Shown here one piece after another: positions 1 to 64,000 of a stretch of 64,000 bases of DNA (its first letter is position 1; each line of letters begins with the position of its first letter). Position numbers and translations under genes: made by a program. This DNA comes from an uncultured SAR86 cluster bacterium (GTDB lineage Bacteria > Pseudomonadota > Gammaproteobacteria > Magnimaribacterales > AG-339-G14), in NCBI GenBank assembly GCA_902632605.1, contig CACPDB010000004.1:32511-96510 (forward strand), written 5' to 3'. A model generated the notes under the pieces. It did no database searches and was not told the origin of the DNA. It saw only the letters and a program-made list of their open reading frames with translations.

Positions 1-587
1 GCAAACATTGCGATACCTAAGAACATAGCAAAGCTGGAGATAAGCTTTCCTAAATCTGATATCGGAGTTACATCACCATAACCCACTGTAGTGAGAGTAG
101 CAATTCCGTACCACATAGAGTCTAAAATGTTTCCAAATGCTTCAGGTTGTAGGTCCTTTTCAAGAAAATGAATAATTACAGAAAAAATTAAGAGCAAAGA
201 AAAAACAACAATTTGAGTTCCCAATATAGAAAGTCTCTGTTTCCATATTGTTTTTAACAAAGTATTTGTTGGGAGGAGAATTCTCAATTGGCTAAATATT
301 GAATATGCTCTAAAGATTCTAAATATTCGTAAATCAAGAATATTGATGAATACGTAATTGGAAATTACGACTATGTCAATCAAAAGCATTATCGATAATT
401 TTTTCTCTTTAATAATTCTAAAAATAGCCTCAAATATAAAAATAACAAAAGAAAATAAAATAAAATTTTGAGATAAATTTAATGCATTATCTGACAGAGA
501 ATATCCAGAAATTAATATTTGATGAAGAACATTTAAAATAATCAAATATCCAATGACGTCATCAAAATACTTTTCAAAAAATTTCAT
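1..587 (-). CDS. Voltage-gated K+ channel (6-TM Kv-like), C-terminal part cut off by window edge
   Basis: Not in the ORF track because it is open to the window edge. Reverse translation from the ATG at 587-585 gives MKFFEKYFDDVIGYLIIL... It has an S4-like segment LRIFRIFRAYSIFSQLR with Arg at every third position. The K+ selectivity filter TVGYGD is encoded at 72-89. Confidence 0.85.
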   Translation of the reverse strand, partial: MKFFEKYFDDVIGYLIILNVLHQILISGYSLSDNALNLSQNFILFSFVIFIFEAIFRIIKEKKLSIMLLIDIVVISNYVFINILDLRIFRIFRAYSIFSQLRILLPTNTLLKTIWKQRLSILGTQIVVFSLLLIFSVIIHFLEKDLQPEAFGNILDSMWYGIATLTTVGYGDVTPISDLGKLISSFAMFLGIAMF

Positions 588-666
588 AATGGGGATTGAT
601 TCTATTAGAAAATTTACATAGAGTGAAATTTATATATAAATTTTATATGAATTATGGGAGAAAATA

Positions 667-981
667 TTGTTTGAGATATATAAAGACAAATCTGGGAAAT
701 TTAGATTTAGATTAAAAGCTAAAAATGGAGAAAATATATGTGCAAGTCAGTCTTACACTACAAAAGGCGCATGCACTAAAGGAGCAAAATCTCTAATATT
801 AAATTCAAAAAAAAGAAAATCTTTTAAAGTTCAAAAAAATAGAGCAGGAAATTATTTTTTTAATGTTATAGCTGGTAACAATAAAGTAATTGCAACTAGC
901 CAAACATATAAATCTGAAAGTTCTCTAAAAAAAGGAATAGAAAGCGTTCAAAAGAACGCAACAAAAAAGAACCTATCTTAA
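667..981 (+). CDS. YegP/DUF1508 (UPF0339) family small protein, two tandem repeats
   Basis: Two ~48-aa repeats (FEIYKDKSGKFRFRLKAKNGENICASQSY...; FKVQKNRAGNYFFNVIAGNNKVIATSQTY...KGIESVQKNA) typical of DUF1508. TTG start lies 6 nt after GGGAG (656-660). Confidence 0.8.
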   Translation: MFEIYKDKSGKFRFRLKAKNGENICASQSYTTKGACTKGAKSLILNSKKRKSFKVQKNRAGNYFFNVIAGNNKVIATSQTYKSESSLKKGIESVQKNATKKNLS

Positions 982-984
982 TTA

Positions 985-2751
985 TCAGCCCCAATAAAAG
1001 ACTATTGCGGGTACGCTTATTAAAATAATTAAAATTTCTAAAGGCAATCCCACTTTCCAATAATCACCAAATTTATAATTTCCAGGCGCCATCACCAAAG
1101 TATTGCATTGGTGACCTATAGGCGATAGAAAAGCGCAACTAGCCCCTATAGCTACAGACATTAAAAATGGTTCAATTGGTTGGTTTATTTTTTCTGCAAG
1201 AGATACGGCAAGAGGTGCCATGATTACAGCAGTTGCAGCATTATTGATAATATCTGATAGAAACATTGTAATAATCATTATTAATACGATGAGCCAAACA
1301 TAATCCATAGCCGAAGATAACCCAGCTAAATATCCAGAAACTGAGTCAGTAATTCCGTAGGAGATTAAAGTATTTCCAATTGGAATCATTGCAGCAAGTA
1401 AAATAATAACCGGCCAATCTATATGACGATAAACGCCCTCTCCAGTTAAGAGTTTTGAGCTTACAAATCCTATTACACAAATAAGAAAAGCAACTACGAT
1501 AGAAACATAATTTAAAATAACCAAAAGCAAACAAATTGAAAAAAGTCCAAATGCAATAAATATTTTAGTTGGATCTCTTGCAACATCGAATTCTCGTTGC
1601 CACAAAGGCATCAATCCTGCCAATTCAAGTTTCTCTGCAATATTATTTTTATCACCTCTATTGGCAATTAATAATACATCCCCTACTTTAAAAATTTCAT
1701 TTGATAATCTAAATCTAAATTTCAAACCTCTTCGCCATAATCCTAGCAAAGATAATTCTCTTCCAATCAATCTCTTAAAGTATTGGTATTTTCTACCTAT
1801 CAGTCTTGATTTTGGAACAATTATGGCTTCTATTCCTCCAAGGTCATCTATTGAAGTAAGATCATTTTCAGAATCAATATCCAAACCAAATTCCTGTTGA
1901 ATATCTGCAACCATATCAGGATTTATTTTCATAATAAGAATTTGGCCTTCATATAGTTTTTGGTTACCGTGAATTTCTATTTTCTTTCCACTTTCATCAA
2001 TTTGACCTATTAGTGCAGTATCAACATCCAATTCCTGGCGAAAATCTAATGCTCGTTTATCGATAAGTTTGCTATTTTTTGTAATAACCATTTCAACAAG
2101 ATAATCCTCTAGCTCTATCAAAGGATTATTTTCTGAATTTATTGGTCTAACTTTTATTAATCTCCAGCCAACGAGCGCAATAAACAAAATTCCTAAAATA
2201 CTTACTGGTACTCCGGCAAAGGAAAAGTCAAAAAAAGCAAAATCTTTTTCTACATAATCTTTCCTAAACTCAGAAATTATTATATTTGGTGGGGTGCCAA
2301 TTTTTGTATTCATTCCTCCTAGAATAGATGCAAAGGATAAAGGAATTAAAAACTTGGATGGATTCCAATTCATTTTTTGACAGATGCCGAGAGTTATTGG
2401 CAAAAGCATTGCCATCGCGCCAATATTATTCATAAATGATGAAAGAATTGCTGCAAAAAAAGTTATTGAAATCATAAATTGAATTTCACTATTTGCATAT
2501 CCTTGTAGTTTCCTACCTATAACAGAAATAAAACCAGATCTTTCTAAACCCTTGCTAATTAATAAAACTAAAGCAACTGTTATTACAGCTGGATGGGAAA
2601 AACCGATAAAAGCTTTCTCTGGTTGAATATAACCAAGCAAAACGAATATTGATAAAATGCCAAGGGAAACTGCATCATAACGCCATCTACCCCATATAAA
2701 AAGTCCTACCATTAGGGTTAAAAGACCTAATATAACTATTTGATCTAACAT
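985..2751 (-). CDS. SLC13/DASS-superfamily permease with two central TrkA-C (RCK_C)-like domains
   Basis: 588 aa. Hydrophobic multi-TM halves flank a soluble middle with two TrkA-C-like repeats (LVEMVITKNSKLIDKRALDF; IEAIIVPKSRLIGRKYQYF). Abuts the upstream gene (stop 2752 / start 2751). Confidence 0.7.
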   Translation of the reverse strand: MLDQIVILGLLTLMVGLFIWGRWRYDAVSLGILSIFVLLGYIQPEKAFIGFSHPAVITVALVLLISKGLERSGFISVIGRKLQGYANSEIQFMISITFFAAILSSFMNNIGAMAMLLPITLGICQKMNWNPSKFLIPLSFASILGGMNTKIGTPPNIIISEFRKDYVEKDFAFFDFSFAGVPVSILGILFIALVGWRLIKVRPINSENNPLIELEDYLVEMVITKNSKLIDKRALDFRQELDVDTALIGQIDESGKKIEIHGNQKLYEGQILIMKINPDMVADIQQEFGLDIDSENDLTSIDDLGGIEAIIVPKSRLIGRKYQYFKRLIGRELSLLGLWRRGLKFRFRLSNEIFKVGDVLLIANRGDKNNIAEKLELAGLMPLWQREFDVARDPTKIFIAFGLFSICLLLVILNYVSIVVAFLICVIGFVSSKLLTGEGVYRHIDWPVIILLAAMIPIGNTLISYGITDSVSGYLAGLSSAMDYVWLIVLIMIITMFLSDIINNAATAVIMAPLAVSLAEKINQPIEPFLMSVAIGASCAFLSPIGHQCNTLVMAPGNYKFGDYWKVGLPLEILIILISVPAIVFYWG

Positions 2752-3618
2752 TTATTTAAATATATTGGGGATTAGTGCGGGAGTTTTCTTCATATATTCT
2801 TCATAGTCTGATCTTCTTTCTAAGCTTCTATTATCCATCATTGGAATTGATGCAAAAATAAACATTACAAGCATTGATATAGGACAAATGATCAGCCAAA
2901 AATTATCAAAAGAGTGAGATAAAGAAAAACCAAACAACCCAAACCAGAATAAAATCTCTCCTAAATAGTTTGGATGGCGGCTGTATTTCCACAATCCTTT
3001 ATTCATTGTTAAAGAAGCATTTCTTTCATCAGCTTTAAATTTGTGCATTTGTTCGTCAGAAATGTGTTCCAGTAAAACTGCCATGATAGTAAAAATACAA
3101 AAAAACCAATCTACAAAGGATACTGGTTGATTATTTATGGTAATTGCGAAATAAAGTGGAAACAGACAAATATTTACCATTAGAGTTGGAAATAGATGTA
3201 TGCCAAAGAAATTTATAAATAATTTAAATCGTCCGAAAGTTTGATAAAGATTAATATAGCGAAAATCTTCTTTTTCTAAACCAGGCCAAGTTTTTAACCA
3301 GTTCCAAGTCAAACGAATAACATAGTAAGTTATAGGTATACCAATTAAGATAAATCTTACATTTGAGGTTTCATCAACCTCGGGATACATAATTAAATAT
3401 ATGAATATTGGAAATGGAATTACAGACCAAAAAGGATCATACAGACTTGAATTTTTATAAATAATACTGAATATAAATATGACTACAGTTGCTACAACGT
3501 GAGCGAGTAGAATATTCAGCCATATATGACCCAAATCAAAATACCCCAAAGAAAGGTATCCAAGCAATATAGAAAAAAAATAAGCAATAAAACATACAAT
3601 TAAGCTTCTTGCATACAT
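2752..3618 (-). CDS. DUF1295 / steroid 5-alpha-reductase-like membrane protein
   Basis: 288 aa polytopic membrane protein with C-terminal motif YSRHPNYLGEILFWFGLF, characteristic of the DUF1295/ICMT-like fold. Confidence 0.65.
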   Translation of the reverse strand: MYARSLIVCFIAYFFSILLGYLSLGYFDLGHIWLNILLAHVVATVVIFIFSIIYKNSSLYDPFWSVIPFPIFIYLIMYPEVDETSNVRFILIGIPITYYVIRLTWNWLKTWPGLEKEDFRYINLYQTFGRFKLFINFFGIHLFPTLMVNICLFPLYFAITINNQPVSFVDWFFCIFTIMAVLLEHISDEQMHKFKADERNASLTMNKGLWKYSRHPNYLGEILFWFGLFGFSLSHSFDNFWLIICPISMLVMFIFASIPMMDNRSLERRSDYEEYMKKTPALIPNIFK

Positions 3619-3623
3619 GTTAT

Positions 3624-4997
3624 TTATTTTTTTGGAGTAAAAGTTACAGGTAATTCCTGAATAGCATTTACGAAATTATTAGGTGTATATACTATGTCTC
3701 CTGACTGAGTCATATCTGGAAATCTTTCAAAAATCTTTTCATAAACGACCTCAAGCTGCATGTTAGCAGTATGTTTACCCAAACAAAGATGTCTCCCATA
3801 ACCAAAGGATAGATGTTTTTTTGCATTCTCTCTTCTGACATCATATTTATCTGGATTTTCGAAAATTTCAGGATCTCTGTTCGCTGCGCCATACCATAAA
3901 GAAATTTTTTCATTTGGTCCTATTTTTTGATCTCCAATTTGTGTGTCAATCTTTGTCGTTCTCCTCATATAAGTAACGGGATTAGCTACCCTTATGGATT
4001 CATGAACCATATTTGGAATTAAAGACCTGTCGTTTAGTACTAATTCCTTTTGATCTTGATTTTCAGAGAGTAAATTCATTGTGCCACTAATAGAGTTTCT
4101 AGTTGTATCATTTCCTGCAAAAATAATTAACAGCCAAGATCCATCTAAATATTCATTTGGTAGTTTTTCTCCATCTATTTCGATGTTTGCAATAACAGAG
4201 AGTAAATCATCTTTTGGAGATTTTCGTCTTTCCTCTAAGATGTGTCTGCCGTATGAGAACATTTCATTAACCATATTTGTAAACATTTCTATTATGGCTG
4301 GATCTGGCGCTGCCTGATTTTGCTCTTCAGATAAACTTATTTCGTTATTCTGAACTGCTTGAGTTGCAGCAATCAATTGTGCCATTTCTAAAAACTTCAT
4401 CCATTCTATTATTTTAGGTCTATCTGCTTCAGGTACACCTAACATTTCGCATAAAGTAAACATTGGCAATTCCGCGGAAACGCTTTCAACTAAATTACAG
4501 CTGCCAAGAGGAGCTATAGCATCTAATAATTTATCAACTTTTAATTCAACTTTTTTTCTTAAATTACTTACATATTTTGGATTAAAAAAAGCCATATGAG
4601 GGTTTCTCATATTTAAGTGTAATAAACCATCTAAACTCAGCATATGATCCATGGTGGACCTATATAAAGGAGTATCATCCGCAGCTGTAAAACCATGGGT
4701 CAGAGTAGTTCCACCTGCCAATTGTGAAGAGAAAATATCCTGATTTTTTGAAACAAATTCAATATCTCTATATTTTGTTAGGACCCAAAAACCAGGCTCT
4801 GAATCTTCAGGTCCTGTCTTATGAAAATATACGGGCGCTTTTTTTCTTAATTCAGCAAAATTTTCATATGGCTGTCCCTTTGTGAACATAAAAAGGTCAG
4901 TTAAATCAAAATTTCTTTCAAAAGAATATACTTCTTCATACTTGGGTGAATTAATCTTTACGAATGGTTGTGAATCGCTATTTAACTTTAATGACAT
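3624..4997 (-). CDS. Cytochrome P450 monooxygenase
   Basis: Heme-thiolate loop FGYGRHLCLGKHTA, I-helix AGNDTTR, ExxR (ESIR); 457 aa. Confidence 0.9.
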   Translation of the reverse strand: MSLKLNSDSQPFVKINSPKYEEVYSFERNFDLTDLFMFTKGQPYENFAELRKKAPVYFHKTGPEDSEPGFWVLTKYRDIEFVSKNQDIFSSQLAGGTTLTHGFTAADDTPLYRSTMDHMLSLDGLLHLNMRNPHMAFFNPKYVSNLRKKVELKVDKLLDAIAPLGSCNLVESVSAELPMFTLCEMLGVPEADRPKIIEWMKFLEMAQLIAATQAVQNNEISLSEEQNQAAPDPAIIEMFTNMVNEMFSYGRHILEERRKSPKDDLLSVIANIEIDGEKLPNEYLDGSWLLIIFAGNDTTRNSISGTMNLLSENQDQKELVLNDRSLIPNMVHESIRVANPVTYMRRTTKIDTQIGDQKIGPNEKISLWYGAANRDPEIFENPDKYDVRRENAKKHLSFGYGRHLCLGKHTANMQLEVVYEKIFERFPDMTQSGDIVYTPNNFVNAIQELPVTFTPKK

Positions 4998-5026
4998 AGT
5001 TTTATTTTACTTAATTTTCATATAAA

Positions 5027-5103
5027 TGGCGCGCCCGGAAGGATTCGAACCTCCGACACCCTAGTTCGTAGCCAGGTGCTCTATCCAACTGAGCTACGGG
5101 CGC
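5027..5103 (-). tRNA. tRNA-Arg (anticodon ACG), CCA encoded
   Basis: Reverse complement GCGCCCGTAGCTCAGTTGGATAGAGCACCTGGCTACGAACTAGGGTGTCGGAGGTTCGAATCCTTCCGGGCGCGCCA folds as a cloverleaf. Anticodon loop is CTACGAA. Near-identical in layout to E. coli argV-type tRNA. Confidence 0.95.
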
Positions 5104-5106
5104 TTT

Positions 5107-5274
5107 TTATTCCTCTTCAGTTACTTTGGCGTGGATTTCTCCTCTGTGAACTGGAACAGCTTTGGGAGCATTTATTCCTAAACGGACTTGTCCTCCTTTA
5201 ATTTCTAAAACTGTTACTTCTACATTATCACCAATCACAAGAGTTTGATCTCTTCTTCGACTTAAAACTAACAA
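5107..5274 (-). CDS. csrA: Carbon storage regulator CsrA (55 aa; absent from ORF track because <60 aa)
   Basis: Reverse translation gives (M)LVLSRRRDQTLVIGDNVEVTVLEIKGGQVRLGINAPKAVPVHRGEIHAKVTEEE. It aligns along its length with E. coli CsrA ([48 protein letters not shown]...). TTG start is preceded by AAGGGGA. The stop lies 3 nt from the tRNA-Arg 5' end. Confidence 0.9.
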   Translation of the reverse strand: MLVLSRRRDQTLVIGDNVEVTVLEIKGGQVRLGINAPKAVPVHRGEIHAKVTEEE

Positions 5275-5331
5275 ATTAATTCCCCTTATTAATAAGATAG
5301 CAAAAAAAACATCCTTGCTAAAGAAATTTAA

Positions 5332-6186
5332 TTAAATATCTAATCCATATGGGGGTGGCTTTGAAATTGAAGGATTTAATAAATAAGTTTTAGTCCTTAA
5401 ATAGTCAGCAAGTTCCTCGTTTGATAATTCATTATCAATACTTGAGTATTTAAAAGGCTTTCCAACTGTAAATTTAAAATGGCTACCAATTCTTCTTTTG
5501 ACTTCATGAAATAGTAATGAAGCTCTAAACATATCGCCAAGATGGCTTGCTAATTGAAACTTTATAGAATTACATCCATAAAAATAAATAGGAACTATAG
5601 TTGGATCAGTTTGCTTGATGAGTCTTGATGTAAATTTTTTCCACTGTGGATCAAAAGCCATTTTAGTTTTTTCATAAAATTTTGCAGTCGTAGATACAGT
5701 TCCCGAAGGAAATATTATTATAGAACCTCCATTAGAAAGGTGTTCTCTAGATTTTTTTCTAGTATCTAAATTTGTCAATAAAGCCTGTTTATCTCCAGTG
5801 AAGTCTATTGGTAATAAATAACCTTTTGTTTCTGGCGCTCTCAACAATAGTGAATGTGTTAAGACTTTAAAATCATCTCTATATTTTGAAACAAAATAAC
5901 TTATTACCAACCCGTCCAAAACTCCATAAGGATGATTTGCCACAAAGATTGTAGGGCCATCTTTTGGAATATTTATATTGCTATTAAAGTCTAACTTTAA
6001 TTTGAGCAGATCCAAACATCCGTGCCAAAAGCTATCCCAATCATTAGGATTTTCCTGATATTGTCGATAAAGTTTGTATAAAGCAGGCTGACCGGCTAAA
6101 GATTCAATGGTTCTTATTATTAACTTACGATGCCAGGGATCATCAGGATCCGCATAGCTAAAATATTTTGACTCAATGTATTCCAT
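5332..6186 (-). CDS. Lysophospholipid/PlsC-family acyltransferase (OlsA-like)
   Basis: Acyltransferase catalytic block VANHPYGVLDG and downstream FPSGTVS motif. ORF track starts at TTG 6189; the ATG one codon downstream (6186) is used here. Confidence 0.65.
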   Translation of the reverse strand: MEYIESKYFSYADPDDPWHRKLIIRTIESLAGQPALYKLYRQYQENPNDWDSFWHGCLDLLKLKLDFNSNINIPKDGPTIFVANHPYGVLDGLVISYFVSKYRDDFKVLTHSLLLRAPETKGYLLPIDFTGDKQALLTNLDTRKKSREHLSNGGSIIIFPSGTVSTTAKFYEKTKMAFDPQWKKFTSRLIKQTDPTIVPIYFYGCNSIKFQLASHLGDMFRASLLFHEVKRRIGSHFKFTVGKPFKYSSIDNELSNEELADYLRTKTYLLNPSISKPPPYGLDI

Positions 6187-6194
6187 CAAATTTT

Positions 6195-6284
6195 TGGCGG
6201 AGAGAAAGGGATTCGAACCCTTGAAGGAGTTGCCCCCTTACCCGCTTTCCAAGCGAGCGCATTCGACCACTCTGCCATCTCTCC
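6195..6284 (-). tRNA. tRNA-Ser (anticodon GGA), long variable arm, CCA encoded
   Basis: Reverse complement GGAGAGATGGCAGAGTGGTCGAATGCGCTCGCTTGGAAAGCGGGTAAGGGGGCAACTCCTTCAAGGGTTCGAATCCCTTTCTCTCCGCCA. Anticodon loop TTGGAAA; 90 nt class II tRNA. Confidence 0.95.
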
Positions 6285-6287
6285 ATT

Positions 6288-7334
6288 TTATTTAATTTTA
6301 AAGCTAGCAATTCTATCTCCATGAAAAGTACCCAACCAGATTTTATCTGTTTCTGGTAAAGCAACTGTAGCAGCACCCATCTGTTTATTGGAAAATTCAT
6401 AATTATTGATTTCATTCAAATCCAACAATGAAAGTTGATGAATAGTGAAAGGTAAAGGACATTGAACTATGGATTCATCACACTGTAGACCTTCCACACC
6501 TGAATAATTATGCGCCGCAACCCACAAACCAGAGTCTGTAACCAAAAGATTATCTTTACCTCCACCAATGTGTTCATAATCGACTGAGTTTTCATTTAGA
6601 TTAAATTTTACAGTTAATCCAGAAAACCAATAATTAATGTAGAGAAACTTCTCATCAAAAGATAAATCTATCCCATTCGGAAAAGAACCGTTGGTATTAG
6701 GTACGACATCAAAACCATTATCTTTTCGCCAATAAAAAACTTCTCCTGTATCTGAAATAAATATGCTTGAAGAAACTAATGACCATTCGGAAATATTAGA
6801 ATCAAACATGCTGGTAACATAAAAAGAACCATCTTTTTTTAAGGCAATATCATTAAAATATTTATTCTGTGGTGCATCCACACAGCCCCTCCATATCAGT
6901 TCCACGCTATCAGTCTCTATTAGTTCAAATAACTCTATTGTCTCTCTAGGAAGATGATTTACTACTGCGAGCATATATTTTCCATCATTTCGTTCAATAA
7001 GATCTATTCCATGAGGTGATAATCTTTTATCGTCTAAACTACAGGTATCATCTCCCCATTGATTGACTTCATATTTGATTGAGATTGGTTCTCTTTTATT
7101 AGTACTTAAATCAAAATATACCAAGTTTCCAAATTTTGTATTTGGCGCAAGTGATCCAAATTCTGAAACTATGATTTTTGTTTTAGAAGGAGAGAGATAT
7201 AAATCTTCAGGATTCTGGAATCCACAAACTATTTCAAAAACTTCATCGTCATTGCAAGTAGAAATTTCATTAAATTCGTTAAAACCAAAAGAAGACAAAA
7301 AGAATACAATTGTTAAAAAAAGGTCGTATAACAT
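6288..7334 (-). CDS. Paraoxonase/arylesterase (PON)-like six-bladed beta-propeller hydrolase, secreted
   Basis: N-terminal signal-like segment. Blocks resemble mammalian PON1: SPHGIDL, LAVVNHLPRETIELFE, FNDIAL, FPNGIDLSFDEKFLYI, DNLLVTD, LWVAAH, WLGTFHGD. Confidence 0.6.
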   Translation of the reverse strand: MLYDLFLTIVFFLSSFGFNEFNEISTCNDDEVFEIVCGFQNPEDLYLSPSKTKIIVSEFGSLAPNTKFGNLVYFDLSTNKREPISIKYEVNQWGDDTCSLDDKRLSPHGIDLIERNDGKYMLAVVNHLPRETIELFELIETDSVELIWRGCVDAPQNKYFNDIALKKDGSFYVTSMFDSNISEWSLVSSSIFISDTGEVFYWRKDNGFDVVPNTNGSFPNGIDLSFDEKFLYINYWFSGLTVKFNLNENSVDYEHIGGGKDNLLVTDSGLWVAAHNYSGVEGLQCDESIVQCPLPFTIHQLSLLDLNEINNYEFSNKQMGAATVALPETDKIWLGTFHGDRIASFKIK

Positions 7335-8107
7335 TAGGTCCTTATTCCATATCCTTTTTTAAGCAGATAATAAGCTAAAGCAAAAAAGATTAATATGAAA
7401 AAGGTTATCATCATCAAGGCGAATTGAACATTGATATCGGACACCCCTATCATTCCATATCTAAACGCATTAACCATATAGAGCAGAGGGTTTGCCTTTG
7501 AGACAATTTGCCAAGTATTTGACAAAAGATCTACAGAATAAAAAACACCTCCCAAATAAATCAACGGGGTTAGGATAAATGTAGGAACGATATTTATATC
7601 GTCAAAATTATCTGCAAATAAAGCATTCAAAAAACCAGCTATTGAAAATAGGAAGGCAGTCATTACAACAACCAGAAGCGTAAGGGGAATATTTTGAACA
7701 GTTATATCTGTAAATATTAAAGATGTAAGCAATACAAGAAAACCTACGATAATTCCCCTAACCACCCCACCAAGAACAAATCCAATTAAAATTAAATAAG
7801 TAGGCATAGGAGAGACTAATAATTCCTCTATACTTCTTTGAAACTTAACACCAAAAAAAGATGAGACTACGTTTGAATAGGCATTTGTAATAACTGCCAA
7901 CATTACTAATCCCGGTGCCATGAATTGCATATAATCAAAACCAGACATTTTGCCGATTCTTTCTCCAATAAAAGTACCAAATATTAAGAAATACAATATT
8001 GTTGTAAGTACCGATGGAATTAAAGTTTGACTCCATATTCTAAAAAATCTTAAGACTTCCTTTCTTAAAAGAATGTATAAAGATCTTAGTTGTTCATTAA
8101 TGGTCAT
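7334..8107 (-). CDS. ABC-2 type exporter permease (YadH-like)
   Basis: 257 aa with 6 predicted TM segments. Overlaps the upstream ATPase gene by 11 nt. The TAATG stop/start overlaps the next gene. Confidence 0.8.
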   Translation of the reverse strand: MTINEQLRSLYILLRKEVLRFFRIWSQTLIPSVLTTILYFLIFGTFIGERIGKMSGFDYMQFMAPGLVMLAVITNAYSNVVSSFFGVKFQRSIEELLVSPMPTYLILIGFVLGGVVRGIIVGFLVLLTSLIFTDITVQNIPLTLLVVVMTAFLFSIAGFLNALFADNFDDINIVPTFILTPLIYLGGVFYSVDLLSNTWQIVSKANPLLYMVNAFRYGMIGVSDINVQFALMMITFFILIFFALAYYLLKKGYGIRT

Positions 8108-9011
8108 TATTAGTAAGTTTTAAAAATAATTCTTCAAGTCTATTGGTTTCATTTCTCATACTCAAAATTTCAATTCCTTCTTGATCAAAAAAATCAAATA
8201 TCGAATTTAAATTAGTACCTTTGTTCGCTTGAACGGAAAAAGTGGAATCGTCTATTTTTTTTATATCAAAATTTTTTGAAGATAGATGTTTGTCTGTTTT
8301 TTCTTTTAAATCAAAAACAAAAGTTTCTATCTCTATTTCTCTAAGAAAAGAATTCATATCTGAATTTCTTACAATCTTTCCACGATCAATAATGGATACG
8401 TTTTTACAAAGTCTTTCTGCTTCTTCCAGATAATGAGTTGTAAGAATTATAGTAGTTCCTTTTTTATTTATTTCTATTAAAAACTCCCACAAGGATCTCC
8501 TTAATTCTGTATCTACTCCCGCTGTTGGCTCATCTAATATAAGAAGTTCTGGATTGTTTACTAAAGCTTTTGCAACCATCAACCTTCGTTTCATTCCTCC
8601 AGATAAATTCCTACCTTGTTCATTCCTTTTATCCCATAGATCTAATCTTTTGAGATAAAACTCACAATTATTTTTAATTTCAAAAAATGGCATACCAAAG
8701 AAACCTGCTTGATGGAGTAAAATGTTATGTACTGTTTCAAATTGATTAAAATTTACTTCCTGACCTACGATTCCAATTCTCTTTTTAGCTTCGGAATGAT
8801 GAGTATCTATATCTAATCCCAAAATATTTACTTTTCCTGAAGATTTATTCACCAATGAGCTGATGATACCAATCATAGTAGATTTACCCGCTCCGTTTGG
8901 ACCCAATAAAGCATAGAAGTCACCTTGCTCAACTTCAAAACTTATATCGTCTAAAGCTACTAAATTATTATCGTAAATCTTGGTAAGATTTTTGATTTCT
9001 AATGCTTTCAA
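8097..9011 (-). CDS. ABC transporter ATP-binding protein (YadG-like)
   Basis: Walker A GPNGAGKST, signature LSGGMKRR, Walker B LILDEPT. Confidence 0.9.
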   Translation of the reverse strand: MKALEIKNLTKIYDNNLVALDDISFEVEQGDFYALLGPNGAGKSTMIGIISSLVNKSSGKVNILGLDIDTHHSEAKKRIGIVGQEVNFNQFETVHNILLHQAGFFGMPFFEIKNNCEFYLKRLDLWDKRNEQGRNLSGGMKRRLMVAKALVNNPELLILDEPTAGVDTELRRSLWEFLIEINKKGTTIILTTHYLEEAERLCKNVSIIDRGKIVRNSDMNSFLREIEIETFVFDLKEKTDKHLSSKNFDIKKIDDSTFSVQANKGTNLNSIFDFFDQEGIEILSMRNETNRLEELFLKLTNNDH

Positions 9012-9012
9012 A

Positions 9013-10191
9013 TTATTTTTTTGATAGAAAAGACATGCCGTCTTCTAAACCTTTAAGAGTCAAGGGAAACATATTGTCTTCAATAAGATGTCTTGAAATT
9101 TCAATTGAAGATGAGTAATCCCAATGCTCTTCTGGAACTGGATTAAGCCAAATTAATTTGTCATAAGTAGTCATGATTTTTTTCATCCAAACAGATCCTG
9201 CCTCTTCATTCCAGTGTTCAATACTGCCACCGGGATTGGTAATTTCATAAGGAGCCATAGTTGCATCGCCTACAAAAATTATTTTGTAATCCGAAGCATA
9301 TTTATGTATTACGTCCTCGGTTTTAATTCTTTCGTTGTGTCTCCTTCTATTATCCTTCCATACGGTCTCATAAATAAAATTATGAAAATAAAAGTACTCT
9401 AAATTTTTAAATTCTGTTTTGCATGCAGAAAACAATTCCTCACAAATTTTAATATGGGGATCCATTGAACCGCCAACATCGAAGAAAACAAGAACTTTGA
9501 CTGCATTGGTTTTTTCTGGAATCATTTTTATATCTAATAAACCTGCATTTTTAGCAGTACTTTTAATTGTATCGTCTAAATCAAGCTCTTCATCGTTAGA
9601 TTGTCTAATAAATTTTCTCAATCTTCTGAGGGCAACTTTTATATTTCTTGTACCAAGCTCAACTGAATCGTCTAAATTTTTAAAATCTCTTTGCTGCCAG
9701 ACTTTTACAGCTTTATTTTGTTTGCCTTCCCCATCTACCCTTATACCTTCTGGATGAGAACCTGCATTGCCAAAGGGTGAGGTGCCACCTGTACCAACCC
9801 ACTTATCTCCCTTTTGGTGCTTGCCTTTTTGCTCTTCTAATCTTTTTTTAAATTCTGAAAGAAGCTTCTCAAGGCCGCCCATCGTTTCAATTTTTTTTAG
9901 TTCATCTTCTGTTAAAAACTTTTCAAATTCTTTCCTTAACCATTCTTCAGGAACCAAAGCCTGAAGAACATCATCCAAAGTTTCAAGACCTTTAAAGTAA
10001 ATATCAAAAGCTCTGTCAAACTTATCGTAATGTTTTTCATCTTTTACGAGAACGGATCTTGATAAATAGTAAAAATCATTGATATCAGCAAAAATTACCT
10101 GTTTCTCTAGACCAGATATTAAGTCTAGAAGTTCTCTAAGGGTACAAGGCACACCAACTTCTTTTAGAGTTTTAAAAAGATTTATTAACAT
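9013..10191 (-). CDS. VWA domain-containing protein (CoxE-like partner of MoxR ATPase)
   Basis: C-terminal VWA fold with MIDAS-like VFFDVGGSMD. Sits 4 nt downstream of the MoxR-type ATPase gene. Confidence 0.75.
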   Translation of the reverse strand: MLINLFKTLKEVGVPCTLRELLDLISGLEKQVIFADINDFYYLSRSVLVKDEKHYDKFDRAFDIYFKGLETLDDVLQALVPEEWLRKEFEKFLTEDELKKIETMGGLEKLLSEFKKRLEEQKGKHQKGDKWVGTGGTSPFGNAGSHPEGIRVDGEGKQNKAVKVWQQRDFKNLDDSVELGTRNIKVALRRLRKFIRQSNDEELDLDDTIKSTAKNAGLLDIKMIPEKTNAVKVLVFFDVGGSMDPHIKICEELFSACKTEFKNLEYFYFHNFIYETVWKDNRRRHNERIKTEDVIHKYASDYKIIFVGDATMAPYEITNPGGSIEHWNEEAGSVWMKKIMTTYDKLIWLNPVPEEHWDYSSSIEISRHLIEDNMFPLTLKGLEDGMSFLSKK

Positions 10192-10195
10192 TCAA

Positions 10196-11050
10196 TTAAT
10201 TTTGGTTGTTGCCTTCTCTTCTAGTCATAAAAGCTAATCTTTCAAGCAATTGAACATCTTGTTCATTTTTAACCAAAGCACCGTATAAAGGAGGTATGGC
10301 TTTTGAAGGATCTCTATTCTTTAAGATTTCATCAGGTAAATCATCTGCCATCAGAAGTTTTAGCCAATCAACCAGCTCAGATGTTGAAGGCTTCTTTTTT
10401 AAACCGGGGACTTTCCTGACATCAAAGAAAATATCTAATGCTTCTTTAACAAGCTTTTCTTTGACTTTTGGATGATGTACTTTAATGATGTCTTTCATTG
10501 TTTCTCTATCTGGGAAAGATATATAGTGAAAAAAACATCTTCTTAAAAAAGCATCAGGTAATTCTTTTTCATTGTTACTTGAAATTATCACTATTGGTCT
10601 TGTTGTTGCTTTTATTGTTTCTTTAGTCTCATAAACATAGAATTCCATTCTGTCTAATTCTTGTAAAAGATCATTCGGAAATTCAATATCAGCCTTATCT
10701 ATTTCGTCGATAAGAAGAACTGCTTGTTTTTCTGAAGTAAATGCCTCCCAAAGTTTTCCTTTTTGAATGTAATTTGAAATATCTTTGACCCTCTCGTCTC
10801 CTAATTGAGAATCTCTCAATCTTGTAACGGCATCATATTCGTATAATCCTTGTTGGGCTTTGGTTGTGGATTTGATGTGCCATTCAATCAAAGGAAGGTC
10901 TAAAGATTTAGCAACTTCTAATGCAAGCATAGTTTTTCCTGTTCCTGGCTCTCCTTTTATCAATAATGGTCTTTCAAGAGCTATTGCTGCATTAACTGAA
11001 AGACTTAGATCGTCTGTAGCTATATATGATTTTGTGCCTGTAAATTTCAT
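10196..11050 (-). CDS. MoxR/CbbQ-NorQ-type AAA+ ATPase
   Basis: Walker A GEPGTGKT, Walker B LLIDEIDKA; 284 aa single AAA module. Confidence 0.85.
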   Translation of the reverse strand: MKFTGTKSYIATDDLSLSVNAAIALERPLLIKGEPGTGKTMLALEVAKSLDLPLIEWHIKSTTKAQQGLYEYDAVTRLRDSQLGDERVKDISNYIQKGKLWEAFTSEKQAVLLIDEIDKADIEFPNDLLQELDRMEFYVYETKETIKATTRPIVIISSNNEKELPDAFLRRCFFHYISFPDRETMKDIIKVHHPKVKEKLVKEALDIFFDVRKVPGLKKKPSTSELVDWLKLLMADDLPDEILKNRDPSKAIPPLYGALVKNEQDVQLLERLAFMTRREGNNQN

Positions 11051-11105
11051 TTATTTTCCTAATTTGAGTAATTTTTAAAAATCTATAATAACAATATTTT
11101 AAGTA

Positions 11106-11912
11106 TTATTTCTTAATTCTTAGTTTTGCTAATTGTTTTGATTGGCCTACTAGATTACCTTTAGAATCCCAGATTTCTCTATCTTCTTCAATGTAGTTTT
11201 TAGTAATAAATTCTGTTTTGGCAATAACTTTTAAAGGACCTGGTTCGGGTATGTTTCTTATGTGAGATGTTAACGTAAGTGTTGGAACCCATCCTACTGT
11301 ACCTAATTTGTTATAGATTGGTGGAGTTGTTGCATCTAAAAATAAAATTAGCCCAAAGAGATCTACTGCTCCTCCGTCTTTCCATCCCATATATAAGTTT
11401 AAAGTGGCCTGGTTATCTTCATTCGGGTTTTCCCACCATATAGAATCTGAACAATATTTTTTTTCTAAGTTCTTATCCAGTTTAGGGCTAAAACCCTCTT
11501 TGTAGGGGACTTGTGTACATGTCTCATAATCATCAAAATTAGGTTCCCTTCTGAAATTTTCTTTTAAGCCTTTCATCTTTGAAAAATCTGTAAAAGTTAC
11601 AGTAGAAAAAATCTTTAAAGTTCCATTTTGCTTCAAGGAAACATATGCAGTTGAAGTACTTTTAGTAGAAGCTATTTTTGATACTTCTATATCTGCAGAT
11701 CCAAATTCAACTCTATCTATATAATTGGCGGATAGAACCAACGGATCTTTGTGATCAAGATACTCTGAACAAGCCTTTGCAAGCAATGACATTGAGTATC
11801 CGCCGTTTGCAGTTTGCCCAATACTCCAGTTATCTGAAATATTTGCTGTAAAATTACCGTTTGAGGTTTCAATGACTTTTATAGCATCTTCAAAGTTTTT
11901 AGAAATACTCAT
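11106..11912 (-). CDS. Acyl-CoA thioesterase-like protein (double hot-dog, TesB/4HBT_3-like)
   Basis: 268 aa. The N-terminal block GQTANGGYSMSLLAKA resembles the thioesterase-like superfamily. Call is by pattern only. Confidence 0.5.
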   Translation of the reverse strand: MSISKNFEDAIKVIETSNGNFTANISDNWSIGQTANGGYSMSLLAKACSEYLDHKDPLVLSANYIDRVEFGSADIEVSKIASTKSTSTAYVSLKQNGTLKIFSTVTFTDFSKMKGLKENFRREPNFDDYETCTQVPYKEGFSPKLDKNLEKKYCSDSIWWENPNEDNQATLNLYMGWKDGGAVDLFGLILFLDATTPPIYNKLGTVGWVPTLTLTSHIRNIPEPGPLKVIAKTEFITKNYIEEDREIWDSKGNLVGQSKQLAKLRIKK

Positions 11913-11936
11913 ATTTAGTTTTAATCATAAATTAAA

Positions 11937-12722
11937 ATGAATAGTAATTCTTATTTTGACATAGGAGCCAACTTAACTCATGAATCTTTTGATAAAGATT
12001 TGATAACAGTTATTAAAGAGGCTAAACAAAATAATGTAAAAAAAATTTGTATAACAAGCACTTCAATTGAAGATACAAAGGTTTCTTTAAAACTATTAGA
12101 GAATGATCAAAATTTTTTCATAACAACTTGCGGTATACATCCCCATAATGCTGATACATTTGAAGAATCTAATATTGATGAGATAAAAAATTTAAGTGAA
12201 CACCCTTCTGTTAAAGCTATAGGAGAAACAGGACTAGACTTTAATAGAAATTATTCGAAGAAGGAAAATCAAATATTATGTTTTAAGTCACAAATTGGAG
12301 TTGCTCAAGACCTCAATTTACCCCTTTTTTTACATCAACGAGAAGCGCATAAAGACTTTATGGATTGTTTTAAAAACATAGATCTTAAAGTAAATGCAGT
12401 AGTTCATTGTTTCACAGGAGAGAAAGAAGAATTTTATGAGTATCTTGATAGAGGTTTTTGGATTGGATTTACAGGTTGGATTTGTGATCCTGTAAGGGGA
12501 AAGCACATGATTGATTTAATAGCTAACATGCCTCTTGAAAGAATAATGATCGAAACGGATTCGCCATATTTACTTCCTAAAAATCTTGAAATTAAAGGAA
12601 GAAGAAATGAGCCAAAATTTATTGTTGAAGTTGCAAAGAAAATAGCTACATTACAAAATAAAAGTTTAGAAGAAATCACTCAAATATTTTTTGAAAACAG
12701 TCAAAAATTCTTCAATCTTTAA
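11937..12722 (+). CDS. tatD: TatD-family metal-dependent hydrolase/DNase
   Basis: YFDIGANLTHESF...GIHPHNA...GETGLDFNR...VHCFTG...ETDSPYL, collinear with E. coli TatD. Confidence 0.8.
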   Translation: MNSNSYFDIGANLTHESFDKDLITVIKEAKQNNVKKICITSTSIEDTKVSLKLLENDQNFFITTCGIHPHNADTFEESNIDEIKNLSEHPSVKAIGETGLDFNRNYSKKENQILCFKSQIGVAQDLNLPLFLHQREAHKDFMDCFKNIDLKVNAVVHCFTGEKEEFYEYLDRGFWIGFTGWICDPVRGKHMIDLIANMPLERIMIETDSPYLLPKNLEIKGRRNEPKFIVEVAKKIATLQNKSLEEITQIFFENSQKFFNL

Positions 12723-13852
12723 GCTTCTGAAATAATTTTTTGAGAAATTAATTCAGTTAATTTTTCCTCTAGTCCAAGAGAAGCAATGATTTCTTTGGTA
12801 TGAGTCCCTACTTTGACTGGAGGATGACTTACTTCACTTTTGGAATAAGAAAATTTTGGTGCCGGAGATGGTTGAGTGACATTATCCAAATCAAAGAAAG
12901 ATTTTCTATCAACATTATGTTCATGATTTATAGCTTCATTCATAGAAAGAACAGGAGCAAAGCAAATATCAGTTCCTTCCATTATTTGGCACCATTCATC
13001 ACGTGTCTTTTCTTTAAATCTGATTTCTAAATTTTCTCGTAAAGTTGGCCATGAATTTTTATCCATTTGGTTATCAAAAATATCCTCATCAATATTCATT
13101 TTTTCTCTTAATAATGAATAAAATTGCGGCTCTATTGAACCTATAGAAACAAACTTTCCGTCTTTACATTCGTAACAACCATAAAAATGTGCTGCACCAT
13201 CAAGCAAATTGGAATCCCTTGAATCGGTCCAGATACCTGAATTTAGCATTCCATACATCATGCTCATTAATAATGCCGATCCTTCAGTCATAGCTGCATC
13301 AATGACTTGTCCTTTTCCTTCTTTATAAACAGTATTTAAAGCTGCGCATACTCCAAGTGCAAGTAACATACCTCCTCCTCCAAAATCACCAATTAAATTA
13401 AGTGGAGGTGGTGGTGGAGACTCTTTCTTACCAATTGACCCAAGAACGCCACTTAAGGCAATGTAATTAATATCATGTCCTGCAGCATTGGCTAATGGAC
13501 CACTTTGCCCCCAACCAGTCATCCTTCCAAAAATTAGCTTAGGGTTTATATTCAGAAGTTCATTTGGTCCAAGATTATTCTTTTCCATGACCCCAGGCCT
13601 AAACCCTTCAATCAAAACATCTGCAGACTCAACTAATCTTTTAATTATGTCTTGGCCTTCAGGTTTTCTAATATCTACTGCCATTGATTTTTTTCCTCTA
13701 GAGGCAATATCTGCACTAGACCCTCTTCCAGCAGCCGTAATTCTTTCCACAGAAATTACTTCTGCTCCCATATCAGCTAAAATCATTCCGCAGAATGGCG
13801 CTGGACCAATTCCAGCCATTTCAATAACTTTTATATCTTTAAGTGGTCCCAT
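12719..13852 (-). CDS. Family III CoA-transferase (CaiB/BaiF; alpha-methylacyl-CoA racemase-like)
   Basis: N-terminus MGPLKDIKVIEMAGIGPAPFCGMILADMGAEVISVER is typical of AMACR/CaiB. ATG at 13852 is preferred over the track's TTG at 13867 because GGGAG precedes it. Confidence 0.8.
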   Translation of the reverse strand: MGPLKDIKVIEMAGIGPAPFCGMILADMGAEVISVERITAAGRGSSADIASRGKKSMAVDIRKPEGQDIIKRLVESADVLIEGFRPGVMEKNNLGPNELLNINPKLIFGRMTGWGQSGPLANAAGHDINYIALSGVLGSIGKKESPPPPPLNLIGDFGGGGMLLALGVCAALNTVYKEGKGQVIDAAMTEGSALLMSMMYGMLNSGIWTDSRDSNLLDGAAHFYGCYECKDGKFVSIGSIEPQFYSLLREKMNIDEDIFDNQMDKNSWPTLRENLEIRFKEKTRDEWCQIMEGTDICFAPVLSMNEAINHEHNVDRKSFFDLDNVTQPSPAPKFSYSKSEVSHPPVKVGTHTKEIIASLGLEEKLTELISQKIISEA

Positions 13853-16298
13853 GTAAATTTCTCCCAAAAGGTTTTAAATGTCTAATTAAAACGGGCAATA
13901 ACATTAATGCTGCAAGTATCGCTATTATCATAGAAAAAGAGGTAAATATTCCAAAAAATACACTAGGATTAAAATTAGAAGTTACTAAAATCATAAATCC
14001 TAAAACAATAGTAAGCGATGTGTAAAACATTGCCCTACCAATTGTGGCATGACTATTTTTTATAGCTAAGTCATAATTTTTTTGAAGATGGTATTCTCTT
14101 AAAAATCTATGGACATAATGGATTGTGTTATCTACGCCAATTCCAATACTGATTGCAGCAACAGTAACAGTCATAATGTCTAAAGGAATTCCAGACCAAC
14201 CTATTATTCCAAGAACGCTTGCAGCAGATAATAAATTAGGAATCATAGCAATAAGAGCCATATAGAGAGATCTAAACAAAATAATAAACATTATAAAAAT
14301 TGCACTAAACACAATTGTTAAGCTTCCTATTAAGGATTGAAATAAACTTTGAAGAAGATTGTTATAGATAACTGATATACCGGATAAATAAAATTGTTCT
14401 TCACTAAGTTCATAGATTTTAATTAAATCTGTTTTAACTTCATCAATAAGATTTTTTCTATTTAATCCATCCATAGATTCAATAACTCTTGCAGACAACC
14501 TAACCTGATTATCATCTTCAGAAATATAAGCACTTAGAAGTTGATTATTAATATCCTCTGGAAGAACCTTTCTCAATAAAGCCAATTCAAGGTCATCTAG
14601 TTTTTCTCCTTTGGCAATTTCTGCTAATTTAATTGCACTTGACACAGAAAGGACTTTTCCAATTTCTGGTCTTCTTTCTAAATAATCATGGATTTCTTCT
14701 AAGAACGACAGATTTTGTGAATTAAACCAGTAACCATATTCTTGAGTTTCAATTCCAAAATCATCAAAATCTTCTTCAAATTCGTCATTAGTTTGTGAAG
14801 TGCTTTGAGGAGCAGAAATAATAATATCTAAAGGTGCCGTCCCCCCTAACTTCTTATCAATCAATGAAAGTCCTTGGTAGATTTCAGTTGAGGGTTTGAA
14901 GTAGTCAATAAATTTATTTTCAACACTTAATTTATTGATACCCACCAGAGAGAAGATGAAGCCAATCAAGGATATAAGTAAAATAATATTTTTAAATCTT
15001 ACGACTAAAGAATTAATCCAAGTAGTAAAACCTGCAGAATAATCAACTTTTGTATCTTTGATATTTTTTTTCATTAATGATGCAAGAGAACCAAAAAATA
15101 TAAAAGATACTATAAACGCAATAAATATACTCAAAACCATTAATAATCCAAAATCTATAATTGGTCTAATATCACTAATTATTAATGATGCGAAGGCAAC
15201 CATTGTGGTAAGTGCTGTATATAGACATGGCAGGAACATCTGTGACAAGGTATTTTTTAAAGCTTCACTATGAGCAATATCATGAAATCTCGAAGTTATC
15301 TCTCTATACCTGACAACAAGATGAACTGTTAAGGAAATTCCTATTATCATTAGCAAAGCAATGAAATTAGCTGAAACAACAGTTACTTTCCAACCCATCC
15401 AACTTATAAGTCCTGCAGTAAAAAGTGCAGATAAGCATGCAGATATCAATGGGATAGAAACCCATCTGAATTGTTTGAAAATAAGTGAAAGAATTAAGAC
15501 AAACATAAAAAATACCGCTACACCGAAAGTGAGTAAATCCTGTTGAATCATTTTTATAGTATCGTGGGAAATCATAGCTCCGCCGCCTAAGAAAATTTCC
15601 CCGCTATCTTTATAGTTTTTTGTAATAGTTCTTACTTCATTAATCAGAATTGCCTCATTTGAGAGATTTATTCTTTTTTGTTCATCGATTTTTAGATCAA
15701 GAACTTCTAGATTATTTTTAAAAACTTCGTATTCAAGAGACTCCTCCACATCTAATAAGTCATATCTCTCTGAGATTAATTTTTGATACTCTTTGTTAGG
15801 TTCTAAAGACATCTGGAAGGCAATAGTTTTTAAATCCTCACTGATTAATAAACCTCTATAAACATCATTAGTTTCGAATTCATATTTAGCTTTTGCTAAA
15901 TCGACATTCTCTGTCGATAAAGTGACAACATTTTCAGCTAATTCGCTTATGGATTGTTCTGAATACTTAAGAAGAGGTACGTCAAATAAACTTAAAACAT
16001 TTCTGATACCATTTACTTTTTTTAAGTCTTCTACAAGTTTTTTTAACAAAGAAACAGTTTCTATAGTGAAAATATCTTTATTTGGAGTAAATGCAATAAC
16101 AAGAAAATCACTAGACCCGTATTTTCTGGAATTTTCTCGATAAGTCTTTAAATCAGGATCGTTGTCTAAAAGCAAAGTATCTGATGATGCATCCAATTGA
16201 AATTTTGGTAGTCCTAAAAGACTTACTAGAGATAGTAAGATTAGTAAAAAAACAAAAAATTTTGACTTGTCGACTAAAAAATTAAAAAAAATGTTCAC
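13839..16298 (-). CDS. RND-superfamily exporter, MMPL/SSD type (HpnN-like)
   Basis: 819 aa. Two multi-TM bundles each preceded by a large soluble loop. The second bundle has sterol-sensing/MMPL-like hydrophobic repeats. Confidence 0.7.
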   Translation of the reverse strand: MNIFFNFLVDKSKFFVFLLILLSLVSLLGLPKFQLDASSDTLLLDNDPDLKTYRENSRKYGSSDFLVIAFTPNKDIFTIETVSLLKKLVEDLKKVNGIRNVLSLFDVPLLKYSEQSISELAENVVTLSTENVDLAKAKYEFETNDVYRGLLISEDLKTIAFQMSLEPNKEYQKLISERYDLLDVEESLEYEVFKNNLEVLDLKIDEQKRINLSNEAILINEVRTITKNYKDSGEIFLGGGAMISHDTIKMIQQDLLTFGVAVFFMFVLILSLIFKQFRWVSIPLISACLSALFTAGLISWMGWKVTVVSANFIALLMIIGISLTVHLVVRYREITSRFHDIAHSEALKNTLSQMFLPCLYTALTTMVAFASLIISDIRPIIDFGLLMVLSIFIAFIVSFIFFGSLASLMKKNIKDTKVDYSAGFTTWINSLVVRFKNIILLISLIGFIFSLVGINKLSVENKFIDYFKPSTEIYQGLSLIDKKLGGTAPLDIIISAPQSTSQTNDEFEEDFDDFGIETQEYGYWFNSQNLSFLEEIHDYLERRPEIGKVLSVSSAIKLAEIAKGEKLDDLELALLRKVLPEDINNQLLSAYISEDDNQVRLSARVIESMDGLNRKNLIDEVKTDLIKIYELSEEQFYLSGISVIYNNLLQSLFQSLIGSLTIVFSAIFIMFIILFRSLYMALIAMIPNLLSAASVLGIIGWSGIPLDIMTVTVAAISIGIGVDNTIHYVHRFLREYHLQKNYDLAIKNSHATIGRAMFYTSLTIVLGFMILVTSNFNPSVFFGIFTSFSMIIAILAALMLLPVLIRHLKPFGRNLHGTT

Positions 16299-17170
16299 GT
16301 TTTCTTCATATCAAATTGTTTTTGTCGTTCTGCGTATCTAATTCTATCTGATTCAGTTTTTTCAAAGAAACAATTATGACAAGAAATACCTTTCTTATAT
16401 TCAGGCTTTTGTAGATCGTCTTTAGAAAGGGGTCTTCTGCATGCATAACATTGTTTGTAATCGCCAGGAGAAAGTTCATTGGTAACGGTTACTCTTTCAT
16501 CAAAAACAAAACAATCTCCCTGCCAAGATGATTTATCCTTTGATTCTGATAAAAAATTCAAAATACCTCCTTGTAGTTGATAGATATCATTAAGTCCTTC
16601 TTTCTCAAAAGAGTGAAGTGCTTTTTCGCATCTAATTCCTCCGGTACAAAAAATACCAATTTTTTTATTCTTGAATTTCCTTTTATTTTTTTTCAAAAAG
16701 GATTTAAATTCTCTAAAATTTTTTATGTCAGGTATGACAGAATTTCTAAAAGTTCCTACCTTGCTTTCATAATCATTTCTTACATCAATAACTATATTTT
16801 TAGAGTCTGTGATAAAGCTATGCCATTCCATAGGCATTAAATATTTGCTTTGATGATTGTAGGATTTTCCCTTGGTACCGGATGGCACCAATTCTTTTCT
16901 AGTTTTTATTTTTAATCTTTTGAAAGGAGAAATGTCTGATGAAGTAAAGCGAAATTTTATGTTACCAATTAAATTGTTAATGTATAAATTTAAGTCTTCT
17001 AAAGCATTATCTCTCTCAGAAGAAACAGTGGCATTAATTCCTTCAGGGGTAAGAATAATTGTTCCTTTTATATTTCTTTTAACGCAATGATCTCTTAAAC
17101 CATCTTCTAATTTTTTATAAATAGGAAAATTAAAACATTTATAGAAAGTTCCAATTTTAAACACAGGCAA
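16295..17170 (-). CDS. trhO: Rhodanese-domain tRNA uridine(34) hydroxylase TrhO (YceA/UPF0176)
   Basis: Active-site loop IGIFCTGGIRCEKA, C-terminal Cys pairs (CYACRRP...CHNC). TTG start. Confidence 0.8.
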   Translation of the reverse strand: MPVFKIGTFYKCFNFPIYKKLEDGLRDHCVKRNIKGTIILTPEGINATVSSERDNALEDLNLYINNLIGNIKFRFTSSDISPFKRLKIKTRKELVPSGTKGKSYNHQSKYLMPMEWHSFITDSKNIVIDVRNDYESKVGTFRNSVIPDIKNFREFKSFLKKNKRKFKNKKIGIFCTGGIRCEKALHSFEKEGLNDIYQLQGGILNFLSESKDKSSWQGDCFVFDERVTVTNELSPGDYKQCYACRRPLSKDDLQKPEYKKGISCHNCFFEKTESDRIRYAERQKQFDMKKT

Positions 17171-17177
17171 ATTCTTG

Positions 17178-17483
17178 TTACCTTGATCCGCCTAAGCAAT
17201 CAGGAGAATCAGAGCTAGATTGATTATTCTTATCCCATTCTATTTTTGTGAAGGGATGAATTGCTATAGCGTGAATCAATTTCATCTCCTCTGTAAGCAC
17301 TTTATAAATTAGTTGATGTCTTTGTACCGGTCGCATATTCTCAAATTCATCAGAGACAACAACAATTTTAAAGTGTGATTCAGCTCCATCGGGAACATTG
17401 TGATTTGGACTCTCGTTGATAACCTCCACGTAAACAGATGACATTTCGTTTTTTAATTTTTCTTCTATTTGCTCTTTAATCAT
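17178..17483 (-). CDS. BolA-family protein
   Basis: SHFKIVVVSDEFENMRPVQRHQLIYKVL matches the BolA signature; 101 aa. Confidence 0.8.
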   Translation of the reverse strand: MIKEQIEEKLKNEMSSVYVEVINESPNHNVPDGAESHFKIVVVSDEFENMRPVQRHQLIYKVLTEEMKLIHAIAIHPFTKIEWDKNNQSSSDSPDCLGGSR

Positions 17484-17485
17484 TT

Positions 17486-18913
17486 TCAGTCAGGATTATT
17501 TACATAGTTTAATTCATTTAACTTCTCTTCATGACTTTCTTTGGTAGTTGTTACAAAAGATATCGTGAATAACGATATAGCCCACAAAATAACAGAAGCT
17601 GTTACTGCTGTAACTCCAAAGGTAAATAATATTTCAGGATCAACTTTTCCTGGAACTGCATTTTCTGGCCATGCTGCAAAAGTTAAAATCATGCCTGCTG
17701 CGAAAGCTCCAGCTCCACTCATGCACTTCTGAGCAAATGACCTTGCTGCTAGAAGAGTTCCTTCCATTCGTCTTCCAGTTTTGATTTCAACTTCTTCTAC
17801 AGTATCCCAAACCATTGAATTTAGGGTGGTGAAAGAAATAACAGATGTAGCTACCCCAATGAAATGAAAAACGAGGACTCCAGCAAGAACAATAGGCGAA
17901 CCATTTTCAGGTAATAAACCTAAAAGTCTTAAAACAATAATTCCATTTTCTACCGTTAAAGAAACTGCAAATAAAAACAATGCGCCGTTTTTCTTACCGA
18001 ATTTATTAGCTAAAAAAGGAGACACGACAATCCCAACTAACGGAGCTAAAAATAAGCTCAAGCCAATAGTAAGAATATTAAGAGGAGTAAACTCCCAAAA
18101 AAAACTATAGTAATAAAGTGTCAGATTGGTACCTATTCCCCCTGCTACACCCATCATAATCATCGCAATAAACAAGATGATGTAATTTCTACTAACAGTC
18201 ATGGTTTCGTATAATTCTTTAAGAATTGTTCTTAAGGTTTTTCTTTCTACTTCTGGGGCGTGAAGATCTTTTATATGTCTATGAGTTCCAGTTGCAGTTA
18301 CTACAATTGCAATGAACATTATTGGGCTACAAACAAGGCCATACGTAATCCAAGTATCAGCTACGAATCTAGCATCCTGACTACCTGTGAGGGTGCTGTA
18401 AACGACAAATATCCATAGAGAATTCCAAACTGCTAAACCTCCCCACCAACCAAACCAATATCGATAAGAAAGAAGAGAACTTCTTTCTACATAATCTTTT
18501 GAAAGCTCGGGTCCTAGGGCGTTACTTGGTATTTCATAAATAGTTATCGCTGTTCTAATAAATGCTCCTACAATTAGTAAAAACCAAAATAGTTCCATTT
18601 GACTCATGTTTTCGGGAGGGTCCCAAATCAGAAAAAAGGAAACTGCAACAGGTATAGCTGATCCATACATCCAAGGATGTCTTCGACCCCATTTCGATTG
18701 AGTTTTATCAGAAAAATAGCCAATTAAAGGATCAGAAATAGCATCGAAAACCAGCATCAATAATATTGCCAAACCTGCCAAGTTAGGTGCCAATCCAAAG
18801 ACTTGAACGTATACAAATAATAAAAAATAATTGAAAGCATTATCTTTTATTCCATAAGCAAGAGAGCCAAATCCATAAAAGAATTTAGTTAAAAAAGGTA
18901 ATTTTTCGTTCAT
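17486..18913 (-). CDS. GPH-family (glycoside-pentoside-hexuronide) cation symporter, MFS fold
   Basis: GPH signature DAISDPLIGYFSDKTQSKWGRRHPW; about 12 TM. Confidence 0.8.
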   Translation of the reverse strand: MNEKLPFLTKFFYGFGSLAYGIKDNAFNYFLLFVYVQVFGLAPNLAGLAILLMLVFDAISDPLIGYFSDKTQSKWGRRHPWMYGSAIPVAVSFFLIWDPPENMSQMELFWFLLIVGAFIRTAITIYEIPSNALGPELSKDYVERSSLLSYRYWFGWWGGLAVWNSLWIFVVYSTLTGSQDARFVADTWITYGLVCSPIMFIAIVVTATGTHRHIKDLHAPEVERKTLRTILKELYETMTVSRNYIILFIAMIMMGVAGGIGTNLTLYYYSFFWEFTPLNILTIGLSLFLAPLVGIVVSPFLANKFGKKNGALFLFAVSLTVENGIIVLRLLGLLPENGSPIVLAGVLVFHFIGVATSVISFTTLNSMVWDTVEEVEIKTGRRMEGTLLAARSFAQKCMSGAGAFAAGMILTFAAWPENAVPGKVDPEILFTFGVTAVTASVILWAISLFTISFVTTTKESHEEKLNELNYVNNPD

Positions 18914-18965
18914 TTAATTATTTAATCTAAACAGAAAATAAGTATTACACACTTCTTCAAAAAAA

Positions 18966-21203
18966 TTATTGGTAGTTTATATATATTGGAGAAGACCAAG
19001 CTCTTTCTTCAGACATCATTGTGCAATTATCATCTCTGGAAGTTTTGTAGTTTCCGTAACAAATATTTACTTTCTTACAATTTCCTTGTTCGTCAAAGTC
19101 ACATCTGAGATTTCCAGCATTAATTCTAAGTGATGGTTCTTCAATAGCTCTTACGTAATAAACCGAGTCTCTTTTATTCAAAGAGTAATCATCGTCTGAG
19201 AAACGAACTCGACAGCCATTTCCCTCTTTAGGGCAATCAATTATTTTCCAAGGGTCCATAATCAACTCATCGATATTCTCATTATCTGAATTCTGTGGCG
19301 TGATTTTTATGACCTCAATTCTGGTAATTACATTTCTTTCTTCTGAAGGGTTGTAGCATTCATTTTTGCATAAAGTTTGTATTTGCTTACTAGAAAGATT
19401 TCCTAACTTATAATCAGGACAACCTGGTTTTTGCTTAAAGGAGCCGATGGCTTTTACTTCAAAAACTGGATTTTCTTTTTTTGAAGTTTCAGTTCCCATA
19501 GGTAGACTTTCGGTTTTATCTATTAAGTTAAACCAAAGTAAAATTCTTGGTCCGCTCGTAGCATAAGTTTCCCTTCTTTTAAAACTATCCCATATCCCTT
19601 TTCTTGATCTATTTTCAACATGTACTGCAGCCAATCCTCCTGTAGTAAAAAAAGATGACTGTCTTATGGGTTCCCATAAAGAAAACGGATCGGGAATATC
19701 TAATTCTTCTAAATTCACTTTTCTTGGTTGATCTGATTTTTCTTCTTGAGGAGTTAAATTTTCTTCAACAAATTTAAAAGCTGGACCATTTGCTTCGGTT
19801 GTAACCATCCTATCAACTGGTTTATACCCTGTTCCCGGTCTAGATCGATGATTGTCACTTGAGGCAATAAAACCAAATTTAAATCTTTGTTCTTTCCCGT
19901 CTTGAGAATTTCTCAAAGCCAAAGCATATTGAGCTGAACCTCTGGGTCGATAATTAAAGGCGGGAATAAAACAATCCTTGCATTGTCCAGAGTCCAACCA
20001 TTCTTCTGGAGTAATACCCTTAACAGCAAATTTTCCAGATAACCCGCCTTCGATGTAGAGCTGTCTTGCTAGGGCTGCCCTCTTATCACAGATTGCTTCG
20101 CTATTTTGATTTTCAAGACACCTTTCCTTGATAATTTCTCCAGCTTGCCAACAAGAAGGTAAATAATTTTTAGAAGGTTCTGGGCAAAATTGCACATTAT
20201 TTTCTGTAATGCTGGCACTCCAAGGTCGATATTCTTCAGAATTTCCATGACCTGACATGATTTCAAAAGAAATTTGCTTTTCAGAACTATTATGTTCATT
20301 GGATAGTTGTTTATCCCAACTTGATTCACTAGGTGTATAAAAACCCCAAGTATTTCCATGTGGTATGACGATAGAATCTGATTTAATTTCATCTAATGCA
20401 GCAAAAAGATCTTTTGGAGAAAGTGCTGAAAAGTAACAGGAATTATTAGGATTATAAAAATCATCAACGCAATCTTCAGTTTTAACTATGTGTTCACTGA
20501 AAGTGATTAAATCTGCGTATCTATTTCTGTTTTTGAAATCAACTAATGCCATAGATAACATATTCGACCTCACAGTTGGAAGTCTATCAACGCTACGCAT
20601 TCCATCGGTAGCAACACCTCCGGAACCAATAGGCATTACTGGAACAGATTCTTCATCTGTTTCTAAAAACATGACATTTTTATGTCCGTAATGATTTTCT
20701 TTATCGGGATCAATTTGAGTCCATTCAAAACCTAGAAAAGATATCAAATCAGGAGTCTCACTATTTTCATGGATTGCATTACATTGTCTTACGGCTTTTT
20801 TTGCCTCCATCCACTTTTTAGGAGTAGCAGCTTCTGCATGATCAGAAATCACCCAAAAATCTAGAGCGGAACAAAACCTCGCATAATCACAAGCATCTGA
20901 TACAGGGTGAGGACCCTCTCCATTGTTTAGTGGCAAACTCCATAAAAATGCATCTGAAGAATATGTTGAGTGAACATGAGTGTCGCCAAACAAAATTTGT
21001 TTGTTCGATGGATTGTGTTCTAGTTGAGATTGTATTTTTTGGGTAAGTAAGTTCTTTGGATAAGTTGAATTAATATTTGAACCAGCTTTTTCAAGAACTC
21101 CAAAAAAACCAAAATAAAAAGCCAATAAATAAATACCTATAATTGATGCAATTGCCAATATAGTTCCAAAAAACCAAAAGGTAATTTTTAAAATTAAATT
21201 CAA
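18966..21203 (-). CDS. DUF3604 family protein (PHP-like metal site), N-terminal membrane anchor
   Basis: 745 aa. Single N-terminal TM (ITFWFFGTILAIASIIGIYLLAFYFGFFGVL), then GDTHVHSTYSSDAF, typical of DUF3604. Cys-rich soluble body. The TTG start overlaps the rhomboid TGA (TTGA at 21200-21203). Confidence 0.7.
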   Translation of the reverse strand: MNLILKITFWFFGTILAIASIIGIYLLAFYFGFFGVLEKAGSNINSTYPKNLLTQKIQSQLEHNPSNKQILFGDTHVHSTYSSDAFLWSLPLNNGEGPHPVSDACDYARFCSALDFWVISDHAEAATPKKWMEAKKAVRQCNAIHENSETPDLISFLGFEWTQIDPDKENHYGHKNVMFLETDEESVPVMPIGSGGVATDGMRSVDRLPTVRSNMLSMALVDFKNRNRYADLITFSEHIVKTEDCVDDFYNPNNSCYFSALSPKDLFAALDEIKSDSIVIPHGNTWGFYTPSESSWDKQLSNEHNSSEKQISFEIMSGHGNSEEYRPWSASITENNVQFCPEPSKNYLPSCWQAGEIIKERCLENQNSEAICDKRAALARQLYIEGGLSGKFAVKGITPEEWLDSGQCKDCFIPAFNYRPRGSAQYALALRNSQDGKEQRFKFGFIASSDNHRSRPGTGYKPVDRMVTTEANGPAFKFVEENLTPQEEKSDQPRKVNLEELDIPDPFSLWEPIRQSSFFTTGGLAAVHVENRSRKGIWDSFKRRETYATSGPRILLWFNLIDKTESLPMGTETSKKENPVFEVKAIGSFKQKPGCPDYKLGNLSSKQIQTLCKNECYNPSEERNVITRIEVIKITPQNSDNENIDELIMDPWKIIDCPKEGNGCRVRFSDDDYSLNKRDSVYYVRAIEEPSLRINAGNLRCDFDEQGNCKKVNICYGNYKTSRDDNCTMMSEERAWSSPIYINYQ

Positions 21204-21976
21204 TGTTTTCTCCGATTCACTTCTTCTTCTGATTTTTTTATGAAATCTACCACCACTTTGTCATTTCTTTGAAATGAAAATTCTTTAGAATCTCTATTAA
21301 ATACTTGCCATGATGATGTGTTTTGTTCATGAAATAATTTTATATCTTTGTTTTTAAAGAAAGGGATTAGAAACATTCCTGCTAGAAAACCTCCAATGTG
21401 CGCAAAATAAGCTGTTCCTCCATCCATATCAAGAGATCCTGGAATACTGAAAAATTGTAAAATAAGCCAAAAACCCAGAACCAAAAAAGCAGGTACTCTG
21501 ATCATTTGAATGATTATGATAATAAATACCAAACATTTTACATTAGCTTTTGGGAATAACATTAAGTAGGCTCCTAAAACACCCGCTATTGCTCCACTTG
21601 CACCAACCATTGGAATTTGAGATGTCGGGTCCACTAATCCCTGACAAAGTGCTGCAATTGTTCCGCAAAGAAGATAGAAGATAATAAATTTAAGAGTCCC
21701 CATAGAGTCTTCTACATTGTCTCCAAAAATCCATAAATAAAGCATGTTTCCGACAATATGTAATAGCCCGCCGTGAAGAAACATTGAGGTATAGATAGTA
21801 AATGATGAATAATTAGAAAAAAAATCTGCCGGAATAAAACCAAAATTGTAAAAAATCGAAGGATTCATTTGACTTAAGTATTGAAGAACAAATACAAAAC
21901 TACAAAGCCCAATCAAAAAATAAGTAACATAAGGAGTTGAAGAACTCGGATTATCGTCCGATATAGGAAAAAACAT
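21200..21976 (-). CDS. Rhomboid-family intramembrane serine protease
   Basis: Catalytic Ser motif GASGAIAGVLGAY and His motif AHIGGFLAGM; HGGLLHIVGNM in TM2. Confidence 0.85.
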   Translation of the reverse strand: MFFPISDDNPSSSTPYVTYFLIGLCSFVFVLQYLSQMNPSIFYNFGFIPADFFSNYSSFTIYTSMFLHGGLLHIVGNMLYLWIFGDNVEDSMGTLKFIIFYLLCGTIAALCQGLVDPTSQIPMVGASGAIAGVLGAYLMLFPKANVKCLVFIIIIIQMIRVPAFLVLGFWLILQFFSIPGSLDMDGGTAYFAHIGGFLAGMFLIPFFKNKDIKLFHEQNTSSWQVFNRDSKEFSFQRNDKVVVDFIKKSEEEVNRRKH

Positions 21977-21978
21977 AT

Positions 21979-23424
21979 TTAGTAACCCAAATCTTTAACA
22001 GCTGACTCGAATTCGTCTCTGGTTATTGTGTAAAAGTAAATAAAAATAAGTCCGCCAATATTTAATATTGGACCAATAATGCAAATGAATAGAACTAAGT
22101 TATTTACTGGCTCTTTCATCTCTTGAATAGAAGCCTCTGTATTGCCAAAGCCTAAAAATTGAAGAACAAAACCTAAAATAAATACACCTAATCCTGAAAA
22201 CACTTTCTGAAATAATCCTGGACCAGCAAGAAATAAACCTTCATCTCTTCTTCCTGTTTTTTTCTGAGAATCCTCAACGACATCAAAAACCATTGATATT
22301 AAGATCACCCAGCCCATCACGGATAAAACGTCAGTGATACATTGATGTGAAATCATAATCCACCACAATGCATTTGATCCATTTACGGGGAAAGTTTGAG
22401 CTTCAAAAAGTGGATCTATCAATCTTAAAGTAAAAGGTATGTAAGAGATTAATACTGTCGCTGTTAAGGCAAATAGAGCAATGTTCTTTTTTTCTCTACC
22501 TTGGGAAATCACTACTGCAATAATTGCACCAATAATTGCAGAAACGCCTCCTGCTAAGGGAAATATAGAAATATCTGAAGGCGTCCATTCCCAAAAATAA
22601 ATACTTATATAGTTCCCTACTCCAGTATTTAATCCAAGAAATAAAGCATAAAGACATCCTCCAAAAAAAATCATAAGCCAAGACTTATTGGATAAAGTTT
22701 CTATAACTTCTCCAAAGACTTGTTTCAATTCAACATTTGAAGTTTCAGGCACAACATGAAGATCTTTAATATGTTTATGAGTGCTTGAGGCAGCTATAAA
22801 ACCTAAAACCAGAGTAATAAAGCCCGCAAAATATGCTAATTTTTCATATCCCTCAGGATTCAAATATGCTCTTGATCCCATAAAACCTGATGTTTCAGGA
22901 AGAAAAAACTCTAACATCACATAACCTATTAGAATCGCTCCTCCATAACCAAAAAATAATCCCATAGCATTTAAAGTATTTCTGCGATCGTAATCCTTGG
23001 TTAGCTCTGGTCCTAAAGCAGCTCTGGGTGTTTCGAAGAAGGTAATTGCAAGTCGAATGCTAACTGTCAAAATCAATAATTTTAAAAAAAGGTATGTTTG
23101 ATCATAAGATGAAGGCGGAATAAATAGTAACCAAATACAAAATGCCAAGGGAAAAATGCTGAGATAAATGAAAGGATGTCTCCTACCTAATTTTGACTTA
23201 AATCTATCTGACCATACGCCCACCAAAGGATCAGAAAAGGCATCAAAAAAAAGTGAAATCCCAAGTGCAATAGATGCTAGATAAGGCTCTAAACCTAAAA
23301 CTTGATTGTAATAGAGAAGTACCCAAGTACCAAAAATTACATTTTTTATCCCTACAACCCCAGAACCAGCTGAATGTAAAAAGAGTGTTGTGTTGGAAAC
23401 CTCTATGTTCTTATTTTTCGACAT
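21979..23424 (-). CDS. GPH-family cation symporter (paralog of 17486-18913)
   Basis: DAFSDPLVGVWSDRFKSKLGRRHPF signature; about 12 TM. Confidence 0.8.
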   Translation of the reverse strand: MSKNKNIEVSNTTLFLHSAGSGVVGIKNVIFGTWVLLYYNQVLGLEPYLASIALGISLFFDAFSDPLVGVWSDRFKSKLGRRHPFIYLSIFPLAFCIWLLFIPPSSYDQTYLFLKLLILTVSIRLAITFFETPRAALGPELTKDYDRRNTLNAMGLFFGYGGAILIGYVMLEFFLPETSGFMGSRAYLNPEGYEKLAYFAGFITLVLGFIAASSTHKHIKDLHVVPETSNVELKQVFGEVIETLSNKSWLMIFFGGCLYALFLGLNTGVGNYISIYFWEWTPSDISIFPLAGGVSAIIGAIIAVVISQGREKKNIALFALTATVLISYIPFTLRLIDPLFEAQTFPVNGSNALWWIMISHQCITDVLSVMGWVILISMVFDVVEDSQKKTGRRDEGLFLAGPGLFQKVFSGLGVFILGFVLQFLGFGNTEASIQEMKEPVNNLVLFICIIGPILNIGGLIFIYFYTITRDEFESAVKDLGY

Positions 23425-23492
23425 TTAAATATTTTAAAAAGTAATATACTCTAGGTAAAAAACAATTATGCACTAATACTGGAGGTGAAGAC

Positions 23493-24395
23493 ATGGGAGT
23501 TCTAAATAATAAAGTAGCAATAATTACAGGAGCTGGCAGAGGTATTGGAATGGAAACAGCTTTATTATTTGCCAAAGAAGGAGCCAAAGTTGTCGTTAAT
23601 GATTTAGGAGCTAATCCAGATGGTTCTGGTCATGAAAAGATAGCAGATGAAGTTGTAACTAAAATAAAATCCTTAGGGGGAGATGCGGTTGCAAATTATG
23701 ATTCTGTTGATTCATATGAGGGTGGAATAAATATTTTTAATACAGCAATGGAAGCATACGGAGCGGTTGATATTATTATCAATAATGCAGGAATTTTAAG
23801 AGATAAAACTTTATTCAATATGGAGGAGTCTGATTGGGATGCAATCATGGCTGTTCACCTCAAAGGTCACTTTAATTGTACTCAGCCATTCGTTAGATAC
23901 ATTAGAGAAAACAATAAGCTGAATTGCAGAATTGTAAATATGTCTTCGGTTTCGGGTCTTATTGGTAACTTTGGACAGACAAATTACGGAGCGGCAAAGG
24001 CAGGAATTGCTGGCTTTAGTCGATCTCTTTCTATGGAAATGGCCAAATACAAATGCACTGTAAATACTATCTCTCCTGGAGCTGCAACAAGATTGACTAT
24101 AGATTTAATGAAAGCAGCGGGAAGAGAAGTTGACCCCAACGATTGGAGTCAAGGACCGCAACAGATAGCACCAATCATTGCGTGGATATGTTCTGATGAA
24201 GCAAGTGAAATTACCAATCAAATTTTTCATGTTTCTTCCGGAACAGTTGGAATCATGCAGCAGCCAGCAGTGATAAAATCCTTCGAAAGTAAAGAGCTAT
24301 GGTCAATGGATCAGTTAAATCAACTAATGCCGGAACTCATTGAAGCGAAAAAAAATCACGACAAAGAAGTTGAAGAAAAAGGAAAACCTTCGTAA
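23493..24395 (+). CDS. SDR-family oxidoreductase (MFE-2/hydroxyacyl-CoA dehydrogenase-like)
   Basis: TGAGRGIG cofactor motif, NNAG, catalytic YGAAK; 300 aa. Confidence 0.8.
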   Translation: MGVLNNKVAIITGAGRGIGMETALLFAKEGAKVVVNDLGANPDGSGHEKIADEVVTKIKSLGGDAVANYDSVDSYEGGINIFNTAMEAYGAVDIIINNAGILRDKTLFNMEESDWDAIMAVHLKGHFNCTQPFVRYIRENNKLNCRIVNMSSVSGLIGNFGQTNYGAAKAGIAGFSRSLSMEMAKYKCTVNTISPGAATRLTIDLMKAAGREVDPNDWSQGPQQIAPIIAWICSDEASEITNQIFHVSSGTVGIMQQPAVIKSFESKELWSMDQLNQLMPELIEAKKNHDKEVEEKGKPS

Positions 24396-24965
24396 TTAGG
24401 CTTCAGCTTTATAAATAGATTTTCTTGTCTGAGAAAGAACGTTTTTGAGCATCGGCATGAAAGTCTCAATAGGTAAACTATCGTATTCGGGATCAAAAGA
24501 ATTTTGATCGTACTTAGCACAAAACTCTACACAATCCTTCCAATGTTCACTATCTTTGAATCTGTCTCGCATATGTCTATCAAGCCCAAGAAAATGAAAA
24601 AAGTAATAACCTTGAAAAATACCATGATGTTTTAAGATCCAGTAGTTTTTTTCAGAAATATAAGGTTCTAACAAAGTTGCGGCAAAGTCTGCGTGATTTG
24701 CTGGAGCCAATATGTCTCCAATATCATGCAATAGAGCACAAACAACGTATTCTTCGTCCCTACCATCACGATAAGCTCTTGTTGCAGTTTGTAGACAATG
24801 TTCATATCTATCAACTGCAAATCCACCAAAATCGTCTTTTAACATATTCAAGTGTTGAATGATTCTTTCTGGTAAATTTTCGGAATGAACCATTGCAGCT
24901 TCAACTATAGGAGTATAGTCCTCTTGGGTTCCTTCGGTCATTTTAGTAAAACTAGCTTTCTTCAT
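24396..24965 (-). CDS. HD-domain protein, PhnZ/MIOX-like (possible diiron oxygenase)
   Basis: EHCLQTATRA...VVCALLHDIGD...HADFAATLL...KHHG. The spacing of His/Asp ligands resembles the HD-domain oxygenase PhnZ. Assignment by pattern only. Confidence 0.55.
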   Translation of the reverse strand: MKKASFTKMTEGTQEDYTPIVEAAMVHSENLPERIIQHLNMLKDDFGGFAVDRYEHCLQTATRAYRDGRDEEYVVCALLHDIGDILAPANHADFAATLLEPYISEKNYWILKHHGIFQGYYFFHFLGLDRHMRDRFKDSEHWKDCVEFCAKYDQNSFDPEYDSLPIETFMPMLKNVLSQTRKSIYKAEA

Positions 24966-25097
24966 AATGTTATTTTCTCTAAATTTTCATGAGCATACAA
25001 ATTTTTTTTATAGAAATGATTCTCATTATTATCTTATTTCTCATCCAAATTTTTTAATATTTAGTTGATAATTTTCACAAGAAAAGGAGTTAGATAT
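24963..25097. repeat. Copy A of ~135-nt bidirectional promoter module
   Basis: Direct repeat of 25307-25442 (about 80% identity by eye). It starts with the minus-strand start codon (cat) and ends in AAAAGGAGTTAGATAT. Confidence 0.85.
25013..25033. promoter_or_regulatory. Fur-box-like palindromic operator (copy A)
   Basis: GAAATGATTCTCATTATTATC contains the inverted repeat AATGA-TTC-TCATT (25015-25027). 13/19 match to GATAATGATAATCATTATC by hand alignment. Confidence 0.4.
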
Positions 25098-25162
25098 TTC
25101 TAAAAGTCTTTAGCTAAAAAACTTTGCTATTCATTGCATAAGAATCATCCAAGCAATAGTTT

Positions 25163-25309
25163 CTATGATTGTACTAGTGATGCCCATGTATTTCGGGCAT
25201 TACTATACTTACTATTCATCAACCGAATGGCATGGTGTTCGGACGCTGCCATCACATACTCCTCTATGCGATAACCCTCCACCAGGGCCGACACTTTGAA
25301 TTTTTTCAT
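25163..25309 (-). other. 48-codon ORF (MKKFKVSALVEGYRIEEYVMAASEHHAIRLMNSKYSNARNTWASLVQS) or structured sRNA in a GC-rich insert
   Basis: Not in the ORF track (<60 aa). The ATG at 25309-25307 is the first triplet of repeat copy B. About 44% GC by hand count versus about 25-30% in the flanks. Hairpins lie at 25180-25200 and 25227-25252. Confidence 0.35.
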
Positions 25310-25442
25310 GTCCTTATTTTCTCTAAATATCAATGGGCATACAAATCTTTTTCATGAAAATAATTCTCATTGTTATCTTGTTTCTCATCCAGAGGTTTTT
25401 CATATTTAGCTGTTAAAATTCTTATAAAAAGGAGTTAGATAT
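25307..25442. repeat. Copy B of ~135-nt bidirectional promoter module
   Basis: Direct repeat of 24963-25097. It runs into the ATG (25441) of the ferritin-like gene with SD AAGGAG. Confidence 0.85.
25356..25377. promoter_or_regulatory. Fur-box-like operator (copy B)
   Basis: GAAAATAATTCTCATTGTTATC; imperfect palindrome AATAA-TTC-TCATT (25359-25371); 13/19 to the Fur consensus by hand. Confidence 0.4.
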
Positions 25443-25878
25443 GCCAGACGTTCTTGATCTAAAAAAAGTATGCACAACTTTAAACGAAATTATGGAGTAC
25501 GAATTGGCTGGTGTAGTCAGATATACTCATTCTGCATTGATGGTAGTTGGACCTCATAGAATACCTATAGTGAGTTTTTTACAAGAACAAGCTAACGAAT
25601 CACTTCAGCATGCCCAACAAGCTGGAGAACTCCTTACCGGTCTGGACGGTCATCCTAGTCAAAAAATATCTAATATCGTGGAGACTAATAATCATTCTAT
25701 AAAAGATATATTAAAAGAAAGCTTAGAACATGAGCTTCATGCTTTGGGTTTATACAAAAAACTTCTCACGATGGTCGAAGGCGCATCTATATATTTAGAG
25801 GAATACACCAGGAATCTAATTGGCCAAGAAGAACAACATCAGCTTGAGTTAAGAAAAATGTTAAAAGACTTTAGTTAG
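25441..25878 (+). CDS. Bacterioferritin-family ferritin-like diiron protein
   Basis: 145 aa four-helix pattern with ferroxidase-type ligands in E...ExxH...E...ExxH spacing (EYE, ANESLQH, LEHE, EEQH), collinear with E. coli Bfr. Confidence 0.7.
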   Translation: MPDVLDLKKVCTTLNEIMEYELAGVVRYTHSALMVVGPHRIPIVSFLQEQANESLQHAQQAGELLTGLDGHPSQKISNIVETNNHSIKDILKESLEHELHALGLYKKLLTMVEGASIYLEEYTRNLIGQEEQHQLELRKMLKDFS

Positions 25879-26668
25879 AATCTTTGAGTTTTTTTTTATA
25901 CCAATCTAAATAGGTTCCGATAACTGAAGAAAATTCATCCACTTCTGATAGTTTCATTAAATGATCATATGTTTTGGGATAATCTGAAACAAAATTCTGT
26001 GAAACAAGATTAAAGCCCTTCTCATTTAAATCATCTACGTAATGACCTTCTCTTAAAAATTGAGAGAAATCACAAAAAAATGAAATATCTATAATAGTCA
26101 AATGGTCAAATCCAATAAATTTAGTATTTTTTAAAGACTCTTCTATTCCATTTAGGAAAAATTCATAAGCTGATTTCATCCTTTGATACAAAGCTTTGTT
26201 CATATCCTTAAGACCAAATAAGTATTCTTGATGCTCTCTGGAGAAAACAAGTCCTGAATCTAAAAAACTATCTACTCTTGATGCCTCAAAGGAATCTTTT
26301 CCATACAAATTGTTAGTATCGTCTTGTCTCGCGATAGCTCTTAAAATACTATTTGACTCAAATATTCCTATTTTTCCGTCAGGGCTGAAAGCAGCTGGGA
26401 CAGTTCCAAAAGGATTTAATTTTATGAAGTCATCGGTTTTAAATAATACAGAACTAAAACCTCTCTTACCTATTCTTTTAAATTGTTTTAATTTTTTTTT
26501 ATCGGCATTTGATAATTTTTTTGGATCAGAGTCCCAAAGCCAATTGTGTATCTCAGAAGGTTTGTCGCCTATAACTTCAACTGGAATATCAGCAATCTTC
26601 GCAGCTATCTCTGCTTTCCAAACTCTTGGGTTTGGTAGATAAGAAAAGATTTTGAGTCCCTTTTCCAT
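25871..26668 (-). CDS. Glutathione S-transferase-like protein
   Basis: Thioredoxin-like N-domain with GTVPAAF...IFESNSILRAIA (cis-Pro and ES motif) followed by a helical C-domain. Confidence 0.55.
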   Translation of the reverse strand: MEKGLKIFSYLPNPRVWKAEIAAKIADIPVEVIGDKPSEIHNWLWDSDPKKLSNADKKKLKQFKRIGKRGFSSVLFKTDDFIKLNPFGTVPAAFSPDGKIGIFESNSILRAIARQDDTNNLYGKDSFEASRVDSFLDSGLVFSREHQEYLFGLKDMNKALYQRMKSAYEFFLNGIEESLKNTKFIGFDHLTIIDISFFCDFSQFLREGHYVDDLNEKGFNLVSQNFVSDYPKTYDHLMKLSEVDEFSSVIGTYLDWYKKKLKDSN

Positions 26669-26677
26669 AGACTTAAA

Positions 26678-27106
26678 TTAAATTGAAGAAGCGAATCTTA
26701 CCCACATCCAAATCACAATTAGCCAACTGGGCAACCATAACAAAGCTCTTAAAGGCATATCTCCGATAAAGCCATTAATGAAGATATGATATAAAGAATG
26801 TGCAACTCTAAGTCCTACAAACCAATAAGCTAAAAGTACAGAAAAAGCATCTACTTTTCCTGTGACGTATAAAACAACACAAATTGCATAAAACAAAATA
26901 GGAAATTCAAAAAGATTTATTAAATTTCTATCTGCTTGTTTAGTTATTTGTGCTGCAGAAGCAGGCAAAGGTATTTTCATAAGCTCACTTCCGGTGTGGC
27001 TTTTATCAACCAGTACGTTTTTAAATCTGATCAATGTACTTAACAAAAATACTGATGCAGTAAGCAAAACCATATAGTACATAGGTACAAATATTTCAGC
27101 GCTCAT
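26678..27106 (-). CDS. MAPEG-family membrane protein
   Basis: 142 aa, 4 TM, LRVAHSLYH motif. Adjacent to the GST-like gene. Confidence 0.55.
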   Translation of the reverse strand: MSAEIFVPMYYMVLLTASVFLLSTLIRFKNVLVDKSHTGSELMKIPLPASAAQITKQADRNLINLFEFPILFYAICVVLYVTGKVDAFSVLLAYWFVGLRVAHSLYHIFINGFIGDMPLRALLWLPSWLIVIWMWVRFASSI

Positions 27107-27127
27107 TTAATTCTCCCCAAAAAAAAA

Positions 27128-27556
27128 TTATTCTTTATCTTGTTCTCGTGCTTTTAATTTTTCAAGACTAAGTTTGTCTTTCAGACTCATTAAGTAAGCA
27201 GCACCTGCAAGTATAATGACTGCTGAAGCCTCGGCAATGATCATCAAGGCGTCCATTTCTTTATTTTGCATTACTATCAAACGACACAAGGCGGTAATTG
27301 CAATAATAATTGGCAGAGTTACAGGTATCCTTGAAGTCGAGTAAAAAGCACCAACCATGCCAAGTATCTCTGCATAGATAAATAACATAAATAAATCGGG
27401 TAAAGTAATTTCTCTCGCTAAAATCATCTCATAACAATATATAGCTGCAGCAATACAAGTTGATATACCAATAATCGCCAATAAAACTTTTTCACTGGCG
27501 ATAGTAGTCCAGTGAAGTCCCCTGTTTACCGATTTATCGTTAAGTTTCTCAAACAT
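27128..27556 (-). CDS. PsiE-family (phosphate-starvation-inducible E-like) membrane protein
   Basis: 142 aa. LFMLFIYAEILGMV...IIIAITALCRLIVMQ is collinear with E. coli PsiE (FLYFEFIALIV...IGITAIVRLIIV). Confidence 0.55.
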   Translation of the reverse strand: MFEKLNDKSVNRGLHWTTIASEKVLLAIIGISTCIAAAIYCYEMILAREITLPDLFMLFIYAEILGMVGAFYSTSRIPVTLPIIIAITALCRLIVMQNKEMDALMIIAEASAVIILAGAAYLMSLKDKLSLEKLKAREQDKE

Positions 27557-27662
27557 AGATTAAGTTTATCTAGTTCTTAACATCTAGCAAATAAAAATTA
27601 TATTGAATTATTATTTTTACAAATTTATCAAGAGTTTTAGCGATGGGTTTTAAAATAGTCAT

Positions 27663-28790
27663 ATGTATCAGAGAGCCAATGAAGATAAATTGGATTTTAT
27701 CCAAAAGGGATTGAAAGATTATGCTTCGCAGAGAAATTATGACTTTGGCCCCAAATCTAGAGAAAATATATCAAACTTATCAAAGTATATTTCTCACAGA
27801 ATAATTAACGAATACGATCTCATTAGAGAAATCCTCTCTGAACATAATCTTCAGAAAGTAGATAAATTCATACAAGAGATCTTTTGGCGTGTCTACTGGA
27901 AAGGTTGGCTAGAACACAGGCCCAAAGTATGGACAGATTTTGTAAATTCAACTCCAAGTTATAGAAAAGAAGATTATGAGAAAGCAATAAATGGCAAAAC
28001 TGGAATCGAGTGTTTCGATGATTGGGTGAATGAATTAAAAACAGAGAATTATTTACACAATCACACCAGAATGTGGTTTGCGAGTATTTGGATATTTACT
28101 CTTAATCTACCTTGGGAGCTGGGCGCTAGATTTTTTTTGAAGCATTTATTTGATGGAGATGCTGCCTCAAACACTTTGAGTTGGAGATGGGTTGCAGGCA
28201 TTCAAACACGAGGTAAAAATTATATTGCACGAGAATCCAATATAAGGAAATTTACCAATCAGAGGTATGTGAATACTGCTCTTAATGAAAATGCCTCACC
28301 CTTAGAAAATCATAAAATCTACTCCCTAAATGAAGTGAGACAATTACATACCGAACAAAAATGTAGGAACATTGTTTTATTCGAATCAGATCTAAACGTG
28401 AATGAAAAACAATCTTTTTATGAAAATTACGAAAATGTTTTTTTGCTATTACTAGAAAATACAGATAGAAATGTAAAGTTAGATGACACAGTCCTAAATT
28501 TTAAGAGGACCTTACAACAAGCGTTCAAGAGCAAAATAACTAATTCTGAAATTGTTAGTGTAGATGACATTAAGAAATTAAACGAAGGGTTTGATGTGTT
28601 ATATCCTGCCATTGGAGAAAATTTGGATTTTTTAAATCAACAAATAAAAGATATCAATAAAATACATTTTATAGGTTTGAAAGAAGATATTTTCTGTTGG
28701 AAATTCTCAAAAAAAGGTTTTTTCAATTTCAAGAAGAGTATTCCTGAAGTGATAAATTTTTTGCTTCACGAAAACGATTTTTTTAGTTAA
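27663..28790 (+). CDS. Photolyase/cryptochrome-related protein: FAD-binding domain at N-terminus, no canonical N-terminal alpha/beta domain, ~175-aa C-terminal extension
   Basis: WRVYWKGWLEHRP and HNHTRMWFASIW...LFDGDAASNTLSWRWVAGIQT match the photolyase FAD_binding_7 core (E. coli: WREFYRH; HNRLRMITASF...LIDGDLAANNGGWQWAAS). Confidence 0.7.
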   Translation: MYQRANEDKLDFIQKGLKDYASQRNYDFGPKSRENISNLSKYISHRIINEYDLIREILSEHNLQKVDKFIQEIFWRVYWKGWLEHRPKVWTDFVNSTPSYRKEDYEKAINGKTGIECFDDWVNELKTENYLHNHTRMWFASIWIFTLNLPWELGARFFLKHLFDGDAASNTLSWRWVAGIQTRGKNYIARESNIRKFTNQRYVNTALNENASPLENHKIYSLNEVRQLHTEQKCRNIVLFESDLNVNEKQSFYENYENVFLLLLENTDRNVKLDDTVLNFKRTLQQAFKSKITNSEIVSVDDIKKLNEGFDVLYPAIGENLDFLNQQIKDINKIHFIGLKEDIFCWKFSKKGFFNFKKSIPEVINFLLHENDFFS

Positions 28791-29041
28791 AAAGTTAATT
28801 TTTCTAAATATTCTTTGATACTATTTTTTGTATATAAAAAAAACCCTCCTTCGACACTAATAATAATAATCCAAATAAAATTTTCTTTAAAAGATTTAAT
28901 TCATTTTTTTATTTACAAATTTTTTTTTCGCTATAATATATGCTGAATCGTGATTTGATCCTATTGCCGCGATTTAAAAAAAGGTGCTAAAACGGAAGAT
29001 TAAAATTCCCAGGATTTAACTTTAATTAAACGGAGTTTTCT

Positions 29042-30163
29042 ATGAAAACATTCTATGTAAACGTCCGCTATTTAATAGTTCCTGTAATGACAGTTTTAAC
29101 TATTTGCGGACTTTTCTTGGGAGGTATCTATGCTTGGACCGGAGTTTTTCTTTTTGGTCTAAATATCATATTAGATACTGCAACCAAAAATATTCATTTA
29201 AGAGCAGACTTTGATGAAAATGGTAATTCCTTTGGAATTAAAACTTTTCAATATATCGTGATGTATCTGATGTTGCCAATTTTCATTGTGCTGCAATGTA
29301 CATTAGGTTGGAATTTGTACCAATTTACAACTTCGAGCGCTGTAACAATTGAATCGCTCATTGGGGCAATTCTCTCTACAGGATTATGGGCTGGTCTGGG
29401 TATTATTTATGGTCATGAGTTATCTCATAATAAGAAAGAAGGTTTTTCTGTATCCAGAGCTGTCATGGCTCTAAGCGGTGCTTCACACTTTACTTATGCT
29501 CATGTCTATCAACATCATTTGGAGTTGGGTCATCAGAACGATCCAGCTACTGCACCAAGAGGAAGAAATGTTTATTGGCACACATGGCTGTCTCATTTTG
29601 GTCAATCAAAATTTTCTTTTGATTTAGAAAAACAAAAACTTGAAAGACATAACAAATCATTTTTTTCCTTAGACAATAAATGGATCTTGGGTTATTTGTA
29701 TAGCTTGCCATCCATAACTCTTTTCGTCTGGTCTGGAGGAATAATCGGCATTGTTGCTCTTGTTGTGGTTTGGAGTATTTCTAATTTTCTTTTAGAAGCT
29801 TTAAATTTCATGGGTCATTACGGGCTTATACGTGAAGCTGGCAAACCAGTTGAGCATAGGCATTCCTGGGATAACGATAATCTTTTTACCAGTTGGTTTT
29901 TTATTGAAATTGGAAGACAAGGGGATCATCATGTTAGAGGAGAAACTTACTTTTGGGAATTAGATGAAGTAGGAGCTCCAAATTATGAAATTGGTTATTT
30001 CACTTTATTTCTGTTGACCCTCATTCCACCATTTTTTAGAAAATATACTCAAAAATATTTAGACGAATGGGACAATAATCAAGCTTCCGTTGCTGAAAGG
30101 CAAATTGCCAAAGATTATTACGAAGATACCAAACACTTATCAAACAATATTTTAGTTGCTTAA
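29042..30163 (+). CDS. AlkB-family integral-membrane diiron hydroxylase (alkane 1-monooxygenase-like)
   Basis: His boxes HELSHN, HVYQHHLELGH, the HYG motif NFMGHYGL, and GDHH. Matches the AlkB/XylM layout (HELGHK, EHNRGHH, HYGL, HSDHH). Confidence 0.75.
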   Translation: MKTFYVNVRYLIVPVMTVLTICGLFLGGIYAWTGVFLFGLNIILDTATKNIHLRADFDENGNSFGIKTFQYIVMYLMLPIFIVLQCTLGWNLYQFTTSSAVTIESLIGAILSTGLWAGLGIIYGHELSHNKKEGFSVSRAVMALSGASHFTYAHVYQHHLELGHQNDPATAPRGRNVYWHTWLSHFGQSKFSFDLEKQKLERHNKSFFSLDNKWILGYLYSLPSITLFVWSGGIIGIVALVVVWSISNFLLEALNFMGHYGLIREAGKPVEHRHSWDNDNLFTSWFFIEIGRQGDHHVRGETYFWELDEVGAPNYEIGYFTLFLLTLIPPFFRKYTQKYLDEWDNNQASVAERQIAKDYYEDTKHLSNNILVA

Positions 30164-30468
30164 TGTTTGGTCTTTTTAAAAAAAATAAAAGTTTCACTGC
30201 AAAACTTGCTGATTATGATCAAGAATTTATTGTTGAACCAGGTGACTCTCTTCTCACTGGTGCATTAAAGGCAGGTTTGCCTTGGCCGAAAAGGTGTCAG
30301 GTAGGAAGTTGCGGAACTTGTAAATGCAAAATTATTGATGGCAAAACAAGAGCTGAAATAGACTTCTCTTACGTATTAAGTCCTGATGAGTTGAATGATG
30401 GTTACGCTTTAGCTTGTCAGACTTCATTGAAATCAGATATCTCGGTTGCAGTTAATTTAATTGATTAA
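30163..30468 (+). CDS. Plant-type [2Fe-2S] ferredoxin (stand-alone)
   Basis: CQVGSCGTCKC...ALACQ cluster-binding motif. The ATG overlaps the upstream stop (TAATG at 30161-30165). Confidence 0.85.
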   Translation: MFGLFKKNKSFTAKLADYDQEFIVEPGDSLLTGALKAGLPWPKRCQVGSCGTCKCKIIDGKTRAEIDFSYVLSPDELNDGYALACQTSLKSDISVAVNLID

Positions 30469-30479
30469 AGGAGAATATT

Positions 30480-30689
30480 ATGGAAAGTATTAAAGCAATT
30501 AGTTTAATGGTGCTTTGGACAGTTTTGAGTTTATATGCTCTTCACTACTTGGGTGCTTTTGAAAACTTCAGAAATCCTTACTTAATAGTTCCAATTTCCT
30601 TTTCTTTATTAGGTATTCATATGTTCAATATGTTTATCTATTTTAAAGTTGGTGGAAATAAACCTTATGAGTGGAAAAAACTGAACTAG
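30480..30689 (+). CDS. Small 2-TM membrane protein, unknown function
   Basis: 69 aa with two hydrophobic helices. SD GGAG lies 7 nt upstream. Last gene before the terminator. Confidence 0.5.
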   Translation: MESIKAISLMVLWTVLSLYALHYLGAFENFRNPYLIVPISFSLLGIHMFNMFIYFKVGGNKPYEWKKLN

Positions 30690-30695
30690 TTCTTT

Positions 30696-30743
30696 GAAGG
30701 GGACGTCTATTCTCTCCCAAAATAAAGACGTTCCCTTCTTTTT
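30696..30743 (+). terminator. Intrinsic terminator after the AlkB-ferredoxin operon
   Basis: 13-bp stem GAAGGGGACGTCT (30696-30708) / AGACGTTCCCTTC (30726-30738) with one G-U pair and a 17-nt loop, followed by TTTTTATT. Confidence 0.6.
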
Positions 30744-31797
30744 ATTCTAGAAAACTTACTGCATCCAGATGCAAAGCCTGCCAACCTGATCTTTCTGCCA
30801 TCACAGCAAACATCTCATCACCTCGTTCAGTTCTTTCGACAATCATGGAAGACATAACAGCCATTAAAAAACCCACAAAGGAGCCCCGTCGATAATCATT
30901 CCATGCTTCTTCGAATGAATAACTATCTTCAACATTTAGCAAAGTGTGGTAATCCTTAACTAATTTTTTTTCAGCATCAGCCCGATCATTTGGGTTTTTA
31001 AAGCTAGTAGAAATGCAATAAGCAACATCATTAAGAGGTAATCCTACTGCTGCAGTTTGCCAATCTAGAAGAATCGCCCTATTGTCATAATCATAAAATA
31101 AAATGTTATCTAGTCTTAAATCTCCTTGGACTAAAGTCATAGGTCCTTCTCTTACTTCAGAATATTTTTCATAATTCGCAATCAATGCATCTCCCATTTC
31201 AAAAATATTTTTACTGATTCTTCCTTGATATCTATTTTTCCACTCTGGATATACTGCAGGTAGCAAATCTGTAACGAATTGTTTTCTTTCTTCACTTACA
31301 CCGTAAGTAAGCCAAGAATAGGACAAGAGATTCTCATTGTTCCAATAACTTTTGTGTAATGCTGCAGCTTCTTCTAGAATCTTGGAAACCTCTGAAAATG
31401 TACAACCTTCCATTTGAGGAATTTGTTTTGCAGGATGCATATCTTCTAAGAGTAATATTCCATCATCTGACTCAGGATTAAAATCAGAAAAATATAATTC
31501 TGGAACTCTTGCAGAACATTTTTTTGATAAATATTTATAAAAAGAGGTTTCAATTTCATAAAGATGTAAATTTCTTGCAGTATCTCTACTGGATTGGTCG
31601 GCAGCAGGACACTTAGCTATGAGTGATGTGGGAAGATTGTTTTTTTCTTTCCAGTCTAAATTTACTCTAAAACAGTCTCCAACTTGACCGGAACCTACTG
31701 GCTTAAATTCAAAGCCTTTTAAATACTCTTCTGAAGAATTGAATAGACTAGTAATGAATTTTTTAGAAAATTGACTTGGGTGTTCTAACATTCTCAA
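30742..31797 (-). CDS. APH/ChoK-fold phosphotransferase (EcKL/DUF1679-like kinase)
   Basis: Catalytic loop VQGDLRLDNILF and metal-binding LLDWQ; 351 aa. Confidence 0.7.
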   Translation of the reverse strand: MRMLEHPSQFSKKFITSLFNSSEEYLKGFEFKPVGSGQVGDCFRVNLDWKEKNNLPTSLIAKCPAADQSSRDTARNLHLYEIETSFYKYLSKKCSARVPELYFSDFNPESDDGILLLEDMHPAKQIPQMEGCTFSEVSKILEEAAALHKSYWNNENLLSYSWLTYGVSEERKQFVTDLLPAVYPEWKNRYQGRISKNIFEMGDALIANYEKYSEVREGPMTLVQGDLRLDNILFYDYDNRAILLDWQTAAVGLPLNDVAYCISTSFKNPNDRADAEKKLVKDYHTLLNVEDSYSFEEAWNDYRRGSFVGFLMAVMSSMIVERTERGDEMFAVMAERSGWQALHLDAVSFLE

Positions 31798-31804
31798 AAA
31801 ATTA

Positions 31805-32203
31805 TCAAGGACTTTTTATCTCCTTCCAAAGGATACGCAAACCAAAAAAAGCTGGCAAATAACACATCAGTGAAAAAATGATAATTTGTCCGATTAAAGG
31901 GGACTCTCTAAATATTTGAAATGCTGGAAAATCAATCAAGTCTGTTATTAATCTTACTAAGATCAAAATAAATATCATGGGTGCGCTCCTCATAAATATA
32001 GCAAAAAGAAAAGCTAGTCCTATTGCAAGATTTCTTGCAACAAATAAAGTGGAACCCAGACTTAATTCATTATCTCCAAGTCCCTCGAAAAATTGTGGAT
32101 TTAATAAAGCAATTATAGGGCCAAAAAACATTGGCGAAATTAATAAAAATAAAATTAAGTAAAGAGACCATGAATATTCTAATTTATTTGTTGATGAATT
32201 CAT
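31805..32203 (-). CDS. Hypothetical 4-TM membrane protein
   Basis: 132 aa and hydrophobic throughout. No motif recognised. Confidence 0.45.
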   Translation of the reverse strand: MNSSTNKLEYSWSLYLILFLLISPMFFGPIIALLNPQFFEGLGDNELSLGSTLFVARNLAIGLAFLFAIFMRSAPMIFILILVRLITDLIDFPAFQIFRESPLIGQIIIFSLMCYLPAFFGLRILWKEIKSP

Positions 32204-32551
32204 TAAAGAGTTCTATTTTAGGCAGTAGTTGGCATACAGAATTTAGTATTAATTCTTTGTTAATTCCTAATAATTCTCTGATTTTCTATGAATACATAAA
32301 ATACCAGAAAATTCCTTGATTCTAAATTGCTTAAGTGTAAAAAAGTTTCTATATTTATTTTTTTAAAATTGCGTCTAAATCCGGGTGCATAAGAAACTCT
32401 CGACCAGACCCCCAAATTTCAAGTTTATTTTCTGTATTTTCCACTTTTACTATTCTCCATTATGTTAATAGATATTAATCGTATCGATAAACTTTAAAAA
32501 TTCTATCATGAACATAATCTTAATTCTTTTTGGAGCATTGAAGGGTTTATT

Positions 32552-32627
<76 letters not shown>

Positions 32628-32628
32628 A

Positions 32629-33024
32629 TTAATTTCTTTGTTTGCAATCAAAGTAGGAGTAAGAATTTACACTGATTGCTTTATTATCCCAAACATTTTT
32701 ATTAAGAGATGATTGAAAACTCTTTTTATCAATGACTAATTTGTTTTCAATAGCAAAAGTTCTTTTATTGCCTTTGAAGTATCTGCCTTCATATACTTTG
32801 AGTCTATTTCTAAATTTATAAGGAATTGCTTCGGAACCAAAGAAAATGGTTTTTGCTTTGAGATTAATATCTATTACTTCTGTATCTTTTGAAGCCATAT
32901 CTTTTCCTTCAATTCCTACTAAAGTTACATCGCAGTCTAAAATAATATTTTTGGAGAATACCTGACTAGAGAAAAAGATACTGATGAAAAATATCTTAAG
33001 AGGTAAAAGTACTGCCAGCTTCAT
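32629..33024 (-). CDS. Hypothetical secreted protein
   Basis: Start taken at MKLAVLLPLKIFFISIFFSSQVFS (signal-peptide-like). The stop lies 1 nt from the tRNA-Ala 5' end. Confidence 0.5.
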   Translation of the reverse strand: MKLAVLLPLKIFFISIFFSSQVFSKNIILDCDVTLVGIEGKDMASKDTEVIDINLKAKTIFFGSEAIPYKFRNRLKVYEGRYFKGNKRTFAIENKLVIDKKSFQSSLNKNVWDNKAISVNSYSYFDCKQRN

Positions 33025-33727
33025 AAAAGATTTCAATCTTATCGTCTCTAAAATCATTATCAAGTTTATTTAACTTTAAAAAATGATTTACAAAACCGGT
33101 ATTTTTTAGAGGATTGGACCCAGTTATAAATAATTTATTTGCACTTAATAAGTTACACGCAGCAATTGTATTTTTTAAGTTCATACTAAGAGTTAACAAC
33201 CCAAAAAATTTAACCTCCTCTGCGGTAAGGATTGCAACATCTGCTTTGATTTCATTTTTATGAATAACACTTTTATTAACGACATGCCCCTCATGAAATA
33301 CGGTAAAACCTTCCGCATTGGAAATGACTAAACAATTCGCGGTAGTATTATAGGGAAAGCCAGCAGGATAAGCGCTAACTTTTAGGTTCCCTATTGAATT
33401 GGAATTGGATGAAAAATTATTGATCTTATTCTTAAGATTTTTCTTTACTAGGATGGATTTGACTTGAGAAGAACACCAAATGTCGGCATCGGGAAATTCA
33501 TTTAATGTCTTAAAATGCAGGTGATCTTCGAATGGTGCGGTAATAATAATATTCTTAACTAAAGAGTTTTCCTCCAAGGTTAAGAGAGATTTTTTATCTT
33601 TTGTTCTTTGTAAAAACCAGCCTTTTCCATCGACAAGAGAGAAATCAAACCAAGGATCAATTAAGAGAGCCTCATTACCCTCTTCTATATACCAAGATTG
33701 ATAATCGTCTACTTTTTTTACTTTCAT
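32996..33727 (-). CDS. MBL-fold (Lactamase_B_3-like) hydrolase-like protein, degenerate metal motif
   Basis: Start reset to MKVKKVDDYQSWYIEEGNEALLIDPW. The track's upstream 83 codons are antisense to the serine-hydrolase gene. FEDHLH replaces HxHxDH. Confidence 0.45.
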   Translation of the reverse strand: MKVKKVDDYQSWYIEEGNEALLIDPWFDFSLVDGKGWFLQRTKDKKSLLTLEENSLVKNIIITAPFEDHLHFKTLNEFPDADIWCSSQVKSILVKKNLKNKINNFSSNSNSIGNLKVSAYPAGFPYNTTANCLVISNAEGFTVFHEGHVVNKSVIHKNEIKADVAILTAEEVKFFGLLTLSMNLKNTIAACNLLSANKLFITGSNPLKNTGFVNHFLKLNKLDNDFRDDKIEIFYEAGSTFTS

Positions 33728-33770
33728 TTTTCCATAAATTAAAGGTATTCTATCTTTTTTGGGAGATAAA

Positions 33771-34976
33771 ATGATAAGTGGATACTGCGATGAAAAATTC
33801 TCTTCTGCCAGAGAACTATTTGAAAATAACCTTAAATCTGGCTTCGAAAGAGGAGCGGCGATTACCGTTGAAATTGAAGGTGAAAAAGTAATAGATCTTT
33901 GGGGAGGTATTGATTCCGAAGAAGAAAATACAACCTGGCAAGAAGATACAATCGTAAATGTTTTTTCTACCACCAAAGGTTTGGCAGCCGTATGTCTCCT
34001 ACAGCTAGTGGAAGAAGGAAAAGTTAATCTGGATGACCCGGTAGCTAAATATTGGCCAGAATTTGCTCAGGAAGGAAAAGATAAAATCCCTGTAAGATAT
34101 TTGTTCTGCCACAAATCTGGTCTGTGCGGTGTAACTAAGCCGTTACCAGATGACGCCTATTATAATTGGGACGTCATGGTTGATGCATTAGCAGCACAAA
34201 AACCTCAATGGGAACCTGGAACAAGACATGGTTATCATGCTTTGACTTATGGTCACTTAATTGGAGAAATGGTTAGAAGAGTAACTGGTCAATCTATTGG
34301 GGAATATTTTAATGAAAAAATTGCCGAACCTTTAAATCTTGATTTCTGGATTGGGTTGCCAGATGAACAATTTAATAAAGTAACCGATATCCAGCCTAGT
34401 TTATTTCCATTGTGGACTAGAATGGTGGCTCCAATTTTTAAAATCATCCCTAAGAGTATGTTACGTGGTGATCTTGCTTTGATTAAAGATTTCGAAGATC
34501 CTACTACTATAGCGGGTTCGGCTTTTAACAATCCAAAGATGGAGATTAAAAATCCTTTTTATGCAAATACCCGAGAATGGCGAAAAGCTGAGATACCTGC
34601 TGCCAATGGACATGGAAGTGCTAGAGCTGTAGCAAAATTTTATGGTGTTTTAGCAAATGGCGGTGAACGTGATGGTGTTCATCTACTAAATCCAGAAACA
34701 ATAGATATGGCGCGTCAAACAGAATCAGAAGGTTCCGACTTAGTTTTGGCTAATCTCCAAACTCGTTTTGGGTTAGGTTTCATGCTTGGCTCAAAGGACG
34801 TCTCAATGGGTCCAGCTGAAGGCGCTTTTGGCCATGGTGGAGCAGGTGGTTCTCTTGGTTTTGGAGATCCAGATAATCATGTTTCAATTGGTTTTGTAAT
34901 GAATCAAATGCACCCCGGAATAACTGCTTGGGAAACTGCAACTTCATTTATTGAAAAAGTATATGAGAGTAAGTGA
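33771..34976 (+). CDS. Class C beta-lactamase-fold serine hydrolase (EstB-like esterase/amidase)
   Basis: Nucleophile motif FSTTKG (S-x-x-K). ATG at 33771 lies 5 nt after GGGAG (33761-33765). Confidence 0.8.
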   Translation: MISGYCDEKFSSARELFENNLKSGFERGAAITVEIEGEKVIDLWGGIDSEEENTTWQEDTIVNVFSTTKGLAAVCLLQLVEEGKVNLDDPVAKYWPEFAQEGKDKIPVRYLFCHKSGLCGVTKPLPDDAYYNWDVMVDALAAQKPQWEPGTRHGYHALTYGHLIGEMVRRVTGQSIGEYFNEKIAEPLNLDFWIGLPDEQFNKVTDIQPSLFPLWTRMVAPIFKIIPKSMLRGDLALIKDFEDPTTIAGSAFNNPKMEIKNPFYANTREWRKAEIPAANGHGSARAVAKFYGVLANGGERDGVHLLNPETIDMARQTESEGSDLVLANLQTRFGLGFMLGSKDVSMGPAEGAFGHGGAGGSLGFGDPDNHVSIGFVMNQMHPGITAWETATSFIEKVYESK

Positions 34977-35796
34977 GAATTTATCCAAAAATGGTATCGG
35001 AGTAGAAGTCTCTGATTTTTCTTTGTCTGATTTAACAGAAGAGAATATAAGTTTTTTACGTTCAAAATGGGTTGAATATGGATTGATAGTTTTTCCTAAT
35101 CTTCCTCTGACACATGATGAATTCAAAGACTTTGCATTAAGTTTTGGAAATTTTGGCGACGATCCATTTATCTCCTCTCTTCCAGATTATCCCAATATTG
35201 CGGAGATAAAGAGAAGTGCTAATGAGAAGGCTACCCCTTTTGGAGGTACCTGGCATTCGGATTGGTCTTTTATGAAAAAACCCCCTTCTGCGACATTATT
35301 GCATTCAAAAATTATCCCTCCAGTTGGTGGAAACACTTTGTTTGCTAACACAGAAAAATCTTTTGCTGCTCTTCCGGAAAAGATGAAAAATAAATTAAGG
35401 AATCTCAAAGTAATACATTCTGCAAAAATTCCTTATGCCGATGATGGTTTTTATGCTCTTGAAAAAGAAGAACGCTCGATGAAAATCCTTCCATCTAAAG
35501 AAGCCAAAGCTGCCTTTTCTCATCCAATGATTAAAATTCATCCTGAAACCGAAAAAGAGTGTTTATTCATTAACCCTGTATATACGATCAATATCGAAGG
35601 TTTCTCAGAAGACGAATCCCAAGAACTTTTATGGGAGCTTTATGAACATATGATTCAAGATAAATTTGTTTATGAGCATGTATGGAATGAAGATATGTTA
35701 ATCATGTGGGACAATCGTACTGTTATGCACCAGGCATCTGGTGGCTACGATGGTTATGACAGATTGTTACATCGCATAACTCTTGCGGCAGTTTAA
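34963..35796 (+). CDS. TauD/TfdA-family Fe(II)/2-oxoglutarate dioxygenase
   Basis: Facial triad H-x-D in GTWHSDWSF, distal His in TVMHQA, C-terminal RLLHRIT. Confidence 0.8.
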   Translation: MRVSENLSKNGIGVEVSDFSLSDLTEENISFLRSKWVEYGLIVFPNLPLTHDEFKDFALSFGNFGDDPFISSLPDYPNIAEIKRSANEKATPFGGTWHSDWSFMKKPPSATLLHSKIIPPVGGNTLFANTEKSFAALPEKMKNKLRNLKVIHSAKIPYADDGFYALEKEERSMKILPSKEAKAAFSHPMIKIHPETEKECLFINPVYTINIEGFSEDESQELLWELYEHMIQDKFVYEHVWNEDMLIMWDNRTVMHQASGGYDGYDRLLHRITLAAV

Positions 35797-35799
35797 ATA

Positions 35800-37788
35800 T
35801 TAATCGCCCTTTTCCAGGTATCTTAAATCTTGAGCTGATAGTTCGATATTCGTTGCCTCGATACAGCTGTCCAACTCGAAAAAATTTCTAGGTCCAACTA
35901 GAGGGTAAGCAGATATTTCAAGGTTTACAACATAAGAAAGTGCTATTTGTATTGGTTGACAGTTTTTTTCTTGAGCTAACTTGATAGTTCTTTTTCTTCT
36001 AGCAAGATTTAGCTCATCGTGCCAAACTCTTTTTTCTTCTTCATCTGTTGGATTAGCAAAGTGTTCATTCGCAGCAAATTCTACTTGGTTAACAAAAAAA
36101 CCTCTTGCTTGGGAAGACCAGGGAAAAAGATGAATATTGTTATCTTTGAGATATTTTAAGTAAATCTCATCGCAAGAAATACAACCAGGCCAAACAGGTT
36201 CAATCATTTTAGCCAAACTAAAATTGTTACTTAAAACTTTGAATCCGACTTTCTCTTGTTCGTTTGCATAGTCGTTTGCTGACTTGAAACGTTCCAGTTC
36301 CCAATTAGATGCACCTAAAACATCTATCAATCCATCGTGTTTGCATTCATTCAAAGCATCGATGAATTCGTTCACAGGAACTTCGAGATTATCTCTATGT
36401 AGGCAGTAAATATCTAATTTATCTATATTGCCTCTAGCTAAAGATTCTTCAATTTGAGGTTTGATTTTATCTGGAAAACAATCTGGAGTGTGTGCTCCTT
36501 TGCCCAAAACAACTACATCTTTTAAGTTCCTAGAATTTATCCAATCACCCAAATATTTGTCACTCAATCCATGATTGTAAATAAAGGCAGTATCAAAAAC
36601 CTTGCCGCCCTTACTGTAGTAATAATCAAACATAGCAAACGCATGAACTTCATTTATTTGATTGTCGCACCCAAAAACTATTGGGGATATTTCTTTATCC
36701 AATTCAGGAATTTCTATTGTATTTAAGTCTTTTGATGGTTTTGAAAAAACTGAACTTTTTAATGACGATGTATTTATTGAGTTAGCTGGATATACTACTT
36801 TTAATTTATTAAGCCATTTATCAAGCCAAATTGAATTACTCAAAGAATCAGCATGTGGCATAAATGAAGATTCAATTTTTCCTGCCTTAATACAAGAGCT
36901 TGCTTCGTCAATTTCCCGGGTAAACAAACCAACATCATCTGTGACTTCGATGACCTTCTCTTGGTTGTTTTCTAAAATTTTAATTTCTGCTTTTTGTCCT
37001 TGAAATTGACCACAATGCCATGGTTCTTTGACAAAAATTTGTTTGTCACCAGATGAAATTCTTAACGAATTTTCGTATTCTTCATTTATTGCTGATTGTA
37101 TTGAAGCTCTGATTTTTGGACTAAACTCAAGGTCCGCTTTTGCATTCAAGTCGATATTATTTGAAGATAACTCCCCTGATGCAGATATGGTTAACGGATC
37201 AGAAAAAGAATTTTCCATTAGATTTCCTGCTATCAACCTAACCATGGATAGAGGATAACAACCAATATCCAAGATTGAACCTCCCCCCAATTCTGGATTT
37301 TTAAGTCGATGGCTTTCTTCAACATCAGCAACAAATCCGAAAGAAGACTCTATAAATACTTCTTGGTTAGCGAATTCTTGTTTAACAAATTCGAGCATTT
37401 TATGAGTTAATGGATGACATCTATACATAAAAGCTTCCATAAAAAATAAATTCTGTCTCCTTGATTCATTAAGTAAAATCATTGCTTCAGTTGAATTCAT
37501 TGTCATTGGTTTTTCACAAAGAAGGTTTTTACCGCTTCTAAGTGTTTTTAGACTTAAATCAAAATGACTGTTATGGGGAGTTCCTATATAGATTGCATCT
37601 ATGTTCGAATCATTAAGTAAGGCATTATACGAGTCGTAAGTTTCAACTCCGTATTTATCAGAAAAATGTTTTAAATTTTTAGATGATCTACTTGCAACTG
37701 CTGCCAATTCAGCTTCTTTTGAATATCTAATAGAGTCGCAGAAAGCCTTAGAAATATTTCCTGTACTGATAACGCCCCACTTAATCAT
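35800..37788 (-). CDS. Fusion protein: N-terminal Gfo/Idh/MocA NAD(P) oxidoreductase + C-terminal aldo/keto reductase
   Basis: N-terminal half: IKWGVISTGNIS...EKPMT (Gfo/Idh/MocA). C-terminal half from about residue 365: PIVFGCDNQ...GGKVFDTAFIYNHGLSDKYLG...YCLHRD (AKR). ATG at 37788 is preferred over TTG at 37803. Confidence 0.75.
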   Translation of the reverse strand: MIKWGVISTGNISKAFCDSIRYSKEAELAAVASRSSKNLKHFSDKYGVETYDSYNALLNDSNIDAIYIGTPHNSHFDLSLKTLRSGKNLLCEKPMTMNSTEAMILLNESRRQNLFFMEAFMYRCHPLTHKMLEFVKQEFANQEVFIESSFGFVADVEESHRLKNPELGGGSILDIGCYPLSMVRLIAGNLMENSFSDPLTISASGELSSNNIDLNAKADLEFSPKIRASIQSAINEEYENSLRISSGDKQIFVKEPWHCGQFQGQKAEIKILENNQEKVIEVTDDVGLFTREIDEASSCIKAGKIESSFMPHADSLSNSIWLDKWLNKLKVVYPANSINTSSLKSSVFSKPSKDLNTIEIPELDKEISPIVFGCDNQINEVHAFAMFDYYYSKGGKVFDTAFIYNHGLSDKYLGDWINSRNLKDVVVLGKGAHTPDCFPDKIKPQIEESLARGNIDKLDIYCLHRDNLEVPVNEFIDALNECKHDGLIDVLGASNWELERFKSANDYANEQEKVGFKVLSNNFSLAKMIEPVWPGCISCDEIYLKYLKDNNIHLFPWSSQARGFFVNQVEFAANEHFANPTDEEEKRVWHDELNLARRKRTIKLAQEKNCQPIQIALSYVVNLEISAYPLVGPRNFFELDSCIEATNIELSAQDLRYLEKGD

Positions 37789-39121
37789 TTTTTCTTGCCT
37801 CAATATTAATCAGTAATTCTTTATGATACGCAGAATTAATTGGATAAAAATACATTAAGAAGATGGAAATAGCGATACCCGAAGCAGGTATTAAAGACAT
37901 AATATTTTTCAAACCACTAAGAGTTTCAGGAGTTTGAACTTCATTTGGTGAAAAGTTTATCGAGGTTAACAAAATTCCTAAAACTAAGGCAGCAACAGCG
38001 ATTGATGATTTTTGAGCAAATGTCATAAATCCATACAAAGAGGATTCGCTCCTAATTCCTGATTTCCACTCGCCATATTCAATGGTATCCGGCAGCATTG
38101 ACCAAAATAATACGCCTCCTGCTCCTGAAGCTATGCCTATCAGGCAAACTATAATGATTAGTTCTTGTAGTGAGCTGATTTGATAGAAATAAAATAATGC
38201 AAATGCAAGCAATAGCAAGGACATTGATATTTGCCAGGTATTTCTTTTACCAATTTTCAAAGATACGTATGACCAAAAAGGTATTGATGCAAAACTACTT
38301 AATCCGCTTAAGCCTAAGACCAATCCTTGATAACTATGTAAGTCCAAAGCATATTTGATGTAATAAATTAAATTTTTATTAAACATTATCGTGGTAGAAC
38401 CTAAAATAAGTATGGATGAAAAAACAATCCAGAAGGGATAATTTTTTAGAATCGATAAAATTAGCTTTGATATCGGAGGATAAGTTTCACCAATTTCTTC
38501 GGTAGAAGATTCTTGCACGGATGCATATGTAATAAAGAGAATAATGACAGCAAAAGAAGCTGCAAAACATGATAAATAAACTATCCCAAGGGACTCATCG
38601 TTTTGACCGAAGAAGTTAATTATTGGAAATCCCAGAGAAGACATCAATAACGTCCCAAACGATGCTCCTATCATTCTTGCAGTGGTCAACTTTGTTCTTT
38701 CTTCACTGTCTGAAGTAATCCTTGGAGTAAGAGAGGAATAAGGAACACTGACAATCGTAAAACATGTTCGATGAAAAACATTAACAAAAAATAAACAAAT
38801 AAAAAGTGATAATCCTGTTAAAGGAGGAACCCAAAACAATAAAACAAAGGATATAGCTAGTGGAATCGTTCCAAAAAAAATATAGGGTCGATATTTACCT
38901 CTTTTTGAGGATGTTCTTTCCGCCAAATAACCCATGAATGGGTCGGTGACCGCATCCCAAGCAATACCAAGGGCATATATCCAACCAGCTAAGTATGGAC
39001 TGATGCCCACAATATCGGTGTAAAAATATAAAAGATAAAGACCAACTCCTGACCAATAAAAACAAATAGCAATATCGCCTATTCCATAGCCGATTCTCTG
39101 TCTATTGGATAATGGGTTCAA
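37781..39121 (-). CDS. GPH-family cation symporter (third paralog)
   Basis: DAVTDPFMGYLAERTSSKRGKYRPY signature; about 12 TM. Confidence 0.8.
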   Translation of the reverse strand: MNPLSNRQRIGYGIGDIAICFYWSGVGLYLLYFYTDIVGISPYLAGWIYALGIAWDAVTDPFMGYLAERTSSKRGKYRPYIFFGTIPLAISFVLLFWVPPLTGLSLFICLFFVNVFHRTCFTIVSVPYSSLTPRITSDSEERTKLTTARMIGASFGTLLMSSLGFPIINFFGQNDESLGIVYLSCFAASFAVIILFITYASVQESSTEEIGETYPPISKLILSILKNYPFWIVFSSILILGSTTIMFNKNLIYYIKYALDLHSYQGLVLGLSGLSSFASIPFWSYVSLKIGKRNTWQISMSLLLLAFALFYFYQISSLQELIIIVCLIGIASGAGGVLFWSMLPDTIEYGEWKSGIRSESSLYGFMTFAQKSSIAVAALVLGILLTSINFSPNEVQTPETLSGLKNIMSLIPASGIAISIFLMYFYPINSAYHKELLINIEARKND

Positions 39122-40260
39122 TTACTTAAAGATTCAATAATCTCTTGTTTGTGTTCACCCAATGCTGGAGCAGGTTTATCATTGAACATTTCGTTGTCGT
39201 TAAATTTAGTTGGATATCTTAATGCTCGCATCTTGCCTTGAATATCACTATTTATAGATTGGAAAAGATTGTTTGCCTCAATCTGCGGGTGGATCATCAA
39301 CTCATCCAAAGAGATGGTTTTTGAACATGGTACATCTTCATCCTGTAATTTTTGCAGAGCGTCGTCCACAGTTAATGACTCAAAAGTTGCCAAAGATTTA
39401 ACCAACTCAACCATATTTTCACTTCTTGCAAAGGCATTATTAAATCTTTCATCTTCAATATACTCTGGTAAACCTAGAGCTCTGAAAATTCCAAACCATT
39501 GAGCATCTGATAAAGCTGCAATGGAAAGATAACCGTCTTTGCACTTATAAAGACTGTAAGACTTTGTTAAAGGAGGTAACGTTACTACATCATCATCCAA
39601 CAAAGTGTGATTCATCATGCCATCTGGCCAAAGAAAAAAAACTGCTGAATCAATCATAGAAAGGTTGAGACGATCTGCTATACCGGTTCTTTCTCTTTTA
39701 AAAAGAGCAGATGATAGTGACTGACAAACTGTATAAGCAGTTATCTTGTCGCACAAAAGCGTTTTTATGTAAGCGGGTTCATTGAGGTCAGATTGAATAT
39801 CTGTAGCTCCTGCCATAGCTTGAACTACGTGATCATATGCAGGTGCAGATGAATACGGTCCCGAATTACCGAAACCGTTTATGGAGGCATAAATTAATTT
39901 ATCATTTATTTTTTTACAATCACTCTCTCCAAGTCCTATTTTTTCCATGACTCCAGGCCTAAAATTATTGATTAAAATATCTGCATTGGAAATTAATTTT
40001 TTTACTATTTCCAAATCATCTTTTTCTTTTAAATTTAAATCTATCGATCTTTTCCCTCTATTGCAGTTTGCAAATAACGCAGACACTCCCCCTTTTTGAG
40101 TACCCAAGTAACGCATAGGGTCTCCTATGCCCGACTGTTCTATTTTTATTACTTCAGCGCCTTGATCGGCCATCATCATAGTCGCTAATGAAGCTGTAAC
40201 AATTGTAGAAATTTCCACAATTTTTACTCCTTCTAAAGGTTTGGCATAAGTCATTCTCAC
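39118..40260 (-). CDS. Family III CoA-transferase (CaiB/BaiF)
   Basis: KPLEGVKIVEISTIVTASLATMMMADQGAEVIKIEQ; overlaps the downstream transporter gene by 4 nt. Confidence 0.8.
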   Translation of the reverse strand: MRMTYAKPLEGVKIVEISTIVTASLATMMMADQGAEVIKIEQSGIGDPMRYLGTQKGGVSALFANCNRGKRSIDLNLKEKDDLEIVKKLISNADILINNFRPGVMEKIGLGESDCKKINDKLIYASINGFGNSGPYSSAPAYDHVVQAMAGATDIQSDLNEPAYIKTLLCDKITAYTVCQSLSSALFKRERTGIADRLNLSMIDSAVFFLWPDGMMNHTLLDDDVVTLPPLTKSYSLYKCKDGYLSIAALSDAQWFGIFRALGLPEYIEDERFNNAFARSENMVELVKSLATFESLTVDDALQKLQDEDVPCSKTISLDELMIHPQIEANNLFQSINSDIQGKMRALRYPTKFNDNEMFNDKPAPALGEHKQEIIESLSN

Positions 40261-40312
40261 TCCCCCGAAATATTATTTATAATTAAGATACTTCGTCTTG
40301 TAGACATATTCA

Positions 40313-41614
40313 ATGGGGGAAATGATGGATAACTTAAAAGACTTATCAGAGCTTGCATGGCAAGGTAAATTAGATACTAAATTTGAGCATCATCCAGTTC
40401 ATACTTTTTATGAAGGTTCCACCGAACTTGCTCATAATTTACTAGGACTCAAAGGAATTGGTGGATTTTATGTTGTTGATACAAATGATGGGTTAGTAAT
40501 GATAGATGCAGGAAGTCATTTAGATATAGATTCAGCATACAGTGAAATAAAGAAATGGAGACCGAACAGCACTGTTAGAGCAGCTGTTTTTACTCACCAT
40601 CATGTAGATCATATATTTGCTACAAAAAAATTTGATGAAGATGCAGATAAATCTAACCAAAAAAGACCGGTTGTTTACAGCCATAAATTATTACCCGATC
40701 ATTTTGATAGATACAAAAAAACACTTGGATGGAACACTGCAATTAATAAAAGGCAGTTTGCGATTAATGTTCCACATTTCAAATGGCCAGAAGAATATCG
40801 CTACCCAGATATAACCTTCGAAGATGAATATACTTTCAAAGTTGGAGATTGTACTTTCGAACTTTTTCATGGTCGCGGTGAAACAGATGACCATACCTGG
40901 GTTTACATTCCTGAAAGAAAAATTTTAGCACCTGGAGATTTATTCATTTGGGCAGTGCCCAATGGCGGTAATCCGCAAAAAGTTCAGAGATATATTAGTG
41001 ATTGGTCAGATGCTCTGAAATTGATGATGAAAAAGGATGCAGAAATTATGATTCCGGGACACGGACTACCGATATATGGAAAAGATAGAATTCAGGAAGC
41101 TTTATCGACTACAGCGGATTTTTTAAAAGATATTGAAGATCAAACTCTTGAACTAATGAATCAAGGTAAGTCTTTAAATGAGGTTTTTCATCAAGTAAAA
41201 ATTTCGCCTGAAATAAAAAATAAACCTTGGTTAAGACCTGTTTATGACGATCCAAAGTTTTTAATAAGAATGATCTGGAGAAGGTATGGAGGTTGGTGGG
41301 ATGGTGAATACGATAGATTATTACCGGATACGAGAGAAAATGAAGCAAAAGAATGGGTTGAGCTTAGCGGTGGAATAGATGCAATCATAGACAAAGCTTT
41401 AAATAATTTAAAAAACAAAAAATATAAATTAGCAGCTCATCTAATTGAAGTTGCTTATTATGCTGATAAAAAAAATGAAAAGTTGCATGATGCTAGAAAA
41501 GAAATATATGCAACTCTCTCTAAAGAACAGGATTCTTCAATGGCTAGAAATATTTTTAATCATGCTAATTTAGCTTCAAATGAACTAAAAAGGGATTTAG
41601 CCTCAGATAATTAA
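40313..41614 (+). CDS. Alkyl/aryl-sulfatase-like MBL-fold protein (SdsA1/BDS1-like, lacks SCP2 tail)
   Basis: MBL motif THHHVDH, and the alkyl-sulfatase dimerisation-domain pattern [17 protein letters not shown]. Confidence 0.7.
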
Positions 41615-41793
41615 AGTTTTTCAAGCTCTTCTAGTGATAATTCACGAGCTTCATTTATGAGCATGATGGGAATGCCATCTCGAATTGGATATGCCAATTT
41701 AGCCTCTTTGCTAATCAATTCATCTCCTAGTTGAATTAGAGATGAATGTGTTTTAGGGCAGACTAAAATTTCTAGTAATTTTTGATTAATCAT
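41611..41793 (-). CDS. Trm112/YcaR (UPF0434) family protein
   Basis: [10 protein letters not shown]...[11 protein letters not shown]; 60 aa. Confidence 0.85.
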
Positions 41794-43147
41794 TTAAGGT
41801 GTATTCTATCCTTTTTAAAGAAGTTTCTTTGCCCAATATAAATAAAAGTTCTGAAATAGATGGAGCATTTTCCTTACCCGTTAAGATTAATCTTAAAGGC
41901 TTTCCTAATTCAGGAAACTTTAGATCATTGGCTTGTAAAAACTCTTTGATATATTTTTCTATCTTATTTTTTTCAAAATCAATTTCTTTTAATTGCTTAC
42001 TAAATTCAGAAAATAATATTTTTTTATTGGCATCGATATTTAGCGAATCGAACTTAGTATGAGGTTCTTGAAAAAAATAAATTGATTCTTCAGCAATCTG
42101 ATTCAAAGAGTTTGCTCCCTGTGCTAACAAAGAGATTGCTAATTCTCCATTATCTATTTGATTAAAATCAACTCCTGAAGTTTCTTTGACTTTTGAAATT
42201 AATTCTTCAGAGGTTAAAAAATTTAAATATTTATTGTTATACCAATCTAATAAATCTTGAGAATATTTAGACGGTGAAGAATTAACATCCTTTAAATTAA
42301 AAATTTCTTGAAGTTTGTTTAAGGAAAATATTTCTTCTTCTCCGTAAGACCATCCCAAACGTACTAAATAATTTATTAAAGCATCACTCAAATACCCCTT
42401 TTTTTTATAATCCAAAATATCGTCTGCTCCATCCCTCTTAGAAAGTCTTTTGCCTGATTCAGCCAAAACCATTGGAAGATGAGCATAACTCGGAATCGTT
42501 GCACCTAATGCATCTAAAACGTTAATTTGCTTGAGCGTATTCGTAATATGATCGTCTCCTCTAATTACCGTTGTAATCTTCATATCCATATCATCAACGG
42601 CAGCAGAAAAATTATAAGTTGGAGTTCCGTCGCTTCTAAGAATTATAAAATCATCAAATTCTTTATTATTTATAGAAATATCTCCTAAGATTAAGTCTTT
42701 AAAATTTGAGTCACCATCTATAGGAAATTTAAATCTTAAAACCATACCTTCTGCAAATTCTATATTTGCATCTCTATTCAATCCGTTGTACTTGGGTTTT
42801 TGTTTTTTAGCTATTTGATTCTCTCTCATTTTAGTAAGAACCTCTTCGCTACAATTACAAGCATATGCAAAACCTTTTTTATAAAGCTCAATTGCAAGTT
42901 CTTTGTGTTTCGCAATCTTTTTTGACTGAAATACAGGATCAGAATCAAGTTTAATGTTCATCCACTCAAGAGACTTAAGAATAGAATCAACATATTCTTC
43001 TTTGGAGCGCTCTTGATCTGTATCCTCAAACCTTAGCAGAAACTTTCCTTGATTAGCTTTTGCAAATAAAAAAGAGAATAATGCAGTTCTTGCTCCACCT
43101 ATATGCAGATGTCCTGTCGGGCTAGGCGCAAATCTAGTTATTTCCAT
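41786..43147 (-). CDS. gltX: Glutamate--tRNA ligase
   Basis: [10 protein letters not shown] (HIGH) and RLSKR (KMSKS) motifs. Confidence 0.95.
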
Positions 43148-43814
43148 ACTCTGTATTTAGAGAATTTAAGTAATTTTCATGCTCAACGACATCATATTCT
43201 GAAGTTTTAATTTTGACTAAATTGAAATCGTTTGAAACATCATTAGAAAATTCAGTTTGAGATTCTTTCGAAGAGTAATCGTCAAATCCCAAATCTCTTT
43301 GTCCTCCTGTCATAGCAAGATATACATCAGCTAAAATTTCGGAATCAATCAAAGCTCCATGATAGCTTCTGTCATAACCGGTAATTTGATATCTGTCAGT
43401 TAAAACTTCTAGACTATTTCTTTGACCGGGGTGTTTTTCTCTTGCAATTGACAAGGTATCGGTAATTTTACTTACATGATCCTCAATTTTTATATCAAGG
43501 CCTATTTTTTTGAGTTCGTGATTTAAAAATCCAACATCGAACTCAGCATTATGGATTAATAATTCTGAATCTTTGATAAAGTCTAAAAAATCCTGATAAA
43601 TATCTTTAAATAAGGGTTTATCAGATAAGAAATCATCAGATAATCCATGAATTTTAAAAGATGATCCAACTGTTCTCTCCGGATTTACATAAACTTGATA
43701 AGAGTTTTTTGTTAATTTTCTATTTATTAATTCAACTCCAGCAATTTCAATAATTCTATGATCGTTAGCAAGATCTAAGCCAGTTGTTTCTGTATCCAAA
43801 ACAATTTGCCTCAT
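43134..43814 (-). CDS. dnaQ: DNA polymerase III epsilon subunit (3'-5' exonuclease)
   Basis: Exo I LDTETTG, Exo II HNAEFDVGFL, Exo III HGALIDSEILADVY. Confidence 0.92.
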   Translation of the reverse strand: MRQIVLDTETTGLDLANDHRIIEIAGVELINRKLTKNSYQVYVNPERTVGSSFKIHGLSDDFLSDKPLFKDIYQDFLDFIKDSELLIHNAEFDVGFLNHELKKIGLDIKIEDHVSKITDTLSIAREKHPGQRNSLEVLTDRYQITGYDRSYHGALIDSEILADVYLAMTGGQRDLGFDDYSSKESQTEFSNDVSNDFNLVKIKTSEYDVVEHENYLNSLNTEYGNN

Positions 43815-44251
43815 GTTAGCTCATCTATTCCTTTATTCGCTAAAGCATCGGCGATATCGTTTTCTCTATGATTGCTGTGACCCTTCACCCAAAACCAATT
43901 AACTGTATGATGATTTGTCATTTTGTCTAGATCTATCCATAGTTCAGAGTTTTTAACTGATTTATTTGAAGCATTTTTCCAACCATTTTTTTTCCAATTG
44001 ATAATCCATTTAGTTATTCCATCTTTTACATATTTTGAATCTGTATAAACCTCAATAATTTTTGGATCTTTAAAAAACTTTAATGCTTCAATAGTTGCTC
44101 TTAGCTCCATCTGATTGTTGGTTGTATTGAAACTACCACCATATATTTCTTTTTCTTCACCATCTTCAATAATAAGAGCGCCCCATCCGCCTAATCCGGG
44201 ATTGCCTTTACAAGCTCCATCTGTAAAAATCTTAATTATATTTTCAGACAT
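43811..44251 (-). CDS. rnhA: Ribonuclease HI
   Basis: IFTDGACKGNPGLGGWG...NNQMELRA...TDSKY...WVKGHSNHRENDIADALA. Confidence 0.95.
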   Translation of the reverse strand: MSENIIKIFTDGACKGNPGLGGWGALIIEDGEEKEIYGGSFNTTNNQMELRATIEALKFFKDPKIIEVYTDSKYVKDGITKWIINWKKNGWKNASNKSVKNSELWIDLDKMTNHHTVNWFWVKGHSNHRENDIADALANKGIDELT

Positions 44252-44289
44252 CTATAAGAAAAGAGATAGGTGTTAATGTTACTTTAAAA

Positions 44290-45057
44290 ATGATTTCTAA
44301 TATAGAAGCTATCCCAGCATTTTCAGATAATTATATTTGGACATTATTTAACGGTAATTCAGCAGCTGTTGTCGACCCTGGTGATGCTTCAGCAGTTGAA
44401 AGTTTTTTGAACAAAAATAATCTAAGTCTTGAATCGATTATAATTACCCACCATCATTTTGATCATACCGGAGGAATAAAAGACCTCGCTTCTAAATGGA
44501 AACCAAAAGTCTATGGTCCTAAGGGAGGTCATATAAAGGGTATTGACTCTGAATTATCAGAAAACTCAATCATTACAATCCTAGATACGGAATTTCATAT
44601 ATTTGAAACTCCTGGACATACCCTTGATCACATTGCCTACTACTCTAAAGATATTGGATCCTTGTTTTGTGGAGATACTCTTTTCTCTGGTGGATGCGGG
44701 AGACTTTTTGAAGGAACACCTCTACAAATGTTTGATTCATTAAACAAGTTTACCGGTCTACCTGAGGAGACTAAGGTTTATTGTACTCATGAATATACAT
44801 TAAGTAATTTAACTTTTGCCCTAGAAGTAGAACCCAATAATGTTGATTTAAAAAACTATTTTGAGAAAGTTACCGCTCTCAGAGCTTCCAATAAAATATC
44901 TCTGCCTACAAGTATTTTATTAGAAAATAAAATTAATCCATTTTTGAGAACTTCTGTTGACCAAGTCAAAGAAAATGCTGAAAATTATGTTAAGAAAAAA
45001 AACTTACAACCCGTGGAAGTTCTAGCAGCAATTCGAGATTGGAAAGATAATTTTTAG
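44290..45057 (+). CDS. gloB: Hydroxyacylglutathione hydrolase (glyoxalase II)
   Basis: DNYIW..., THHHFDHTGG, TPGHTLDH, C-terminal HEYT. Confidence 0.92.
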   Translation: MISNIEAIPAFSDNYIWTLFNGNSAAVVDPGDASAVESFLNKNNLSLESIIITHHHFDHTGGIKDLASKWKPKVYGPKGGHIKGIDSELSENSIITILDTEFHIFETPGHTLDHIAYYSKDIGSLFCGDTLFSGGCGRLFEGTPLQMFDSLNKFTGLPEETKVYCTHEYTLSNLTFALEVEPNNVDLKNYFEKVTALRASNKISLPTSILLENKINPFLRTSVDQVKENAENYVKKKNLQPVEVLAAIRDWKDNF

Positions 45058-45058
45058 A

Positions 45059-46462
45059 ATGAATAAATATTTACTTCTTTTTCTTAGTTCTCTCTTAAGT
45101 TTTTCCCTTCTTAGCCAATCATCTAGTGATTTATGGAGTGAAATCAGAGATAGAATGATTTTTAATCATGAGTTAGACCAGCCTTCAGTTCAATATGAAC
45201 TTGAGAAATATAATGACAATCAATACGTCATAAATAGACTAGCAAAGAATGGTCAACGATATCTTTATTACACAGTAACTGAATCAATTAAAAGAGACTT
45301 ACCGGTAGAACTCGCATTGCTTCCCTTTATTGAAAGCCAATTTGATCCTTACGCACAATCTTCTACTGGAGCATCAGGAATTTGGCAATTTATCCTAAGC
45401 ACCGCTCGTGAACAAAAACTTAAAAAAAATTGGTGGTACGACGGAAGAAGAGACATTGTTGCTTCAACTGATGCTGCGTATAACTATCTGACAAAACTTT
45501 ACAAAAAATATGATGATTGGTTACTTGCAATTGCAGCTTACAATGCCGGGCCAAATAGAATTTTAAAAGAAATTAAAAAAAATAAAACCAAGGGATTGCC
45601 TATAGATTTTTGGTCTTTAAAACTTCCCAGAGAAACAAAGGCTTATGTTCCAAAACTTTTAGCTCTTGTCGAGGTCATCAAAAATCCGGATAAATTTAGT
45701 GTTGTTATTCCAAATTTGCCCAATAGACCTTATTTTCAATTGGTTACTCTTCCCTCTCAAGTTGATCTAATGCAGGTAGCTAATATCTCTGGTTTGAAAC
45801 TAGAGGTTATTTACGAACTTAACCCAGGTTTTAATCAATGGGCAACAGATCCAAATGGTCCGTTTCATATTCTTCTTCCTGTAGGTATAGCTGATAGATT
45901 TCAAGTTATTTTGGATAATACTGACCCATCTGAACTAGTTCAGTGGGATAAGTATCTAGTTAAAAAAGGAGATACATTGACTTCCATTGCAAAAAAATAT
46001 CTTATTGATTTTGCTTTATTAAAAGAAATCAATGGATTTAAAGACGATACCATATATGAAAACGAAGAATTAATTGTCCCAAGAGGTCCAAGTTGGATTA
46101 AAGATTATCTCAATAAACCGGATATTTATTATGTTAAAGCTGGAGATAGCATGTGGTCGATTGCGAAGAAATTTAATGTGACTATAAGGGATTTATCGAT
46201 TTGGAATGATCTAAATCCAGAAAAATTTCTCCTCACAGATACAAAAATATTGATCTATCCAAAATATTTTAAAGAAATTAAACCAAAACCAGTTCCTAAA
46301 AATGATATCGCTTATCCTGTAAAAAGAGGTGATAGTATAATTAAAATATCCAATAAATTTGGTATTCCAAAAGAATGGATCTTGAAGTGGAATAATATTC
46401 CAGATGAAACTCTAATTTATCCTGGACAAATAATTGAATTGAAACTTTCTGAGATTAATTAA
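45059..46462 (+). CDS. mltD: Membrane-bound lytic murein transglycosylase D-like (SLT domain + LysM repeats)
   Basis: SLT catalytic block ESQFDPYAQSSTGASGIWQF...AYNAG, followed by three LysM-like repeats (YLVKKGDTLTSIAKKY; YYVKAGDSMWSIAKKF; YPVKRGDSIIKISNKF). Confidence 0.88.
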   Translation: MNKYLLLFLSSLLSFSLLSQSSSDLWSEIRDRMIFNHELDQPSVQYELEKYNDNQYVINRLAKNGQRYLYYTVTESIKRDLPVELALLPFIESQFDPYAQSSTGASGIWQFILSTAREQKLKKNWWYDGRRDIVASTDAAYNYLTKLYKKYDDWLLAIAAYNAGPNRILKEIKKNKTKGLPIDFWSLKLPRETKAYVPKLLALVEVIKNPDKFSVVIPNLPNRPYFQLVTLPSQVDLMQVANISGLKLEVIYELNPGFNQWATDPNGPFHILLPVGIADRFQVILDNTDPSELVQWDKYLVKKGDTLTSIAKKYLIDFALLKEINGFKDDTIYENEELIVPRGPSWIKDYLNKPDIYYVKAGDSMWSIAKKFNVTIRDLSIWNDLNPEKFLLTDTKILIYPKYFKEIKPKPVPKNDIAYPVKRGDSIIKISNKFGIPKEWILKWNNIPDETLIYPGQIIELKLSEIN

Positions 46463-47304
46463 TTTTCTAATTTTTGAGTATCTCTTGGATCCAAGATATC
46501 TCTTAATCCGTCACCTAAAAAATTTAAAGCAAATAAGGTTAAAGAAAATAAAAAAGCTGGAAATATAAGTAACCACCAATATTCTTCCATAGTATTAGCA
46601 CCCTCTCTAATTAATATGCCCCAAGAACTATCGGGTGGTTGTACTCCCAAACCTAAAAAACTTAAAAAAGCTTCCAAAAGCATAAATTGAGGTACTAGTA
46701 AGGTTGAATAAATTATAACGGTACCCAAAACATTGGGAATAATATGTTTAAACAAGATTCTGAAAGAGCTTGCGCCCATAATTTGTGCAGATATGATAAA
46801 TTCTTTTTTTCTTAAACCCAAAACTTGTAAGCGAACAATTCTTGCCATAGAAAGCCACCCAAAAGCGCCAATTGAAATGAATAGAAAATAAATATCTCTA
46901 CCAAATATGACTAGAATGAGAATAATAAAAATGACAAAAGGCAATCCATCCAATATATCTACCAGTCTCATCATTAATGAGTCTATTTTTCCACCAAAAT
47001 ACCCAGATACTGCTCCATACGAAAGGCCGATAGTTATTGCTACAAAAGTAGCTAAAAAGCCTACTAGCAATGATATTCTGCTACCGTAAAGTATTCTTGA
47101 GAATAGATCTCTACCAAGCACATCAGTGCCTAAAATGTACTGAATAGATGGTGCAGAAGCTCCTAAAGATAAATTTTGTTCAGATACTTCATAAGGAGAA
47201 ATTATAGGTGCTAGTAGTGCTAAAAATATTAGAAATAAAGTATATAAAAGAGAAATCAGGAGAACTTTTCTATGTTTGATCTCTTGAAATAATTCTAACC
47301 ACAT
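46459..47304 (-). CDS. Opp/Dpp-type ABC transporter permease (C subunit)
   Basis: Binding-protein-dependent permease with an EAA-like loop. Abuts the B subunit gene. Confidence 0.85.
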   Translation of the reverse strand: MWLELFQEIKHRKVLLISLLYTLFLIFLALLAPIISPYEVSEQNLSLGASAPSIQYILGTDVLGRDLFSRILYGSRISLLVGFLATFVAITIGLSYGAVSGYFGGKIDSLMMRLVDILDGLPFVIFIILILVIFGRDIYFLFISIGAFGWLSMARIVRLQVLGLRKKEFIISAQIMGASSFRILFKHIIPNVLGTVIIYSTLLVPQFMLLEAFLSFLGLGVQPPDSSWGILIREGANTMEEYWWLLIFPAFLFSLTLFALNFLGDGLRDILDPRDTQKLEN

Positions 47305-48237
47305 TTATTCAAGACCGCCTGAATCTCTCAAAGTAGGATTTAAGAAAGAAGCCATAATATCTGAGATCAACACAAAGGTTAAAGTCATAAAAGTAAATAA
47401 AATAGAAGTGCCTAAGATCATTGTGTAGTCTCTATTGAAGGCCGCTTGAACATAAAATCGACCCACACCGTTTATTTGAAATATAGTTTCAACTACAAAA
47501 GATCCTGCAAGCAAGCCAGCAATCGCAGGACCTAAAAAACTTATAACCGGTAAAATTCCACCTCTTAAAGCATGAACAATAACAATTCTAATTTCTGAAA
47601 GACCCTTTGCCCTTGCTGTTCTTATATAATCTTGACCAAGAATCTCTAACATCCCTCCACGAGTAAGTCTTGCAAAAATAGCAGCATAGGCGGTACCGAG
47701 AGTTACTGTCGGGAGAATCTTATCGCCAGGATTATCCCCCCATCCGTAAACGGGTAAAACTTCGTACCAAATTCCAAATATTAAAACCAATACTGGTCCT
47801 AAAATAATTGAGGGAATACAAATGCCTAGTAATGAAATGGACATCGGCACAATATCTAAAATTTTTCCTGGATTTAAAGAAGCTACAAGTCCAGAAATTA
47901 CTCCTAGAAAGATGGCAAAAAGAATTGAATAAATTGCTAATTCAATAGTTGTCGGCAATCCTGACATAATGAGTTCTGCGACAGTTCTGCCAGGATATTT
48001 AAAGGACGGTCCAAAATCTCCTTGAATAGCATTATATAAATAATTATAAATTTGAACGTGAATTGGTTTATCTAAATTATAAGCTTCATTTAATTTTTCT
48101 ATTATTTCAGGCGACGCCACTCTTTCAGCATCAAATGGTCCTCCAGGTGCAGCATGGATCATTAAGAATGTAATAATCACTACAACTAATAAAACAGGAA
48201 TGTAAGTGAATAATCTTTTTAAGATTAATTGAATCAA
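47305..48237 (-). CDS. Opp/Dpp-type ABC transporter permease (B subunit)
   Basis: MIQLILKRLFTYIPVLLVVVIITFLMIHAAPGGPF N-terminus typical of OppB/DppB. Confidence 0.85.
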   Translation of the reverse strand: MIQLILKRLFTYIPVLLVVVIITFLMIHAAPGGPFDAERVASPEIIEKLNEAYNLDKPIHVQIYNYLYNAIQGDFGPSFKYPGRTVAELIMSGLPTTIELAIYSILFAIFLGVISGLVASLNPGKILDIVPMSISLLGICIPSIILGPVLVLIFGIWYEVLPVYGWGDNPGDKILPTVTLGTAYAAIFARLTRGGMLEILGQDYIRTARAKGLSEIRIVIVHALRGGILPVISFLGPAIAGLLAGSFVVETIFQINGVGRFYVQAAFNRDYTMILGTSILFTFMTLTFVLISDIMASFLNPTLRDSGGLE

Positions 48238-48241
48238 AATA

Positions 48242-49837
48242 TTATTCCAAACTTAGAAATTGATATGGGTTGGTATCTAAAATATTGTTTTGCCAATTTT
48301 TAACCCTTTCGCTTAGAAGATATGTTCTGGTGTAAGTATATAAAGGAATAACAGGCAGTTCTTCTATTAGAATTTTTTCTGCTTGCTCGTATAGTTCATA
48401 TCTCCTATTGGTTGAAATTTTTGAAGCTGCACTATTTAAAATTTCATCATATTTAGCATTACTCCAACCAGTTTTATTGTTTCCTCTATCTGTAACCATC
48501 ATATCAAGAAAAGTAAAGGGATCAGGATAGTCACCAATCCAACCAGCCCTAGATATGTCAAATTCTCCTTGAGTTTCTCTTGCTAAATAAACTTTCCAAT
48601 CTACATTGGTTAAAACTACATTCAATCCCAAATGTTTTTTCCACATTTCTTGAATAGCTTGAGCAATTTTTTGATGACCTTCGGAGGTATTATAGAGCAC
48701 CTCAAGAGGGTTATTATTTATGTTATATCCTGATTCTTTTAGAAGTAGTTTTGCCTTAACTGGATTAAATTCTAGTTTGGTATTTGGGTTATAGCCATTT
48801 TCATCTGGCGGAGTGAAAGAATAAGATACTTTTTGATTACCTTTTAAAATACTTTTTACAATTAAGTCACGATCTATAGATAAAGATAATGCCTTTCTGA
48901 AATTCACATCGTTTAGAGGAAATTTATTTGTATTGATTCTGTAATAATAAGTTCCAAAATAATTATGTTCAATTAATTCCCTAGGTCTTTCTTCCCTGTA
49001 TCTAATTATTTTTTCTGTTGGAACAGTATTTGCTAGATGAATTCCACCAGATCTAAATAAACGATCTTGCGTTAATTCGTTATCAATAGGAAGAAATTCT
49101 ATACCGTTAATTTTATTTGAATCATTACCCCAATAAACAACATTTCTTGACACTTTGAGAGATTTATTGATTTCCCATGAATCTAGTTTGAAAGGACCAT
49201 TGCCAATGAAATTTTCTACTCTTGTCCATTTATTATTCCTACTAGTCATTCCACCAAATTTTTCTACAGTTTCAGGATGCACAGGCCAAGTTGAATAATG
49301 AGTCAAAATATTTAAAAAATAAGGAGTAGGATTTTCCAATGTAACAACAAGCTTATTTTCAAGGGCAGAAACTCCGACCTTAAAAAAATCTTTAATTTGC
49401 CCTTTATGAAAGCTTTCAGCATTTTTTATGACATATAGCATGTCCGCGTACTGTGCCCCTAGTTCAGGTGAAAGAATTCTTTCCCAAGAATAAACAAAAT
49501 GTTCAGGTTTCACTGATTCGCCATTTGTCCATTTCGCCTCTGGATTAAAAATAAAAGTATAAGTTAAGCCATCCTCACTTATCATCCATTCTAATGCTAC
49601 TCCAGGAAGCACTCCGTTGTTTTTTGGATTAAAAATAACTAGCCCTTCCAAAAGAGCTAAAAGTATTTTATGTTCTGGAACTCCTGTAACAATATGAGGA
49701 TCTATTCCAGAGGGTTCTGTACCATTTCCAAGAAGTAAAATTCCTTGTTCTGAATAAAGATCAACTTTTGATTTCTGAACAGTGTTTTCTGAGCAACCAA
49801 CAAGAAATAAAAAAAATATTATTAACCAATGCATCAA
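48242..49837 (-). CDS. Family 5 (Opp/Dpp/Nik-type) substrate-binding lipoprotein
   Basis: Lipobox FLVGCS; 531 aa SBP_bac_5-like. The start overlaps the TBDR stop by 4 nt. Confidence 0.85.
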   Translation of the reverse strand: MMHWLIIFFLFLVGCSENTVQKSKVDLYSEQGILLLGNGTEPSGIDPHIVTGVPEHKILLALLEGLVIFNPKNNGVLPGVALEWMISEDGLTYTFIFNPEAKWTNGESVKPEHFVYSWERILSPELGAQYADMLYVIKNAESFHKGQIKDFFKVGVSALENKLVVTLENPTPYFLNILTHYSTWPVHPETVEKFGGMTSRNNKWTRVENFIGNGPFKLDSWEINKSLKVSRNVVYWGNDSNKINGIEFLPIDNELTQDRLFRSGGIHLANTVPTEKIIRYREERPRELIEHNYFGTYYYRINTNKFPLNDVNFRKALSLSIDRDLIVKSILKGNQKVSYSFTPPDENGYNPNTKLEFNPVKAKLLLKESGYNINNNPLEVLYNTSEGHQKIAQAIQEMWKKHLGLNVVLTNVDWKVYLARETQGEFDISRAGWIGDYPDPFTFLDMMVTDRGNNKTGWSNAKYDEILNSAASKISTNRRYELYEQAEKILIEELPVIPLYTYTRTYLLSERVKNWQNNILDTNPYQFLSLE

Positions 49838-52620
49838 TAGATTCTCTTTGAAATATTTAGATAAATAAATCTTCCTAGTGGATCATAATAAGATGGGTAA
49901 GTATTTGCGTTCCCAGGTACATAATTGATTGATCTTCCGTTTAAAGGCGGATTCTCATCTAAGATATTATTAATACCAAAAGAAAAATTTATATCGTCAA
50001 TCAAATTTATTGAAAAATTCGTATCTAAATAATAATAACTACTGAAATCAATAGGATTGGTCGCGTTTGAATCTTCAACGCTACCAATGTAGCGGATTGT
50101 GAGATTTGATGAAGTATCAAATTGTAAAATTTTATAAATAAATTCCATGTTAAATACATTTTGAAATTTTGGTGATGGTAGTCCACAGGTATTTTCATAC
50201 TTACCTTTACAATCTTCAATTGGAAGTGATGATCTAAGCTGAATGTCATTTTTAAGCAAGTAAGAAAGAAAATTATTAATTCTTAATTCGCCAAAATCCA
50301 TAAAAAGTCTCTTATTAATATTTATATCTAAACCGGAAATTTTTTGACTAGATACATTTAAAAGAGGTGAGGCAATTTTTCCTGTTCCTTCATAAAAAGT
50401 TCCTGTTGTTGAATTTCTCTCTATTAAATTGCAAAAATAAGGTTCTCCAGAATCCAAACATCTATTTAAAATAAATGAAGCATCTGCTGTTCCAATTTTA
50501 TCTTTAAGAGAAATTGAATAAAAATCAATTTCCAAATCAATTTCATCAGAAAAAAGGTAACTTAAGCTGTTTGTATTTGCAGTTTCAGGACGTAAATTTA
50601 GATTACCGCCTACAAGAGAATTGACTTGATCTTCAGTATTTGAAATTGTTCCATATAAAGATTGAGTTACCCCAGTTCTCGAGCAATCAGAAAAAGATCT
50701 TTGAGGATTTGCTCCGGAGCAAGGATCATTGTCTAGAAAAGTTTGTTGTACTTTTGCAGGACTATAAAGATCATTAATATCTGGCATTCTTATAGCTTTT
50801 TGGTGTGAGAATTTAAGTGTATGTTTGTCACTAAACAGATGTACCAGTCCTAAGTCATAAGTCAAAGCATCATCTTCTAATGAATAATCGGAATACCTAA
50901 TACTTAAGTTTAAATTGGTTTCTGTCACTAAAGGCAAATAAATCTCCGAAAAGAATTCTTTGACCTCTAAGTCTCCATACAAGTTTGAATGAGGATATTG
51001 TTGACCAGCTCCGTCAGAGAAATCTTCCGCATTTTTCTTTAAATTTAAATCTCTATATTCAATACCTAAAGCTAAATCCAAAGAAGGTAAAATTGAATTC
51101 CCAAATGTAAAAGATTTTGAGGTCACAAACCTATACTGATTTTCAGTCAATTCGGCAACTACATTCAAATTCGTTGATATGTAGTCTAGAGCTTCTTGAG
51201 TAACTCCTAATGCTGCCGAATTCTGTACAGTGCCGCTTGATAATCTAAAAATATTCCAAGGTTTGCAGTTATTCCCTGATACACAAGCAGAATTTGATGC
51301 CGTTCCTGTTACATTTAATGCATTTGTTGCTCTAGATTTTGAAATATCATTGAAGTAAGTAAAATCAGCAGTTGTTCTTGAACTTTGAAGACTAAAATTG
51401 TAAAACCAGTCATTGTTAATTTTACCTTCAACATCGAAGACTACCCTATCCGTGGAATGTTTAAAGCTTTGTCTTCTTGGATTACCTTCAATGTTTCTCC
51501 TGCTGATATATAGAGGAGCAGTATCTGATGATGACAAACCGTTATTTGCACAAATTGTATTAAATTGTTGATTTGATAAAAAAGGATTGTTACAAGGAAG
51601 ATCTACAGAAAGTCGAAAAACTCCAGAATAATCTAATTGACCAGTAGTTTTATGAGATGTCTTAAAGTAATCAAAATTGAAAATATGATTCTTAAGATTT
51701 TCAAAAGTCAGTAAGATTCCTATATCATTTTTTTCATCGGGCCTAAGTAAATGATTTTTTGACGCAAAATTATATCGAGTTGTGCCTTCAACGAAGATAT
51801 CGTTCTGTACATAAAAGTTTTTCCCCCCAACTCTATTTTCACTAAATTTACCTTCAGGAGATGTACTTGAACCTCTGCAAGTATTATTTCCACTCAAAGC
51901 ACAAACGCTTATGTCTCTTTGAGACCAAGTGACTTCATCAACAGACCTATAATTAAAGAAAGATGTAAGATGAATATCTTGAAAAATTTCATATCCCAAA
52001 GAAATTTGTATAGCATTTTTATGACCATCGGACACAGATTTAGGAGACAAATCATAATTGTTAGAAATATGCAGAGCTCTCAAATTATTATTATCATTTT
52101 GATGATTATAAAAAGAATGCTGATATGAGATATCTATGCCTGAAAATTTTCTATCCAATTGAAAATTAATTACTCCACCTATTGCATCGGAACCATAAAT
52201 CGTTGACTTGCCTCCCGTAAGAACATCAACTTTCTTAATCAGCGAAAAAGGAACTTGGCTTAAATCTTGTTCTGCTGTGCCATTCATTGGCGTTCCAGGA
52301 GAAAGTCTTTTTCCATTCAAGAGAACTAAGGTCCTGGTACCTCCTAGACCTCTTAAACTAACAGATGCAGTCCCAGTTGCTTTATTAGAATGAAAAGATG
52401 AATTACTTGGATTTATTTGAGGTAAAACACTAAGAAAGTTTTCAATATGAAAAGCTCCTCTATTTTTAATATCATCTAAATCAAACGAAGATATTGGATT
52501 GGCAACTAATAATGAAGATTTCTTAATTGAACTACCAGTTACGTAAACATCTTCAGTAACTTCACCGAGTATAGTTTCGTAAAAAGACAAAATTAAAAAA
52601 AATAGTAAAAAATTTTTCAT
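49834..52620 (-). CDS. TonB-dependent outer-membrane receptor
   Basis: Signal peptide; plug-domain block VDVLTGGKSTIYGSDAIGGVINF; 928 aa beta-barrel-like repeat pattern ending in an aromatic residue. Confidence 0.9.
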   Translation of the reverse strand: MKNFLLFFLILSFYETILGEVTEDVYVTGSSIKKSSLLVANPISSFDLDDIKNRGAFHIENFLSVLPQINPSNSSFHSNKATGTASVSLRGLGGTRTLVLLNGKRLSPGTPMNGTAEQDLSQVPFSLIKKVDVLTGGKSTIYGSDAIGGVINFQLDRKFSGIDISYQHSFYNHQNDNNNLRALHISNNYDLSPKSVSDGHKNAIQISLGYEIFQDIHLTSFFNYRSVDEVTWSQRDISVCALSGNNTCRGSSTSPEGKFSENRVGGKNFYVQNDIFVEGTTRYNFASKNHLLRPDEKNDIGILLTFENLKNHIFNFDYFKTSHKTTGQLDYSGVFRLSVDLPCNNPFLSNQQFNTICANNGLSSSDTAPLYISRRNIEGNPRRQSFKHSTDRVVFDVEGKINNDWFYNFSLQSSRTTADFTYFNDISKSRATNALNVTGTASNSACVSGNNCKPWNIFRLSSGTVQNSAALGVTQEALDYISTNLNVVAELTENQYRFVTSKSFTFGNSILPSLDLALGIEYRDLNLKKNAEDFSDGAGQQYPHSNLYGDLEVKEFFSEIYLPLVTETNLNLSIRYSDYSLEDDALTYDLGLVHLFSDKHTLKFSHQKAIRMPDINDLYSPAKVQQTFLDNDPCSGANPQRSFSDCSRTGVTQSLYGTISNTEDQVNSLVGGNLNLRPETANTNSLSYLFSDEIDLEIDFYSISLKDKIGTADASFILNRCLDSGEPYFCNLIERNSTTGTFYEGTGKIASPLLNVSSQKISGLDININKRLFMDFGELRINNFLSYLLKNDIQLRSSLPIEDCKGKYENTCGLPSPKFQNVFNMEFIYKILQFDTSSNLTIRYIGSVEDSNATNPIDFSSYYYLDTNFSINLIDDINFSFGINNILDENPPLNGRSINYVPGNANTYPSYYDPLGRFIYLNISKRIY

Positions 52621-52698
52621 GAGAAAAACACGATTATATTTGATTTAAATTATGATAAAAAATCTTTTTTACTGAATGCAATGGTAAAATTAAACTTG

Positions 52699-53493
52699 AT
52701 GTCATTTCTTAAAGATAAAAAGTTTCTAATCGTTGGTGTAGCAAACAAATTTTCTATTGCAGCAGGTATTGCGAAATCAATGTCTGATCAAGGAGCTGAT
52801 TTATTTTTATCTTATCAAAGTGAGAGATTGTTGAAAAAAGTTTCCCAGGTTGGAGACCCTTTGGGATGTAAAAATTATTTTGAATGTGATGTAAGTAATG
52901 ATGATTCAATTGATTCTCTCATTAAAGAAATCGAAGCCAAATGGGGTTATTTAGATGGAATAGTTCATGCTGTTGGATTTGCACCAGCAAATGAATTAGA
53001 CGGAAATTTTGTAGATGTTGCTACTAGAGAAGGATTTATGATTGCTCATGATATTAGTGTTTTCAGCTTTACCGCTCTTGCCCAAAAAGCCAAAAATTTA
53101 ATGAAAAATAGAAATGCATCATTATTAACTCTCTCTTACCTCGGAGCACAAAGAACTTTGCCAAACTACAATGTTATGGGAGTTGCAAAGGCAGCTTTAG
53201 AATCTACAACAAGATATCTTGCAAACAGTATGGGTGCAGATCAAATTCGAGTAAATGCAATTTCAGCTGGACCAGTAAAAACATTAGCTGCATCAGGAGT
53301 AAAAAGCTTTAAGAAAATGCTTTCTTATAATGAATCCAGAGCTCCGCTGAAAAGAAACATCACTACTGAAGAAGTAGGCAATGCAGCAGCTTTTCTTTGT
53401 TCAGATTTAGCAAGCGGAATAACAGGTGAAGTTCTTTATGTTGATGCAGGATTCAATATCACTGCTATGGGCGATTTATCTGAAGTTAATTAA
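52699..53493 (+). CDS. fabI: Enoyl-[acyl-carrier-protein] reductase (NADH) FabI
   Basis: MSFLKDKKFLIVGVANKFSIAAGIA... is collinear with E. coli FabI ([25 protein letters not shown]). Has YNVMGVAKAALE. Start set by alignment; the track ATG at 52681 is 6 codons upstream. Confidence 0.92.
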   Translation: MSFLKDKKFLIVGVANKFSIAAGIAKSMSDQGADLFLSYQSERLLKKVSQVGDPLGCKNYFECDVSNDDSIDSLIKEIEAKWGYLDGIVHAVGFAPANELDGNFVDVATREGFMIAHDISVFSFTALAQKAKNLMKNRNASLLTLSYLGAQRTLPNYNVMGVAKAALESTTRYLANSMGADQIRVNAISAGPVKTLAASGVKSFKKMLSYNESRAPLKRNITTEEVGNAAAFLCSDLASGITGEVLYVDAGFNITAMGDLSEVN

Positions 53494-55285
53494 TGGAAGA
53501 ACTTGACTCTAATTCTTTAAAAAAAGTATCAAGATAAGATCTTGAATTCAATGCTTTCAAAGAATTCTTAGCTGCTTCTATGTCTTCTTTTTTAGCAAGA
53601 TTTTTTGAATTTTTAACTTTTGTTAATCTGACTACATAGATGTCTCCATTTTCTTGAGAAGAAATAAAGACCGGCTTATCAAGATCAACCGTAAATAAGT
53701 CGCTAAGCAAGTTGTCAGGTAAAAGACTGCTATCTCTTTTTATTAATGAATAGGAATTAAATTCTGATAACTCATTATCAATGGCTTTGGTTTCATACTT
53801 TTCTAACTCTTGAAGAATGGTATCTTGCGCTTGCTCAAATTGAAGTATCTTTTTAATTTCTGACTCTGCTGCTGATTGGGAAAGTAAAGTTTCTGGGATT
53901 ACATCTCTTACTTCATATAAAAGAAAATTACCTATTTCATCTTCAATAGGACCAAAAAACTCAGTACTTACATCATTCTGACCAAAGATTTCATCTGAAA
54001 CATCAAAAGAAAATAATTCTTCTGGTAAATTATCTTTATTAAATTCCTCTGATTTTTTAACTTTGAGATTCAAATCAGAACTAAGAACATCTAGGGTAAG
54101 GCCAAAATAGTTATCTTCAATGTTTAAAAGAGTTTGATTAAGAATTTCTTGAGATTTATTAGATAAAATCATGTCTTTAATTTCATCATCTGAAAATAAA
54201 AAATCATTCTTTTCTGTAACTTTTAAAATATGAATTGAACTAGGCATTTCTATAATTTGAGAAACATCATTAATTGATAAATTTTTTATTTGTATTTCAA
54301 ATTCTTCAGGAAGAATTGTTCCATCGGTATAACCCAAATCTCCACCATTACTATTACTACCAAAATCATCAGAATATTCTTCAACTAAAGACTCAAAGGT
54401 TATTGAATCGGAAAGTTTCTTTAGAATTATATTCGCTGTATTTAATTTTTCTTTTTTTTCATCTTCGGAAGAAAAGCTGAGTTGGATATGACTTACTCTA
54501 GTTTGAGAATTATCATCGCCCTCTTCTAAAAGATTTCTCTCATCTAGAATTTCTTGAGAAGAAACTTCTAAAGAATTTCTAAAAAGATCTTCATTCAACA
54601 AAATATAATTGATAGCAATTTTTTTTGGCTCAATAAATTTAAACTGATTTTGTTGATAATAATTCAAGATCTCAGACTCTGGGATTATTTCCTTTTCAGC
54701 AATTTCATTAAGATCCAATTTGTAAAAACTTAAAGATCTTTGTTGATTTGTAGCCTGTATAAAATTCAAAGCAGTTGAATCTAAAGAAAATTCAGAACGA
54801 GATATAAAATCACTTAGATTATTTGCCAAATATTTTGATTTCACTAGTTCTCTATAATCGTTTATTGTTAAACCTAGTCTTGCCATATATCCTGAAAATA
54901 GGGATGTATCAAATTCATCATTTGTTTGGAATGATTTGTCGTTTGCAATTAAGTTATTTACGAAGTCATCAGAAACATTCATTTTTAAATCTAAAGCTTT
55001 TTGATATACCAATTCTTTAGAAATTATGGAGTTCCTAGTTATTTCGTTAATTAATTCTTCGGATACCTCACCTTCAGAAAACAATGTAGATAGTCTGCTA
55101 AATTCTAAATTATATTCTCCAAAAGAAATGTTTTTGCCATTAATTTTTAGTGGTGAGTTTGAAGGAGCAGATGGATCTGTTAGAAATCCACCAAAAGTTG
55201 CTACTAAACCAAAAATTAGTATTGCGACAATTATAGATGACCCAGTCGATGATAGACCCTTTCTTATATTTTGAAGTGCGGACAT
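53486..55285 (-). CDS. ppiD: Periplasmic chaperone PpiD (SurA_N + parvulin-like)
   Basis: N-terminal TM anchor; 599 aa; conserved position immediately after hupB. Confidence 0.8.
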   Translation of the reverse strand: MSALQNIRKGLSSTGSSIIVAILIFGLVATFGGFLTDPSAPSNSPLKINGKNISFGEYNLEFSRLSTLFSEGEVSEELINEITRNSIISKELVYQKALDLKMNVSDDFVNNLIANDKSFQTNDEFDTSLFSGYMARLGLTINDYRELVKSKYLANNLSDFISRSEFSLDSTALNFIQATNQQRSLSFYKLDLNEIAEKEIIPESEILNYYQQNQFKFIEPKKIAINYILLNEDLFRNSLEVSSQEILDERNLLEEGDDNSQTRVSHIQLSFSSEDEKKEKLNTANIILKKLSDSITFESLVEEYSDDFGSNSNGGDLGYTDGTILPEEFEIQIKNLSINDVSQIIEMPSSIHILKVTEKNDFLFSDDEIKDMILSNKSQEILNQTLLNIEDNYFGLTLDVLSSDLNLKVKKSEEFNKDNLPEELFSFDVSDEIFGQNDVSTEFFGPIEDEIGNFLLYEVRDVIPETLLSQSAAESEIKKILQFEQAQDTILQELEKYETKAIDNELSEFNSYSLIKRDSSLLPDNLLSDLFTVDLDKPVFISSQENGDIYVVRLTKVKNSKNLAKKEDIEAAKNSLKALNSRSYLDTFFKELESSSSIN

Positions 55286-55291
55286 TTTGGG

Positions 55292-55334
55292 ATTATAAAA
55301 TAAAAACGCGCCCTAAAAACATAGGACGCGTTTT
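55292..55334 (-). terminator. Intrinsic terminator downstream of hupB
   Basis: On the minus strand: AAAACGCGTCCTA-TGTTTT-TAGGGCGCGTTTT (13-bp stem with one G-U) followed by TATTTTAT. Confidence 0.8.
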
Positions 55335-55345
55335 AAAAAATAAGT

Positions 55346-55615
55346 TTATAAACTATCTTTGAGACTTTTTCCGGCTTTGAAGCCTACGCCTTTAGAAGCT
55401 GCAATTTGGATGGTTTCTCCAGTTGCTGGATTTCTTCCCATTCTTGCTGCTCTTTCTCTAACGTTGAAAGTTCCAAATCCAACAAGCTGAACGGAATCTC
55501 CATTACTTAAAGCTCCTGCAATTGAATCTAGCACAGCATCTAAAGTTCTGCTGGCTTCTGCTTTTGAGGTATCAGTTGCATCTGCAACTGCTTCTATTAA
55601 TTCGGCTTTATTCAC
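55346..55615 (-). CDS. hupB: DNA-binding protein HU-beta
   Basis: MNKAELIEAVA...GFGTFNVRERAARMGRNPATGE. GTG start preceded by AGGAGAGAG. Confidence 0.95.
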   Translation of the reverse strand: MNKAELIEAVADATDTSKAEASRTLDAVLDSIAGALSNGDSVQLVGFGTFNVRERAARMGRNPATGETIQIAASKGVGFKAGKSLKDSL

Positions 55616-55728
55616 TAGTCTCTCTCCTAAATAAAGTTGTTAAAATCTTCAGACACAATGTCGATAGAGTGATTTAGACATGTAGATATATTTCTGTCAA
55701 GCGAGATTTAGCGCCTGAAACACCTTTT

Positions 55729-58113
55729 TTAATGGGTTTCAAGCTTATCTTTTCTTGATTTTCTTCTTCCAGAAGATTTGGATGAATTTTCTCCTTTTTC
55801 TTCCCAAATTTTAGGTTTTTCAGTCAAAACTAGTTCAAAAACTTCATCAATCCATTTAACAGGTCTAATTTCTAGCTTGGTTTTAATTTTCTCAGGAATT
55901 TCTCTCAAGTCTCCAACATTACCCTCAGGAATCAATACTGTTTTAATGCCCCCTCTCTTTGCAGCCAATAGCTTCTCTTTTAAACCGCCGATTTTAAGAA
56001 CTTCACCTCTTAATGTGATTTCCCCTGTCATAGCTACGTCGGCTCTTACAGGGATTTCAGACAAAACCGAAGCTACAGCAGTACACATGCCAATACCAGC
56101 ACTAGGACCATCTTTAGGAGTTGCTCCTTCTGGAACATGAATGTGAAGATCATTTAATTCATGAAAATCTGGATTAATCCCTAAAGTTTCTGCTCTAGCT
56201 CTAATTACTGAAATAGCAGCTTGTATAGATTCCTGCATTACATCTCCCAACTTTCCAGTTTTAATAATTTTACCTTTCCCTTTAAAAGCTGAGGCTTCAA
56301 TCGTTAAGAGTTCTCCTCCGACTTGAGTCCATGCCAAACCAGTTACCTGACCGATTCGATCTTTATCTTTAGCTTCTCCATAATCAAACTTTTTAACACC
56401 CAAGATATCTTCGAGTATTTTTGGAGTAACTTTAATTAATTTTTTCTCTTTAAGATCAGCAATTTTTTTAATTGTTTTTCTGCAAATTTTTGCTATTTCT
56501 CTTTCTAAAGACCTAACGCCAGCTTCTCTGGTGTAATAACGGATAACATCTAAGATGGAATTATCTGAAATTTTAATTTCAGTTTCATCTAACCCATTAT
56601 TTTTTAGCTGTTTTTTAACTAGATAATCTTTGGCAATACTTAGTTTTTCATCTTCTGTATAACCGGGTAGTCTGATGATCTCCATCCTATCTAACAAAGG
56701 CGCAGGAATATCTAAAGAGTTTGCTGTGCATACAAACATGACATCAGATAAATCATAATCAACTTCAAGATAATGGTCGTTAAAAGTGTGATTTTGTTCG
56801 GGATCTAAAACTTCAAGAAGAGCAGAAGAAGGATCACCTCTATAATCCATCCCCATTTTGTCTATTTCATCAAGAAGAAATAAAGGATTTTTCACTCCTA
56901 CTTTTGACATCTTCTGAAGTATTTTTCCAGGCATAGAACCGATATAGGTTCTTCTATGTCCTCTTATCTCTGCTTCATCTCTGACACCACCTAAGGAGAC
57001 TCTTGTGAATTTTCTCCCAGTTGCTCTTGCAATAGACTCTCCCAAAGAAGTTTTTCCTACACCAGGAGGTCCAACTAAACACAGGACAGGGCCTTTGAGT
57101 TTAGAAACTCTTTTTTGAACAGCAAGATATTCAAGAATTCTTTCTTTAACTTCTTCAAGACCATGATGATCTGTTTCCAGAACCTCGCTAGCATTTTCAA
57201 TACTTTTTTGAATTTTAGACTTCTTCTTCCAAGGAATACTTGTCATCCAATCAATATAACCTCTCACTACTGAAGCTTCAGCTGACATCGGGGGCATGAG
57301 CTTAAATTTATTTAATTCTGTATTTACCTTGTCTTTAGCATCATCTGGCATTCCAGAATCCTTTATTTTCTTTTCAAGAACCTCTACCTCGTCATCGACG
57401 TCTTCACCCTCTCCCATTTCTTTTTTGAGAGCCTTCATTTGCTCACTTAAGTAATACTCTTTTTGGCTCTTTTCCATTTGTTTTTTAACTCTATTACGAA
57501 TCTTTTTTTCCATTTGCGTAAGATCAAGCTGAGTTTCGAGAAGATTAACCAAATTTTTTGCCCTTTCTTCAATGTCTAATTCTTCAAGTAAGATTTGACG
57601 GTCTGCTATGGAAATCGACAGATGTCCAACTAAGGTATCTATTAACTTTTCTAATCTTTCTACCGATCTAACTTGATTCGCAATTTCGGGTCTAATTTTT
57701 TGAGATGTTTTTGAAAGTTCTCTAAATTGCGACTGTAGTGTATTAACATAACTTTTCTTCAGATCCTCTTCCATTTCAGAGTCTTCAAGAATATCAACTT
57801 CTGCTTCTAAAATATCTTTTCCAGCAATCAAGTTTTGTAACTTTGCTCTTTTTATCCCTTCAACTAAAACTTTGTATGTTCCATCGGGCAGTTTAATTAG
57901 TTGCAATATGGTAGAAACAGTTCCGATTTCATATAAATCATTTTGATTGGGATTTTCTGTATTTGCCTCTCTTTGAGCAACCAACATAACTGATTTATCG
58001 TCCGACATAGCTTTTTGAAGAGAATTTATCGACGATTCTCTACCAACAAACAAAGGTGTCACAACACCTGGAAAAATTACAACATCTCTAAGGGGGACTA
58101 ATGGAATATTCAT
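55729..58113 (-). CDS. lon: ATP-dependent Lon protease
   Basis: Walker [10 protein letters not shown], Walker B LLDEIDK, protease Ser motif PKDGPSAG. Confidence 0.97.
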
Positions 58114-58158
58114 AATAACCTCTAACTTTTATATAGGGTCTGAAGAAAAAAAAACAAG

Positions 58159-59421
58159 TTATTGCAATTTTTTTGAATCTAGATCAGTTTCGTAAACCAA
58201 TAAAGGCTTTGAGTCGCCCTTGATACAAGAGGCATCTAAAACAACTTTTTCAAGATTTTCTACAGACGGAACTTCATACATGGTGTCTAAAAGCGACTTT
58301 TCTAAAATTGACCTTAAGCCTCTAGCACCAGTTTTCATTTCTATTGCAAGTTTTGCTATTTCCAATAAAGCATCGTCTCTAATATCGAGTTCTACATCTT
58401 CCATCTCAAAAAGTTTCTTGAATTGTTTTGTTAAAGAATTTTTTGGCTCAGTAAGAATTGTTACAAGCGCATTTTCATCAAGTTCGTCTAAAGTAGCCAT
58501 AACTGGCAATCTACCTACAAACTCAGGAATTAGACCATACTTGATCAAATCTTCAGGTTGAGAATTTTTTATAACCTTCGAATCAAACCCTTGTGTTTTT
58601 TTCTTAACGGATGCTTCAAATCCCATACCTCTTTCATCAGATCTAGCTTTAATTATTTCCTCTAGTCCTGAAAAAGCTCCACCACAAATAAATAAAATAT
58701 TTGATGTATCAACTTGTAAAAATTCTTGTTGGGGATGTTTTCTCCCACCTTGAGGCGGAACTGATGCCGTAGTTCCTTCTACGAGTTTAAGTAATGCCTG
58801 TTGAACTCCTTCACCAGACACATCACGGGTGATTGAAGGATTATCGGATTTTCTTGCGATTTTGTCTATTTCATCAATATAAACAATTCCAACCTGAGCT
58901 TTTTCGACATCGTAATCGCATTTTTGAAGAAGTTTTTGAATTATATTTTCAACATCTTCTCCAACATATCCGGCTTCGGTTAATGTCGTTGCATCCGCAA
59001 TGGTAAAGGGAACATCTAAAAGTCTAGCTAAAGTCTGTGCTAATAAAGTTTTACCACTACCTGTAGGCCCTAAGAGAAGAATATTACTTTTTCCTAACTC
59101 CACATCTTCACTAGAAGACTGTGAGCTTTTTAATTTTTTATAATGATTGTAAACGGCAACAGCTAATGTCTTTTTTGCAGATTCTTGTCCAATGACATAA
59201 TCATCAAGAATAGCTTTGATTTCTTCTGGAACAGGTAATTTTTCTTCGGAGGATTCTTGATTTGTTTCTGCTAAATCTTCTTTGATTATGTCGTTACAAA
59301 GAGATACGCATTCGTCACAAATGTAAACAGAAGGTCCGGCTATTAGTTTTTTAACCTCGGACTGATTCTTTCCGCAAAAAGAACAAAACAATTTTTTATC
59401 TGTTTCTTGATTTTCAGACAT
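58159..59421 (-). CDS. clpX: ATP-dependent Clp protease ATP-binding subunit ClpX
   Basis: Zinc-binding CSFCGK...CDEC, Walker [12 protein letters not shown]-like loop. Confidence 0.97.
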
Positions 59422-59423
59422 AC

Positions 59424-60026
59424 CTATTTATCTCTTTTATCAATAACTTTATCTATTAAACCATATTTTACAGCTTCGTCGCCGCTCATAAAATTATCTC
59501 TTTCAGTATCTTGACTCACTTTGTCAATATCTTTTCCACTATGATGAGACAGAATTTCATTCAATTTAGTTCTAATTTTGAGTATTTCCTGAGCATGAAT
59601 TTCAATATCAGTCGCTTGTCCTTGAAATCCTCCCAAAGGTTGATGAATCATAATTCTAGAATTGGGTAGAGCAAATCTTTTACCTTTTGTACCACCTGTA
59701 AGTAAGATTGCTCCCATACTAGAAGCTTGGCCTATACATAAAGTACTTATATCCGGCTTGATATAAGACATAGTATCGTAAATTGACATGCCTGAGGTTA
59801 CTGAACCGCCAGGTGAATTTATATAAATGTTTATGTCTTTTTCAGGATTTTCAGCTTCTAGAAAAAGCAACTGAGCCACAACCAAATTCGCCATATGATC
59901 TTCAATAGGTCCAGTTATAAAGATAACTCTTTCCTTGAGAAGTCTTGAATAAATGTCAAAAGCCCTCTCTCCTCTTGGTGTTTGTTCCACAACCATTGGA
60001 ACAAGCTGATTTTTAATATTTGTCAT
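59424..60026 (-). CDS. clpP: ATP-dependent Clp protease proteolytic subunit
   Basis: Catalytic Ser in GQASSMGA, His in MIHQP. Confidence 0.97.
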
Positions 60027-60035
60027 GCTACTAAT

Positions 60036-61328
60036 TTAACCCATAGAAACTACTTCTTCAAAACTTAACGACTCCTCCTCTACTTTAGATTTGCCTTCAA
60101 GATATTCTGCAACTTTATCTTCTAGAACGAGAGACTCAATATTTTTTAGTTGTTCTTCATTACCATATATCCAATTGACATATTGCTCAGGATCTTTAAA
60201 TGACTTTGATTTATCTTCAATTTCTTTCTTCAAAGTATCCTTATCGACAGAAATATTATTTTCTTCAATTAATTTATTTATCAAAACTCCCAACCTGACT
60301 CTTTTAAGAGCATTTTCCTTGAAGTTATCAATAGGGAATTGATCATCCTCTAATTTACTAACATCCATTCCCATTTGTTGAGCGGTATTGTTTCTTAAAT
60401 TATTTGCCTCAGAAATAATCATGCTTTGAGGAATATCAATTTGATTTGAACTTTCGAATACATCAAATATCCTTTGTTTGGTTTTTGCTTTTAAATTTGT
60501 TTTTAAATCAGTTTGAAGTTGTTCTTCTATTTTTTTCTCAAATTCCACTTTTGTTTTTACATCCATATTTATGGATTTAAAAAATTCCTCATCAAGATTG
60601 GGAAGTTTTACCTCTGAAACTTCTTTCATTTTAATTTTAAAGAGAACTTTTTGTCCTTTTAAATTTTCAGCTTGGTAGTCTTCAGGAAAAGTTACTTCTA
60701 TTTCTTTGGTCTCTGAAGCTTTCATTCCGATAATTTGTTCTTCAAAGCCTGGAATCATAGTTTTTGATCCAAGTTCAAGAGAATAATCTTGTGCTTCGCC
60801 ACCCTCAAATTTTTCTTCATTTAAAAAACCTTCGAAATCAATTTTAACAAAATTTCCTTCCTTGCTTTCTTCGTCTACTGGCTCGGCTTTTCCATATCTC
60901 CTTAAAACTAAATCAGTAGCTTTTTTAACGTCTTCATTTGTAACTTTTGAAACAGGTTTTTTGAAGGATAGTGAACCCATTTTTGCAAGAGAAAATTCTG
61001 GATAAATTTCATATAAGACTTCAAATTTAATATCTTTTTTTATATCAAATGATTCTGGAGCAAAACTAGGCTGGCCAACAACAGGTATATTTTCTTCTGA
61101 AATCTTTTTGTAAAAGATATCCCCCATTTTATCCATGATTAGTCGTTGTTTGATTTGGTCTCCATAGTATTTTTCAATTACGTCCAAGGGAGCTTTACCT
61201 TTTCTAAATCCTTTCAGGTCAGAAGAAGATTGCTGAGATAAAAGTCTTTTCTTGAAGTCACTTTCAAGATCTTTAGATGAAATATTTAATTTAAGTTTTT
61301 TCTCTAGACTATTTTTTTTACTGAACAT
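60036..61328 (-). CDS. tig: Trigger factor
   Basis: GFRKGKAP ribosome-binding signature. 430 aa from the ATG at 61328 (AAGGA upstream). The track's upstream extension reads through tRNA-His. Confidence 0.92.
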   Translation of the reverse strand: MFSKKNSLEKKLKLNISSKDLESDFKKRLLSQQSSSDLKGFRKGKAPLDVIEKYYGDQIKQRLIMDKMGDIFYKKISEENIPVVGQPSFAPESFDIKKDIKFEVLYEIYPEFSLAKMGSLSFKKPVSKVTNEDVKKATDLVLRRYGKAEPVDEESKEGNFVKIDFEGFLNEEKFEGGEAQDYSLELGSKTMIPGFEEQIIGMKASETKEIEVTFPEDYQAENLKGQKVLFKIKMKEVSEVKLPNLDEEFFKSINMDVKTKVEFEKKIEEQLQTDLKTNLKAKTKQRIFDVFESSNQIDIPQSMIISEANNLRNNTAQQMGMDVSKLEDDQFPIDNFKENALKRVRLGVLINKLIEENNISVDKDTLKKEIEDKSKSFKDPEQYVNWIYGNEEQLKNIESLVLEDKVAEYLEGKSKVEEESLSFEEVVSMG

Positions 61329-61345
61329 AATATCCTTCATTTTTT

Positions 61346-61422
61346 TGGGGTGGGCGATGGGGCTCGAACCCACGACAACCGGTACCACAAACCAGTGCTC
61401 TACCAACTGAGCTACGCCCACC
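61346..61422 (-). tRNA. tRNA-His (anticodon GTG) with encoded G-1, CCA encoded
   Basis: Reverse complement GGTGGGCGTAGCTCAGTTGGTAGAGCACTGGTTTGTGGTACCGGTTGTCGTGGGTTCGAGCCCCATCGCCCACCCCA; anticodon loop TTGTGGT. Confidence 0.95.
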
Positions 61423-61427
61423 ATTAG

Positions 61428-61504
61428 TGGCCTCCCGGGCAGGATTCGAACCTGCGACCCTCTGCTTAGAAGGCAGATGCTCTATCCAGCTGAGCTACCG
61501 GGAG
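61428..61504 (-). tRNA. tRNA-Arg (anticodon TCT), CCA encoded
   Basis: Reverse complement CTCCCGGTAGCTCAGCTGGATAGAGCATCTGCCTTCTAAGCAGAGGGTCGCAGGTTCGAATCCTGCCCGGGAGGCCA; anticodon loop CTTCTAA. Confidence 0.95.
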
Positions 61505-61544
61505 TAAATTTTTGCTATTGTATAAAAATACTTACGATTAGTCT

Positions 61545-62351
61545 TTACTTACCAAAATTGACTAATGAGCCAAAAAGGAATCTTAATACCTTATTTGGGA
61601 TGAATTTAGATATAAATATCATCGTTTTATTAAAACCTCCTCTAACAACATAAATTTCTTTTCCTTTTAAACAAGCATTTACTCCCTGCACTGCAACTTG
61701 TTTCGCAGACATCAAAAATAAGGAAGGCACATCGGAATATTGCATATTAAATCCGGCTCTTTCATTGAAACCTGTTTCTGTAAATCCTGGGCAAAGAGCA
61801 CAAACATGTACATTATATTCTTTGTAAGTACTGTTTAACGTGATAGTGAATTCATTAACAAAATTCTTTATATTTCCATAAATTCCTATTGCACCGCTTC
61901 CACTTGGAATTATTCCTGCAATTGAGGATACCTGAAGAATCTTTCCAGATTTTCTTTCTTTCATATCTTTGATAAAAAGACGCGTTAATTTTACCAAAGA
62001 GTTCAATAACACATTTAGAAATCCATCAAGTTTTTCAAGATCATACGAATCAAAGTCTTCTGTAAATCCATATCCAGCATTATTTACTAAGAAATCAATT
62101 TCATAGTTGTTATTTTGACAGAAATCATAAATCTCCTGAGGACTTTCAGATTTAGTCAAATCTTTTACCAAAACTATTACTTTTGAGTTTGACTTAGACT
62201 CCACTTCTTCTTTAAGTTCTAATAATTTATCTTCTCTTCTTGCTGTAACAATAATTTGCATGTCAAATTTTGAAAGATATTTGACTATTTCAAACCCAAT
62301 GCCAGAAGAGGAACCCGTGACTAATGCTGTTTTATTTTTCAAATAAGTCAT
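61545..62351 (-). CDS. SDR-family oxidoreductase
   Basis: MTYLKNKTALVTGSSSGIG cofactor motif. Start reset to the ATG at 62351 because the track's upstream 17 codons read through tRNA-Pro. Confidence 0.8.
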   Translation of the reverse strand: MTYLKNKTALVTGSSSGIGFEIVKYLSKFDMQIIVTARREDKLLELKEEVESKSNSKVIVLVKDLTKSESPQEIYDFCQNNNYEIDFLVNNAGYGFTEDFDSYDLEKLDGFLNVLLNSLVKLTRLFIKDMKERKSGKILQVSSIAGIIPSGSGAIGIYGNIKNFVNEFTITLNSTYKEYNVHVCALCPGFTETGFNERAGFNMQYSDVPSLFLMSAKQVAVQGVNACLKGKEIYVVRGGFNKTMIFISKFIPNKVLRFLFGSLVNFGK

Positions 62352-62358
62352 TATTTTT

Positions 62359-62435
62359 TGGTCGGGGTGGAGGGATTTGAACCCCCGACATCCTGCTCCC
62401 AAAGCAGGCGCGCTACCAGACTGCGCTACACCCCG
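62359..62435 (-). tRNA. tRNA-Pro (anticodon TGG), CCA encoded
   Basis: Reverse complement CGGGGTGTAGCGCAGTCTGGTAGCGCGCCTGCTTTGGGAGCAGGATGTCGGGGGTTCAAATCCCTCCACCCCGACCA; anticodon loop TTTGGGA. Confidence 0.95.
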
Positions 62436-62474
62436 TTAATTTTTAAATAAGGGGTGGTATGATAACAAATAACC

Positions 62475-63320
62475 ATGGCTATAGTACTCGACGGAAAAAA
62501 ATTATCACTTGAATCAGAAAATGATTTTTCCAAACGCGTTGAAAAAATTAAGGCCAAAAATCATTCCACTCCTATATTGGCTACAATTTTAGTTGGAAGT
62601 GATCCTGCTTCGGCAACTTATGTCAAAATGAAAGGCAATGCTTGTAAAAGAGTTGGAATGGACTCTTTGAAAATAGAACTCGATGAAGCTACAACTACTT
62701 CGGAGTTGATAAAAAAAATTAAAGAACTTAATGCTAATGAAGATGTTCATGGAATATTATTGCAGCATCCTGTTCCAGAACATATCGATGAAAGATCTTG
62801 TTTTGATGCGATAGATATAAAAAAAGATGTTGATGGAGTAACTAGTTTGGGTTTTGGAAGAATGAGCATGCAGGAAAGAGCATATGGCTCTTGTACTCCT
62901 TATGGCATTATGCGTCTCTTGAAAGAATATAAAATTCCTTTAGAAGGAAAGTCGGCGGTTGTTGTTGGAAGAAGTCCAATTTTGGGAAAACCTATGGCAA
63001 TGATGTTATTGAATGAAAATGCGACAGTAACAATTTGTCATTCTAGAACAAAAAATTTGCCTGAAATTATATCTACCGCAGATATTGTTGTCGGCGCAGT
63101 CGGCATTCCAAAATTTATTAAAAGTGATTGGATCAAAGACAATGCCGTTGTAGTAGATGCAGGATATCATCCTGAAAAATGTGGTGATATCGATCTTGAA
63201 GGCGTTATTTCAAGATCATCCGCTTACACTCCTGTTCCTGGTGGTGTTGGACCAATGACTATTAATACTTTAATTATGCAAACTTTAGAAAGCTGCGAAG
63301 CTCATCTAGGTCTTGATTAA
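62475..63320 (+). CDS. folD: Bifunctional methylenetetrahydrofolate dehydrogenase/cyclohydrolase
   Basis: [16 protein letters not shown]...GILLQHPVP...[18 protein letters not shown]...[11 protein letters not shown]. Confidence 0.95.
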
Positions 63321-64000
63321 TTTTTCCAGTATTCGTCTTTAAGAAGTCTTTTATAAAGTTTCCCAGTTGGATGTCTAGGAAGCTCTTCTCTAAAATCTAT
63401 AGATTTGGGACACTTCACATGAGATATATTTTCCCGACAATACGCCATCAGTTCTGCCTCAAGGTCTTCTCCTGCAAGGTTCATATCTTCAGGTTGAACT
63501 ACAGCTTTTACCTCTTCACCCATTTCTTCATTTGGAACACCAAAAACAGCAACATCAGCGACTTTAGGGTGCATGATTAATGCATCTTCCGTCTCTTTTG
63601 GATAAATGTTTACTCCTCCAGAAATAATCATAAAAGCTTTTCTATCTGTTAAGTATAGAAAACCATCTTCATCTAAATAGCCTATATCTCCAAGGGTTGT
63701 ATAGCCTTGTTTTGAAGTAGCACCTTTAGTTTTTTCTTTGTCATTGTGATATGAAAATCCATTTGCAGTAGGTCCTTCAAAGTAAATTGTGCCCTCTTCT
63801 CCAACAGGTACTTCATTTTGATCATCATCTAAAATATGTATTGGGCCAAGTAAGGACTGACCAACTGTACCCTTATGGGAGAGCCACTGTTCTGAATTGC
63901 ATGCAACAAAACCATTAAATTCAGTTCCTGCATAGTATTCATTAATGATAGGGCCCCACCAATCTATCATTTTCTCTTTCACCTCTACTGGACAAGGAGC
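63317..64000 (-). CDS. AMP-dependent acyl-CoA synthetase/ligase, C-terminal part (N-terminus beyond window)
   Basis: The reading frame is open to position 64000. [20 protein letters not shown]-terminal subdomain ...[15 protein letters not shown]. Confidence 0.85.

Follow-up and report, generated by a model that had tools for sequence, protein, structure and literature searches.

The seven genes between tRNA-Ala(GGC) and gltX on this chromosome of SAR86, an abundant marine bacterium, are best read, with a probability of about 0.4, as an accessory catabolic locus, vertically inherited within one SAR86 sub-lineage, in which a core of three genes was joined by four gained ones and which would serve the cytoplasmic breakdown of an imported O-substituted compound for carbon acquisition. 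The block does not encode a route for sulfoquinovose or taurine, and sulfate release is no more than a possible activity. The window (the whole stretch of 64,000 nucleotides analysed) has a GC content of 32%. Pfam and NCBIfam confirm all seven adjacent genes, with the families that the original prediction had named, and its description of a block of accessory catabolic genes is supported as well. The features are as follows:

32552..32627, minus strand: tRNA-Ala(GGC), left boundary of the interval (ARAGORN and Rfam)
32996..33727, minus strand: degenerate MBL-fold protein, 243 aa (Pfam Lactamase_B_3, E 4.6e-8)
33771..34976, plus strand: family VIII/EstA-type carboxylesterase (Pfam PF00144 Beta-lactamase fold, E 5.6e-70)
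34963..35796, plus strand: Fe(II)/2-oxoglutarate dioxygenase of the TauD/TfdA family (Pfam, E 5.8e-57)
35800..37803, minus strand: GFO_IDH_MocA and Aldo_ket_red fusion, 667-aa ORF (Pfam)
37781..39121, minus strand: GPH/MFS_2 cation symporter (TIGR00792, 328.6 bits against a cut-off of 231)
39118..40260, minus strand: family III (CaiB/Frc/SUGCT-type) CoA-transferase (Pfam CoA_transf_3, E 1.6e-96)
40261..40312, no strand: divergent intergenic region of 52 bp between the CoA-transferase operon and the short-form MBL gene
40313..41614, plus strand: short-form alkylsulfatase-like di-zinc MBL hydrolase, 433 aa (Alkyl_sulf_dimr 5.8e-28, Lactamase_B 1.1e-18)
41786..43147, minus strand: gltX (glutamyl-tRNA synthetase), right boundary (translation; same flank in L105/L112)

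Several listed ORF starts lie too far upstream, and translation probably begins at 33727, 33771 (the esterase ATG, preceded by a GGAG ribosome-binding site) and 34963, where the public gene call for the dioxygenase also begins. The block is not one operon: the gene overlaps mark out two translationally coupled units, esterase-dioxygenase (14 bp overlap) and CoA-transferase-GPH-fusion (the GPH gene overlapping both adjoining genes and the fusion being last), which are accompanied by two single genes; the coupled units are kept in 13 SAR86 species. The top promoter-like site of the region, a consensus match only, lies at 40254-40283 on the plus strand (TTCTCA-18-TATAAT, 10/12). The GC3 of the block (0.22-0.28) is inside the range of the window (0.234 +/- 0.028), so there is no compositional island. 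Beyond gltX follow dnaQ, rnhA, gloB and mltD, according to the Pfam domains of the flanking genes, and in E. coli the tRNA-Ala(GGC)...gltX interval is likewise present, with two small accessory genes inside. The window around the block abounds in genes of lipid/steroid-type catabolism (P450, DUF1295, an MMPL transporter with a second CoA-transferase, two more GPH genes and SDRs), a content that matches the published niche of SAR86 (PMC11582366).

The evolutionary core of the block is the triad of cytoplasmic short-form MBL, CoA-transferase and TauD-family dioxygenase. In a second SAR86-type lineage (L105, L106, L112 and L113) these three genes are still adjacent at about 60% identity (MBL 66-68%, CoA-transferase 59-60%, dioxygenase 56-62%, compared with 57-58% for gltX), in a different gene order, MBL<>CoAT-dioxygenase, with the CoA-transferase gene divergent from the MBL gene, as in the window, and immediately ahead of the dioxygenase gene, with 4 bp between them. 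These four loci lack the GPH, fusion, esterase and degenerate MBL genes, so that the co-occurrence which the original prediction had proposed to look for among relatives holds for the triad and fails for the other four genes, which are lineage-specific add-ons. On a contig of only 695 bp from a possible third lineage (L103), the MBL and dioxygenase genes are divergent, with 99 bp between their starts. The housekeeping flank gltX-dnaQ-rnhA-gloB-mltD is likewise kept between the two lineages, and part of the conservation of the triad may therefore be plain synteny. In the two most distant of the 13 SAR86 species, identity is 80-94% for the esterase, dioxygenase, GPH, CoA-transferase and MBL, as against 73-81% for gltX, and the block enzymes are under strong purifying selection; the degenerate MBL, whose metal motif reads APFEDH in place of HxHxDH, is the least conserved (70-95% across the 13 species). 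The beta-lactamase-fold gene adjoining the triad in L112 encodes a lipoprotein paralogue unrelated to the block esterase.

Outside the SAR86-type lineages no gene pair of the block was found together, bar one fusion locus (L078), at the fusion, short-MBL and dioxygenase-clade loci examined. No other block gene co-occurs with the short MBL in 72 non-SAR86 loci or with members of the dioxygenase clade in five contexts, and neither MBL nor CoA-transferase was found near a related dioxygenase group (L107/L109, 56% identity). As for the fusion, an esterase, TauD, GPH or MBL homologue within 10 kb is lacking in all 66 distant genomes, and in 65 of them no other island gene stands alongside, the exception (L078) being a 30%-identical CoA-transferase. 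The Gfo/Idh/MocA-AKR fusion is a widespread stand-alone gene elsewhere: Planctomycetota, Verrucomicrobiota, Lentisphaerae and Alphaproteobacteria carry full-length homologues (33-40% identity), and their neighbours are not conserved. The Gfo half of the fusion is dihydrodiol/xylose-dehydrogenase-like (PDB DHDH, 2.4e-26), and its AKR half is IolS-like (PDB IolS, 2.4e-19) with the AKR tetrad D-Y-K-H. The GPH symporter is the presumed importer of the block, and on plasmids its nearest homologues (35-36%) are surrounded by esterases and glycosidases. The esterase, with an STTK (S-x-x-K) motif and no signal peptide, is predicted to be cytoplasmic; in the PDB it matches carboxylesterase 8j5v (9e-90) and fenoxaprop-P-ethyl hydrolase 7y3z (1.5e-84), and the CoA-transferase matches formyl-CoA transferase (1e-51) and SUGCT (1e-47).

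The dioxygenase retains all the catalytic residues, H98-D100-H256, T125, R267 and R271 (H99, D101, H255, T126, R266 and R270 in EcTauD numbering), but the TauD pocket is changed at seven positions (H70D, Y73I, N95G, V102W, S158P, F159Y and F206Y), and the first three replacements remove the residues that bind sulfonate or taurine. The sulfonate-binding His of TauD, which is said to match His81 of AtsK, is Asp here. The pocket signature D/W/P/Y/Y is common to both SAR86 lineages. Identity is 24-25% to EcTauD, and a true TauD was rejected on the replaced taurine-binding residues and an equivalog score of 154.6 bits against a cut-off of 313; AtsK-type S2 membership was rejected at 22-24% identity, under the SulfAtlas criterion of at least 30% identity to AtsK (PMC5066984). 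The AF2 model (pLDDT 96.8) has RdpA/AAD-1 as its top fold match (TM 0.93, rmsd 2.0), followed by TauD (TM 0.86-0.88) and AtsK (TM 0.77), and a neighbour-joining (NJ) tree places the protein in a clade apart from both RdpA and TauD. It is a separate uncharacterised subclade of the TauD/TfdA family, structurally nearest to the ether-cleaving RdpA. Public data carry automatic 'taurine dioxygenase' labels. A Variovorax homologue (44% identity) is found near EthD, aldehyde dehydrogenase and acyl-CoA ligase genes.

The short-form MBL consists of the MBL and dimerisation domains, and has neither the C-terminal SCP2-like domain nor a signal peptide; what the original prediction called SdsA1-type is a short form of 433 aa. 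Its best PDB matches are Pisa1 (1.6e-22) and SdsA1 (6e-16), and the HHHVDH and GETDD motifs are intact. With respect to the sulfate site of Pisa1, it reads H317P, N318N, T321N, R323Q, R328R and Y417Y; the family loop is PN(A/G)GNPQKVQRY, and the Arg-Gly pair that is 99% conserved in the S3 sulfate loop is Gln-Lys (PMC5066984). Membership of SulfAtlas S3 was rejected on this altered loop and the lack of a match to SdsA1 over about 600 residues (PMC5066984). Neither protein has the defining features of TauD, AtsK or SdsA1, and the sulfur-specific part of the original prediction is not supported. The short forms are a distinct family (35-68% identity) of SAR86, Actinobacteria, Rhizobiales and haloarchaea. 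In haloarchaea they lie near an MFS transporter, Zn-ADH, aldehyde dehydrogenase and a stand-alone SCP2 protein, and also near a fatty-acid CoA ligase or 3-hydroxyacyl-CoA dehydrogenase; in Haloterrigena, near a GMC oxidoreductase and an MFS transporter; and in L147, near an alpha/beta hydrolase, a PQQ alcohol dehydrogenase and an enoyl-CoA hydratase. SDS degradation pairs SdsA1 with alcohol oxidation, and these neighbourhoods mirror that pairing; the alcohol-oxidising enzymes fit an alcohol-releasing ester hydrolase that feeds CoA metabolism.

The resemblance to sulfoquinovose routes seen in the original prediction is contradicted by the dioxygenase, the AKR half, the symporter and the context of the fusion alike. 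SqoD is At3g21360-like, with an HxE (His-Glu-His) triad and 15.5% identity to TauD (PMC12951627); it was rejected as an identity for the dioxygenase, which has HxD, matches At3g21360 at E=0.036 and has no SqoD entries among its top 50 fold matches. The AKR half, compared with 6-oxo-glucose reductases, is IolS-type: the SmoB-like 4R9O scores E=0.1 only (PMC8795539), SmoB itself does not appear in the top 60 PDB matches, and beyond the superfamily this half is unrelated to SmoB/SquF (PMC8795539, PMC10507154). A YihO-specific symporter was rejected at about 28% identity to UidB, YihP and YihO alike. Pfam scans of every window ORF of at least 120 aa found no GH31 domain, as had been stated, and a binding protein of TRAP or SmoF type was likewise not found. 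Sulfosugar oxidative desulfonation (by a SqoD-like oxygenase, a 6-oxo-glucose reductase and a YihO-like importer), or the scavenging of taurine or alkanesulfonates by a true TauD, has only Pfam family names and the automatic labels in its favour; all the above stands against it, together with the equivalog score, the absent taurine-binding residues and a fusion unlinked to any oxygenase in 66 genomes. It is highly improbable and already largely refuted in silico. As a whole, the earlier interpretation is partly supported.

In the preferred reading, carbon acquisition from an O-substituted compound, the lineage of the window would have gained the GPH symporter and the fusion, both coupled to the CoA-transferase, as well as the family VIII carboxylesterase, coupled to the dioxygenase, and the degenerate MBL. 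The symporter would import an amphiphilic carboxylic ester, sulfate ester or ether, whose acyl or alkyl ester groups would be stripped by the esterase, and the MBL hydrolase would cleave an alkyl-O-X ester to give an alcohol; sulfate as X would follow the only precedent in this branch of the superfamily, although the family-defining residues give it no support. The dioxygenase may hold an anionic group via Arg271 and hydroxylate the carbon adjoining the heteroatom, with a hemiacetal-type intermediate that then breaks down, as in RdpA or AtsK chemistry. Alcohol and carbonyl products might be interconverted by the Gfo/AKR protein, and the resulting acid would be activated by the CoA-transferase for further breakdown, the purpose being carbon rather than sulfur assimilation.

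More specific readings differ on what is released. One possible but unlikely scheme involves no sulfur: a 2-(alkoxy/aryloxy)-carboxylic acid is released by the esterase, the dioxygenase cleaves its ether to an alcohol or phenol and a 2-oxo acid, and the MBL acts on a non-sulfate ester or thioester. The best solved relatives of the coupled pair, fenoxaprop-P-ethyl hydrolase and RdpA/AAD-1, are consecutive enzymes of aryloxyphenoxypropionate breakdown, which suits this scheme, as do the missing sulfonate-binding His, the Variovorax neighbourhood and an MBL outside the S3 criteria (PMC5066984). It is weakened by the separate NJ clade, by an identity to RdpA of only 28-32%, and by the second lineage, which has no esterase and couples the dioxygenase to the CoA-transferase; moreover, given the promiscuity of family VIII esterases, the match to fenoxaprop hydrolase may show family membership only. 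Organosulfate-ester catabolism, with the MBL as a new short-form class III sulfatase and the dioxygenase as a class II (AtsK-like) enzyme acting on alkyl, steryl or choline-type sulfate esters whose carbon skeleton is oxidised and CoA-activated, is likewise unlikely. Every characterised MBL + Alkyl_sulf_dimr protein is an alkylsulfatase, HxHxDH, the Glu ligand and three of the six Pisa1 sulfate-site residues are retained, MBL and dioxygenase are co-conserved across SAR86 lineages, dehydrogenases for alcohols and aldehydes (in haloarchaea also a separate SCP2 gene) adjoin the homologues, and SAR86 is predicted to attack sulfolipids (PMC11582366). Nevertheless, the MBL lacks the SCP2 domain, has replaced His317, Thr321 and Arg323 of Pisa1 and the Arg-Gly of S3 (PMC5066984); the dioxygenase has its Asp and low AtsK identity; and the block has no sulfate or sulfite exporter. 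SAR86 also lacks sulfite reductase (PMC11582366), which is irrelevant if carbon is the goal.

Mere juxtaposition, in which unrelated accessory genes are packed together in a streamlined genome with no common pathway, is improbable. The four transcription directions, together with genome streamlining, allow independent functions, and the lack of co-occurring pairs outside SAR86-type lineages, the equally syntenic flanks and the stand-alone fusion point the same way; however, triad adjacency survives rearrangement in the second lineage, the MBL and dioxygenase genes abut on L103, the CoA-transferase and dioxygenase genes of the second lineage lie 4 bp apart, and genes overlap inside both coupled units of the window.

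Among known systems, the oxidative sulfoquinovose routes (sulfo-SMO, with SmoC/SquD and SmoB/SquF, and sulfo-SDO, with SqoD and SquF) resemble the block on paper only, by having an oxygenase, an AKR-fold reductase and an importer nearby. Their marker, close SquF/SmoB homologues, is absent from the block (PMC10507154, PMC12951627, PMC8795539); their clusters have ABC or TRAP transporters and often the GH31 YihQ, whereas the AKR of the block is fused to a Gfo/Idh/MocA domain, in a gene that stands alone in other phyla. TauD and AtsK/Rv3406 (SulfAtlas S2) have Pfam family, fold and catalytic residues in common with the dioxygenase, but the latter has D, I, G and P where TauD has H70, Y73, N95 and S158. 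SdsA1, Pisa1 and YjcS (class III, SulfAtlas S3), proteins of about 650 aa with an SCP2-like substrate-recruiting domain and a sulfate loop, (M/L)HNxxTxRGAxxR, that is changed in the short form (identity to long-form alkylsulfatases about 23%), are nonetheless its best solved relatives (1e-22 to 6e-16), and share the binuclear-zinc MBL, HxHxDH, the Glu ligand and the alkylsulfatase dimerisation domain, Pisa1 also Asn318, Arg328 and Tyr417. The esterase gene is specific to the lineage of the window, but its product matches family VIII (EstA/EstB-type) carboxylesterases over its full length (1e-80 to 1e-90), with their S-x-x-K nucleophile motif and cytoplasmic location. Finally, RdpA/AAD-1 differ from the dioxygenase in clade, in overall identity and in the pocket (D/I/G/W/P/Y/Y against V/L/G/S/V/F/Y of RdpA), yet they are its best solved match in both sequence (146 bits) and structure, and share with it the HxD...H triad and the two Arg residues that serve 2OG and the substrate anion.

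Seven genes lie between tRNA-Ala(GGC) and gltX, and the family that the original prediction had given to each of them was confirmed in every case with Pfam and NCBIfam. The boundaries of this block and the three members on which the argument turns are located as follows:

32552-32627, tRNA-Ala(GGC), same strand as gltX: left boundary of the block
34963-35796, TauD-family dioxygenase
39118-40260, family III CoA-transferase
40313-41614, short-form alkylsulfatase-like MBL protein
41786-43147, gltX, same strand as the tRNA: right boundary of the block

The other members are a degenerate MBL protein of the Lactamase_B_3 family, in which the HxHxDH motif has decayed to APFEDH, an esterase with the class C beta-lactamase fold, a GPH transporter and, at 35800-37803, a single 667-aa open reading frame (ORF) that fuses an N-terminal Gfo/Idh/MocA domain to a C-terminal aldo-keto reductase (AKR) domain. 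The esterase and dioxygenase genes overlap by 14 bp, and the CoA-transferase, GPH and fusion genes form another unit with overlaps of 4 bp and 23 bp; the remaining two genes are single, each divergent from one of these units. The true starts probably lie at 33727, 33771 (preceded by GGAG) and 34963. No enzyme of the block carries a signal peptide, and a promoter and terminator scan returned sites that are not in excess of those in shuffled sequence. Several ORFs in the list have over-extended TTG or GTG starts, and the trigger-factor ORF as listed (60036-61424) covers tRNA-His (61346-61421), so its true start lies further downstream.

The window has the low GC content (~32%) of a marine chromosome, and its genes recur, identical or nearly so, in ocean assemblies, those of TARA among them, and in genomes that bear the SAR86 label. 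The GC3 of the block is unremarkable, and neither GC nor GC3 gives a signal of foreign DNA. In E. coli K-12 (alaX/alaW-yfeC-yfeD-gltX), as in the window (32552-43147), tRNA-Ala(GGC) and gltX share a strand and enclose accessory genes. The E. coli interval measures 1.1 kb, with two small genes of this kind inside it, and that of the window 9.2 kb. Because the E. coli interval also houses accessory genes, this site appears to have accommodated accessory DNA for a long time.

Elsewhere, the window encodes a P450, DUF1295, SDRs, GST/MAPEG, a desaturase-ferredoxin pair, two more GPH paralogues and a second CoA-transferase that overlaps an MMPL/sterol-sensing transporter, a content that agrees with the lipid, steroid and aromatic niche proposed for SAR86. 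This second family III CoA-transferase (12719-16298) is 28% identical to that of the block. Its overlapping partner is a transporter of the MMPL/RND type that has a sterol-sensing-like domain, and the window thus contains two pairings of a CoA-transferase with a membrane transporter inside 30 kb. The two further GPH/MFS_2 paralogues, at 17486-23424, lie on either side of genes for a DUF3604 protein and a rhomboid protease and bring the total to three GPH transporters, which are 27-33% identical to one another, the GPH of the block included. Just upstream of the block, 29042-31797 contains a fatty-acid-desaturase/alkane-hydroxylase-like gene with its own 2Fe-2S ferredoxin, as well as an EcKL/APH-type small-molecule kinase, which is absent, together with an adjacent 132-aa ORF, in some close SAR86 relatives (L004, L006, L013 and L014).

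The entire region is collinear in 13 SAR86 species (fusions 76-95% identical), a fact that proves nothing about linkage, since the housekeeping flanks are collinear as well. In the two most distant of these species the esterase, dioxygenase, GPH, CoA-transferase and MBL proteins are 80-94% identical, compared with 73-81% for gltX, which shows strong purifying selection. Another low-GC lineage of the SAR86 type (loci L105, L106, L112 and L113), with a gltX 57-58% identical to that of the window, has at the same site the order mltD-gloB-rnhA-dnaQ-gltX-MBL(-)<>CoA-transferase(+)-dioxygenase(+), in which the last two genes are 4 bp apart. Identities to the window are 66-68% for the MBL protein, 59-60% for the CoA-transferase and 56-62% for the dioxygenase. 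GPH, fusion, family VIII esterase and degenerate MBL genes are all missing from these four loci, and the far side of the triad is rearranged, with a cupredoxin, a thiolase and a DUF1295 gene, the last of which lies 30 kb from the triad in the window. A 695-bp contig from a possible third lineage (L103) carries the starts of two orthologues, MBL (62% identity) and dioxygenase (60%), which are divergent and 99 bp apart.

The linkage of the two "sulfur-family" genes, MBL and dioxygenase, is thus conserved in L103 and in the second lineage, and the adjacency of MBL, CoA-transferase and dioxygenase genes at ~60% identity in the latter establishes the triad as a conserved unit. The window's lineage gained an importer, a double oxidoreductase and an esterase; it also inverted the dioxygenase gene, which now stands behind that of the esterase. 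A more distant dioxygenase group (L107 and L109) has neither an MBL nor a CoA-transferase partner, and a tblastn search of plasmids with the MBL, dioxygenase, GPH, esterase and CoA-transferase proteins found no plasmid with two block homologues side by side. Exact-protein look-up and the first homology search returned near-identical SAR86 variants and no distant context.

The short-form MBL protein has 433 aa, keeps the zinc-ligand motif HxHxDH as HHHVDH (residues 95-100) and continues into an alkylsulfatase dimerisation domain (PF14863, 5.8e-28, residues 289-418). The Glu of GETDD and H250 are invariant over the short forms and YjcS. Its best solved relatives are Pisa1, SdsAP, YjcS (23% identity) and SdsA1. 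The SCP2-like substrate-recruiting domain that defines SdsA1 (PMC5066984) is absent, the protein ending just past the dimerisation domain. No SCP2 gene was detected beside it in the window. The S3 class of SulfAtlas is drawn at an identity of at least 30% over ~600 residues to SdsA1. The sulfate-binding loop was compared with SdsA1 Ala298-Arg317 and with His317, Asn318, Thr321, Arg323, Arg328 and Tyr417 of Pisa1, which we take to be sulfate-site positions. Equivalents of Asn318, Arg328 and Tyr417 are kept, and there are three replacements (His317 to Pro, Thr321 to Asn, Arg323 to Gln) and a one-residue deletion; the change of His317 to Pro is tolerated by the SulfAtlas pattern (PMC5066984). By the SulfAtlas criteria, assignment to the S3 sulfatases (SdsA1/Pisa1, class III) was rejected. 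The protein may be called alkylsulfatase-like on account of its architecture and neighbours, and the missing SCP2 domain and altered sulfate loop suggest that it is not of the known kind.

The short forms make up a coherent family with a conserved loop of its own, PN(A/G)GNPQKVQRY, present in Actinobacteria, Rhizobiales, haloarchaea and SAR86. On Haloferax and Halogeometricum plasmids (L087, 5932-12428; L090, 5932-12311) the gene is accompanied by MFS, Zn-ADH, aldehyde dehydrogenase and stand-alone SCP2 genes and by those of a fatty-acid CoA ligase or a 3-hydroxyacyl-CoA dehydrogenase; in Haloterrigena (L083, 6944-11060) by a GMC oxidoreductase and an MFS transporter; and on a metagenome contig of 43% GC (L147, 3889-8290) by an alpha/beta hydrolase, a PQQ alcohol dehydrogenase and an enoyl-CoA hydratase. 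The presence of three unrelated kinds of alcohol oxidase next to short forms suggests that the MBL protein releases an alcohol, which is then oxidised and activated with CoA. The haloarchaeal MFS genes belong to MFS_1 and are not related to GPH. Many other short-form homologues have no informative neighbours, among them those on rhizobial and Kitasatospora plasmids, and clustering of the neighbours at 72 non-SAR86 loci brought out only a cytochrome-oxidase synteny in Actinobacteria, where ORF calls are noisy owing to high GC. The stand-alone SCP2 gene of the two haloarchaea may represent a split version of the SdsA1 architecture.

The catalytic residues of the TauD family are all present in the dioxygenase, in which H98, D100, H256, T125 and R267 align with H99, D101, H255, T126 and R266 of E. 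coli TauD, so that the iron site and the 2OG residues are accounted for. The substrate site is another matter. In TauD, His70 and Arg270 bind the sulfonate (PMC12951627), and the taurine site was judged by these two residues and, for the amine, by Tyr73, Asn95 and Ser158; the dioxygenase keeps Arg270 only, with H70 replaced by D, Y73 by I, N95 by G and S158 by P (E. coli TauD numbering). The same replacements occur in the orthologues of a close SAR86 relative (L014) and of the second lineage (L112). Other changes in the pocket are Val102 to Trp, Phe159 to Tyr and Phe206 to Tyr. With the taurine-binding residues gone and a score of 154.6 bits where the curated NCBIfam equivalog model for TauD (NF007104) demands 313, a taurine dioxygenase (EC 1.14.11.17) was rejected. 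An AtsK-type alkylsulfate dioxygenase was likewise rejected: SulfAtlas admits to its S2 class proteins that have HxD/E...H and match AtsK with 30% identity or more across ~300 residues (PMC5066984), and the dioxygenase has HxD...H, yet only 22-24% identity to AtsK chains (Foldseek).

Among solved structures the ether-cleaving RdpA/AAD-1 enzymes are nearest, both in sequence score (146 bits, followed by TauD with 98-106 and AtsK with 83) and in fold (TM 0.93, followed by 0.86-0.88 and 0.77). Outside its own cluster, no full-length relative above 47% identity was found among 1.84 billion cluster representatives. A neighbour-joining tree that covered TauD and RdpA places the dioxygenase in a clade of its own, separate from both; most members of this clade share the Asp, Trp, Tyr, Tyr signature of the pocket, which is also conserved in the second lineage. 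This placement and the weak scores imply that the enzyme belongs neither with the sulfur enzymes nor with plain TfdA/RdpA orthologues. The gene contexts of five clade representatives are heterogeneous. The closest annotated relative (44% identity) lies on a Variovorax boronicumulans plasmid (L085, 5701-14767). The cluster around it, which is AraC-regulated, also encodes EthD, an ABC transporter, an aldehyde dehydrogenase and a ligase with the annotation 3-(methylthio)propionyl-CoA ligase, a hint that an ether or thioether acid is dealkylated oxidatively. A truncated copy on a 35%-GC contig (L104, 3061-8341), alignable only over residues 147-276 at 61% identity, has a large serine recombinase ~3 kb away and may be a remnant on a mobile element.

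The CoA-transferase matches PF02515 over its full length (324 bits, residues 9-370) and, in the PDB, Frc, YfdW and SUGCT at 1e-47 to 1e-51; the catalytic Asp would be, by eye, that of LLCDKITAY, and no equivalog cut-off is reached. The esterase has an STTK motif (S-x-x-K) and matches EstA-type esterases at 1e-80 to 1e-90, compared with 1e-13 for AmpC models, and is thus a carboxylesterase typical of family VIII (EstA). Of the solved structures, 8j5v (9e-90) is its best match and fenoxaprop-P-ethyl hydrolase (1.5e-84) the second best, an enzyme that acts one step ahead of RdpA-type cleavage in aryloxyphenoxypropionate breakdown. The GPH protein is a secure member of the GPH cation symporters, TC 2.A.2 (TIGR00792, 328.6 bits; cut-off 231), and its nearest plasmid homologues (35-36% identity) are in two clusters. 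The closest, on Alteromonas sp. I4 plasmid pAltI4 (L099, 5049-18849), is surrounded by a ceramidase-like protein, a GH3 glycosidase, two carboxylesterases, GntR, acyl-CoA dehydrogenases, an APH-like kinase and a TonB receptor, a set that looks like glycolipid or glycosphingolipid catabolism; a Cap15-like effector gene sits in its middle. The Caulobacter cluster has GH106 rhamnosidases, tannase/feruloyl esterases, carboxylesterases and beta-lactamase-fold hydrolases. Both neighbourhoods point to acylated glycosides or glycolipids.

The AKR half of the fusion, with its catalytic tetrad intact, is probably active. A scan returned 287 relatives of the fusion; the full-length ones examined (~660 aa, 33-40% identity) come from Planctomycetota, Verrucomicrobiota, Lentisphaerae, Rhodobacterales and Hyphomicrobiales. 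In 66 distant loci no TauD, GPH, alkylsulfatase-like or beta-lactamase-fold homologue lies within 10 kb of it, a CoA-transferase is near in one (L078, 30% identical), and no family of neighbours is common to more than 10. The fusion was accordingly rejected as a pathway anchor; it is a widespread, self-contained, stand-alone gene that the window's lineage placed behind the GPH gene. We found no paper on it, and it is apparently uncharacterised.

Taken together, these observations are best accommodated, with a probability of about 0.4, by a single catabolic module built round the triad. An O-substituted amphiphile would be imported and stripped, hydrolytically by the esterase and the MBL protein and oxidatively by the dioxygenase; the Gfo/AKR protein would adjust the alcohol and carbonyl products, and the resulting acid would be passed on to CoA metabolism. 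The order of reactions and the class of substrate are what we infer; families, motifs, gene overlaps and the co-location of the triad are observed. The original interpretation survives in part, in a linked and conserved pair of "sulfur-family" genes; its sulfosugar model is refuted in silico, and on defining features neither protein of the pair can be counted with TauD, AtsK, SqoD or SdsA1 proper.

A route through sulfur-free esters or ethers is unlikely, although the foremost of the alternatives: the pairing of an esterase with an RdpA-like dioxygenase is a suggestive echo of the aryloxyphenoxypropionate route, but the esterase is missing in the second lineage. A true organosulfate route, for which the relatives of the MBL protein speak and against which its altered sulfate loop stands, comes next and is also to be doubted. 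That the genes are unrelated neighbours, as the solitary habit of the fusion would have it and the conserved triad would not, is improbable. The use of sulfoquinovose or taurine, suggested by family names and opposed by the binding residues, deserves hardly any credence.

A narrower version of the module is a long shot: a hitherto unrecognised SAR86 trio, made up of a short-form class III "sulfatase" that has no SCP2 domain, a dioxygenase from a new subclade of the TauD family and a CoA-transferase, would obtain carbon by stripping O-linked substituents (candidates are alkyl, steryl and choline-type sulfate esters) in the cytoplasm from amphiphiles that the cell has imported. A cation-binding cage could possibly be formed by the Asp, the Trp and the two Tyr of the dioxygenase pocket. 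Muramic-acid lactyl-ether cleavage by an etherase, dealkylation of DMSP or thioethers, carnitine/gamma-butyrobetaine metabolism and choline-O-sulfate are further ideas of a speculative kind.

Were the narrower version true, the SAR86 "tauD" of sulfur-cycle surveys would mark a new pathway for organosulfates or onium compounds. SAR86 bacteria, which are unable to reduce sulfate, rank with the surface ocean's most abundant heterotrophs. This abundance lends the finding moderate interest, and so does the practice in marine surveys, also for SAR86, of reading "tauD" (KEGG K03119) as a sign that taurine is used (bioRxiv 10.1101/2024.12.10.627767). SAR86 genome papers list such a gene as tauD and doubt its role, given that these bacteria lack sulfite reductase and cannot assimilate sulfite, so the enzyme may do something else (PMC11582366). 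The copy of this lineage has no taurine site, and its partners, an alkylsulfatase-like hydrolase and a CoA-transferase, point to a different and directly testable substrate. Three widespread uncharacterised enzyme groups are also defined: the short-form alkylsulfatase-like MBL proteins, the D/W/Y/Y subclade of TauD and the Gfo/Idh/MocA-AKR fusion.

Comparison with known sulfosugar systems removes the tempting sulfoquinovose (SQ) annotation, which is refuted in silico by the dioxygenase, the AKR half, the importer and the context of the fusion alike. A close SquF/SmoB homologue marks both oxidative SQ routes (PMC10507154). The AKR half, which the original prediction had likened to 6-oxo-glucose reductases, is instead of the IolS type: its best PDB matches are IolS (2.4e-19), 1ynp and DepB (AKR11/13-type), SmoB (7BBY-7BC1) is not in the best 60 of 79 matches, 4R9O, the search model used in solving SmoB (PMC8795539), scores E=0.1, and no tie to 6-oxo-glucose was found. 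The supposed YihO-like importer is no closer to YihO (28.6%) than to YihP (28.6%) or UidB (27.7%), and its highest bit score is to UidB. Across the 64 kb of the window, ORFs of 120 aa or longer include no GH31 sulfoquinovosidase, as had been stated, and no TauE-type exporter, sulfite oxidase domain (Pfam scans) or TRAP or SmoF-type binding protein. Without the SquF/SmoB marker, GH31 YihQ and an SQ ABC/TRAP binding protein, a sulfo-SMO/SDO cluster was rejected. SqoD, only 15.5% identical to E. coli TauD, is nearest to Arabidopsis At3g21360, has a His-Glu-His triad and binds SQ via Gln120 and Trp253 (PMC12951627). At3g21360 (1y0z) matches the window's dioxygenase at E=0.036 over 107 residues only, and no SqoD entry (9YU*) is in the best 50 fold matches from a library to April 2026, which is assumed to hold these entries. 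On this weak match and on its triad, identity with SqoD was rejected: where SqoD has His-Glu-His, the dioxygenase of the window has the HxD motif WHSD.
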